This document shows positions 1 to 32,000 of a stretch of 32,000 bases of DNA, piece after piece. The translations under genes were made by a program, and so were the position numbers. Origin of the DNA: Candidatus Electronema halotolerans. Its GTDB lineage: Bacteria > Desulfobacterota > Desulfobulbia > Desulfobulbales > Desulfobulbaceae. The stretch's first letter is position 1. The number at the start of each line of letters is the position of its first letter. Where the stretch lies: assembly GCA_942493095.1 (NCBI GenBank), contig OW818675.1, forward strand, positions 60,001 to 92,000. The letters run 5' to 3'. Under the pieces are notes generated by a model. The model searched no databases, was not told the DNA's origin, and was given only the letters and a program-made list of their open reading frames with translations.

Positions 1-31
1 CAGGCAAACTATCTCACCAAGGAGGAATGTT

Positions 32-493
32 GTGAAAAGCAGGACATTATTGGCAGCGTTTGTGGTTCTGGCCGGATTGCTGCTGGCAGGCGGCATCAGC
101 ACTGCCGCCGCCGTGACCACAAATGTCTGGTACACGACCCCGGCTGACTGCGAGCGGGTGCAGGAGACCGCAAAAAAAGAGGATAAGGCCTTCATTCTCT
201 TTTTTTACGTTGACTGGTGCGGCTACTGCAAACGGCTGAAAAAAGATTTTCTTGCAAAACCTGAAGTCGAGCGGGTGCTGGCCAAATATTACCGAGTCAA
301 GATCAACCCTGAGAAAGGGGCGGAGGAGAAGGCCTTGGCAAATAAGTACGGCGTGCATGGCTTCCCCAATTTCTTGGTTGTCCGGCCTGACGGCAGCAAG
401 GTCAGAATTCATCCCTTTAAACAAGGCGGCAAAGTTTGGACAGTGGAGGAATTCATCTCCAACTTGGAAGCGGCAATGACGGCCAAGGGATGA
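32..493 (+). CDS. Secreted thioredoxin-fold protein with CxxC motif
   Basis: GTG start 6-7 nt after AAGGAGGA. N-terminal hydrophobic signal-like segment LLAAFVVLAGLLLAGGISTAAA. Thioredoxin-type active site WCGYC within FFYVDWCGYCKRL. Confidence 0.8.
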   Translation: MKSRTLLAAFVVLAGLLLAGGISTAAAVTTNVWYTTPADCERVQETAKKEDKAFILFFYVDWCGYCKRLKKDFLAKPEVERVLAKYYRVKINPEKGAEEKALANKYGVHGFPNFLVVRPDGSKVRIHPFKQGGKVWTVEEFISNLEAAMTAKG

Positions 494-597
494 GCAGCAG
501 CAGCCCTGTTCTGTGCAGCGGGGCTGGCAGCAAACTGGCAGAAACAAAGCATCTGTCAGGCATTCCGTGCAGATGCCTGCTGTGAAATCGACTGACC

Positions 598-1230
598 ATG
601 AATCAAAAAATAGGCAAGAAACTGCAAGAATGGCTTGTTGATGAAGCCGAGGACGCACCTGCTGAAACTGTTTTAGAGACATTGCACAGAAAACTGTGCA
701 AAAGGATAAAATTCTGTTTTAATACAGAAAAAAGGATAGAAGAAAAAATAAAAAACTGGCTTACTGTTGAGGAACAGGAAAACTCTGCTGATTTTATTTG
801 TATAATTGAAGAATCTTTTTTTAAAACAAGAAAAATTATAGCTGCGACAAGTCATCGTATTGTTTTGTTTGAATACAGCCTTTCAGGCACCCTGAAAGAT
901 AAAAGTGATAAAATATGGCGGCAGCTTGTATCTGTGCATTTGCAGGAAAAAATTCCTTATTCCTCGTTGGAGCTTTGCTTCTTTCAGTTTCATGATTCAA
1001 TTTTTTATCACAATCCAAATCAGTTCAGCGACAAGCCCAAGATGAAGCACTGGAGGCTTGACGAGCTGAACAAGAAAAAAGCTCGAATTTTTTATGCTTT
1101 TTTGAAAAATAAAGAAATTGCCATGAAGGAAGCGAGGCGGCAGGAGCATCTCGACAATAAAATTGTCGGCGGCATGGGAGGCATGGCGCGGCCCGGAGGA
1201 GGAGGCCCGCCTCCGGGAGGCGGAAAGTAA
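598..1230 (+). CDS. Hypothetical protein with a bacterial PH-like core and a Gly/Pro-rich C-terminal tail
   Basis: 210-aa ORF. The core (FICIIEESFFKTRKIIAATSHRIVLFEYS...) resembles bacterial PH/YokE-like domains. The tail is GGMGGMARPGGGGPPPGGGK. The coding sequence is strikingly AT-rich compared with its neighbours. Confidence 0.6.
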   Translation: MNQKIGKKLQEWLVDEAEDAPAETVLETLHRKLCKRIKFCFNTEKRIEEKIKNWLTVEEQENSADFICIIEESFFKTRKIIAATSHRIVLFEYSLSGTLKDKSDKIWRQLVSVHLQEKIPYSSLELCFFQFHDSIFYHNPNQFSDKPKMKHWRLDELNKKKARIFYAFLKNKEIAMKEARRQEHLDNKIVGGMGGMARPGGGGPPPGGGK

Positions 1231-1245
1231 GCCTCCGGCATTTTT
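1216..1245 (+). terminator. Weak hairpin plus T-run overlapping the stop codon of the 598..1230 gene
   Basis: GGAGGC (1216-1221) pairs with GCCTCC (1231-1236) around a 9-nt loop, followed by GGCA and TTTTT (1241-1245). The stem is short and partly a by-product of Gly/Pro codons. Confidence 0.25.
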
Positions 1246-1246
1246 C

Positions 1247-1819
1247 ATGATGCGGCAGGGCAATCAAGTGCGGAACAATGATGAGTACAGGTCGTTGACC
1301 AAGCTGCTGGCCAAGATTGGTCAAGAGGCTGGCACTTCGTTCTGCATCAGTCTCATTCCCGGCTTGGCCGGATTGCTGGCTGCCGCCCTGAACAGCGTCT
1401 TGGGCACCTTTGGCTTTCTGCTGAAATTTCGCAGTGAGAGCGCAGAGCTTGTAACAAATTTGCTGGGCGGCGGCACTGGCTTTCTTTCCCGCAAGGAGCT
1501 GCGCCGCATTAAGCTGGAATTAGTCAGATGTGCGAAAAGAAACAAGGAATACGGAAAAGCGCTGGCCTTGGTCTGCGGCATTCTGGAGACAGACGCTGAA
1601 TGCGCTGAGGCCCTGCTGCTCAAAGCCATGATCCTGCATGAAGGTTTTAATGATTCCGCAGGCGCACGCCTGTCTTTGAGAAAACTGATGCGTCTGCGTC
1701 CTGATGCGGACAACGATCTTCTGCGCCGCTGGGGAGCGGCTCTGCATGACGAGCTTTGCCTGCAACAGAAACGCGGACAGGACAATTCCTCTGATCAAGT
1801 GCGGATACGATATGAATGA
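1247..1819 (+). CDS. Hypothetical protein with one hydrophobic segment and a helical TPR-like C-terminus
   Basis: I placed the start at the first ATG (1247) of the 1163..1819 frame, which avoids overlap with the upstream gene; the start is uncertain. Hydrophobic stretch FCISLIPGLAGLLAAALNSVLGTFGFLL. C-terminus is helical repeat-like (YGKALALVCGILETDAECAEALLLKAMILHE). Sits directly upstream of minD. Confidence 0.5.
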   Translation: MMRQGNQVRNNDEYRSLTKLLAKIGQEAGTSFCISLIPGLAGLLAAALNSVLGTFGFLLKFRSESAELVTNLLGGGTGFLSRKELRRIKLELVRCAKRNKEYGKALALVCGILETDAECAEALLLKAMILHEGFNDSAGARLSLRKLMRLRPDADNDLLRRWGAALHDELCLQQKRGQDNSSDQVRIRYE

Positions 1820-1891
1820 TGTGAGCGCGGCTGCCGCATCTCTCTTGAATTATGCGGCAAACAGCCTGAACACGTTGGGAGGACATATATT

Positions 1892-2704
1892 TTGACACGG
1901 ATCATCGTAATCACCTCCGGCAAGGGAGGAGTCGGCAAAACCACAACCAGTGCCGCCTTTGCTATGGGCTTGGCATTGGAAGGCTACAAGACAGCGGTGA
2001 TCGATTTTGATGTCGGCCTGCGCAACTTGGATCTGGTCATGGGCTGCGAACGGCGGGTGGTCTATGACTTTGTCAACGTGATCAACAAGGAGGCCCGCCT
2101 CAATCAGGCCTTGATCCGGGACAAGCGCACTGAGAACCTTTACATCCTGCCCGCCTCGCAGACCAAGGATAAGGAGGCCCTGACTATAGACGGCGTGGAG
2201 GCGGTGCTCAATGAGCTGGCCGACACCTTTGACTACATTGTCTGCGATTCGCCGGCCGGCATCGAGCACGGGGCTTTCATGGCCATGTATTTCGCTGATG
2301 AGGCCATTGTCGTCACCAACCCAGAAATCTCCTCAGTGCGCGATTCGGACCGCATTCTTGGCCTTTTGTCCAGCAAGACCAGACGGGCGAAGGAAAACCG
2401 GCCTCCGGTCAAGGAGCATCTTCTTCTGACCCGCTACTCGCCGGAACGGGTGCTGCGAGGAGAAATGCTTTCCGTGAAAGACATTCAGGACATACTCTCC
2501 ATTCCGCTGCTGGGGGTCATCCCGGAATCTGAGGCCGTCCTGACCGCCTCCAATCAGGGGGTGCCGGTGATCGCCAACCGGAACAGCGATGCCGGGCTGG
2601 CCTATCAGGACTGCGTGGCCCGCTTTCTCGGCGAAGAAATTGAGATGCGCTTCATTGACCCGAAGAAGAAAGGGCTTCTCAGCAAGTTTTTCGGGAGCAA
2701 TTAA
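1892..2704 (+). CDS. minD: Septum site-determining ATPase MinD
   Basis: TTG start preceded by GGGAGGA. Deviant Walker A SGKGGVGKTT. Full-length similarity to MinD, including the C-terminal amphipathic membrane-targeting helix (KKKGLLSKFFGS). Confidence 0.95.
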   Translation: MTRIIVITSGKGGVGKTTTSAAFAMGLALEGYKTAVIDFDVGLRNLDLVMGCERRVVYDFVNVINKEARLNQALIRDKRTENLYILPASQTKDKEALTIDGVEAVLNELADTFDYIVCDSPAGIEHGAFMAMYFADEAIVVTNPEISSVRDSDRILGLLSSKTRRAKENRPPVKEHLLLTRYSPERVLRGEMLSVKDIQDILSIPLLGVIPESEAVLTASNQGVPVIANRNSDAGLAYQDCVARFLGEEIEMRFIDPKKKGLLSKFFGSN

Positions 2705-2973
2705 TGGGCCTTTTTGACTATTTCCATGCCAATCGCAGATCGGCGGAGGTGGCCAAGGAGCGGTTGAGCATCCTGATTGCCAGGGATCAGATACAGAGAA
2801 ATCAGCCCTCCTTTCTGCCCCAGCTCCAAGACGAGCTGCTGGAGGTGATCAAGAAGTATGTGGACATTGATCAGGACGATGTCTCGATCACCTTGGACCG
2901 GGAAGATGACTGTGAGATTCTGGAGCTGAACATCGCCCTGCCGGAAAAACCGCGCCAGCGGCAGACTGACTGA
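2704..2973 (+). CDS. minE: Cell division topological specificity factor MinE
   Basis: 89 aa. N-terminus MGLFDYF...AKERLSILIA is typical of MinE. The ATG overlaps the minD TAA by 1 nt (TAATG). Confidence 0.93.
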   Translation: MGLFDYFHANRRSAEVAKERLSILIARDQIQRNQPSFLPQLQDELLEVIKKYVDIDQDDVSITLDREDDCEILELNIALPEKPRQRQTD

Positions 2974-3359
2974 TGCCGTCCCGGCCCAAGCAGCGGCGCA
3001 GCGCTTCCACGACGCAGATTGGCCAGGCCGGCGAAGAGGCGGCTGCCCGCTACTTGGAGCAGCAGGGCTGGGTGATCTTGGCCCGGAACTGCCGTCTGCC
3101 TGGAGGCGAGATTGACATCATTGCCAATGACGGCGGCTGTCTGGTCTTTGTCGAGGTCAAGACCCGGCGCGGCAGCCGTTTCGGCAGTCCGTTCGAGGCA
3201 GTTGACAGCCGCAAGCAGCAGCGGCTGACCACGGCGGCCTTGGCCTACATGAATGAGCACCGCTTGGACATGGCAGCCCGGTTTGATGTGGCTGCCGTGT
3301 TTCCTGAACAGGATTCCTTCCGCGTCGAGCTGCTGCGCAACGCCTTTGACTGCGTATAG
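2973..3359 (+). CDS. yraN: YraN family (UPF0102) predicted endonuclease
   Basis: 128 aa with the family signature GEIDIIANDGGCLVFVEVKTRR. The start overlaps the minE stop (TGATG). Confidence 0.85.
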   Translation: MPSRPKQRRSASTTQIGQAGEEAAARYLEQQGWVILARNCRLPGGEIDIIANDGGCLVFVEVKTRRGSRFGSPFEAVDSRKQQRLTTAALAYMNEHRLDMAARFDVAAVFPEQDSFRVELLRNAFDCV

Positions 3360-3486
3360 CTTAGGTGCGGATTCAAGCCCCAAGCGCAACTTTTCAGCAA
3401 TCTGTCTCTTGCATCCTGTTTCAAGACAGGTGCTCGCTTCTTTCTGTCTGAGAGAGCGGGCTTGAGATTTAATCCCCCGTAGTTTC

Positions 3487-5415
<1,929 letters not shown>

Positions 5416-5442
5416 TATGAAAGCGAACTCAATGAAACGGTT

Positions 5443-6661
5443 GTGAATATCTGCATGGTGGTCTGGAAGTTTTATCCTTGCCCGGAAGGGGGCGCGGAAC
5501 GTCAGTGCCGCAGGCTGGCTGTTGAGCTGACCCGGCAGGGCCATTGCTGTGAGGTGCTGACCAGCCGCCTGCGCCTGGAGTTGCTGCCGACAGAGGAGAT
5601 GCCGGAAGGATACCACGTGCGGCGGCTGGGCCGCTTGGCTTGGCTTGACGAATCCTGCAAAAAGCGGCTGTCGATTCTGCGCAACAGGCTGCCGGAACAG
5701 CTTGCTGACATAGCCTCTTTCTGGCTGCCGCTGCCTTTTGTCCGACTGGCCCGTTTTTCCTTCATGCTGGCCCTGCGCCAGTTTTTCAGACAGCATTGCC
5801 AGCAGATTGATGTCGTCCATGTTCATGAGGCGCACTGGATTGCCGGGGCCGTAGTCTGGGCCTGCCAAGGCTTGGGCCTGCCAGTGGTCTGCAAGGAAGC
5901 CTCTTTCCCTGCCGCCGCTGCAATCAGTTATGATGCGCCGATGCGCCGGGTGCTGGCCCGCTGCCGCCAGCAGGCGCATTTCATCGCTTTGACGGAACCT
6001 GTGGCAGAGTCGCTGCGCAGTAGCTGCGGCATTCCTGCCGAGCGAATCAGCATCATTCCCAACGGGGTGGCACTGCCTGCGGCAAGCAGCCCGGTCATCG
6101 GCTCCAAGGACGTGGTCTATGTTGGCAATCTCAGCCAAGGCAGCCGCTGGAAGGCCTTTGACATCCTCTTTGCCGCGTGGGTGCAGATGCAGCAGCATGA
6201 TCAGGGCAGGACGCGGCTGGTGGTGCTGGGTGCGGGCGATTCCACGCCGTGGCAGCAGTATTTGCAGGAGCAGGGCTGCCAAGCTGCGGTGCATTTTGCA
6301 GGAGCAGTCCCGGATGTCAGCGAATATCTGCGCCAAGCGCGGCTCTTTGTTCTGCCGTCGCGGGTGGAAGGCCTGTCCAACGCTTTGCTGGAAGCCATGA
6401 GCTGGGGGCTGCCAGTGCTCGTCTCAGATATTCCGGCCAATCTGTCTGTGGTGCGGCATCAGGAAAACGGCTGGGTGGTGCCGGTCAATGACAGCCAGGC
6501 ACTGGCTGCGGCAATGCTGCAGCTCTTGGCTGATGAGCCGCTTTCTCTGCAATTGGGTCGGGCGGCGCGGCAGACGATTGCGGACAGATACACCATTCAG
6601 CAGGTCGCGGAGCAGCTTGCCGGGCTGTACAGGCGACTGACTGCCTCTTGTCCTCGGCCCG

Positions 6662-6669
<8 letters not shown>
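5443..6669 (+). CDS. Glycosyltransferase family 4 (GT-B fold)
   Basis: GTG start. C-terminal GT4/GT1 signature RVEGLSNALLEAMSWGLPVLVSD (E-x7-E type). Confidence 0.85.
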
Positions 6670-10039
<3,370 letters not shown>

Positions 10040-10240
10040 ATCATTTTCTGACACTCCTCCAGTGCCTTCGTTTTGGAAAATACTGAGAAATTTTCCAAAA
10101 AAGAAGTGGTACCCCGGAACAGGCTTCAATGCAAGCAAAAAAAACAGGCCCCCGGCTCTTTCCTTGATTTTGCACAGCTTTTCCCTTCAGCGGCCAGCAG
10201 GCGGCATTGCCGTAAAAAAGCTGTTAAATTCGATGATTAG

Positions 10241-10269
10241 TTGACAAGTCTGTTCTGGACGGTACAATA
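10241..10269 (+). promoter_or_regulatory. Candidate sigma70 promoter for the corrinoid/kinase operon
   Basis: TTGACA (10241-10246), a 17-nt spacer, then TACAAT (10264-10269), about 50 nt upstream of ATG 10320. Lies in the divergent intergenic region. Confidence 0.45.
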
Positions 10270-10319
10270 GCATTCAGAGACAATCCGCAACAATTCATTC
10301 TTTTTTGAGGAGTGCGTCC

Positions 10320-10961
10320 ATGAGCAGCGCGGCAGCCCGCAGCCTGAATTTTGCTGACCGGCTTTTGTCCTTGGACAGGCTGGGAGCGGAGGAGATGCTG
10401 GAGCAAGCTGAAGGTCGGCAGCCTCTTCTGCTGATTGAGGAACTGATTGTTCCTGCCCTTGAGGAAATTGGCCACCGCTGGGAACGGGGTGAGACCGCTC
10501 TGGCGCAGGTCTATATGAGCAGCCGGATCTGCGAGGAGCTGATGGCCCGCTTTCTGCCGTCATCCAGCCCGGAGCGGCTCAAGCAGCCCAAGCTCGGCAT
10601 CGCCCTTTTGGACGACTACCATGCCTTGGGCAAGATCATTGTCTGCGCCGCCCTCCGGGCCAGCGGCTGGGACCTGCATGACTACGGCAGGATGACCGCG
10701 CCGGAGCTGGCCGAGCAGGTGATTGAGGATCAGATCGGCATTCTTTTAGTTTCCACGCTCATGCTCCGCTCGGCCCTGCAAGTCAAGGAGCTGCAGGCGC
10801 GGCTGACTGCTGCCGGTTCTCAGACCAAAATCATAGTCGGCGGCGCGCCCTTTCGTTTTGACCCGGAACTCTGGCTGGAAGTGGGCGCGGACGCGACCGG
10901 CAACGACGCTGCCGAGGCAGTGCGGGCCGTGGCCCGCTGCATGGAGGAGTTTTCCCAATGA
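10320..10961 (+). CDS. Corrinoid (cobalamin-binding) protein, MtaC/MtbC/MtsB-like
   Basis: ATG 7 nt after GAGGAG. N-terminal helical cap followed by a Rossmann-type B12-binding domain with the base-off/His-on motif DxHxxG (DDYHALG). Also SGWDLHDYG and LLVSTLM elements. Confidence 0.85.
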   Translation: MSSAAARSLNFADRLLSLDRLGAEEMLEQAEGRQPLLLIEELIVPALEEIGHRWERGETALAQVYMSSRICEELMARFLPSSSPERLKQPKLGIALLDDYHALGKIIVCAALRASGWDLHDYGRMTAPELAEQVIEDQIGILLVSTLMLRSALQVKELQARLTAAGSQTKIIVGGAPFRFDPELWLEVGADATGNDAAEAVRAVARCMEEFSQ

Positions 10962-11986
10962 AGACAATGACCTCAATGGAGCGGGTCATGACCGCCCTCA
11001 GTCACCAGGAGCCAGACCGGGTGCCCTTTTTTCACCTCCTCACCATGCACGGGGCCAAAGAGCTGGGCCTGAGCATCCGCGACTATTTCAGCAAGGCCGG
11101 GCAGGTGATTGAGGGCCAGCTTCGCCTGCGGGCAAAGTACCGGCATGACTGCTTTTACTCACTGCTCTACGGCGCGGCGGAGTTTGAAGCCTTTGGCGGC
11201 GAGGTGATCTGGTACGAGGACGGCCCGCCCAACAGCGGCGAGCCAGTTCTGAAAACGCCGGCAGACATTCTGCGGCTGGAAGCACCAGTGCCGGAGGAGG
11301 TGCCCTGCCTGCGCCGGATGCTGGAGGTGATCAGCGGCTTGAAAGAACGGTGCGGCGATGAGGTGCCGATCATTGGCGTGGCCATTGCTCCCTTTTCTCT
11401 GCCGGTCATGCAGATGGGCTTTCCCGCCTATATTGAATTGCTCTATGAGGAGCCGGAGTTATTCAAACGGTTGATGGCTGTCAATCAGGAGTTCTGCGTT
11501 GCCTTGGCCAATGCCCAGTTTCAGGCCGGAGCAACCACGGTCTGCTATTTTGACCCGCTCGCCTCGCCGGACCTGATTCCAACGGAACTGTACCGCCGCA
11601 CCGGGCTGCTTGCGGCCCGGCACTGCCTGAACCATTTCAACGGCCCGCCCTGCGTCCATCTTGGTTCCAGCCGCTGCCTGCCGGTGATTGAGGAGCTGGC
11701 CGCGCTTGGCGCGGCAGCAGTCGGGGTCAGCGCGCTGGAGGATTTGGCCGCGGTCAAGGCGGCCTGCAAAGGCCGGATCACAGTGGCAGGCAACCTGAAC
11801 GGCATTGCCATGCGCCGCTGGAGCGCGGCCCAAGCTGAGGCGGAAGTGAAAAAGGCGATTGCCGCCGCTGCTGCGGGCGGCGGTTTCATTCTGACGGACA
11901 ATCACGGCGAAATTCCTTGGCAGATCAAGGATGAGACCCTGCTGGCCATTTCTGAGGCCGTGCATGAATGGGGGCGGTATTCATGA
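10958..11986 (+). CDS. Uroporphyrinogen decarboxylase (URO-D) family protein, MtaA/MtbA/MtsA-like methylcobamide methyltransferase
   Basis: 342 aa. N-terminus MTSMERVMTALSHQEPDRVPFF is typical of MtaA/CmuA-type URO-D family members. ATGA overlap with the upstream corrinoid gene. Confidence 0.85.
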   Translation: MKTMTSMERVMTALSHQEPDRVPFFHLLTMHGAKELGLSIRDYFSKAGQVIEGQLRLRAKYRHDCFYSLLYGAAEFEAFGGEVIWYEDGPPNSGEPVLKTPADILRLEAPVPEEVPCLRRMLEVISGLKERCGDEVPIIGVAIAPFSLPVMQMGFPAYIELLYEEPELFKRLMAVNQEFCVALANAQFQAGATTVCYFDPLASPDLIPTELYRRTGLLAARHCLNHFNGPPCVHLGSSRCLPVIEELAALGAAAVGVSALEDLAAVKAACKGRITVAGNLNGIAMRRWSAAQAEAEVKKAIAAAAAGGGFILTDNHGEIPWQIKDETLLAISEAVHEWGRYS

Positions 11987-13815
11987 CCCTCTGCTTCTTG
12001 GTCTGTGAGCATCTTCATGCTGACATGACTGCGGCGGCCCAAGCACAAGGGCTGACCGGCATTGAGCTGCGTGCTTTTCCGGCCCGCTGCGGCGGCCCGC
12101 CCTTGAGTGCCGAGGAGCTGACCGAACTGGCAGCACAGAGCAATGCTGAAGAAAAAGAGTTCTTTGGTTGCGGCTGCATAGGGCAGGAGATAGAAATCCC
12201 TGGCTGCCGGATTCGACGGCTGGAACAGTGCTTTCACCTGCTGATCAGTCCGACCTTGGCGGATGCGCTCCAGCGGAGCGGGGCCTGCCTGCTCACCTCC
12301 GGCTGGCTGGCCTGCTGGCGGCAGGAGCTGAACGAAGAAAAAGGACTTGGCGTTTTTTGGAATAAAATGATCCTGCTTGACACCAAGGCTGACCCGCAGG
12401 CGGAGCAGCATCTTGCTGAATTGGCCGCCTGTCTCCATCTGCCTATGGAAATCATGCCGGTCGGATTAGGATATGCCGGACTGTTTCTTGCCGCCGCCGC
12501 TGGCGAGCACCGGCAGAAAAAGCTCCAGCGGCAGGAGGAGGAGTCGCGGCGGCAGGCGGCGGAATCGGCCATGACCTTGGACATGCTCGGCCTGGTGGTC
12601 AAGGCGGCTTCTGAGGCCGAAGTGCTGGACGGCATTGCGGAACTGTTCCGCATGCTTTTCGCGCCCAAGGAGGTTCACTGCCTGCCAGTGGTCAGAGGGG
12701 GCCTGACTTCTGACCGGCTGGCCGTCCTGACCCCGGAGGAGCGGCAGAGCGCGGAAGAGCTGCTGACCCAGAGTGAACGGCAGCATGAACTGACTGCCAG
12801 CGGCGACGGGTTCTTTTTGCGCCTTGGCACTGACAGCGTGACTTCGGTGCTGGTGCTGGTCCGGCAGGTCACTTTTCCCCAGCATCTGTATTCCTACATC
12901 AACACGGCCCTGAATGTCGCCGGAGTCTGCGCCTTGGCAGTCGAGCATGTGCGCATTCTGAAAAAACTGCTCGACACCTCCCGGCTGGCAGGCAAGGCGG
13001 AAGTGGCCACTGAGGTGCTGCACAATGTCGGCAACACCTTCAACAGCATTTCCGTGGCCTCGGAGCGGCTGCGGGAAATGCTCCGGCAGAGCGGCTGTGT
13101 GACCCTGCCGCCGATCATCAAGCTGATCGAGGAGCACCAGGATAATCTGAGCGCGTTTTGCAGCACTGATCCCAGAGGCCAGAAGCTGCCCCGCTATTTT
13201 GCCAGCCTCTCTGGTCGGCTCATGCAGGAGCGGGAGCTGATGCTGGAGGAGGTGGGCCAGCAGCTCCGCCATATCCGCCGGGCAGCGGAAATCATCCGCA
13301 CCCAGCAGGACACGGCCAGGGGCAAGGGCTTTGTCGAGCTGCTCGACCTGCCAGCGGTGCTGGAGGAAAGTTTGGATATTTTCAGCAAAAAAATCATTGA
13401 GCGGCAGATCATTGTGGCGCGGGACTATGCTGTCCTGCCGCCGATCCGGGGCGAGCGGCACAAAATCCTCCAGATTGTCGGCAATTTGATCAGCAATGCG
13501 GCGGAAGCCTTTGATGGTCTTGAGGAACGGGAAAAGAAAATCACCTTACGCCTTTACCCTGCGGGCGGCAGCAAAGACGCTGGAGCTGTGCTGGAAGTGG
13601 AGGACAACGGCAAAGGCATCACCAAGGCTTTCATGGAGCGAATTTTTCAGTTCGGCTTCAGCGGCAAAGAGGGCGGCCACGGCTTTGGCCTGCACAATGC
13701 CGCCAACTTGGCCGCTGAAATGGACGGCTCGCTGCGGGCGGAAAGCGCGGGCAAGGATAAGGGCGCAATCTTCCGGCTGCTCCTGCCAACCGTGGCGGAC
13801 CGGAGACGGCAATGA
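11983..13815 (+). CDS. Cytoplasmic sensor histidine kinase with an N-terminal DUF1638-like Cys-rich domain and a GAF-like linker domain
   Basis: ATGA overlap with the upstream gene. N-terminal ~160 aa (LVCEHL...FPARCGGP...GCGCIG...EQCFHLLISP...CLLTSGWLACW) resembles DUF1638. H-box EVLHNVGNTFNSI; N-box GNLISNAAEA; G-boxes EDNGKGI and GHGFGLHNAA. No TM helices are obvious. Confidence 0.8.
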   Translation: MTLCFLVCEHLHADMTAAAQAQGLTGIELRAFPARCGGPPLSAEELTELAAQSNAEEKEFFGCGCIGQEIEIPGCRIRRLEQCFHLLISPTLADALQRSGACLLTSGWLACWRQELNEEKGLGVFWNKMILLDTKADPQAEQHLAELAACLHLPMEIMPVGLGYAGLFLAAAAGEHRQKKLQRQEEESRRQAAESAMTLDMLGLVVKAASEAEVLDGIAELFRMLFAPKEVHCLPVVRGGLTSDRLAVLTPEERQSAEELLTQSERQHELTASGDGFFLRLGTDSVTSVLVLVRQVTFPQHLYSYINTALNVAGVCALAVEHVRILKKLLDTSRLAGKAEVATEVLHNVGNTFNSISVASERLREMLRQSGCVTLPPIIKLIEEHQDNLSAFCSTDPRGQKLPRYFASLSGRLMQERELMLEEVGQQLRHIRRAAEIIRTQQDTARGKGFVELLDLPAVLEESLDIFSKKIIERQIIVARDYAVLPPIRGERHKILQIVGNLISNAAEAFDGLEEREKKITLRLYPAGGSKDAGAVLEVEDNGKGITKAFMERIFQFGFSGKEGGHGFGLHNAANLAAEMDGSLRAESAGKDKGAIFRLLLPTVADRRRQ

Positions 13816-15626
13816 AAAAAAACACCCGCTGCGACCGGATCTTAGTTGTTGACGACAATCAGGAAATTCACGCGGATATCAAAAAAATCCTCCAAAAGCC
13901 GCAGGTTTCGCCGGAATTGGATTCGCTCTTTGCTGATATCATCGGCCAGGCTCTTCCGGCAAAAGAGCAGCAGGGCAAGGAGCAGGCCGAGCTGATCATT
14001 GACTCCGCCTTTCAGAGCGAGGAGGCTGTGGCCTTGGTCCGGCAGGCCCGGCTGGAGCGCAGACCCTATGCAATGGCCTATATTGACATGCGGATGCCGC
14101 CCGGCTTGGACGGACTCCACACTCTGCGGCGGCTCCAGCAGGAGGATCATCAGCTTCATTTTGTCGTCATCACCGCTTATGCCGACTATTCCTGGCAGGA
14201 GATCAGCTCGGCCATGCTCTCCGCCGACAAGCTCCTGATCCTGAAAAAACCCTTTGAGGCCATAGAAATTCGCCAGTCCGCCAGTGCCCTGCTGGAAAAA
14301 TGGCATCTGACCTTGGAGCACCGGCAGGCCATGTCCGCCTTGGTTATGCAGCGCAACATGCTGGAGGAGCATGTCCGCGAGCAGACTGCCGAGCTGCGCC
14401 ACACCAATGAGCTGCTGACCAAGGAGATCAAGGAGCGGCGGCGGGCTGAGGAGAAGATCCGCCAGCACCGCGACAGTCTGGAAAAGCAGATTGAGCTGCG
14501 CAGCGCGGAAATCATGCAGCAGAACCGCTTTCTCAACACGGTCATCAATGCTCTGCCGCATCCCTTTGCCGTCATTGATGTGGCCAGCCACCGGATTCTC
14601 GCCGCCAACCGGGCGGCGGGCAGCCGGGCCGCCGGGCGTGACCATCTGCGCACCTGCTATCAGTTCATGCACGGTCTTTCTCGGCCCTGCCACGAACGGG
14701 ACATGGAATGTCCGCTCCAGACAGTCCGTCAGCACGGCAAGCCGGTGGTGCTTGAGCAGACCATGAACGGCCCGGATGGCTCCAAGCAGGTCATGGAGAT
14801 TCACGCCTGCCCGGTGCTTGAACGGGACGGCAGGATCACCAGGGTGATCGAATACTGCGTTGACATCACCCGCCGGAAAAAAATGGAGCAGGAGCTGATC
14901 AGAAACAGGAAGATGGAGGCCATCTCGACAATGGCGGGCGGCATTGCCCATGATTTCAACAATCTGCTCATGGCGATCACCGGCAATATCGAACTGTCGC
15001 TCCTCAAGCTGCACCCGGAGCACAGCGTGCTGCCGTTTCTCAAAAATGCGGCCTTCTCAGCAGAAGAGGCCAAGCATCTGGCCCATAAATTCCTTCTTTT
15101 CTCCCACTTTGCCCCGCCTGCGCGCAGGCCGGTGCCCTTGGCCGAGCTGATCGCGGCTGCGGCCAGAGCCGCGCTGGATGGCAGCGGCAGCACAGCGGAA
15201 CTGCACCTGCCAGACAACCTCTGGCTCCTTTATGCTGATCCTGGACAGATTGAGCAGCTGCTCCAGGAGCTGCTCAAAAATGCCCGTGAAGCAATGGCTC
15301 CGGCAGGCGGCACCGTGCGGATCAGCGCCGAGAATGTCTGCCTGCTCGGCCATGAGGCCAGCGGTCGCAGCCAGGGCCGCTATGTCAGGATTGCGGTCAG
15401 CGACAAAGGCTGCGGCATTAAGAAGGAAGACCTGCCCAAAATTTTTGATCCCTATTTTTCCGGCAAAAGCAGAGGCTCGGTCAAAGGCATGGGGCTGGGA
15501 CTGACCATTGCCGCCTTCATTGTCAGCCAGCATGAGGGCCATCTCGAAGCCGAGGCCGGGCCAGGAGGGGTTGGTGCCACTGTGCTTGTTGACATTCCCG
15601 CTGCCGAGGTGAACGGGAACAGCTGA
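13812..15626 (+). CDS. Response-regulator receiver / coiled coil / PAS / HisKA / HATPase hybrid kinase
   Basis: ATGA overlap with the upstream kinase gene. REC domain: ILVVDDNQ, phospho-acceptor context AYIDMRMPPGLDG, LKKPF. PAS with several Cys. H-box GGIAHDFNNLL; G-boxes SDKGCGI and GMGLGLTIA. Confidence 0.88.
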   Translation: MKKNTRCDRILVVDDNQEIHADIKKILQKPQVSPELDSLFADIIGQALPAKEQQGKEQAELIIDSAFQSEEAVALVRQARLERRPYAMAYIDMRMPPGLDGLHTLRRLQQEDHQLHFVVITAYADYSWQEISSAMLSADKLLILKKPFEAIEIRQSASALLEKWHLTLEHRQAMSALVMQRNMLEEHVREQTAELRHTNELLTKEIKERRRAEEKIRQHRDSLEKQIELRSAEIMQQNRFLNTVINALPHPFAVIDVASHRILAANRAAGSRAAGRDHLRTCYQFMHGLSRPCHERDMECPLQTVRQHGKPVVLEQTMNGPDGSKQVMEIHACPVLERDGRITRVIEYCVDITRRKKMEQELIRNRKMEAISTMAGGIAHDFNNLLMAITGNIELSLLKLHPEHSVLPFLKNAAFSAEEAKHLAHKFLLFSHFAPPARRPVPLAELIAAAARAALDGSGSTAELHLPDNLWLLYADPGQIEQLLQELLKNAREAMAPAGGTVRISAENVCLLGHEASGRSQGRYVRIAVSDKGCGIKKEDLPKIFDPYFSGKSRGSVKGMGLGLTIAAFIVSQHEGHLEAEAGPGGVGATVLVDIPAAEVNGNS

Positions 15627-15701
15627 GTGACGTGAAACAACTCCTCATTTGGCAGGCGCAGAGCGCACTTGCAACGTGAATACATGTTACTTGGAGACAG
15701 C

Positions 15702-16913
15702 ATGGAATATGTCATTGTCGGCGGTTCCGTGGCCGCAGCTTCAGCGTTGGCGGCCATTCGTCAGAACAGGCCCAGGGCGGAAATCCGGGTCGTGGCTGAT
15801 GAAGCGGTTCCGTTTTATTATCGACCGCTGATTCCTTATTTGCTGGACGGCAGCCGGACTGCTGATGAAATCCTCTTTGCCGAGCAGCCCTCAGCCACTG
15901 ACGGGGCAGAACTGATCCACAACCGCTGCGTGGCCCTTGATCCAGCCCAGCAGCGCATCAGGCTGCAATCAGGCCGGGACGTGACCTACAGCAAACTGCT
16001 CTTGGCTGCGGGCGGCGCGCCGATCATGCTCTTGGGCGACCTTGACGGCGTGGAACACCAAGGAGTCTTCACCCTGCGCAGCATGGATGATGCGATCAAA
16101 ATCAGGGACTTCCTGCCCGGTTGCCGGACAGCGGCGGTCATTGGCGGCGGGCTGGTCGGCATCAAGGCGGCTGAGGCCTTGGCCAAGATTGGTCTGGCAG
16201 TCACGGTCATTGAACAGAAGGAGCAGATTCTGCCGCTCCGAGCAGACCACGTTGCGGCAGCGGCAATTGCGGCCCGGCTCATAGAAAAAGGCGTGACCGT
16301 TCTGACCGGGCAGGTGCCGCAGACAATAACTGCCTCGGCAGGCAGGGCAGACGGTGTGCGCCTTGCAGATGGCAGAACAGTGACGGCTGATCTGGTCATT
16401 CTCGCGGTTGGCATCAGGCCGAAGATTGATTTTCTCGCTCAATCAGGGATTGCCATCGAGCGGGGTGTGCTGGTGGACAGCCGGATGCAGACTTCGCTGC
16501 CAAACATTTATGCTGCCGGGGATTTGGTGCAGTTCACGGATCAGGCCGCAGGCGGCGAGGAAGTCAGCGCCCTGTGGAGCAATGCTGTTCACACCGGCAG
16601 AATTGCAGGCTCCAATATGAGCGGAGGCCGGGCCGTGGCACCGCCCATGCTTTCGGTCATGAACAGCACCGAGATCGCCGGACTGCCCCTGATTTCAGCC
16701 GGGCAGCTTGATGATCCGGCAGGAGAATGTGCTGTCTTTGCTGAATCCTGCGGCGACAGCTACCGCAAGCTCCTTTTTGCTGAGGAACGCCTTGTCGGCC
16801 TGCTCTTTCTTGGCAATGTTGACCGGGCCGGGGTCTATGTCAACATGATCCGCAACCGGATGCCGCTGCAAGGACGGCGGGGTGAGCTTGTCCGGGAGGT
16901 TATGAAATTCTGA
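15702..16913 (+). CDS. FAD-dependent pyridine nucleotide-disulfide oxidoreductase family protein (ferredoxin/rubredoxin-reductase-like)
   Basis: ATG after GGAGA. Two dinucleotide folds: YVIVGGSVAAASA and AAVIGGGLVGIKAAEAL. The AAGD motif is present. No N-terminal redox-active CxxxxC. Confidence 0.85.
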   Translation: MEYVIVGGSVAAASALAAIRQNRPRAEIRVVADEAVPFYYRPLIPYLLDGSRTADEILFAEQPSATDGAELIHNRCVALDPAQQRIRLQSGRDVTYSKLLLAAGGAPIMLLGDLDGVEHQGVFTLRSMDDAIKIRDFLPGCRTAAVIGGGLVGIKAAEALAKIGLAVTVIEQKEQILPLRADHVAAAAIAARLIEKGVTVLTGQVPQTITASAGRADGVRLADGRTVTADLVILAVGIRPKIDFLAQSGIAIERGVLVDSRMQTSLPNIYAAGDLVQFTDQAAGGEEVSALWSNAVHTGRIAGSNMSGGRAVAPPMLSVMNSTEIAGLPLISAGQLDDPAGECAVFAESCGDSYRKLLFAEERLVGLLFLGNVDRAGVYVNMIRNRMPLQGRRGELVREVMKF

Positions 16914-16955
16914 CAAGCAGGCTGCGCTCAAGAGGAAAACCATCAACCATCACGG

Positions 16956-16987
16956 TTGACAGTAAAGAATTGACCGTGCTATATAAT
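16956..16987 (+). promoter_or_regulatory. Candidate sigma70 promoter for the Mo-enzyme gene
   Basis: TTGACA (16956-16961) followed 18-20 nt later by TATATAAT (16980-16987), about 75 nt upstream of ATG 17064. Confidence 0.35.
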
Positions 16988-17063
16988 GCAATTGTTTTGC
17001 GAGAAAGGTCATTGTTTCTTTTGGATGCAAGAGAAGAATTTCAGGCAGTTTTGGAGAAAAGCG

Positions 17064-19853
17064 ATGGGTGAACAAGTCAGTTTGCTGAAGGCGGCAACCT
17101 ACCATTTTATCTCCCTTTTCTATCGGGATGAAATTTCCCTGCCGCTTTTAGAAAAGCTGTCTGGCAGCCAAGTTGCGGCGCAGATCAGCGGCTTGGGGAA
17201 TAACCAAGAAGCAGCAGAACTTCATGCTCCTTTGGCCCGGATGAACGGCTGGCTTCAATCTGCTCCGGCAGAGGAACTGTTCCGCGAGCTGCGCCATGAC
17301 TATGCCGAGCTGTTTCTTAATGCAGGCCAGAATCCCGCCTTCCCATACAGCTCCTGTTATGTTTCCAGCAAGATTGAGCCGCTGCTCATGCAGGAGCCGT
17401 TGTTCCAAGCGCGCAAGGCCTATCATGCCAGCGGACTGCATAAGAACCCTGCTTGGCCGGACTTGGATGACCACATTGCCGTGGAGCTGGAATTCATGGC
17501 TTATTTGGCCGGACAAGCTGGAACTGAGAAGCAGCAGGCAGATTTTCTCTGCAATCACCTCCTGCCTTGGGCCGAGCCATTCTGCACCCAGCTTGCTGAT
17601 TCCGCAACAACAGATTTTTACAAAGGGCTGGCTGATCTGACAACAGCGGTGCTGACTGCGGATGATGCCACGCTCGCGGCCTTGGAACCGCTGCTGGCTG
17701 CGTTAGACGTGGACACTCAATTAGTCACGCTGGCGGAAGGGGCAGTGCCGCCGACAGAAGACAGCAGTGTCAAGACGCATTGCTATGTCTGCGCTGGTCT
17801 TTGCGGGCAGGAAATTAGAATCAAAGACGGGGTTATTGTCGGCTGCAAAGGGCTGGCCGGTGATCCCAAGGGTGGCGGGCGGCTCTGCATCAAAGGCGCG
17901 AATGCGCATAAGAACACCTATTCCGCCTACCGTTTGAAAACGCCGCTTATTCGTGAGCAAGGCCGATTCCGCAAAGCCTCTTGGCAGGAAGCCCTTGACC
18001 TGACTGCGGACAAGCTGAAGAGCTTTGCTCCCAAGACAGTCGGCTTTCATCAGGGCAATGACTTTAACAGCTGGTGTCACGATGCGGTCATGGCGGCCTA
18101 TGGCACACCCAATAAGACCACCCATCGCCAGATGTGCGACAATCCCAACCGGATGGCCAATGAGCACTGTCTGGGCGAGAAGCGGCCTTGGCTTGACTAC
18201 GCGCATTCGCAGTATATTCTCCTCTTTGGCATCAATGAGCTGGCCACCTCTGTCGGGCAGCGCAAGGTCAGCCTGCTCAAACAGGCGGTGAAGAATGGAG
18301 CCAAGCTGGTGGTGGTTGATCCGCGCCGCTGCGAGACAGCCCAGCTTGCCACCGAGTGGATACCGATCATTCCCGGCACAGACGGCGCCTTGGCAATGGC
18401 GATGTGCTATGTCATTGTTGCGGACAATCTTTATGACAAAAACTTCACGGAAAACTGGTGCTATGGCTTTGCCGAGTTCAATCAACGGCTGCTGGGCGAG
18501 GAGGACGGCATAGTTCGCAGTCCGCAATGGGCCGAGGCCATCTGCGGCGTGCCAGCGGCAACCATTGAGCGGCTGGCCCGTGAGTTTGCTGCTGCCGCCC
18601 CTGCCGCAGGCGCACTGTCATGGACTGGGGTTGGTCAGACACCAAATGCTGTTCACGCCACCCAAGCGATACAGGCCCTGAACGCCCTGCTCGGCTGCTT
18701 TGACGCGCCCGGCGGCCCGGCCTTGGTCGGCAAGTTCAAGCTAGCCTCGCCGTGGGCGGATGATCAGCCTAAGCCGCCCAAAAACGCCGAGAAGTTCAAA
18801 CTCAATCCCGGCAGACTGTGGAGCGGTTGGATTCCGGCCTATTTTGAAGAAGATGCGCAGGCCGGGCGGCTCAAGGCCATGCTCTGCTATTTCGGCAATC
18901 CGGTCATGTCCAGCGGCGCGGAGCCAAGCCTGCGCCGAGCGGTTGACAAGCTGGACTTTGCTTGCGCCATTGACTGCTTTATGAGCAATACTGACGAGCT
19001 GTGCGACGTGGTATTGCCGGACTGCACCTATTTGGAGCAGAGCCGGGTGGTTTCTGACTGGATGTATGAATCCTTTCTTTCGCTGGGCCAGAAGGCGATT
19101 GAGCCGCTGTATGAATCTCGGCCCGTGGTCTGGATATTCACGGAGCTGGCTCAACGGCTCGGCTTTGGCGAATATTTCCCGTGGCAGAGCGAGGACGAGT
19201 ACCTGCGCAATCAGCTCCGCAATCAGCAGGTGACGCTGGAGGAGCTGCGCGAGACGGGCTATTTCATCACCGACCCACAAGCCTTCCGCAAGTACGAGCA
19301 GTGGGGTTCGATCAATCCGCCGCCCGGTTACGGAGCCTCTGGTCACAGCGCGACCGGCAAATACAACTTCATCAATCCTGTTGCAGAAAAGGCTGGCCTG
19401 AACGCCCTGCCTGACTACCTGCCGCCGTGGCAGGACTGGCCGGAACTGGCCCCTGATGCGGATTATCCGCTCATTCTTGGCTACTTCCGGCTGCTGGAGC
19501 ATGAGCACACTGCGACCTGCTGGAATCCGGCCTTGATGAAGCAGTGCGGCAGCAATCCGGTCTGGATCAACTGGTTAGATGCGAAAGCCAGCAGCATTGC
19601 GGACGGCGATAAGGTGCTGATCGCTTCGCCTTGGGGACAGGTTCAGGGGACAGCAAAAGTGACGTGGGATATTCGTCAAGGTGTGCTGGCCACAGCAGGC
19701 GGCTTTGGCGGCAGATACGGGCTGGAAGGTGATCCTAAGTTTCCAAGCTGCGGCGGCTTCAACACCAATGTCCTCCTGCCGCCCAACGTGGCCTGCAAAT
19801 GGTCTGGCACCCCGCCGCTGAAGTATATCAAAACCAGAATTGAAAGGATTTGA
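17064..19853 (+). CDS. TorD/DmsD-like chaperone domain fused to a molybdopterin (bis-MGD, DMSO-reductase family) oxidoreductase catalytic subunit
   Basis: ATG 6 nt after GGAGA. The N-terminal ~200 aa carry TorD-family signatures (DYAELFLNAGQNPAFPYSSCY; DDHIAVELEFMAYLA). After an Ala/Leu/Asp-rich linker comes the MopB 4Fe-4S motif C-x2-C-x3-C...C (HCYVCAGLCGQ...RLCIKG). MopB and C-terminal molybdopterin-binding regions follow, ending in VLIASPWGQVQGTAKV. No twin-arginine signal and no in-frame stop. Confidence 0.85.
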   Translation: MGEQVSLLKAATYHFISLFYRDEISLPLLEKLSGSQVAAQISGLGNNQEAAELHAPLARMNGWLQSAPAEELFRELRHDYAELFLNAGQNPAFPYSSCYVSSKIEPLLMQEPLFQARKAYHASGLHKNPAWPDLDDHIAVELEFMAYLAGQAGTEKQQADFLCNHLLPWAEPFCTQLADSATTDFYKGLADLTTAVLTADDATLAALEPLLAALDVDTQLVTLAEGAVPPTEDSSVKTHCYVCAGLCGQEIRIKDGVIVGCKGLAGDPKGGGRLCIKGANAHKNTYSAYRLKTPLIREQGRFRKASWQEALDLTADKLKSFAPKTVGFHQGNDFNSWCHDAVMAAYGTPNKTTHRQMCDNPNRMANEHCLGEKRPWLDYAHSQYILLFGINELATSVGQRKVSLLKQAVKNGAKLVVVDPRRCETAQLATEWIPIIPGTDGALAMAMCYVIVADNLYDKNFTENWCYGFAEFNQRLLGEEDGIVRSPQWAEAICGVPAATIERLAREFAAAAPAAGALSWTGVGQTPNAVHATQAIQALNALLGCFDAPGGPALVGKFKLASPWADDQPKPPKNAEKFKLNPGRLWSGWIPAYFEEDAQAGRLKAMLCYFGNPVMSSGAEPSLRRAVDKLDFACAIDCFMSNTDELCDVVLPDCTYLEQSRVVSDWMYESFLSLGQKAIEPLYESRPVVWIFTELAQRLGFGEYFPWQSEDEYLRNQLRNQQVTLEELRETGYFITDPQAFRKYEQWGSINPPPGYGASGHSATGKYNFINPVAEKAGLNALPDYLPPWQDWPELAPDADYPLILGYFRLLEHEHTATCWNPALMKQCGSNPVWINWLDAKASSIADGDKVLIASPWGQVQGTAKVTWDIRQGVLATAGGFGGRYGLEGDPKFPSCGGFNTNVLLPPNVACKWSGTPPLKYIKTRIERI

Positions 19854-19884
19854 CCTCGCAACAGCCAGCCTTTCAACCTCCTTC

Positions 19885-19908
19885 GCAATGACAAGCCAGC
19901 GTCATTGC
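19885..19908. terminator. Hairpin between convergent genes, a possible bidirectional terminator
   Basis: GCAATGAC (19885-19892) pairs with GTCATTGC (19901-19908) around an 8-nt loop. It overlaps the flippase stop codon. No T-run follows. Confidence 0.25.
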
Positions 19909-21347
19909 ATGGTGCTTCCGCTGCATCTTGGCCACCGCAGCCTGCTGAGGTCGTCCAATGAAACCAAACGCAGCAGGAAACCAGCTCCTGCGCAGATGAA
20001 AACACCAAGCAGCAGTGGCAGAATAATGCCATAGTTCTGGGCTATTGCAGCGGCTGCTGTTCCGGCTGCGCCGCCGATTGTCAGCGTCAGCATGGTTTTG
20101 GTCAGCATGGCGGGCAGCAGGTCGCGGAAGAGCAGCCAGTTGATGACAAACATCAGGCCGCTGGAAAGAACAATTGCCCAGCTGCTGCCGAGCGACGCAT
20201 AGTGCGGTATCAGAAGCAGATTGCCTATTCCGCAGAGCAGCACTCCTGCCGCCTGCACCCAGCCCATTGCGCTGACCCGTTTTGCGGCAATGAAAAAGGC
20301 ATCAAAGATCGTGTTGAGAAAGGAAAAGCTGATCGACAGGGAAAGAATGCGGAAAACCTGCGCTGAAGCCGTGAAGTCCGGGCCGAGAATGAGCGGAATG
20401 ATCTGATCTGCCAAGGCGGCGGCAAAAAAGGTCAGCAGGAGGCAGACAAGGAGCATGAAGCGGAACACGGCCTGACTGGTCTGGCGCAGCTCGTCCCGAT
20501 TTTCGGCAAAAAAGAGGCGGGAGAAGATCGGCAGCAGGACTGGCATGAAGGTCATGGGAATGATCTGCACTCTGGTGAAAATGCGGAATGGAGCCTGAAA
20601 CAGGGCTGCCTCGGCATTGCCCGCCAAGACCTTGAGAAGAAAAACGCCTGTGTAAAGGTGCAGCTGCACCAAGAGTTGAAACAGGCCGATCTGCAAGGAC
20701 TCACGCAGCAGGTCTTTGGCGTGGCGCAAGGTGAAAATTTGCCGAGGCAGCTCGCGCAGATAAGGCGAGAGTTTGCTGGTCAGCCAAATTGTTGTCATGA
20801 AACCGGCCAGACAGGCAAGGGCATTGGCACTGAAAATCGCTCCAAGACCGAGCTGCCAGCGCATGACAAGGGCGACCAAGCCAATCAGGACAAAGGCGCT
20901 GGTCAGAGCCGGGATGGTTTCGTACTGCATCCGCTGCAAGGCAATGCTGACTGTGCCTGCGGTCTGGGTCATGGCCATGATGCCGGTGGTTGCGGCAATG
21001 ATCAGCAGCAGCTTGAGATCAGGCAGATTGATGAACGAGCCGACTACCAGCAGCCCGGCGGCGATGAGCAGGGTCAGAAGCAGATTCCATGTCCAGCCGA
21101 GCAGAATATGTCCAGCCGCACGTTCCTTGTGCTGGGCGATTTCCCGGACTAAAATTCTCGGAAAGCCCAAGTTCAGGAGCGGCAGGGCCACCCAGCCAAT
21201 GGCCATGAGCACGGAATAGCGGCCAAAATCTTCCAGCCCCAAATAGCGGGACAGCATCCCGACCAAGGTTAGGCCGACCAGCAGCTCGGCGGCGCGGGCG
21301 GCAAAAGTGAAGCTGAGATTGGCCGCCATGCGGCGGGTTTCACCCAT
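19902..21347 (-). CDS. Polysaccharide biosynthesis flippase (Wzx-like, MOP superfamily)
   Basis: Polytopic membrane protein with about 12-14 hydrophobic segments, of the polysaccharide-biosynthesis/oligosaccharide-flippase type. Start set at ATG 21347 (MGETRRM...) because 21348 onward belongs to the IS inverted repeat; the open frame runs to 21374 inside the IS end. Confidence 0.85.
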   Translation of the reverse strand: MGETRRMAANLSFTFAARAAELLVGLTLVGMLSRYLGLEDFGRYSVLMAIGWVALPLLNLGFPRILVREIAQHKERAAGHILLGWTWNLLLTLLIAAGLLVVGSFINLPDLKLLLIIAATTGIMAMTQTAGTVSIALQRMQYETIPALTSAFVLIGLVALVMRWQLGLGAIFSANALACLAGFMTTIWLTSKLSPYLRELPRQIFTLRHAKDLLRESLQIGLFQLLVQLHLYTGVFLLKVLAGNAEAALFQAPFRIFTRVQIIPMTFMPVLLPIFSRLFFAENRDELRQTSQAVFRFMLLVCLLLTFFAAALADQIIPLILGPDFTASAQVFRILSLSISFSFLNTIFDAFFIAAKRVSAMGWVQAAGVLLCGIGNLLLIPHYASLGSSWAIVLSSGLMFVINWLLFRDLLPAMLTKTMLTLTIGGAAGTAAAAIAQNYGIILPLLLGVFICAGAGFLLRLVSLDDLSRLRWPRCSGSTMQ

Positions 21348-21363
21348 GGGTTCCTCGAAAAAT
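21348..21363. repeat. IS left terminal inverted repeat (IRL)
   Basis: GGGTTCCTCGAAAAAT, immediately preceded by CCAT (21344-21347). Confidence 0.8.
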
Positions 21364-21410
21364 ACAACATCCATTCTGCTGCATTTGTTTTGTTATTTTT
21401 TATTTTAATA

Positions 21411-21438
21411 TTGAAATTTCAGTCTATTATGTTATAAT
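21411..21438 (+). promoter_or_regulatory. Candidate transposase promoter inside the IS
   Basis: TTGAAA (21411-21416), a 16-nt spacer, then consensus TATAAT (21433-21438), 40 nt upstream of ATG 21478. Confidence 0.4.
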
Positions 21439-21477
21439 TTCGGCATCAATTCAACTCATGCTGCCGGAGATGCACAG

Positions 21478-22491
21478 ATGAACCAACTTGGATTTTTTGA
21501 TTTTTATATTCGTCTTTCCCGAATTGACAAAGCAGGTGATCCTTTAGTTAAGATCAACAAGGCTATTGACTGGGAAATATTTCGGCCAATTCTTGAAGAA
21601 GCAAAAAGAAAGCCTGTGAAATCAAATGCTGGAGCTAAAGGTTATGATTCAGTCATGATGTTCAAAATTTTAATTTTGCAATCATTATACAATCTTTCTG
21701 ATAAAGGGATGGAATATCAAATTCTTGACAGATATTCGTTTTCCAGATTCCTTGGACTTCGGGCGGCTGACAAAGTTCCAGATGCGACAACGATATGGCT
21801 TTTTCGTGAAACTTTGACCAAAGCAGGAAAAATCGAGGAACTGTTTTCTGTTTTTGACGAATTTCTTGATGAAAATGGATATCAAGCCAGAAAAGGGCAG
21901 ATAGTCGACGCTTCCATAGTCAACGCCCCGATCCAGCGTAACAGCCGCAAGGAAAACAAGCAGATCAAGAATGGTGAACAGCCTGAAGGATGGAGTGAGA
22001 ATAAGCAGGCGCAGAAGGATACTGATGCCCGTTGGACCAAAAAGAACGGCAGAAGCTTTTTTGGTTATAAAAATCATATATCTGTTGATGTGAAGCATAA
22101 ATTCATCCGAAAATATGCGGTGACCAGCGCCGAGGTTCATGACAGCAATATTTTTGAGGAGCTGCTTGACCCTGACAACACCAGTCGGGATATCTATGCG
22201 GATTCGGCATACAGATCTGAAAAAAAGCTCAACTGGTTGAACGAGAATGGATACAGAGAGCATCTGAACCGCAAAGGAACACGAAGCCGGAAACTGACCG
22301 AATGGGAGAAGCAGGGAAATCGGACAAGATCAAAAATTCGCTCCCGGATTGAACACGTCTTCGGCATCCAGGCGCAACGTGCTGGCAATATGATTCTCCG
22401 AGGAACAGGTTTCATTCGCGCTGCTGCGAAAATAGGCTTGAGAAACTTGACGTTCAATATTGACAGGTACGGAACTCTTAATAAAATTTAA
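21478..22491 (+). CDS. IS5-family DDE transposase
   Basis: 337 aa. N-terminus (FFDFYIRLSRIDKAGDPLVKINKAIDWEIFRPILE) and DDE contexts (QIVDASIVNAP; IYADSAYRS; RSRIEHVFG) are typical of IS5-group transposases such as InsH. Confidence 0.92.
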   Translation: MNQLGFFDFYIRLSRIDKAGDPLVKINKAIDWEIFRPILEEAKRKPVKSNAGAKGYDSVMMFKILILQSLYNLSDKGMEYQILDRYSFSRFLGLRAADKVPDATTIWLFRETLTKAGKIEELFSVFDEFLDENGYQARKGQIVDASIVNAPIQRNSRKENKQIKNGEQPEGWSENKQAQKDTDARWTKKNGRSFFGYKNHISVDVKHKFIRKYAVTSAEVHDSNIFEELLDPDNTSRDIYADSAYRSEKKLNWLNENGYREHLNRKGTRSRKLTEWEKQGNRTRSKIRSRIEHVFGIQAQRAGNMILRGTGFIRAAAKIGLRNLTFNIDRYGTLNKI

Positions 22492-22627
22492 GATTTAAAA
22501 AAAAGAAACGCATTCAGGAACATATTTCAACGGAAGTTTGCTCAAAATAAATAAAAAACAGGAAATAACAATTTATGTATTTGAAATTTTCAACTGTCAA
22601 AGACACTATTGATAAGCTGAAAAAACT

Positions 22628-24742
22628 TTATCTCAAATTTTTCGAGGTTCCCCCATGACGGCAGGCGGCTGCCGCAGACAGGCGGCTTTGTCTGCACTTG
22701 TTGAACACCCAGCCGACCTCTTGAATGCCTGCCTGCTGGATGCGCTGCTGTGTCTCCTCAGCTTCTGCCAGCAAAGTTTTGCCGCATTCAAGCACACAGA
22801 TGAGCAAATCCGCTGCCGGGCTGAGAATGAGCGCGTCGCTGCCTGCCCGCAGAGAGGGACTGTCCAGCAAGACCATCTCATAGCCTTGGCCGCAATCACG
22901 CAGCAGCGGCAGCAGCTCAACAGCGTCGATGATGCTGCCCGGATCAGCAATATTTCGGCCCGCAGTGAGAATATCCAAGCCAGGAGCTGCATCAGGGCGC
23001 AGGGCCTCCTTAAAAGGCAATTTGCCTGCAATGACTTCAGCCAGCCCCTGCCGGTTTTTCAAAGCAAAGCTGCGATGCAGGACAGGCTGACGCAGGTTAA
23101 GATCAATGAGCAGGGTCTTTTTCCCGGCAGCGGCACAGGACAAGGCGAGATTGGCGGCCAGACTGCTCTTGCCTTCGCCGTTGCTGGAACTGGTGATCAG
23201 CACTATCTGGGCAGGCTTGCCGCCAGCCGCAAAAGCGAGACTGTGACGGATGCTCCGGTATGACTCAGCTAAGGGTGAACCGGGCGGCAGGCGGGAAAGC
23301 AGCCGCCGTCCGCGCAGGTGGCGGAAAAAAGGAATGCTGCCCAGCAGCCTGAAGCGGTCAAAATGGCGCAGGTCCGCAGGCGACTGAATGGCGGTGTCGA
23401 TATATTCAACGAAAAACGCGGCTGCCGTGCCCCAGAACAGGCCGAGAAACAATCCGGCCATGAGCATGATGGATTTCTTGGGAAATTTTTTCTTGTCAGG
23501 AACTTGCGCTGGTTCGACCACTCTGGTGTCAGACAAGGCGACCGCTTCAGCGACCTCCACTTTGCGCAGATAGGTGAGAAAAGTCTCATACACGTCTTTG
23601 CTGGAGGAAAGAGACAGCTCCAGCTGGGCCAGCCGGGCGGATTTCTCTGGAATGGCAGCCAATTTTTTCTCATATTCAGCAATCATGCGCCGGAGCAGGG
23701 TGCTTTTGGCCCGTCCCACTTCCCGGCTGATCTGAAGATCAACCAATTTGCTCGACAGAGAGTCATAAACCGGATCAATGCCGAAATTTTTTCGGTTCAA
23801 GGTGATGCTCTCGCTCTGGCTGATCAATTCCTTGACCTTGTCCAATTCGCTGGCCAACTGCTTGTATTCAGGATGATCTTTCTGATAGACCGTGCTCTTG
23901 GCGGCAAAGCTGATCAGCAGTTCGTTCAACTTTGCCTTCAGCGCGGTCATCTCGCCGTCTTTGGAAAATTCCTCAGTCTCCTGCCGATACTTGCTCACCT
24001 TGTTGAGCTGGGCCTCTGCGCTGGCGATTTCCTTGTCCTGCAAGGCAAGAAGCTGCTTGTTGTCCTCGTAACTTTTTGTCAGGTCGTTGAGCCGGGACAT
24101 GGTGTTGCTCAACTCAGTGTCCAAGTCTGCCGCGTTTTCATTGACTTTGAAGGCCGTCAGGTCGTCAAGCGCTGTGCTGTAATCGGCATGAAGCAGGGGC
24201 AGTTTATTTTTTATGAATGCCTTGACTTTGCCGAACTCAGCCTGCGCCCGCTGGACATTGAAGTCAAGATACAGCTCTGCCAGCCGGTTGGCAATTTGGG
24301 CAGACTGCTCCGCTTCTGGCGAGGTGGCCGTGATTTTGAGAATCGCGGTGTCCTCCTCCTGCTTGATCTTGACCGCAGGCTGGGGCAGCAGCTTGTTGAT
24401 CAGCGCGGCATCGACCAAATCCTCGGCCTTGATGGTCTCGCCATCCCGGTCTTTCAATTTGAGTTTCTTGATCAAATCGTCCAACAGCGGCCTGACCTTG
24501 GCCAAGGCGGTCTTGGTCTCAAAGATATCCTCATCGCTGCTTGCCACAGTGCCGGGCATGTCCAGCTCGGCCATCAATGACGACAGGGCACTGGAGGACT
24601 GAATAAAGAGCTTGGCCACGGCCTGATAGGTGGGCGTGATCAGCACGGCTCCGGCGGCAAAGGCGAGGAAGAAAAAAAGAAAGACGGCAAGGAAGGTGCA
24701 TTTCCGCCGCAGGAGGGTGTCCAGCAGTTGTAAAAATTCCAT
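22628..24742 (-). CDS. Polysaccharide co-polymerase / tyrosine-autokinase-like protein (Wzc/GumC/EpsG type, PCP-2)
   Basis: ATG 24742 after AAGGA. N-terminal Wzz-type TM segment, long coiled-coil periplasmic region and a second TM. C-terminal P-loop domain (Walker A SSSNGEGKSS, Walker B MVLLDSPS). The last 7 codons plus the stop lie inside the IS right end. Confidence 0.88.
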   Translation of the reverse strand: MEFLQLLDTLLRRKCTFLAVFLFFFLAFAAGAVLITPTYQAVAKLFIQSSSALSSLMAELDMPGTVASSDEDIFETKTALAKVRPLLDDLIKKLKLKDRDGETIKAEDLVDAALINKLLPQPAVKIKQEEDTAILKITATSPEAEQSAQIANRLAELYLDFNVQRAQAEFGKVKAFIKNKLPLLHADYSTALDDLTAFKVNENAADLDTELSNTMSRLNDLTKSYEDNKQLLALQDKEIASAEAQLNKVSKYRQETEEFSKDGEMTALKAKLNELLISFAAKSTVYQKDHPEYKQLASELDKVKELISQSESITLNRKNFGIDPVYDSLSSKLVDLQISREVGRAKSTLLRRMIAEYEKKLAAIPEKSARLAQLELSLSSSKDVYETFLTYLRKVEVAEAVALSDTRVVEPAQVPDKKKFPKKSIMLMAGLFLGLFWGTAAAFFVEYIDTAIQSPADLRHFDRFRLLGSIPFFRHLRGRRLLSRLPPGSPLAESYRSIRHSLAFAAGGKPAQIVLITSSSNGEGKSSLAANLALSCAAAGKKTLLIDLNLRQPVLHRSFALKNRQGLAEVIAGKLPFKEALRPDAAPGLDILTAGRNIADPGSIIDAVELLPLLRDCGQGYEMVLLDSPSLRAGSDALILSPAADLLICVLECGKTLLAEAEETQQRIQQAGIQEVGWVFNKCRQSRLSAAAACRHGGTSKNLR
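22637..22652. repeat. IS right terminal inverted repeat (IRR)
   Basis: ATTTTTCGAGGTTCCC, whose reverse complement is GGGAACCTCGAAAAAT. Immediately followed by CCAT (22653-22656). Confidence 0.8.
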
Positions 24743-24943
24743 TGAATCCTTGTGATCAGCAGGACATTCCGCTGTGCCTGGCAAGCAGGATTTCCGCCGC
24801 CCGCAGCATATCTTCGGGCAGCACTGCCTGCCTACATTTCTGCGCAGTTCGTGGATTCAAGTTGCACATGCAACTTTTGCTGGATTGAAAAAAGACTGGC
24901 AGCATTGTCTTGCTCATCAGCGGGCAAAGCGGGCGCGCTGCAA

Positions 24944-24967
24944 GGCAATGGCCGCCACCTGCTCCAG
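24944..24967. repeat. 24-nt perfect direct repeat, copy A (distal to hicA)
   Basis: GGCAATGGCCGCCACCTGCTCCAG is identical to 25571-25594. Copy A is followed on the minus strand by a diverged pseudo-tail and a TGATGA double stop (24914-24943). Confidence 0.9.
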
Positions 24968-25018
24968 ACATAATTGGTGGGCAAGCAAAAAGACGATTGC
25001 CCAGTCTGCGAGAGTCCG

Positions 25019-25243
25019 TTAACAATGCAGGGCAGCTATGAAATCATCCACTGGCACGCCCGCCTGCTTGAGGATGCCTGTCAAAGTGCCAGTCTTGAGT
25101 TCCCGATGATTTGGGATAACGCAGCCTGAAGCCCCGCGCCGCAGGATGATGTGGCTGCCGCGCTGCCGCACGACTGCAAAGCCCAGCCGCTCAAAAGCAT
25201 GGACTGCCTCTGCTCCTGAGATAACCGGCAGCTTAGGAGGCAT
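25019..25243 (-). CDS. hicA: HicA-family mRNA interferase toxin
   Basis: 74 aa from ATG 25243. Matches the HicA/YcfA pattern: GAEAVHAFERLGFAVVRQRGSHIILRR...IPNHRELKTGTLTGILKQAGV. Overlaps the hicB 3' end by 11 nt. Confidence 0.85.
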   Translation of the reverse strand: MPPKLPVISGAEAVHAFERLGFAVVRQRGSHIILRRGASGCVIPNHRELKTGTLTGILKQAGVPVDDFIAALHC

Positions 25244-25442
25244 GAAGCGCAACTTCAAAGGTGGTCAGAAAAGGACGGGCGGTTATGGTTGCAGGGAATT
25301 CTTCAAGATACAGTTCGGTGGCCTCACGCAGGTTTGCCAGCGCCTCTTCAACCGTCTCACCCTGGGTTGTCGTTCCTGTCTCAGGATTGAAGGCCACATA
25401 ACCGCCTTCAGGGGCGGGCATCAGCACTGCGGAAAGTTCCAT
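25233..25442 (-). CDS. hicB: HicB-family (UPF0150) antitoxin, short form
   Basis: 69 aa. EGGYVAFNPETGTTTQGETVEEALANLREATELYLEE is the HicB N-terminal fold signature. AGGAGA RBS 6 nt before the ATG. I see no appended RHH/HTH domain. Confidence 0.85.
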   Translation of the reverse strand: MELSAVLMPAPEGGYVAFNPETGTTTQGETVEEALANLREATELYLEEFPATITARPFLTTFEVALHAS

Positions 25443-25492
25443 GCGCTTCTCCTGTTCATCTGCTTAATAAGCAAAGCGGTTTCCATGCGGCC

Positions 25493-25521
25493 AGCATACG
25501 CGCAGGAACTGCCTTTGTCAA
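25493..25521 (-). promoter_or_regulatory. Candidate sigma70 promoter of hicBA, with a palindrome between the -10 element and the RBS
   Basis: On the minus strand: TTGACA (25521-25516), a 17-nt spacer, then TATGCT (25498-25493). Downstream is the 6-1-6 palindrome TGCTTAATAAGCA (25461-25473). Confidence 0.45.
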
Positions 25522-25537
25522 CATCATTGGTCACTCA

Positions 25538-27037
25538 TCATGCCGCCGCCGCAAAGCCGCTCTTGTCCGTGGCAATGGCCGCCACCTGCTCCAGCTCGTA
25601 CAAGCGGCAGGCTTCCATGAGAAAGCGGCACTCGGTCCAGATGTCGCCATCAACCAAGGGCATGAACAGATCGTGGATGTTGTCAACACCGAGAAAGACT
25701 TGCAGGTCGTTGTTGAGCAGCTCCTCGACCGGAGCAATGGAGTTGTGCAGGGGGGCGTACTTTTGTAGCTGCTTCATGCTCAGGGCAGCAGAAGGACAGA
25801 CAATAAAGCCCATGCCCGCATCCTTGGCCAGCCGCATGACCCGCTTGCGCTCGCTCTGATCCTTGGCTGCCAAGGAGATGGAATGCACGGCCCGCACCCG
25901 GCCCTCCATGCCGTGCTCAATGGTTTTCACGGCCAGCAGCTCAGTCTCGCTTTCATCGGGATTGTTCTCCTGATCGACATGCACATCCACCGGCTTGCCC
26001 AGATTTTTGGCAATGGAGAGGATGATGTCCAGATGCTTCTCCGGCAAAGGCCGGTCTTTGGAGGGCAGGCCGCCGACCACATCCGCCATTGCGCAGGCTT
26101 CCTCAAAAAAGGCCCGTGACTTCGGCTCCAGCACCCCTTCGAGCGGCTGCACCGCCAATTCAATGGTGATCTCGTGCTTGTGCTTTTCCTTGAGGGCAAG
26201 GGCAACCTGCATGGGCAGCAGCTTGACGGTGTTGTCCGCATCAATGAAGGTGCGGCAGTGGGTCACGCCCTGCGCCTTCATCACTGCAATGCAGCGGCTC
26301 ATCCGCTCGGTCAGGTCGCTTTCTGAATAGTTTTCCTTGATGTATTTGTACAGTTCCCATTTTTTCTGCATGTTGGCTTGGCCCAGCTTCAGATTGTCAA
26401 GGGAGATGATGTAGGACTTGTCAAAGTGGGAATGATAGCAGGCAAAGCCGCCTTTCTCCAAGACCATCTGGAGAAAGTGCTTCTTCATATCCCAAGGCGC
26501 GGAAGGATCAGTGATCGAATATTTGAAGATGTTGCCTTTCTTGTCCTTGAGCAGCCGCTCCAAGGTCATGGCGGCCAGCTTCACATTGGTGAAGATGGGA
26601 ATGCCGTTCTCAATGCAGAGGGCGCGGATGGTGGAGGAATCCGAGGCTTCGTCGTAGTCCTTGTTGCCAGTGAGAATGTTGATGACTAAGTCAACTTTGC
26701 TGTCAGTAAGATAATGAAGAATATTGGGGGCAATATCATCGGCTATCTTGTGCAGCTCCGTGTTGACAACCCCATGTTCCAGCAGAAAACGGCTGGTTCC
26801 GGGAGTGGCAAAAAACTCGACTCCGATGTCCTTCAGCTCCTTGATGTATGGCATGAGGGCCTTCTTGTCCTCCTGCTTGCCGGAACTGACTAAGATGCGG
26901 GTGCGGGTGCTTCTGCTGGCCAATTTGAGGTTGAAGGTCAGCAGCTCCAAGGACTGATCAAAATGATTCATGGCGGAATGATCGAAAATGGACTTGTTGC
27001 ACGGACGCGCCCCTGCTGAACGCGCCGCCGGATACAT
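25538..27037 (-). CDS. Fusion of an MGS-like domain and a cytosine-deaminase-like metal-dependent amidohydrolase
   Basis: The N-terminal ~130 aa resemble the MGS-like fold of the CPSase allosteric domain or methylglyoxal synthase (RILVSSGKQEDKK...GVEFFATPGTSRFLLEHGV...VDLVINIL). The C-terminal ~350 aa have amidohydrolase signatures: HxH (CYHSHFD) and a CodA-like VDVHVDQENNPDESE. The start is uncertain (ATG 27037 or ATG 26971). Confidence 0.8.
   Translation of the reverse strand: MYPAARSAGARPCNKSIFDHSAMNHFDQSLELLTFNLKLASRSTRTRILVSSGKQEDKKALMPYIKELKDIGVEFFATPGTSRFLLEHGVVNTELHKIADDIAPNILHYLTDSKVDLVINILTGNKDYDEASDSSTIRALCIENGIPIFTNVKLAAMTLERLLKDKKGNIFKYSITDPSAPWDMKKHFLQMVLEKGGFACYHSHFDKSYIISLDNLKLGQANMQKKWELYKYIKENYSESDLTERMSRCIAVMKAQGVTHCRTFIDADNTVKLLPMQVALALKEKHKHEITIELAVQPLEGVLEPKSRAFFEEACAMADVVGGLPSKDRPLPEKHLDIILSIAKNLGKPVDVHVDQENNPDESETELLAVKTIEHGMEGRVRAVHSISLAAKDQSERKRVMRLAKDAGMGFIVCPSAALSMKQLQKYAPLHNSIAPVEELLNNDLQVFLGVDNIHDLFMPLVDGDIWTECRFLMEACRLYELEQVAAIATDKSGFAAAA
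25571..25594. repeat. 24-nt perfect direct repeat, copy B (inside the 3' end of the amidohydrolase gene)
   Basis: GGCAATGGCCGCCACCTGCTCCAG. On the minus strand it encodes LEQVAAIA, 10 codons before the TGATGA stop of the 25538..27037 gene. Confidence 0.9.
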
Positions 27038-27121
27038 ACAGCCGGAGTTTCCACGTTATTCCGGTGCGCTGCACGGCAGCCTGCCCCTACGGGAGAGAGA
27101 CAGATGACAGCGTCATTCTTA

Positions 27122-28360
27122 TCACAGCGTCAGCCGCTCCTCCTTCTGCCCTCCTGCCGCTGCCTCCTGCGCCTCCAAGGCCCGCCGGAAAAGGGCTTCG
27201 GCCATGCCCCTGTACTGCTTCGCCTCCTCGCCCCGCCGCTGCCGGTCGCAGAGCTTGGCCAATTCTTGATAAACACTGCCCACTGCCGGATGGTCCTTGC
27301 CGCGCAGCTTCTGGGTCACAAGCAGGGCCTTCTTGTAATATTTTTCCGACTGCTCGTAATTGCCCCAGATTCTGCAGGCTTCAGCAAGTTGGGTGCAGAT
27401 GATGATCACACTGGCCAAGTCGGGATGCGGCGATTTGCTCTTGATGGCCAAGAGCCGCTCCAGCAGGGGAACAGCGTCCAGCTCCGCCTCCAGCTCCATG
27501 TGTAGTCGGGCCAGCTTGTCAAGAATGCCTGCCAAGACCATGTCGTTGCCAGTCTTCTCTATGATTGCCAAGGCCTGCTTGTACGGGGCTTCAGCCTTTT
27601 CATCCTCTCCTTGGCTCTCATAGAGCAGGCCGAGCTGGAACCAGCAGATGCCCATTTCAGGATGGGTTTTGCCGAGCAGCTTGGCAATGCCGTTCATGGC
27701 CTTTTTATAATAGCTCATGGCCGGAGCGTGCTGGCCGGACAAGGCGGCGGTGCAGGCGATCTCCCGCCGGGTCAAGGCCAAGTCGGCGGTGTCCTTGCCC
27801 TGCTGAACCAGCAGCTTTTCAGTTGCGGAAAAGCAGGCCAAGGCCTTTTTGTACTTATACATTTTTCGGGCCAGCAGACCTGCGGCCTTTAAATAAGGAA
27901 CATTGGTCCGCTCCAAGGAAAGCGCTTTGTCAAAGCGGACTGCAGCCCGGCTGAAATCCATCCGGCATTCTGCCAGCCTGCCGCTCTGAAAGGCGGCAAA
28001 GGCGCCGATCTTGCCTCCCTTGCCAATCAGCTTGTCAAGAATCTGCTCGGTCTCAACCGTGCTGACCTTGGCCTTGACTCCGGCGCAGGCCAAGTCATAA
28101 TCAGCCTTGTCGAGCAGCTTCCGCATCTTGCCCAGCGCGGCCAGCACCCTGTTGCGGCAGAGTATCTCATTTTGGTAGCTCTGCTTGAAAAAGGTCAGCG
28201 CTTCAGTCAGCGAGGTGATGACAAGCTGGAGCTTGTCCCGCCGATCCTCGTCATGGCTTTCAATGGCAGCGGCCAGCGCGGGCAGAAGATTCTTCTTCTG
28301 CGCGATCAGACGCTTCTTGTACGACTCTGGCGGCAGAGCGATCATGCTGTCTTCTGACAC
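27122..28360 (-). CDS. Tetratricopeptide repeat protein (kinesin-light-chain-like TPR_12 repeats)
   Basis: Repeated A-x3-Y-x2-AL patterns (AMSYYKKAMNGIAKLLGKTHPE; AEAPYKQALAIIEK; SEKYYKKALLVTQKLRGKDHPAVG). Start placed at GTG 28360, 9 nt after GGAGGA. Alternatives are ATG 28345 or the full frame to 28459. Confidence 0.78.
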   Translation of the reverse strand: MSEDSMIALPPESYKKRLIAQKKNLLPALAAAIESHDEDRRDKLQLVITSLTEALTFFKQSYQNEILCRNRVLAALGKMRKLLDKADYDLACAGVKAKVSTVETEQILDKLIGKGGKIGAFAAFQSGRLAECRMDFSRAAVRFDKALSLERTNVPYLKAAGLLARKMYKYKKALACFSATEKLLVQQGKDTADLALTRREIACTAALSGQHAPAMSYYKKAMNGIAKLLGKTHPEMGICWFQLGLLYESQGEDEKAEAPYKQALAIIEKTGNDMVLAGILDKLARLHMELEAELDAVPLLERLLAIKSKSPHPDLASVIIICTQLAEACRIWGNYEQSEKYYKKALLVTQKLRGKDHPAVGSVYQELAKLCDRQRRGEEAKQYRGMAEALFRRALEAQEAAAGGQKEERLTL

Positions 28361-28467
28361 AGTCTTACTTCCTCCACAGGAAACAGTTGTCGGATGCGCA
28401 AGCCTTGCAGGAAATTCTGCGTCCTTGGTATAGCAGACTGTCCGGCTCAGGACAAGCAAATCTTTTG

Positions 28468-29088
28468 TCAGTCATCAATCACCGCTGTGCTGACCTGCTG
28501 GATATCCTTCTTCCGCACAAGGACGACCCTGCCGTCCTTGGCCGTGATCTTCACCTCCGCGCCCTGCTGTTCAATCGTTTCCGCATAATAAACTTGGCCG
28601 GAATGCAGGATCACCACTTTGGTTTCAGTCCGGCTGGGCAGGTGGAGCGGCTTCAGAATGGCGTTTTTCAGCGCGGCCCGCTTCTCGCCCGGCATGTGCA
28701 GAATGATGATCAGGCCCGCAGTCAGGGCGATCACTCCGGCAAGCAGCAGCCCTCGGCCAAACCAGTTCACCTTTTTGCCAGTCGGCTGAATTCTGCCCTT
28801 GCGCACGACAAAGAAGTAGTATTCCTTGTTGTCGATGCGCAGTTCCTCGCGCAGGTCCTTGTCAGCAGCCTTGCCGCCGCAGGAGCAGATCGTGTCCGCC
28901 TCAGCGACAAATTGGCCGCAGCAGTCGCAGATGCGCTGTGAATTTCTGCTTGATGAGTAAAAGGTCTGATCAGGCTGGAGAACAAAGCGATTGCCGCACT
29001 CAACGCATTTGAGCGACCGTTTTTTGCGCAGCTTCTCGGTTCCTTCAATCAGATAACACGCGCCGCAGGTGCCGCAGCGAAACTTCAT
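28468..29088 (-). CDS. MJ0042-type zinc-ribbon protein with one TM helix and a small C-terminal beta-rich domain
   Basis: Strong RBS AAGGAGGAG. N-terminus MKFRCGTCGACYLIEG...LKCVECGNRF is the MJ0042 CxxC...CxxC ribbon. Second Cys cluster CDCCGQ...CSCGG. TM segment GLLLAGVIALTAGLIIIL. Confidence 0.75.
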   Translation of the reverse strand: MKFRCGTCGACYLIEGTEKLRKKRSLKCVECGNRFVLQPDQTFYSSSRNSQRICDCCGQFVAEADTICSCGGKAADKDLREELRIDNKEYYFFVVRKGRIQPTGKKVNWFGRGLLLAGVIALTAGLIIILHMPGEKRAALKNAILKPLHLPSRTETKVVILHSGQVYYAETIEQQGAEVKITAKDGRVVLVRKKDIQQVSTAVIDD

Positions 29089-29103
29089 TGTGCTCCTCCT
29101 TGC

Positions 29104-30063
29104 TTATCTGGTTGGATAGTGCCCGGCCAGCCTGTGCAGCTGGGAGAGATATTCCTCCTTGCGGGCAAGCTGATTGCTGGCCTCCATGTCACGGACAAGC
29201 AGCGGAATCAGGCCGCTGATGTCCAGCCCGTGCGTGTTGCAATTCCTCCTGTTCGCCTCATCAACAAGCAGCAGGGCGTAATACGTGGTCAGCAGGCGCA
29301 CCTTGGCCGCCCGCCGGAACAGATAGGAACGCCCGCCAATGGTGTTGAGAAAGAACACAGCATATTCATAGGCCGTGGCAAAGGGAATGCGCACTGCCTC
29401 TGTCGGGCATTGCTCAGAAATGGTGGTGCTGTAAAGTCCGGCGGCCAGCTCCTCAGCATCGCCCTGCTCCTGCTCCAGCACTGCCTTGACCAAGTGCAAA
29501 TTGTCCTTGCCAAGAACCCGAAAAAAGTGGACCGTGTTGGACAGCACCGTGTAGAGGTCATCGGTTTCCCGAACCACTGCCGGTGTTTTCGCGGCCAGCT
29601 TTTTCTCCAGCACCTCAAAACGCTGCCGCACCGGCTGCTTGAGCTGGAAGTCCTGAATATACTCTTTCTTGTCCAAGGCGGTGAGAAAACTGTTCAGCCT
29701 GCCTGCCGCAACCGAGCAGTTCTGCACTGGCGGCGGCGTTTCTACTTCTGCTGTTTTGTCAGCTGCTGTTTCCGCCTCAGATGCGGCAGGCTCCAGCTGC
29801 TTTTCCTGAGCAGCGGTTTCATCCGGCACGTCCTCTGCGGCTGCTGGCATCTGCTCCTCCTGCAAGTTTTCCGGCTCGGCAGGTGCGGGCAGCAGATCAG
29901 GCCGGACCGCTTCCGGCAGCTGCTGCACCACCGTGCGCATTTCTTTGGGAAAGAGAAACCATGCTCCGGCCAGCACCGCCGCCAGGACTGTGCAGGCAAA
30001 GGCAATGGACTGTAGCGGCAGCTTCCGCCGCTCCTTCTGCTCCTGCTGTTTTTTTCGTTTCAT
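29104..30063 (-). CDS. Hypothetical membrane-anchored protein with an acidic Pro/Ala/Glu-rich linker
   Basis: RBS GGAAGGA. Lys-rich N-terminus followed by TM segment IAFACTVLAAVLAGAWFLF, a low-complexity acidic linker and a ~200-aa globular C-terminal domain. No family recognised. Confidence 0.7.
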   Translation of the reverse strand: MKRKKQQEQKERRKLPLQSIAFACTVLAAVLAGAWFLFPKEMRTVVQQLPEAVRPDLLPAPAEPENLQEEQMPAAAEDVPDETAAQEKQLEPAASEAETAADKTAEVETPPPVQNCSVAAGRLNSFLTALDKKEYIQDFQLKQPVRQRFEVLEKKLAAKTPAVVRETDDLYTVLSNTVHFFRVLGKDNLHLVKAVLEQEQGDAEELAAGLYSTTISEQCPTEAVRIPFATAYEYAVFFLNTIGGRSYLFRRAAKVRLLTTYYALLLVDEANRRNCNTHGLDISGLIPLLVRDMEASNQLARKEEYLSQLHRLAGHYPTR

Positions 30064-30288
30064 CTTATTCCTTCCACGTTGTTTTTCAGGTCGGCCCGCG
30101 CTTCACTCTATCAGATCACCGCCCCTGTCGGCAAAGAAAAACTGAGCTGTTCCGGCAAGGCAGGGGCGGGCGGCTCTTTTCCCCTTGACGCTGCGGACTG
30201 AAAAGAATAAAAAGTATCTTTCAGCCAAGCGAAAATGAACCGCCCTCCTTGCGAGGGCTTGGATTTCAACCCCCCAGGAGGAAAAAAC

Positions 30289-31215
30289 ATGGCTGTTTAT
30301 GTCACCGGGCACAAGAACCCGGACACTGATTCCGTAACCGCCGCCATTGCTTATGCCGAGCTGCTCAAAGCCAAAGGCACTGAGGCGATTGCCACCATGC
30401 AGGGCGAGATGAACCCGGAGACGCAGACTGTCCTCAACCGCTTCAAAACTGCCGCCCCGGAGATCATGACTGATGCCAGCGGCAAAACTATTGCCTTGGT
30501 TGATCACAGCGACCTCAAGCAGGCCCCGGACAACCTGAGCGCAGACAGCGTGATCGCCATTGTTGATCATCACAAGATCGGCGATGTGACCACCAACAAT
30601 CCGATTTTCTGCTATGTCAAGCCGGTCGGCTGCACCGGCACTGTCCTCAAGCAGCTCTACGATGCCGAGGGCGTGGCCATTCAGCCGCAGATCGCCGGCC
30701 TGATGATGTCCGCCATTCTCAGCGACACGGTCAACTTCAAGTCCCCGACCTGCACGGATGAGGACAAGAAGGCGGTTGCCGAGCTGAAGGCCATTGCTGC
30801 GGTCGAGGACACGGATGCGCTGTTCATGGAGATGCTGAAGGCGAAAAGCTCCATTGAAGGCGTTCCGGCCATGGACCTGCTCAACCGTGACTATAAAGAC
30901 TTTGACATGAAGGGCAAGACCATCGGCTGCGGCCAGCTGGAGCTTGCCAGCATTGATCAGGCCACGCCCGCCATCCGTGAGGCCCTGTACAAGGCCATGC
31001 AGGAGAAGAAGGCTGCAGGCGGCCAGCACACCATTCTGCTGATGCTGACTGACGTGGTTCAGGAAGGCACCGAGCTGATGGTGCTGTCTGATGACGCTTC
31101 CATCATCGAGGGCGCATTCAACACCAAGATGAGCGGCAATTCCATCTGGATTCCCGGCATGATGAGCCGCAAGAAGCAGACCATCCCCAACCTCCAGAAG
31201 GCGTTCGGCTGCTGA
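30289..31215 (+). CDS. ppaC: Manganese-dependent inorganic pyrophosphatase (family II, DHH/DHHA2)
   Basis: ATG after AGGAGG. MAVYVTGHKNPDTDSV, DHH motif (IVDHHKIG), DHHA2 C-terminal domain and SRKKQ near the C-terminus. 308 aa is the typical length. Confidence 0.93.
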   Translation: MAVYVTGHKNPDTDSVTAAIAYAELLKAKGTEAIATMQGEMNPETQTVLNRFKTAAPEIMTDASGKTIALVDHSDLKQAPDNLSADSVIAIVDHHKIGDVTTNNPIFCYVKPVGCTGTVLKQLYDAEGVAIQPQIAGLMMSAILSDTVNFKSPTCTDEDKKAVAELKAIAAVEDTDALFMEMLKAKSSIEGVPAMDLLNRDYKDFDMKGKTIGCGQLELASIDQATPAIREALYKAMQEKKAAGGQHTILLMLTDVVQEGTELMVLSDDASIIEGAFNTKMSGNSIWIPGMMSRKKQTIPNLQKAFGC

Positions 31216-31256
31216 TGCCTGCTGAACCGGAACCTTCATTCCGGCGGTGATGTGCA

Positions 31257-31290
31257 AAGGATCGGCGGCAGCGTCGATCCTTTTTTTCTT
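31257..31290 (+). terminator. Rho-independent terminator after ppaC
   Basis: AAGGATCG (31257-31264) pairs with CGATCCTT (31275-31282) around a 10-nt loop. The descending arm runs into TTTTTTTCTT. Confidence 0.6.
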
Positions 31291-31315
31291 GCCCGCAATA
31301 ACGCACTGACACGCC

Positions 31316-32000
31316 ATGCCTGATCACAGCTATCGCCCCCTTTTTCCTCTTGGTCACGACCAGACCGCATACCGCCTGCTGGACGGCTCGGCCCGCTGGA
31401 TCAGCGCAGTGCCGTTTGCGGACACGGAAATCCTGAAGATTGCCCCGGAAGCCCTGCGCGAGCTGGCCCGCACAGCCCTGCGCGAGGTCTCCTTCTTTCT
31501 CCGGCCTGAGCATAACGAGCAATGCGCCGCCATTCTCAATGACCCGGCTGCCTCAGTCAATGACCGGGCCGTGGCTGTGGCTCTGCTCCGCAATGCCGAA
31601 ATTGCCGCCCAAGGCGTGCTGCCCCTGTGTCAGGACACCGGCACGGCAATAGTCATGGCCAAGAAGGGTCAGCAGGTCTGGACGGGCGGCGATGACGCAG
31701 CCCAGCTCAGTGCCGGGATTGCTGCCGCCTACTCTGAGGAGAACCTGCGCTATTCGCAGACTGCGGCCCTGAGCATGTACGAGGAAAGGAACACCGGCAG
31801 CAATCTGCCTGCCCAGATTGACATTGAGGCGGTCGCGGGCGACGAGTACCGCTTCCTCTTCATGGCCAAAGGCGGCGGTAGTGCCAACAAGACCTTTCTT
31901 TTCCAAGAGACCAAGGCCGTGCTCAACCCGTCAGCTTTGCAGGGTTTTCTCACCGAAAAGATGAAGAGTCTCGGCACTGCCGCCTGTCCGCCCTATCACT
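31316..32000 (+). CDS. fumA: Class I (Fe-S) fumarate hydratase, 5' partial, continuing beyond the window
   Basis: My own translation from ATG 31316 is open to the window end; the frame is absent from the ORF track because it has no stop. It reads ...[35 protein letters not shown]...NLRYSQ...[11 protein letters not shown]...[20 protein letters not shown]...[10 protein letters not shown], closely paralleling E. coli FumA. Confidence 0.92.

Follow-up and report, generated by a model that had tools for sequence, protein, structure and literature searches.

Along one strand of Candidatus Electronema halotolerans DNA, a corrinoid protein and a relative of the URO-D-family methyltransferase MtaA are encoded in overlapping genes with two histidine kinases, which raises the question of whether this protein pair serves catalysis or signalling. 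We addressed this question using a window of 32,000 nucleotides, the whole stretch of DNA that was analysed, in which a promoter and four coupled genes occupy positions 10241-15626 of the plus strand. In window coordinates, the features referred to below are:

6662..10138, minus strand: divergently transcribed hybrid kinase, dCache_3-PAS-PAS-HisKA-HATPase-REC-Hpt (Pfam)
10241..10268, plus strand: sigma-70-like promoter, TTGACA-16-TACAAT, predicted from consensus alone
10320..10961, plus strand: g1, corrinoid protein, ATG start behind GAGGAG
10958..11986, plus strand: g2, URO-D/MtaA-like protein (ORF and Pfam URO-D)
11983..13815, plus strand: HK1, soluble kinase, DUF1638 / GAF-like / DHp / CA (ORF and Pfam/model)
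11983..12462, plus strand: HK1 input domain, DUF1638-type, aa 1-160 (Pfam, AF2, alignment)
12004, 12088, 12175 and 12229, plus strand: conserved cysteines C8, C36, C65 and C83 of the HK1 input (alignment of relatives)
12301 and 12379, plus strand: GWLxxW and LLDT motifs of the HK1 input (alignment)
12469..12987, plus strand: HK1 connecting helix (aa 163-206) and GAF-like domain (aa 211-335), from the secondary structure of the full-length AF2 model
12997..13797, plus strand: HK1 kinase core, with DHp H347 in LHNVGN (13021), a helical insert (aa 371-400) and a CA domain with N, G1, F and G2 boxes
13812..15626, plus strand: HK2, REC-PAS-HisKA-HATPase kinase (ORF and Pfam)
within 13812..15626, plus strand: HK2 REC (aa 9-160) with D92 at 14085 and a conserved insertion (Pfam, alignment)
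within 13812..15626, plus strand: HK2 PAS (aa 240-356), DHp H380 at 14949 and CA (aa 476-597) (Pfam)

The structural claims made for this four-gene operon by the first-pass annotation all hold. The near-consensus promoter that it placed ahead of the genes is present, matching 11 of 12 consensus positions within a 180-nt divergent intergenic region, and promoter-like sites of the same kind number three between 10000 and 17100 against 1.2 expected. The three ATGA stop/start overlaps said to join the genes, at 10958, 11983 and 13812, can be read directly in the letters. The longest ORF for g1 begins at TTG 10305. In NCBI, the protein identical to HK1 has 615 aa and so starts from ATG 11968, with a 19-nt overlap, rather than from 11983; the latter start agrees equally well with the family alignment. 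Profile searches with the four proteins returned the expected families and confirmed the gene identities: B12-binding and B12-binding_2, URO-D, DUF1638 with HATPase_c, and REC-PAS-HisKA-HATPase.

The g1 protein is of the base-off/His-on type and joins a helical cap to a Rossmann B12 domain (Pfam B12-binding, 4e-17; B12-binding_2, 6e-13). The DxHxxG motif by which it had been recognized as a corrinoid protein reads D99-Y-H-A-L-G104 (10614-10631), and D99xH101xxG104, S145xL147 and G174G175 are invariant across 35 module orthologues; the alignment shows g1 to have kept all residues predicted to be required for His-on cobamide binding. Its score falls under the cut-off of every NCBIfam equivalog, including a weak match to CarH (27 bits against a cut-off of 400). 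This match, together with the B12-binding and cap domains that also make up the CarH photoreceptor, would favour a cobalamin photoreceptor of the CarH or AerR kind, in which light breaks the Co-C bond of the g1 cofactor and g2 regenerates the cofactor. The Co-C bonds of methyl- and adenosyl-cobamides are well known to be photolabile. However, we consider this explanation very improbable, given that the CarH light motif W-x9-E-H reads W54-x9-V-Y in g1 (family consensus SQVYMS), that a URO-D partner is not needed by CarH-type systems, and that the named hosts, comprising cable bacteria, Desulfocapsa, Parabeggiatoa and Anaerolineales, are sediment organisms.

For g2, assignment to the URO-D family stands (Pfam, 1e-51), but the analogy that had been drawn with MtaA and MtsA is loose, because the zinc ligands are missing and the score against TIGR01463 (MtaA/CmuA), at 96.7 bits, lies far below the 235.4-bit cut-off. 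Of the two MtaA ligands, Cys242 is replaced by Ala or Gly and the position of Cys319 is apparently His; since these cysteines are absent, g2 may not be a methyltransferase. Its best solved-structure profile match is MtaA (4AY7, 5e-22), and H234 and H316-G-E318 are near-invariant among 35 orthologues with a mean column identity of 69%. Judged by these comparisons, g2 belongs to a distinct, MtaA-like subfamily of the URO-D superfamily, and is a strongly constrained member of the fold with which MtaA-type methyltransferases dock onto their corrinoid proteins. The genes g1 and g2 lie side by side and encode a His-on corrinoid protein of cap-plus-Rossmann build and a partner with the URO-D fold, as in MtaC/MtaA, MtbC/MtbA and MtsB/MtsA of Methanosarcina. 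Unlike MtaC/MtaA, they come without MT1 and RamA and have a signalling protein as their third partner, and the low scores of both proteins and the loss of the g2 cysteines further set them apart.

The resemblance of the HK1 input region to DUF1638 was borne out, in that PF07796 is precomputed on the identical database protein and 69 of 70 HK1 relatives match, HK1's own score (E=1e-5, 25.9 bits) being slightly below the 27-bit gathering score. The AF2 model (pLDDT 95.6) shows a predicted alpha/beta domain that is well folded, and a PDB fold search with it returned nothing at E<1e-3. Nothing in the domain is better conserved than its four cysteines, which lie at or directly past the C-terminal ends of strands 1-4 and which about 93% of 148 diverse DUF1638 relatives retain. 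The GAF-like domain that follows in the full-length model (pLDDT 88.4) has counterparts in some HK1 relatives, which carry Pfam GAF families, and a bacteriophytochrome kinase with GAF is among the top fold matches of HK1. In the kinase core (HATPase_c, 7e-18; TM 0.6-0.7 to HK853), H347, N501/N505, D541-N-G-x-G545 and G567-x-G569 are invariant; HK1 itself contains no receiver or regulator.

The four-gene order was also found in Electronema, Electrothrix, Desulfocapsa and another Thermodesulfobacteriota MAG; every cable-bacterial or related locus that we examined keeps this order, with genes that overlap or abut. A profile search with the HK1 input domain returned 1306 cluster representatives, the best 150 of which are mostly long proteins with the domain at the N-terminus. 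Among 56 metagenome loci selected solely by a DUF1638 peptide motif (43 non-redundant), a URO-D gene abuts the DUF1638 gene in 48, or 38 of the 43 non-redundant loci (88%), and where sufficient upstream DNA was available corrinoid and URO-D genes are both present in 32/40 loci (28/35 non-redundant). Neither gene occurs in any of 74 control loci (1.03 Mb) that have the same kinase core without DUF1638. The linkage in 38/43 loci against 0/74 controls, along with the gene overlaps, effectively refutes a fortuitous adjacency of two unrelated gene pairs under one promoter. DUF1638-kinase fusions thus recur beside corrinoid and URO-D genes, which the first-pass annotation had proposed to check; their outputs are swapped, and they span three phyla or more. 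We also rejected the notion that the locus is a peculiarity of this genome, as it belongs to a large family of modular sensors.

Behind the DUF1638 input we identified HisKA, HisKA_2, HWE and HNVGN kinases, hybrid kinases, GGDEF, PAS-GGDEF-EAL and SpoIIE phosphatase outputs. Sensory input domains typically show this pattern of one input fronting varied outputs. The survey shows the trio of g1, g2 and DUF1638 inherited as a unit ahead of interchangeable signalling outputs, and because the same input precedes histidine kinase, GGDEF, EAL and SpoIIE outputs we read it as sensory: the trio probably forms a cytoplasmic input module driving a two-kinase phosphorelay. The corrinoid-sensor interpretation proposed earlier is in this sense supported. 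Such a three-part input before many outputs probably represents a type of sensor not described so far; our literature search, too, found no publication describing this corrinoid/URO-D/DUF1638-kinase system. Other signalling proteins accounted for 5 of 10 upstream neighbours sampled. By gene order alone, an input and a target are indistinguishable.

Alternatively, the corrinoid and URO-D proteins could be an ordinary catalytic methyltransferase, for example for methyl-sulfur or methyl-selenide compounds as in mlp clusters, with partners elsewhere, kinases that regulate it or are co-expressed, and DUF1638 as a maturation or reactivation factor fused to regulators. The conservation of g2 is enzyme-like, and in Electrothrix aestuarii and E. 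marina the corrinoid gene is flanked by two URO-D paralogues, an order that looks like a catalytic MT1-CP-MT2 trio. Stand-alone DUF1638 is genetically linked to a catalytic corrinoid enzyme (PMC5764234), and MtaA-like/corrinoid clusters are known in bacteria (PMC10418091): Type 1 mlp clusters, found mostly in Firmicutes, comprise MtaA-like proteins, a corrinoid protein and a RACE activase (Kountz and Balskus preprint, PMC10418091). Both these clusters and the present module lack an H4folate methyltransferase, but an mlp cluster encodes two or three distinct Mlps, and the text describing such clusters names no kinase or DUF1638 (PMC10418091), whereas the module has a single type of URO-D protein, lacks an activase and leads to a signalling output. 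As the first-pass annotation had remarked, the pair comes with neither MT1 nor a reductive activase: we found no MT1, RACE/RamA activase or H4folate methyltransferase anywhere in the window, and none is conserved next to the trio. Moreover, the trio goes with exchangeable outputs, the module has no DNA-binding regulator to control transcription, and the Zn-thiolate site of MtaA is missing from g2, leaving the catalytic explanation unlikely, albeit deserving of some weight.

It is also conceivable, though we think it distinctly unlikely, that DUF1638 is a self-sufficient redox or metal sensor acting via its four cysteines, their conservation being in its favour, with the corrinoid and URO-D proteins as downstream clients or parallel parts. 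Because about 12-20% of the family (L111, L139, L141/L148, L005, L088) has no adjacent corrinoid or URO-D gene, the domain can apparently act alone or with partners encoded elsewhere, and Ca. Parabeggiatoa-type loci contain only the corrinoid gene or its 39-aa remnant. Yet the 88% linkage, with g2 abutting the DUF1638 start, argues against self-sufficiency, as does the want of an obvious route for the kinase to affect g1 or g2, and the genetics of stand-alone DUF1638 indicate action on a corrinoid protein (PMC5764234). In Phaeobacter inhibens, this gene adjoins the B12-binding piece of a split methionine synthase and is required for methionine synthesis (PMC5764234), which by analogy points to a link between DUF1638 and corrinoid proteins independent of the kinase module. 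As in our module, DUF1638 lies beside a B12-binding protein, with which it is jointly needed for function, in the split systems of P. inhibens and Ruegeria pomeroyi, where it co-occurs with a RamA-like activase that the sensor module lacks (PMC5764234, PMC12478193). In its stand-alone form DUF1638 makes up an independent protein of some 220 aa that serves an enzyme, whereas here the domain is the N-terminus of kinases, cyclases and phosphatases; both contain the GWLxxW and LD motifs, along with three of the four cysteines, C36 being replaced, within a PGLH motif, in stand-alone forms.

The second kinase offers a candidate recipient for the signal. HK2 (Pfam Response_reg, PAS_4, weak HisKA, HATPase_c) has a canonical N-terminal receiver in which D14, D15, D92 and K146 are invariant. 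The phosphotransfer suggested from kinase 1 to this receiver is supported by genomic context, because an HK2-type REC follows HNVGN-type (HK1-type) kinase cores in 43 of 74 unrelated loci. Genes downstream of DUF1638 module genes encode a REC in 9/29 cases, and by this measure the REC-kinase partner goes with the kinase-core lineage of HK1, not with the DUF1638 module at large.

Under the sensory-input reading, the cobalt state of g1 would be set by g2, probably through methyl transfer between a small molecule and the Co(I)/methyl-Co(III) centre. The DUF1638 domain may bind g1 in a state-dependent manner, or else exchange electrons or methyl groups with it via a metal or iron-sulfur site formed by the four cysteines. 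The change would travel along the long helix and the GAF-like domain as far as H347, altering HK1 autophosphorylation, with phosphotransfer to D92 then gating the PAS-regulated kinase of HK2. As to the stimulus, our leading but tentative candidate is methyl-donor availability, followed by redox or oxidant inactivation of Co(I), which is possible but doubtful; cobamide status is improbable, and light still more so.

Parts of this scheme have precedents. In TorT-TorS, LuxP-LuxQ and PII-NtrB, a separate ligand- or cofactor-binding protein likewise reports to a kinase input, whereas here the reporting role would fall to a cobamide protein of the cytoplasm, served by a modifying enzyme of its own, and the domain that would read it has, judging from its model, a new fold. 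CarH/LitR and AerR/PpaA similarly use a B12-binding protein as the regulatory sensing element, but as light sensors acting directly on DNA or a repressor; here a URO-D partner and a distinct DUF1638 reader would be involved, and the output would be phosphorylation or c-di-GMP. The MsmS/RdmS kinases of Methanosarcina resemble this locus in adjoining the mts URO-D/corrinoid methyltransferase genes. Those kinases use heme-binding GAF domains and regulate the catalytic mts genes; they are not known to have DUF1638 or a conserved, translationally coupled trio.

Onward signalling from HK2 might pass through the adjacent hybrid kinase/Hpt protein. The position of this divergent gene is conserved in Electronema sp. 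KV (65% identity), and hybrid kinases also lie beside the module in Electrothrix, MAGs and several metagenome loci, a suggestive association that makes it a possible third relay member.

The operon set out by the first-pass annotation, four forward-strand genes behind a near-consensus promoter (10241-15626), is present in the window and comprises the following features:

starts at 10241, + strand, promoter-like site TTGACA-16-TACAAT, 11 of 12 consensus matches
10320-10961, + strand, g1, the corrinoid protein
10958-11986, + strand, g2, the URO-D/MtaA-like protein
11983-13815, + strand, HK1, the first histidine kinase
13812-15626, + strand, HK2, the second histidine kinase

The ATGA stop/start overlaps that had been read at 10958, 11983 and 13812 are indeed present. 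In the database annotation HK1 begins at another ATG, 11968, and the gene overlaps g2 under either start. An Rfam scan of the window returned no riboswitch and no other RNA family. A PadH-like NAD(P)H flavin oxidoreductase gene begins 42 nt past the HK2 stop, following a gap that holds no terminator-like site, and next to it lies a gene for a PhsA/DmsA-like molybdopterin oxidoreductase whose N-terminus is fused, unusually, to a TorD-type chaperone domain. These downstream oxidoreductase genes (15669-19853), candidates for co-transcription with the operon, are not supported as part of the system because neither was found in the other cable-bacterial loci examined.

The assignment of g1 as a DxHxxG corrinoid protein was borne out by Pfam matches to B12-binding_2 (62.5 bits; cut-off 32.1) and B12-binding (49.2 bits; cut-off 23), both above their gathering scores, and by the presence of D99-Y-H101-A-L-G104. 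Together with S145-T-L147 and G174-G175, this motif gives a full His-on cobamide signature that is invariant amongst 35 orthologues and that establishes, at the level of sequence, that g1 can bind a cobamide. Against the NCBIfam equivalogs (MtaC, MtbC, MtgC and pyl_corrinoid) g1 scored below all cut-offs, the best being TIGR02370 with 71.5 bits versus 215.3. In photoreceptors of the CarH/LitR type, the cap domain bears W-x9-E-H and a DNA-binding domain is fused to the protein. In g1 the motif reads W54-x9-V-Y and a MerR domain is absent, and a CarH-type photoreceptor was rejected; light sensing is unlikely given that the CarH motif is absent and that the named hosts live in sediment.

The second gene had been described as a URO-D-family protein forming an MtaA-like pair with g1. 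Its family membership is clear (PF01208, 1e-51, full length), and the g2 family profile matches MtaA (4AY7) at 5e-22. The likeness to MtaC/MtaA-type pairs extends to the common folds of g1 and g2, but not to the zinc site or to the MtaA/CmuA family thresholds, as g2 scored below the cut-offs of both TIGR01463 (96.7 bits; cut-off 235.4) and NF040654 (84.5 bits; cut-off 400). Nor is g2 a HemE, with 46 bits against a cut-off of 302.95 for TIGR01464. Judged by these profiles, g2 is nearer to MtaA than to HemE, yet forms a separate subfamily. The zinc site of MtaA is His240-x-Cys242 ... Cys319. Its H-I-C motif aligns to H234-L-A/G236 of g2, where Cys242 is missing, and the position of Cys319 is apparently taken by a HemE-like His, which was placed via HemE with no direct HMMER alignment to MtaA in that region. 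The C-terminal motif of g2, DNH316GE318IP, resembles the G-H-G of HemE, and C240 is kept in only 20 of 35 orthologues. With the two Cys ligands apparently absent, MtaA-type zinc-thiol chemistry was rejected for g2. The mean column identity of g2 is nonetheless 69% across metagenome orthologues in which the DUF1638 domains are only 30-45% identical to one another, and conservation this strong argues for a retained catalytic or multi-partner function.

The proposal that the input region of HK1 is a DUF1638 domain lies just short of the threshold for HK1 itself (PF07796, 25.9 bits, E=1e-5, slightly below the 27-bit gathering score) and is unambiguous across the family. PF07796 is precomputed for an NCBI protein of the cable bacterium Candidatus Electronema halotolerans that is 100% identical to HK1, and the domain is matched in 69 of 70 sampled relatives (best 3.8e-17), with relatives carrying other outputs scoring 29-54 bits. 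Modelled alone from 148 sequences, the domain reached a pLDDT of 95.6 and a pTM of 0.89. A Foldseek search of this model against 350,542 PDB chains found no match at E<1e-3 (lowest E-value 4e-3), and the PrpR N-domain, which had the highest TM score (0.45), offered no functional lead from the fold. In the model, C8, C36, C65 and C83 sit at, or just past, the C-termini of beta strands 1-4; these four cysteines and the motifs GWLxxW and LLDT are kept in ~93% of 148 diverse relatives, while stand-alone DUF1638 proteins (~220 aa) conserve three of the four cysteines plus both motifs. We infer that the cysteines form a metal or iron-sulfur site on top of the sheet.

The full-length HK1 model (pLDDT 88.4) resembles solved histidine kinases, with TM scores of 0.6-0.7 to HK853, and contains the following modelled regions:

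aa 1-160, DUF1638 alpha/beta domain
aa 163-206, long helix
aa 211-335, GAF-like domain

The DHp domain has two helices and a helical insert, and Pfam HisKA has no match in HK1. On helix 339-368 lies H347 of the motif LHNVGN, which is invariant and, from sequence and model, the predicted phospho-acceptor His. HATPase_c is matched with 65.4 bits, and the boxes of the CA domain are invariant (N501/N505, DNGxG 541-545, F555/F559 and GxG 567-569).

A profile of the input domain, searched against 1.84 billion cluster representatives, gave 1306 matches at E<=1e-3, 633 of which were at E<=1e-30; 137 of the best 150 of the 1306 are 366-1479 aa long and carry the domain N-terminally. The 70 sampled relatives carry HATPase_c (50), HisKA (36), HisKA_2 (6), HWE (5), REC (16) and GGDEF (6) domains. 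Amongst the named hosts are cable bacteria, Desulfocapsa, another Thermodesulfobacteriota MAG, Candidatus Parabeggiatoa (Gammaproteobacteria) and Anaerolineales (Chloroflexota), and a third homologue search by profile added no further taxa. Electronema KV and PJ, Electrothrix YB6, a Desulfocapsa MAG and another MAG share the four-gene order. An extra URO-D paralogue stands upstream in E. aestuarii and E. marina, and in E. laxa the order of g1 and g2 is swapped.

The association of DUF1638-kinase fusions with corrinoid/URO-D pairs, for which the first-pass annotation had proposed a neighbourhood survey, recurs widely. Metagenome contigs were scanned with two peptide patterns drawn from the DUF1638 domain only, and g1 and g2 were then mapped by tblastn. 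A URO-D gene ends a few bases from the DUF1638 start at 48 of the 56 strong-DUF1638 loci with at least 300 nt upstream, and corrinoid, URO-D and DUF1638 genes follow one another in that order at 32 of the 40 whose upstream sequence reaches 1800 nt or more. After collapse to 43 clusters (~80% identity), these counts became 38/43 for URO-D and 28/35 for the complete trio of corrinoid gene, URO-D gene and gene starting with DUF1638. A profile scan of genome contigs with the HK1-family alignment keyed on the kinase core and yielded only 6 true family loci; the other 74 (1.03 Mb), which have the HNVGN-type kinase core of HK1 without DUF1638, served as a negative control, and 0/74 had a corrinoid, URO-D or DUF1638 match. 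The trio is co-inherited, and the catalytic residues of both kinases are intact.

Behind the trio we found HisKA kinases, hybrid kinases, a PAS-GAF hybrid kinase, GGDEF and PAS-GGDEF-EAL proteins, a SpoIIE phosphatase and HisKA-REC proteins. Ten genes directly upstream of the trio had nothing catalytic in common, five of them encoding other signalling proteins, and a fourth conserved gene in this position was rejected by the same comparison. The first-pass annotation had remarked that the pair stands without a substrate-specific methyltransferase (MT1) or a reductive activase, which holds both in the window, where a Pfam scan of ORFs of at least 200 aa detected no RACE/RamA activase (DUF4445/ASKHA + ferredoxin), MT1 or H4folate methyltransferase, and in the related loci examined, where gene calls and upstream neighbours likewise included none of the three; such genes may lie elsewhere in the genome. 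With a conserved input placed before exchangeable outputs, and with no enzyme consistently alongside, the trio looks like a sensory module, a reading that we consider rather probable. A catalytic operon with regulators attached, in which the kinases would do no more than regulate catalysis, fits this pattern poorly, and we regard this alternative as improbable. The earlier interpretation, a candidate phosphorelay that senses the state of the corrinoid protein, is supported to the limit of what sequences can tell, and it now covers a large modular family rather than a single operon.

Some loci lack an adjacent pair (L111, L139, L141/L148 and L005). In loci of the Candidatus Parabeggiatoa type, a DUF1638-HisKA-HATPase-REC kinase is followed by a REC-kinase with no URO-D gene, and upstream there is either a corrinoid gene alone (L091) or its 39-aa remnant (L088, L093), which suggests that the accessory genes were lost stepwise in this cluster. 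At another locus (L127:4481-6534), a stand-alone sensor-type DUF1638 gene (252 aa), a corrinoid gene and a second DUF1638 gene follow one another in this order in the absence of URO-D; a free DUF1638 may replace the URO-D partner. A stand-alone DUF1638 gene lies between a DUF362 gene and MTHFR genes at L157:4456-8253, and a DUF362 gene precedes one sensor module at L092:2648-3841, so that the DUF362 association may be a recurrent one. NMT1/THI5-like (periplasmic-binding-type) genes recur next to more distant DUF1638 kinases (L005, the P0053 locus and L089), in some cases together with large GAF/PAS kinases, which hints at larger multi-kinase networks.

The description of the fourth gene as a REC-PAS-HisKA-HATPase kinase was confirmed by Pfam (REC, PAS_4, HisKA, HATPase_c), weakly so for HisKA (17.2 bits; cut-off 26.9) and with 41.4 bits for Response_reg and 73.7 bits for HATPase_c. 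The receiver of HK2 is canonical save for a conserved insertion, with D14, D15, D92 and K146 invariant and T121 conserved, and it is followed by the PAS domain, an H-box (H380-D-F-N-N-L-L, conserved) and the CA domain. The PAS domain contains a motif, C-Y-x3-H-G-x3-P-C-H-E-x4-C-P-L (window 14650-14720), that is kept in cable-bacterial orthologues and could be a metal- or cofactor-binding site providing a second input for HK2 itself.

HK1 has neither a receiver of its own nor an adjoining response regulator. In 43 of the 74 control loci, a gene headed by an HK2-like receiver begins within 400 nt downstream of the HNVGN-type core; these receivers are 36-49% identical to that of HK2 over ~160 aa, and the loci come from Verrucomicrobiota, Planctomycetota, Myxococcota, Pseudomonas, Desulfobacula and Acidobacteriota. 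The proteins that they head are REC-PAS-HisKA-HATPase(-REC), REC-(PAS)-GGDEF-EAL or REC alone. By this co-occurrence, the HK1-type core and the HK2-type receiver are a conserved, predicted cognate pair, and their pairing in unrelated loci supports the proposed phosphotransfer from HK1 to HK2. Of 29 genes downstream of DUF1638 sensors, only 9 carry REC, and a REC-kinase was rejected as the universal partner of these sensors; the relay is therefore a trait of the kinase lineage, and sensing one of the trio. The HNVGN core (LHNVGN H-box, DHp helical insert, no Pfam HisKA match) paired with an insertion-bearing receiver occurs among loci L014-L087 (e.g. L059:8001-11146 and L044:8001-10950) and looks like a widespread two-step cassette, of which we found no description. 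A hybrid kinase with an Hpt domain (6662-10138) is divergent from the operon and kept in Electronema KV, and hybrid kinases adjoin the operon in other lineages too. A third relay step through such a protein is possible.

Mechanistically, g2 would dock onto the cofactor of g1 and set its state, the DUF1638 domain would recognize, or react with, one cobalt state of g1, and the change would be relayed to H347 of HK1 and then to D92 of HK2. Recognition of inactive Co(II) by stand-alone DUF1638 proteins would make the fused form a possible reporter of the oxidative inactivation of Co(I), and methyl loading by g2 would make the module a possible reporter of a methyl donor instead. We put at roughly even the chances that DUF1638 is an unrecognized, widespread cytoplasmic input domain with a Cys4 metal/iron-sulfur site and a new fold that reads, or chemically exchanges with, a cobamide protein set by a URO-D-fold enzyme. 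That a cysteine thiolate of DUF1638 takes up the methyl group of methyl-Co(III) itself, in the manner of the Ada switch, seems to us very doubtful.

Independent support for a link between DUF1638 and corrinoid proteins comes from the genetics of Phaeobacter inhibens, which needs a DUF1638 gene, located beside the B12-binding part of its split methionine synthase, in order to make methionine; the gene co-occurs phylogenetically with a RamA-like activase, no specific function having been proposed by the authors (PMC5764234). A later paper treated stand-alone DUF1638 as part of reductive recharging (PMC12478193). The split MetH systems share the domain with HK1, although its role there is different; the mlp clusters combine an activase with several Mlps, and kinases are not mentioned (PMC10418091); and the B12 regulators CarH and AerR are light sensors whose partners differ from those of the present module. 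Kinases that read accessory sensor proteins are amongst the nearest systems. A full-text literature search turned up only four papers that mention DUF1638, in none of which it is treated as a signalling domain, and found no corrinoid/URO-D pair coupled to kinases, the cable-bacteria genome papers included, in agreement with the first-pass annotation, which knew of no characterized system with this architecture. Accessory-protein-dependent signal transduction and B12-based regulation are known; the input module is unprecedented.

A corrinoid protein and its modifying enzyme serving as the input stage of kinases, cyclases and phosphatases would be a new bacterial signalling principle, and the sensing principle itself would be new should the corrinoid state prove to be the signal. 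The module would constitute the first non-photic, protein-based vitamin-B12 sensor, coupling a methyl-donor or redox signal to phosphorylation, c-di-GMP or partner switching in three or more bacterial phyla. The orphan DUF1638 proteins of split methionine synthase and methylotrophic systems would, on this reading, serve to recognize a particular cobalt state of corrinoid proteins. The reading gives a concrete, testable role to a family that is genetically needed for a B12 enzyme yet has had no proposed function. With more than 1000 sequence clusters, chiefly from sediment and wetland metagenomes, the family is a source for a tractable host. The operon is conserved in both cable-bacterial genera examined. 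As cable bacteria must coordinate cells between oxic and sulfidic zones, a redox or methyl sensor built on Co(I) could be relevant to the way their filaments perceive position.

Elsewhere in the window, a DDE_Tnp_1/DUF772 transposase gene (21478-22491) lies inside a low-GC patch (21000-23000; 45-47% GC versus ~58% elsewhere) and is flanked by polysaccharide-export genes, Polysacc_synt flippase-like and Wzz/GNVR tyrosine-kinase-like. ORFs of 200-400 aa without a Pfam match are found at the end of the window (28468-29088, 29104-30063 and 30103-31317, all on the - strand) and at its start (47-682 on the - strand, 598-1230 and 1163-1819), and the GC content of the first 1 kb is only 46%.

Follow-up and report, generated by a model that had tools for sequence, protein, structure and literature searches.

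What does a DUF1638 domain do when it forms the N-terminus of a histidine kinase? The question arises from a gene of Candidatus Electronema halotolerans that lies in a 32,000-nucleotide stretch of DNA (GCA_942493095.1 OW818675.1:60001-92000), here called the window, from whose first letter all positions are counted. DUF1638 is an orphan family for which no mechanism is on record and only one genetic phenotype, which concerns a split methionine synthase that depends on B12. Stand-alone members support the split methionine synthase and glycine betaine demethylation: that of Phaeobacter inhibens is needed for the former and co-occurs with a RamA-like activase, and both PGA1_c13340 (P. inhibens) and SPO2162 (Ruegeria pomeroyi), of approximately 200 aa, are encoded beside a gene for a B12-binding protein (PMC5764234; PMC12478193). 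In the window, a DUF1638-like segment is instead fused to a kinase part of 450 aa, and the first-pass annotation read this fusion as a clue that the domain senses or binds something related to corrinoid chemistry, possibly through a metal or Fe-S site. The gene and the parts of its product are as follows:

11983..13815, plus strand: DUF1638-type sensor histidine kinase, 610 aa
11983..12462, plus strand: DUF1638-like two-lobed alpha/beta input domain, aa 1-160 (Pfam E=1e-5, hhalign, AF2 model)
12469..12600, plus strand: long, coiled-coil-like linker helix, aa 163-206, 44 residues (full-length AF2 model)
12613..12870, plus strand: small alpha/beta, GAF/PAS-like middle domain, aa 211-296 (secondary structure of the model)
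13021..13023, plus strand: codon of His347, the presumed phospho-acceptor in EVLHNVGN (position only)
13336..13785, plus strand: HATPase_c, catalytic ATP-binding domain (Pfam 65.4 bits, cutoff 26.4)

The ATG at 11983 overlaps the stop codon of the upstream gene (ATGA); another possible ATG lies at 11968, and the MTLCF position is the start in most orthologues. No long hydrophobic stretch can be read in the 610-residue sequence, so the protein is presumably cytoplasmic. The input segment had been placed at 11983-12480, which is right and encodes residues 1-166, and the coiled coil, GAF-like region and HNVGN-type H-box said to follow it are all present in the full-length model (pLDDT 82), where the linker helix corresponds to 168-211 in P0002 numbering. 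The middle domain, for which a Pfam search (aa 211-296) returned no match, is conserved alongside the DUF1638 domain in most of the family and has the consensus motifs LF.MLFAP and YLN.AL....VC.LAI.NAR. His347 is carried on a long helix of approximately 70 residues (aa 299-368) and presumably accepts the phosphoryl group: H-N-V-G-N, including this residue, is invariant across 41 orthologues, and a Pfam HisKA match was not found in the sensor. The ATP-binding domain has ZraS, FixL and CckA as solved kinase relatives in the PDB, and a Foldseek search with the full-length model hits class I histidine kinases of solved structure, among them HK853, YF1 and a bacteriophytochrome kinase, at E-values of 1e-13 to 1e-16. 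The sensor thus carries the GHKL ATP-binding domain by which class I histidine kinases are recognised.

The assignment of the N-terminus to DUF1638 is firm at the level of the family and marginal for the window protein itself, which scores 25.9 bits (E=1e-5) against PF07796, just under the gathering cutoff of 27, with residues 74-164 aligned to profile positions 51-156 of 161. Among its relatives, PF07796 is matched at E<=1e-3 by 73 of 74 distant representatives and by each of 35 homologues from genome loci, the lowest E-value being 1e-13, and most orthologues of the sensor kinase carry a precomputed match. A profile of the sensor subfamily also aligns with a clear DUF1638 protein (L015:1132-1746; Pfam 86.8 bits) over 171 columns (hhalign probability 98.8%, E=7e-17). 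In an alignment with ten full-scoring DUF1638 members, all from one clade, the shared motifs are the cysteines after strands 1, 3 and 4, xxW...W, LDTG and LP. These data show residues 1-160 to be a divergent DUF1638 domain from a separate sensor subfamily, which occupies the N-terminus of soluble signalling proteins; stand-alone members of this subfamily exist too (L019, L023 and P0270). No NCBIfam model covers the input domain, the middle region or any stand-alone member, and tblastn of full-scoring DUF1638 against plasmids found nothing.

The window copy deviates from the family consensus at several positions (E14D, Y102C, P106S and G135K) and is missing the WGFD..TA..FF segment, so that it may behave atypically. 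Together with the sub-threshold Pfam score, these changes could be taken to mean that the domain is a structural or dimerisation module that senses nothing, or a decaying remnant in this genome. We find this barely credible, given that the cable bacteria orthologues retain four cysteines, W108, W112, the LLDT motif, P154 and G161, that the operon, whose genes overlap, is still whole, and that the AF2 model of the domain is very confident (pLDDT 94.8).

That model shows a two-lobed alpha/beta domain. A PDB sequence search with the domain profile gave nothing meaningful, and Foldseek of the domain model against the PDB gave no match at E<1e-3; with no solved relative of DUF1638, the fold offers no direct functional lead. 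The best match by TM-score (0.46-0.48; Foldseek probability 0.91-0.97) is the N-terminal ligand-sensing domain of PrpR (PDB 2pju), likewise two-lobed alpha/beta with a cleft between the lobes; at an E-value of 5e-3 to 2e-2, 7-9% identity and an rmsd of 8-9 A, however, the resemblance between model and structure is one of fold class and is not evidence of homology.

More can be learned from the cysteines. Residues 1-166 contain ten (6.0%; positions 4, 8, 36, 63, 65, 75, 83, 102, 111 and 150), in line with the at least nine first noted, compared to four (0.9%) in the other 444 residues of the kinase. The contexts quoted for them (ARCGGPP, FGCGCIG, EQCFHLL and SGWLACW) were all found, but the residue given as C5 is C4. 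The first-pass annotation had named two findings that would refute it, a lack of significant DUF1638 similarity and a lack of cysteine conservation among orthologues; neither is borne out, although conservation holds for only four of the ten:

12004..12006, plus strand: codon of Cys8, at the end of strand 1; invariant in 41 orthologues, 96% in 148 representatives
12088..12090, plus strand: codon of Cys36, in the loop after strand 2 (FPARCGxPP); invariant in 41 orthologues, 97% in 148 representatives
12175..12177, plus strand: codon of Cys65, just after strand 3; invariant in 41 orthologues, 95% in 148 representatives
12229..12231, plus strand: codon of Cys83, just after strand 4 (EQCFHLL); invariant in 41 orthologues, 99% in 148 representatives

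The 148 representatives are the distant set, below 50% identity; the strict CCCC pattern occurs in 128 of them, and most of the others are offset by 1-2 columns. The remaining six cysteines are confined to the Electronema clade, and the idea that all ten are important was rejected. A sister clade retains three of the four conserved cysteines, C65 and C83 among them, and has an invariant histidine at the column adjacent to C36, the pattern expected for a metal ligand. In the model, strands 1 to 4 are each closely followed by one conserved cysteine, and this placement, together with the histidine of the sister clade, suggests that C8, C36, C65 and C83 form a site that may bind a metal or an Fe-S cluster. 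Judging by topology, the four cysteines would share one pocket between the lobes with W108, W112 and the LLDT motif, and it is this pocket that would hold the metal ion or cluster.

Four near-invariant cysteines at strand ends, in a protein that is soluble and presumably cytoplasmic, bring to mind a domain that senses redox state, O2 or a metal autonomously, through its own Cys4 site. Fe-S kinases provide a precedent: NreB is a cytoplasmic histidine kinase that senses O2 and has a Cys4 [4Fe-4S] cluster and a PAS fold, and it is not known to have a corrinoid partner. Both are soluble kinases with an N-terminal input domain containing four essential-looking cysteines, but in place of the PAS fold of NreB the window kinase has the two-lobed DUF1638 fold, which has no close solved relative. 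Under such a reading, the corrinoid and methyltransferase-like genes that lie upstream would be co-transcribed or regulated cargo, and the evidence that bears on this comes from the distribution of the domain and from its neighbours.

The fusion to a kinase is real but is not a one-off; it belongs to a large subfamily with several signalling outputs. A word-indexed homology search gave 1 fragment with the domain alone and 5 matches with a 44-sequence profile, and since such an index is too coarse for this domain, an exhaustive HMMER search was required. With phmmer, residues 1-176 matched 671 of 1.84 billion representatives at E<=1e-3 (287 at E<=1e-10), a similarity well past what chance would give, and these 671 cluster representatives are spread over at least 10 phyla. 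The outputs joined to the domain are HATPase_c, HisKA, HisKA_2/3, HWE, GGDEF, EAL, HD-GYP and SpoIIE, and the hosts include cable bacteria, Geobacterales, Chloroflexota, Actinomycetota and Verrucomicrobiota. The N-terminal position and the interchangeable outputs point to DUF1638 as the sensor. We also rejected a RamA-like role, with the ATPase of the kinase driving reactivation of the corrinoid, as the same domain is found on GGDEF, EAL, HD-GYP and SpoIIE proteins.

In the window, the sensor gene is flanked by the following features:

10241..10268, plus strand: sigma-70-like promoter, TTGACA-16-TACAAT, 11/12, before the operon (consensus scan only)
10305..10961, plus strand: corrinoid (B12-binding) protein with cap and Rossmann domains (Pfam)
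10958..11986, plus strand: URO-D/MtaA-like protein (Pfam URO-D 176 bits), with a 4-nt overlap with both neighbours
13812..15626, plus strand: REC-PAS-histidine kinase hybrid (Pfam), with a 4-nt overlap with the sensor gene

An Rfam scan of the whole window found no RNA family and hence no cobalamin riboswitch. The start codon of the corrinoid gene is uncertain (TTG 10305 or ATG 10320). Its product matches B12-binding_2 (49.2 bits) and B12-binding (62.5 bits) in Pfam, has the methyltransferase corrinoid proteins MttC and MtmC as closest solved relatives, and carries DxHxxG as DYHALG (D.H.LG), which is at least 90% conserved over 39 corrinoid homologues from the modules. The URO-D-like proteins are 50-62% identical across phyla. 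That of the window scores 96.7 bits against NCBIfam MtaA/CmuA, below the cutoff of 235, and the Zn-ligand cysteines of MtaA are replaced: alignment to MtaA (4ay7) places a glycine where HxC has its cysteine, giving H234-x-G, and H316 lies within DNHGEIP. The family conserves H234 and D314-N-H316-G-E318. Downstream, the hybrid kinase matches Response_reg (41.4 bits, cutoff 30.2), PAS_4 (40.4 bits) and HATPase_c (73.7 bits). The same gene also follows the sensor in Electrothrix, Electronema, Azoarcus and three other loci (L004, L005 and L009), and the hybrid is likely to be the next relay step, as putative cognate receiver.

A link to corrinoid chemistry had been suspected from the domain alone, and the genes immediately upstream make it much stronger, both in the window and in almost every one of 41 loci from many phyla. 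Among related loci retrieved with a 12-sequence alignment, the order corrinoid, URO-D-like, sensor is found in 36-37 of 39 GTDB loci (at least 10 phyla), on Azoarcus pAZKH and in the window. When all ORFs of the 41 loci were clustered, the sensor, the URO-D-like protein (39/41 loci) and the corrinoid protein (38/41) were the only conserved families. No conserved MT1-type methyltransferase or RamA-type activase was found nearby in this clustering, and such genes may lie elsewhere in the genomes. In tandem modules, the corrinoid-sensor pair is repeated without a second URO-D gene, and the trio recurs, in unfused or fused form, in a second DUF1638 clade. The module of Azoarcus sp. KH32C, to which AZKH_RS24050, 24055, 26485 and 24065 belong, sits inside a C1-metabolism island; a Geomonas strain carries the module as well. 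Gene order and overlaps show the sensor gene as co-transcribed with, and evolutionarily locked to, the genes for a predicted His-on corrinoid protein and a URO-D/MtaA-like protein. The three genes make up a widespread and apparently undescribed trio: literature searches on DUF1638 or PF07796, and on corrinoid or cobalamin histidine kinases together with URO-D, found no description of the architecture or the trio.

Conserved gene order alone does not distinguish co-sensors from regulated targets. Yet if the partner genes were cargo of an autonomous Cys4 sensor, a regulated pathway should include a methyltransferase for the substrate as well as an activase, both of which are missing here; in addition, the trio is kept across all outputs and phyla with nothing else conserved around it, and the corrinoid-sensor pair duplicates as a unit. 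The B12-enzyme phenotype of the stand-alone DUF1638 of P. inhibens also speaks against autonomy (PMC5764234), and we regard this explanation as unlikely, if worth keeping in mind.

We instead lean, with some reserve, towards a reading in which the DUF1638 domain reads the state of a dedicated corrinoid protein and thereby controls the kinase. The link to the corrinoid protein is drawn from the kept gene order, the restriction of conservation to three families, the tandem pairs, the second-clade trio and the 4-nt overlaps, and the genetics of the stand-alone DUF1638 in P. inhibens adds independent support (PMC5764234; PMC12478193). The corrinoid protein's cobalamin would have its methylation or redox state set by the URO-D-like protein, and the DUF1638 domain would dock on the corrinoid protein to read that state. 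From there the change would travel along the 44-residue helix, through the small GAF/PAS-like domain and into the His347 helix, where it would alter autophosphorylation, and the phosphoryl group would pass on to the REC-PAS-kinase encoded next. Candidate signals are methyl-donor supply, a very low redox potential or O2, and B12 status.

Known systems resemble parts of this arrangement. MtaA/MtaC systems of methanogens and acetogens likewise pair a His-on corrinoid protein (DxHxxG) with a URO-D-family protein, whereas the window module has neither the MtaA Zn ligands (His-x-Cys...Cys) nor an MT1 or RamA-type activase nearby, and is wired to signalling proteins rather than a catabolic pathway. 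With no Zn-thiolate site and no MT1 or RamA nearby, the normal methyl-transfer cycle cannot be assembled from the module alone, a point against the reading we prefer. The Methanosarcina kinases MsmS/RdmS, which sense through a haem-binding GAF domain and regulate methyltransferase expression, are also genetically associated with corrinoid methyltransferase genes, but are not known to have a DUF1638 domain or the conserved corrinoid/URO-D/sensor trio. PGA1_c13340 and SPO2162 share the domain family, the adjoining B12-binding protein gene and the tie to corrinoid methyltransferases; by comparison with the description of the P. inhibens type, the window domain differs in being N-terminal in a kinase, in belonging to a separate subfamily and in having a fourth cysteine.

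The missing Zn ligands of the URO-D-like protein admit another possibility, that it moves a methyl group between cobalamin and a metal-activated cysteine of DUF1638 and so switches the kinase, by analogy with Ada. An activated thiolate would then have to come from the acceptor, for which the Cys4 or Cys3+His site could serve, and both the single methyltransferase-like gene of the module and the methyltransferase-type corrinoid protein with DxHxxG are consistent with such a relay. Irreversible cysteine methylation, however, would make a one-shot sensor, the need for a stand-alone DUF1638 in methionine synthase is not obviously explained, and the URO-D-like proteins of the second clade, which also have no Zn site, have lost even the histidines noted above. 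Methyl transfer of this kind is, in our judgement, improbable.

The corrinoid protein could also be the receptor proper, reporting cobalamin availability or light, with DUF1638 as a mere adaptor. In CarH/LitR and AerR/PpaA, a B12-binding domain fused to or binding a transcription factor senses light, and the likeness is that a cobalamin-binding module does the sensing for a regulatory system. The B12-binding module of the window weakly matches NCBIfam CarH (E=2e-6), and structures of a B12-binding photoreceptor and of GGDEF proteins are among its distant PDB matches. Its best relatives, however, are methyltransferase corrinoid proteins, the CarH-type Wx9EH is not visible in the cap region, and many hosts are apparently anaerobes of dark sediment or groundwater, judging by names and sample sources. 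The highly conserved URO-D-like protein would be left without a role. Compared to CarH and AerR, the window combines a separate methyltransferase-type corrinoid protein with a URO-D-like protein and a DUF1638 sensor, and the outputs are two-component or c-di-GMP signalling. We consider a receptor-adaptor arrangement very doubtful.

Returning to the preferred reading, in which DUF1638 responds to the state of its corrinoid partner, the trio probably serves to convert the state of a B12 protein into a signal for the cell. In its boldest and distinctly speculative form, a 'cobalamin relay', the methyltransferase-like enzyme would write the state of protein-bound B12, and DUF1638 would either read it or receive the methyl on a metal-activated cysteine. 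If true, such a relay would control outputs of the two-component, c-di-GMP and phosphatase kinds in 10 or more bacterial phyla, and the requirement for a stand-alone DUF1638 in B12-dependent methionine synthase would follow from the same contact. For the family, a vague annotation becomes experimentally testable, with an input-domain subfamily, a corrinoid/URO-D pairing and a Cys4 or Cys3+neighbouring His site. Should sensing indeed occur via protein-bound cobalamin, the trio would represent a new class beside riboswitches, CarH/LitR, AerR and PocR/EutR.

The sensor kinase gene is the third of four overlapping genes; its ATG and the preceding gene's stop codon overlap (ATGA), and its MTLCF start position is common to most orthologues. 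The operon comprises the following features of the window:

10241-10268, sigma-70-like promoter preceding the four genes
10305-10961, corrinoid (B12-binding) protein, first gene
10958-11986, URO-D/MtaA-like protein, second gene
11983-13815, + strand, DUF1638 sensor histidine kinase of 610 aa, with a Cys-rich N-terminal stretch (residues 1-166)
13812-15626, REC-PAS-kinase, fourth gene

A divergently transcribed 1158-aa hybrid kinase (6662-10138, - strand; dCache_3, two PAS, HisKA, HATPase_c, REC and Hpt domains) adjoins the operon, as it does in an Electronema contig (L042:2777-6175). Elsewhere in the window, a molybdopterin oxidoreductase (16986-19853; Fe4S4, Molybdopterin and Molydop_binding domains) carries a TorD/NarJ-like chaperone domain (Nitrate_red_del, aa 75-200) at its N-terminus, an unusual one-polypeptide arrangement, and an IS-type transposase (DUF772 plus DDE_Tnp_1, 21478-22491) lies amid polysaccharide-synthesis genes, between a flippase (19902-21374) and a Wzz/tyrosine-kinase-like gene (22628-24784). 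For several 200-400-aa ORFs at 28468-31317 (-) and 598-1819 (+), Pfam gave no match at E<=1e-4.

The first-pass annotation had described the N-terminal segment of the kinase as DUF1638-like. The window protein itself scores slightly below the PF07796 (Pfam DUF1638) cutoff (25.9 bits versus 27; E=1e-5), with only the C-terminal two-thirds of the model aligned, because the WGFD..TA..FF segment has been lost from Electronema-clade orthologues, which also deviate from the consensus at several conserved positions. PF07796 is matched at E<=1e-3 by 73 of 74 distant representatives and by all 35 homologues from GTDB genomes, and precomputed PF07796 hits are present, together with PF02518 (HATPase_c) hits, on most orthologues. 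In addition, a 44-sequence subfamily profile aligns to a Geomonas DUF1638 protein (L015:1132-1746; 86.8 bits in Pfam DUF1638) with an hhalign probability of 98.8% (E=7e-17), a comparison with "classical" DUF1638 that rests on one full-scoring clade. This family evidence settles the question in favour of DUF1638 membership.

Residues 1-166 contain ten Cys (4, 8, 36, 63, 65, 75, 83, 102, 111 and 150), or 6.0%, compared to 0.9% in the remaining 444 residues. The sequence contexts quoted earlier are all present in this stretch, and the residue named C5 is C4. The count of at least nine Cys also stands, but just four of them matter: C8, C36, C65 and C83 are invariant in 41 full-length orthologues (cable bacteria and relatives, 35-88% identity), among which the other six are not conserved. 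Conservation extends to 148 more distant representatives, obtained by clustering at 50% identity and sharing 26-49% identity with the query: Cys makes up 95-99% of each of the four columns, 128 representatives have strict CCCC, and most others have a Cys displaced by 1-2 alignment columns. W108, W112, D133, T134, P154 and G161 are equally conserved. The AlphaFold2 model of the domain, from a 44-sequence alignment, is very confident (pLDDT 94.8, pTM 0.88) and has a two-lobed alpha/beta fold in which C8, C36, C65 and C83 each immediately follow one of strands 1-4, while strands 5 and 6 end in the PGW and LLDT motifs. All conserved residues are therefore at the C-terminal edge of the sheets in the model, where they would occupy the usual cofactor site of such folds; judged by topology only, the four Cys probably cluster. 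Foldseek returned no similar solved structure in the PDB at E<1e-3 (the top TM-scores, 0.46-0.48, were for the PrpR ligand-sensing N-terminal domain, with LacI/periplasmic-binding-like proteins next), and no sequence relatives of the domain were found there.

A sister clade, consisting of the full-scoring Geomonas DUF1638 and nine metagenomic relatives (L015:123-4194; L043-L051, e.g., L046:5001 onward), retains Cys at the C8, C65 and C83 positions and has an invariant His (DSMLHMNP) one column from C36, an offset within a loop and inside alignment error. Replacement of a Cys by a neighbouring His is the behaviour expected of a metal ligand, making this a putative metal site.

The full-length model (pLDDT 82) agrees with the coiled coil, GAF-like region and HNVGN-type H-box previously placed after the domain: a 44-residue helix leads to a small alpha/beta GAF/PAS-like domain without Pfam match, followed by a 70-residue helix bearing the invariant EVLHNVGN motif with His347, a helical insert and HATPase_c (Pfam 65.4 bits). 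In Foldseek, the C-terminal half resembles solved structures of class I histidine kinases, with E-values of 1e-13 to 1e-16. No long hydrophobic stretch was seen in the sequence, so the kinase is presumably cytoplasmic. The kinase part is intact. It is very improbable that the domain is a non-sensing remnant.

The fusion, presented earlier as a singular case, is widespread. An exhaustive HMMER search with residues 1-176 against 1.84 billion representatives recovered 671 proteins with E<=1e-3, of which 287 reach E<=1e-10; most are of 500-1400 aa. The accompanying domains are HATPase_c (with HisKA, HisKA_2, HisKA_3 or HWE), PAS, GAF, REC, GGDEF, HD-GYP, EAL and SpoIIE. Such an arrangement, with a constant N-terminal domain and a variable output, is typical of input domains. 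DUF1638 with its conserved four-Cys site is the N-terminal module of many signalling proteins. The fusion is visible in database annotation, where NCBI names one orthologue "DUF1638 domain-containing protein" and the PF07796 and PF02518 hits occur together. Some family members, 410-445 aa long, end in a short tail after the DUF1638 domain, helix and small alpha/beta domain and have no Pfam-recognised output (L007:8001-9233, L011, L012, L014, L015:8001-9236, L018 and L022). Overall, the first-pass interpretation is supported, with corrections to Cys number and the spread of the fusion, and with metal binding treated as putative.

The 39 GTDB loci are spread over Thermodesulfobacteriota, Chloroflexota, Actinomycetota, Verrucomicrobiota and Kiritimatiellia, Riflebacteria, Nitrospirota, Acidobacteriota, Spirochaetota, Coprothermobacterota and Pseudomonadota. 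In tblastn searches with the window proteins, the order corrinoid, URO-D-like, sensor is kept in 36-37 of them, with 43-64% identity for the partners and 24-47% for the DUF1638 domain; exceptions are mostly cut-short contigs, and in L023 and L024 no URO-D-like gene is adjacent. When all ORFs of 41 loci were clustered, the sensor (41), the URO-D-like protein (39) and the corrinoid protein (38) were the only three conserved families; no substrate methyltransferase or RamA-type activase was conserved. Cable bacteria keep the four-gene operon and differ in the genes outside it; Electrothrix communis has an additional URO-D-family gene just upstream (L041:4916-5971). Two loci have tandem modules (L021:6496-9233; L023:8001-11174, beginning with a 204-aa stand-alone DUF1638) in which the repeat consists of another corrinoid gene with another sensor immediately behind it, and the URO-D gene is not duplicated, so the corrinoid-sensor pair looks like the core unit. 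In the sister clade, corrinoid and different URO-D-like genes precede DUF1638 wherever the contig extends upstream, and DUF1638 takes one of two forms: a stand-alone protein with a GAF-PAS-kinase-REC gene behind it, or a fusion with PAS and HD-GYP. Fused and unfused versions of the trio therefore both occur. The sensor is evolutionarily locked to a dedicated corrinoid protein and URO-D-like protein. An autonomous Fe-S or metal redox sensor, which the four-Cys site might serve, is unlikely alongside such constant partners. An Ada-like methyl-acceptor switch at these Cys is less probable still.

The same four-gene module is annotated on plasmid pAZKH of the cultivated betaproteobacterium Azoarcus sp. 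KH32C (NC_020548.1 271288-276437), in an island with formylmethanofuran dehydrogenase/fhcD (formylmethanofuran/H4MPT) genes on one side and PQQ-dependent methanol/ethanol dehydrogenase genes on the other, a setting that may point to C1 metabolism.

The corrinoid protein has a His-on DxHxxG motif (D.H.LG conserved in >=90%) and is nearest to methyltransferase corrinoid proteins (MttC, MtmC; TIGR02370), being less close to CarH-type photoreceptors; that the system senses B12 availability or light is a doubtful proposition, at the lower end of those weighed so far apart from the remnant. The URO-D-like protein is about equidistant from uroporphyrinogen decarboxylases and MtaA (E about 3e-11 each). 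Because the zinc-site Cys ligands of MtaA are missing, it does not qualify as a standard thiol-methylating MT2, and its chemistry may be unlike that of known MT2 enzymes. The family keeps H234 and D314-N-H316-G-E318, neither of which is present in second-clade paralogues. The DNHGEIP motif lines up with the GHG motif in uroporphyrinogen decarboxylases.

In P. inhibens, the B12-dependent split methionine synthase needs both a stand-alone DUF1638 and a RamA-like protein (PMC5764234), and in R. pomeroyi grown on N-osmolytes a stand-alone DUF1638 protein is induced along with RamA (PMC12478193). From these reports and the gene locking, we infer that B12-binding proteins are the targets or binding partners of DUF1638 domains. 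The reading we favour, and on balance consider probable, is that the URO-D-like protein would set the methylation or redox state of the corrinoid protein, and that the kinase's DUF1638 domain would read this state and relay it to His347 by way of the linker helix and GAF/PAS-like domain; a REC-containing kinase gene follows directly. In the sparse full-text literature mentioning DUF1638, we found no description of the kinase fusion or the trio. Sensor kinases with accessory proteins are a known kind, of which this would be a B12-based version.

Follow-up and report, generated by a model that had tools for sequence, protein, structure and literature searches.

In the 32,000-nucleotide stretch of Candidatus Electronema halotolerans DNA analysed here (the window), the product of the gene at 17064..19853 is probably a Mo- or W-bisPGD enzyme that is soluble and cytoplasmic, consists of a single subunit and belongs to the polysulfide/thiosulfate-reductase (Psr/Phs) lineage. 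A TorD-type maturation chaperone is fused ahead of the catalytic part, where it would occupy the place of a Tat leader and act in cis, and the present gene neighbours would be there by chance. We give this explanation, taken as a whole, a probability of about 0.7. The features on which it rests are collected in Table 1.

Table 1. Features of the TorD-MopB locus (positions in the window)
Feature	Position	Strand	Basis
FAD/NAD(P) oxidoreductase, 403 aa	15702..16913	+	Pyr_redox_2 and Rubredoxin_C (Pfam, NCBIfam); GGAGA 5 nt before ATG
Intergenic region	16914..17063	+	Promoter-like TTGACA (16956-16961), N18, TATATAAT (16980-16987); RBS GGAGA 17053-17057
TorD-MopB fusion gene	17064..19853	+	ATG 17064, stop 19853, 929 aa
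TorD/REMP domain	17064..17663	+	aa 1-200 from ATG 17064; PF02613, 91.8 bits
Linker	17664..17771	+	aa 201-236, 36 residues; alignment columns and AF2
FS0 [4Fe-4S] ligands C240, C243, C247, C275, then K277	17781..17888	+	Molybdop_Fe4S4 match; invariant in 31 sequences
R290, equivalent of NarG R108 (gate salt bridge, NarJ recognition)	17931..17933	+	BLASTP against E. coli NarG; invariant; in predicted interface
C358 in HRQMCDN, probable Mo/W ligand	18135..18137	+	Aligned with SLCTAP cysteine of PsrA 2vpw; invariant
E658, equivalent of NarG E794, R290 partner in gate salt bridge	19035..19037	+	BLASTP against NarG; invariant
Molydop_binding domain (domain IV cap)	19470..19826	+	Pfam PF01568, 55.9 bits

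The open reading frame (16986..19853, forward strand, 955 aa) is unbroken along its full length. The true start of the gene is almost certainly the ATG at 17064, because a GGAGA motif stands at 17053-17057, homologue alignments begin at this ATG and the frame-breaking indels of a diverged strain all fall within 17000-17049. The same indels indicate that the region upstream of the start is probably non-coding. It contains no convincing terminator on the forward strand, and its promoter-like element was read directly off the sequence, the consensus scan not having listed it. In one frame of the 955-residue product, Pfam recognised Nitrate_red_del (PF02613, aa 75-200), Molybdop_Fe4S4 (261-313), Molybdopterin (316-723) and Molydop_binding (829-947). 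A contig from a second sample covered 15000-18742 with zero differences, and one from an independent study covered 15000-19825 with 102 substitutions, its sole indels being a compensating +1/-1 pair at 17752/17755. Since both contigs are intact across the junction and more than 120 homologue clusters have the same four-domain architecture, the fusion described in the initial annotation is real and no assembly artefact.

The N-terminal part, assigned earlier to the TorD family on its DHIAVELEFM motif, does belong there: the motif is present, the closest solved structure is TorD (1n1c), and 16 residues are invariant, among them Y80, A81, F84, L85, N86, G88, P91, P94, Y95, P106, R117, L134 and H137. 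The linker differs in length among family members (it is about 18 residues shorter in cable bacteria) and holds no vestigial RR motif. It includes a TLxEG motif as well as a conserved amphipathic helix, and AF2 predicts an ordered structure for it (pLDDT 86-93 for residues 201-240). In the catalytic part, all catalytic residues are invariant. The FS0 cysteines (C-x2-C-x3-C...C), the probable Cys metal ligand already suspected in HRQMCDN and the Arg-Glu gate salt bridge of the family are all retained. Neither a twin-arginine motif nor a TAT_signal match was found in the protein, so that the enzyme is probably cytoplasmic, and no gene for a 4Fe-4S subunit or an NrfD-type anchor occurs anywhere in the window; both points had been anticipated. 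Against a relative of 91% identity, dN/dS was 0.22 for the TorD domain and 0.066 for the MopB part: purifying selection acts on both halves.

Within the order, 41 of 301 genomes carry the fusion; for the phylum the count is 6 of 401. All family members fall into one clade (SH-like support 100), whose sister is a Tat-bearing archaeal enzyme adjoined by Fer4_11, NrfD and separate TorD genes, and the family stands isolated in a library of 1.84 billion proteins (899 bits, next 332 bits at 38% identity). We found no publication describing a TorD-MopB fusion. The best solved relative of the catalytic part is PsrA (Thermus thermophilus PsrABC, PDB 2vpw; 242 bits), also the top match of the predicted fold. 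With PsrA and Salmonella PhsA, its best match in sequence and fold, the enzyme shares the four-domain Mo/W-bisPGD core, the FS0 spacing and, where the sequences align, a Cys as metal ligand. Unlike them, it has no Tat leader, no PsrB/PhsB iron-sulfur subunit and no PsrC/PhsC anchor, and it begins with a 236-residue TorD domain plus linker; identity to PsrA is 28%, and with the PhsA equivalog model it scores 304 bits, where the cut-off is 694.

NarB/NasA (ferredoxin-dependent assimilatory nitrate reductase), formate dehydrogenase H and acetylene hydratase are soluble, leaderless, single-subunit enzymes with FS0 only. The fusion enzyme resembles them in having one [4Fe-4S] cluster and bis-PGD with no dedicated FeS subunit, but it falls in another clade (NasC equivalog score 166 against 1100, Fdh-alpha 235 against 666), and to our knowledge none of the three carries a fused chaperone. 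Among solved structures, acetylene hydratase (2e7z) ranks second (168 bits), and it matches the predicted fold well (TM 0.79), which speaks for a Mo/W enzyme without redox function, such as a hydratase or lyase, whose FS0 has no net electron-transfer role. Such an enzyme would also explain why 24 loci show no conserved ferredoxin, FeS subunit or flavoprotein beside the gene. However, the second FS0 cysteine is followed by Ala (C-Y-V-C-A-G-L-C), whereas in acetylene hydratase this residue is the catalytic Asp. K277 is invariant, and a Lys after the fourth FS0 cysteine usually links FS0 to the pterin in the Mo/W-bisPGD family. Psr/Phs-type reductases are moreover closest by score, and 3 of the 24 loci have a Fer4_5 membrane protein encoded after the cluster. 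We consider a non-redox enzyme unlikely.

Structure prediction bears on the role of the TorD domain. The full-length AF2 model reached a pTM of 0.87 with an ordered linker. When TorD and MopB were submitted as separate chains, ipSAE was 0.93, 0.94 and 0.93, against 0.01 for the best of three controls; 58 of 80 solved complexes attain the ipSAE mark, as do 2 of 110 mismatched pairs, counts that hold only roughly with our own alignment. The docking runs had at least 97% of contacts in common, with a partner pLDDT of at least 87. The 31 contact residues include 10 of the 16 that are invariant in TorD (Fisher p = 8e-6). Contacts on the MopB side include R290 and loop 682-684, which BLASTP pairs with NarG R108 and NarG loop S811-S822. 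In E. coli NarG, R108/E794 and loop S811-S822 form the gate of the cofactor cavity, and the R108A mutation disrupts NarJ binding (PMC5123574). The models predict that the TorD domain docks onto the catalytic part at the two loops which in NarG serve cofactor-insertion gating and NarJ recognition, a docking that is new here. Since every Mo/W-bisPGD enzyme conserves the residues on the MopB side of the interface, finding them invariant is no specific evidence for an interface. The predicted docking and the dN/dS of the TorD domain fit the built-in maturation domain proposed in the initial annotation.

Like TorD (Shewanella massilia), DmsD and NarJ, the N-terminal part is a PF02613 domain with the conserved patch of the family; like NarJ on NarG (PMC5123574), it would bind at the gating loops of a client that stays in the cytoplasm. 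It differs from these chaperones in being covalently fused to its client, in having no leader peptide to bind and in perhaps staying docked once the enzyme has matured; with the TorD equivalog model it scores 88-92 bits, where the cut-off is 132. It could instead be a general TorD-type chaperone acting in trans on exported PsrABC: it is the single PF02613 match in the closed 3.2-Mb genome, where a canonical Tat-PsrA-PsrB-PsrC operon (C1:2247842-2251668) has no chaperone gene beside it. Yet a Tat-PsrA orthologue at 75-91% identity persists in three Electronema genomes, 95, 93 and 85% complete, that have no PF02613 domain at all, and in the predicted docking the catalytic domain of the same protein already occupies the TorD domain, which makes a role in trans highly improbable.

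The initial annotation had paired the enzyme with the FAD oxidoreductase encoded upstream and had suggested one functional unit with the corrinoid/kinase cassette. The FAD protein would then be a dedicated NAD(P)H-oxidising donor, comparable to the NasB/NasC-type flavoproteins that serve assimilatory nitrate reductases, perhaps in one pathway with the cassette. The two genes lie on the same strand, 150 nt apart and with no clear terminator between them, and no other redox partner is encoded nearby. Co-transcription is possible in this genome, because the kinase-FAD-MopB order is retained in a second, independent strain and an RNA-library contig bridges 16782-17666, from the end of the FAD gene to the start of the MopB gene. 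Comparison between genomes nevertheless argues against a dedicated donor. Orthologues of the FAD gene are restricted to cable bacteria, and in each of the seven other genomes examined the gene belongs to a unit of cooS (Prismane), cooF (Fer4) and FAD, although one of these genomes has the FAD gene ahead of cooS-cooF and in another no cluster was recovered for cooF. On closed chromosomes with both genes, it lies 0.26 to 2.4 Mb from the molybdoenzyme. Three Electronema genomes (G159, G237, G268) have the FAD gene without the enzyme, and two genomes (G234, G274) the reverse. None of 30 related loci has an adjoining FAD orthologue (one weak partial match at 25% identity) or a B12-binding, MtaA-like or DUF1638-kinase gene nearby, and the NasC score given above is far below its cut-off. 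We find the donor role improbable. The FAD gene resembles the CODH-associated flavoprotein gene in domains and orthology and differs from it in lying upstream of a molybdoenzyme gene, about 1.66 Mb from the cooS-cooF pair of the same genome (C1:1736222-1738611), which has no FAD gene. It is a displaced orthologue, which in our view stands outside the molybdoenzyme system; the FAD and vitamin-B12 genes probably came to lie there by rearrangement and not as conserved partners. The fusion, the cytoplasmic location, the likely Cys ligand and the maturation domain of the initial annotation are supported, while the FAD pairing and the corrinoid unit are not.

Elsewhere, a TauE-type anion permease is encoded beside the enzyme gene in most loci, across 50-91% identity; rhodaneses occur nearby in some genomes, and the regulators vary (sigma54 two-component systems, or LysR). 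In the ancestral operon, MopB is flanked by a single-domain receiver on one side and, on the other, by a GAF-GAF-PAS-HisKA protein with no ATPase domain. The order HK - REC - MopB - GAF/PAS/HisKA was seen in 14-16 of 24 loci, with gaps of 17-18 nt in L001, the locus measured, and the REC ... PAS-HisKA flanking recurs at 52% identity, an arrangement that could mean that the molybdoprotein serves as sensory input to signalling and is no metabolic enzyme. This seems quite improbable to us: the regulators are interchangeable (LysR in L107; a PhnD-like binding protein, an sCache kinase and a sigma54 regulator in L008 and L106), cable bacteria have the enzyme alone or with TauE only, and the catalytic residues are invariant under a low dN/dS. 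The 91% relative has TauE and rhodanese genes that lack orthologues in this genome. The recurrent partner is the TauE-type permease with varying regulators, lost here. TauE is a broad family, a mere hint of sulfur-anion chemistry, and this genome has the enzyme without the permease.

We propose that the enzyme descends from a canonical exported PsrABC-plus-TorD system that lost its leader together with the FeS subunit and the membrane anchor. The TorD domain would act in cis on the loops that close the cofactor-insertion cavity, 286-293 (with R290) and 676-687 (by E658), and, like NarJ on NarG, would keep the apo-enzyme open so that FS0 and the bis-PGD cofactor can be inserted; it may remain docked afterwards. 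FS0 would receive electrons from a soluble donor. In this genome the gene would have moved away from TauE/rhodanese neighbours to stand, by chance, behind the CODH-associated flavoprotein gene and a B12-linked kinase operon. For every family member we infer the metal, the substrate, the electron donor and the redox nature of the reaction. Our best guess for the most likely function is that the enzyme converts an inorganic sulfur anion within the cell, be it thiosulfate, polysulfide, tetrathionate or sulfite, because the TauE-type permease is its most persistent neighbour elsewhere and rhodaneses accompany it in some genomes.

Two genes, both on the plus strand, occupy positions 15669-19853 of the window. 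In the second, a Pfam search placed Nitrate_red_del (the family of TorD, DmsD and NarJ), Molybdop_Fe4S4, Molybdopterin and Molydop_binding all in one frame. The real start of this TorD-MopB fusion gene is almost certainly the ATG at 17064, because GGAGA lies 6 nt upstream, homologues align from there, and the frame-breaking indels of a diverged strain from a salt-marsh library are all located 5' of it (nine indels that do not keep the frame, none further into the gene). The N-terminal part of the protein scored 91.8 bits against PF02613 (cut-off 22.2) and TorD (1n1c) matched residues 8-216 (E = 5e-17), confirming the family proposed in the initial annotation; its AlphaFold2 model is all-helical with a pLDDT mostly above 90. 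The catalytic part exceeded each cut-off (PF00384, 129.9 bits; PF01568, 55.9 bits; PF04879, 31.6 bits), with Molybdopterin and Molydop_binding following the FS0 domain as in other Mo/W-bisPGD (MopB) catalytic subunits. The motifs singled out earlier, DHIAVELEFM, the C-x2-C-x3-C...C cluster motif and the cysteine of HRQMCDN, are all present. Across 31 aligned members, the four FS0 cysteines, the HRQMCDN cysteine (C358) and 16 TorD-domain residues are invariant. C358 aligned with the cysteine of the PsrA motif SLCTAP (2vpw), the residue that binds Mo in that structure, and would thus fill the metal-ligand position held by Cys, Sec, Ser or Asp in Mo/W-bisPGD enzymes.

PsrA and PhsA are periplasmic, carry a Tat leader and are encoded beside a four-cluster FeS subunit and an NrfD-type anchor. 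The fusion protein, in contrast, has neither an RR motif nor a TAT_signal match, its N-terminus being the folded TorD domain; the lack of a twin-arginine motif is as claimed. A vestigial Tat motif in the linker was also considered and rejected (RR motif in 0 of 31 members). The reported absence of FeS subunit and NrfD-type anchor genes extends to the whole window, and neither is conserved beside the fusion gene among the 24 related loci clustered; the canonical PsrABC of the same genome is encoded elsewhere on the chromosome. Likewise, TorD/DmsD/NarJ chaperones are separate proteins that bind the Tat leader of their client, or its remnant, whereas the fused domain is covalently attached to a protein without RR motif. 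It shares the PF02613 fold and conserved patch of that family but falls below the chaperone equivalogs (TorD, 88-92 bits versus 132; DmsD, 49-52 versus 162; type II, 50-53 versus 152). We regard the type of protein as established: a leaderless, single-subunit Mo/W-bisPGD enzyme of the Psr/Phs lineage that has a single FeS cluster and carries its chaperone in the same chain.

Coordinates of the features discussed (window positions unless a chromosome, C1, or a locus is named)
Feature	Position	Strand	Remarks
FAD gene	15702..16913	+	Pyr_redox_2 + Rubredoxin_C flavoprotein (Pfam)
Open reading frame with the four domains	16986..19853	+	955 codons
TorD-MopB fusion gene, almost certain start	17064..19853	+	929 aa
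Indels of the diverged strain	17000-17049		
Indel pair, marine-sediment contig	17752/17755		+1/-1
Second-sample contig, compared region	15000-18742		
Marine-sediment contig, compared region	15000-19825		
RNA-library contigs	15000-19558		much of region covered
Polysaccharide flippase gene	19902-21374	-	
DDE_Tnp_1/DUF772 transposase gene	21478-22491		
Wzz/GNVR chain-length gene	22628-24784		
cooS-cooF, same genome	C1:1736222-1738611		about 1.66 Mb from the FAD gene
PsrA-PsrB-PsrC operon, same genome	C1:2247842-2251668		PsrA leader SRRNFLK
TorD-family and PsrA-like genes, sister genus	G094:C1:2756192-2758786		206-aa TorD frame
Electrothrix copy L048	G256:C1:259669-262455		in-frame TGA
Operon in a Desulfocapsaceae-type genome	L001:5608-16519		

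The fusion is real and not an assembly artefact, as contigs of other samples and more than 120 clusters share the same architecture. A second-sample contig of the source study showed zero differences, and a contig of an independent marine-sediment study 102 substitutions, its only indels being a +1/-1 pair three bases apart that keeps the frame. The clusters with the same four domains (90% identity clustering) stem from Electronema, Electrothrix, Desulfofustis, Desulforhopalus and further Deltaproteobacteria, at 50-91% identity to the fusion protein. The dN/dS values against a relative at 91% identity (TorD domain, 0.22; linker, 0.26; catalytic part, 0.066) indicate that the chaperone domain is constrained and not a decaying relic. 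In the copy of one Electrothrix genome, a CGA codon of the GGGRLC segment has become the stop codon TGA, so that the enzyme is probably dispensable in that species unless the TGA is a sequencing error. Selenocysteine was rejected as an explanation, this single in-frame TGA sitting at the nearly invariant Arg of GGGRLC and not at the metal ligand. RNA-library contigs, which cannot show transcription, strand or level, were used in the argument for the start codon and otherwise give a weak hint of read-through into the fusion gene. An upstream TTGACA-N18-TATATAAT was absent from the sigma-70 scan listing and is thus a visual lead only.

The full-length AlphaFold2 model (pLDDT 84, pTM 0.87) has an ordered linker. 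When the TorD domain and the catalytic part were submitted as individual chains, they were predicted to dock with ipSAE values of 0.93, 0.94 and 0.93, whereas the highest value among three controls was 0.01; at least 97% of the contacts were common to the runs and the pLDDT of the partner was at least 87. The calibration counts for this mark (58 of 80 solved complexes, 2 of 110 mismatched pairs) are only roughly valid here because our own alignment was used in the docking runs. Of the 16 TorD residues that are invariant, ten belong to the 31 contact residues (p = 8e-6). On the enzyme side, the predicted contacts involve Y286-T293, R301-K304, L682-E684 and parts of domain IV. In BLASTP alignments with E. 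coli NarG, R290 and E658, both invariant, correspond to R108 and E794, residues 286-293 to the loop Y105-Y111 and residues 676-687 to the loop S811-S822; the residues of the surface Arg-Glu salt bridge that closes the cofactor cavity in Mo/W-bisPGD enzymes are thus kept. In NarG, the two loops and the strictly conserved R108-E794 salt bridge gate the cofactor cavity, loops and bridge are open in apo-NarG, and the R108A mutation severely impairs NarJ binding (Arias-Cartin et al., PMC5123574). As R290 and both loops belong to the predicted cis-interface, this modelled interface matches the site on the enzyme core that experiment has implicated in binding a TorD-family chaperone. The predicted docking suggests that the TorD domain would keep the gate open while FS0 and the bis-PGD cofactor enter, and it may stay docked after cofactor insertion.

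A different role for the fused domain would be that of a trans-chaperone for the exported PsrABC of the same genome, whose operon has no TorD-family gene alongside. This is unlikely, since three Electronema genomes keep PsrA yet are without any PF02613 domain, so that no TorD-type chaperone seems to take part in the maturation of the exported enzyme.

Thermus PsrA (2vpw, 242 bits) is the closest solved relative of the catalytic part, followed by acetylene hydratase, and the predicted fold agrees. The fusion protein reached no NCBIfam equivalog (PhsA NF012032, 304.5 bits versus 694, all others lower), and its nearest unfused relatives are likewise under the PhsA cut-off. The family stands isolated: when 1.84 billion representatives were searched exhaustively, one other full-length member came up (899 bits), the next hits being unfused proteins at no more than 38% identity. 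A phylogenetic tree of 149 sequences groups the members of the fused family in a single clade (SH-like 100). Its sister (support 97) is an archaeal enzyme with a Tat leader, whose gene is accompanied by genes for a Fer4_11 subunit, an NrfD anchor and a stand-alone TorD. The family likely descends from such a canonical PsrABC-plus-chaperone system by loss of leader, FeS subunit and anchor. In a sister-genus genome, a separate TorD-family gene precedes a PsrA-like gene by 100 nt, an arrangement that a fusion could arise from. TorD-MopB fusions arose at least twice, as a second one (P0189, 31% identity) branches apart from this clade; P0189 is encoded next to a MobB/MobA-type gene. Other odd fusions occur among leaderless Psr/Phs-like enzymes (P0175, P0156, P0219): MopB with a C-terminal, cysteine-desulfurase-like class-V aminotransferase domain, and a Fer4_11 beta-subunit ahead of MopB. 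The distribution of the fused family is patchy (order, 41 of 301 genomes; even sample of the phylum, only 6 of 401): it was found in 11/11 genomes of the Electrothrix-matching genus, 3/6 other genomes of the genus of the window and 0/29 of another genus in the family. The orphan psrA-like gene DaAHT2_0547 of Desulfurivibrio (PMC5016858) might belong to it. The MOLY cluster of sulfur disproportionators, with separate A, B and TorD genes and a predicted extracellular location (PMC12998232, PMC9676032), was rejected as the same system, being unfused and exported.

The initial annotation had paired the enzyme with the adjacent FAD reductase and raised the possibility of one functional unit with the corrinoid/kinase cassette. 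Neither association was supported. The flavoprotein gene lies next to the enzyme in no other genome examined, and the fusion protein scored 166 bits against NasC (cut-off 1100), the catalytic subunit of an NAD(P)H-dependent assimilatory nitrate reductase-type pair. Within the family, orthologues of the FAD gene were found only in the two cable-bacterium genera, and in 7/7 other genomes examined they lie beside cooS (Prismane family, 634 aa; Ni-CODH family), with a CooF-like ferredoxin gene too in 6/7 and the usual order cooS-cooF-FAD. The product has the two-dinucleotide-fold architecture of a CODH-associated FAD/NAD oxidoreductase; synteny with cooS and cooF is seen for its orthologues in the seven other genomes and not in this one. 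The two genes are 0.26 to 2.4 Mb apart in the six closed chromosomes holding both, and their presence is uncorrelated within the genus. Since the cooS-cooF pair of this genome, about 1.66 Mb off, is without the flavoprotein gene, the latter was displaced. Corrinoid, MtaA-like and DUF1638-kinase genes occur near the enzyme in 0 of 30 related loci. What had been proposed as an NAD(P)H-linked pathway coupled to the corrinoid cassette reflects chance gene order after genome rearrangement.

Elsewhere, the core of an ancestral-type operon was found in 13-16 of 24 related loci. It encodes a PPDK_N/PEP-utilizer protein, a dual-specificity phosphatase, a sigma54 response regulator, a protein without assigned function, a PAS kinase, a single receiver, TorD-MopB, a GAF-GAF-PAS-HisKA protein without ATPase domain, TauE, a small membrane protein and, in few loci, a Fer4_5 membrane protein. 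In Desulfocapsaceae-type genomes (L001, L079, L080, L081) a conserved operon of 9-11 genes surrounds the fused enzyme. The PPDK_N/PEP-utilizer protein, adjoining the phosphatase, is glucan-water-dikinase-like, and in the L008 lineage glycogen-metabolism genes lie downstream of the enzyme gene. In more divergent loci the regulators are swapped for LysR (one locus) or for a PhnD-like binding protein, an sCache kinase and a sigma54 regulator, TauE being kept; in cable bacteria the enzyme either stands on its own or is accompanied by a divergent TauE. In the 91% relative the enzyme gene lies between TauE on the upstream side and two rhodanese genes on the downstream side. No orthologues of these genes were found in the present genome, and the flanking genes of the relative map to two distant places on its chromosome, which indicates that the gene order of the window is secondary. 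IS activity is visible in the genome (window Pfam search), and a transposase gene between the flippase and chain-length genes fits the rearranged state of the region. The REC-PAS kinase of the window was rejected as a remnant of the ancestral operon kinase, 25-28% identity being generic kinase similarity.

The link with TauE and the rhodaneses points to an inorganic sulfur anion as substrate, an assignment that we hold somewhat short of even odds. As no conserved electron donor is encoded beside the enzyme, the alternatives are a soluble donor of the ferredoxin type and a reaction that is not a redox one. Acetylene-hydratase-like chemistry would be of the latter kind; the Asp directly after the second FS0 cysteine is catalytic in acetylene hydratase, and the fusion protein has Ala at this position (C-Y-V-C-A-G-L-C), which makes this reading less likely. 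A sensor role for the molybdoprotein, encoded in many loci among regulators, is also less likely, because these regulators are interchangeable between loci. A bolder proposal, given a probability of roughly one in four, is that the fusion is a naturally tethered chaperone-client complex whose TorD domain stays docked on the gate, and that the enzyme could be the cytoplasmic catalyst that, together with a TauE-type permease, processes thiosulfate, polysulfide or sulfite in cable bacteria and in those Desulfobulbales that disproportionate sulfur.

Literature searches found no paper describing a TorD-fused molybdoenzyme or a fused TorD/NarJ domain; the words 'fusion' and 'fused' are absent from a survey of the NarJ subfamily (PMC4464133), and in the cable-bacteria literature, where the fused enzyme was not found, canonical Psr/PhsABC alone is discussed. 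New here are an account of where the FAD gene came from, the reconstructed ancestral operon and the agreement of the predicted interface with the NarG gate loops. To our knowledge, evidence on the grip of TorD/NarJ-type chaperones on the body of the client, as opposed to its leader peptide, is limited to mutational and low-resolution data. The conserved natural fusion, with a predicted interface that agrees with NarG loops implicated by experiment, offers a ready-made target for structural work and, if the proposal is true, the tethered complex would give the first atomic view of such chaperones gripping a molybdoenzyme core. Together with an anion permease, the leaderless Psr/Phs-type enzyme is a concrete candidate for the cytoplasmic handling of intermediate sulfur species in cable bacteria and Desulfocapsaceae.
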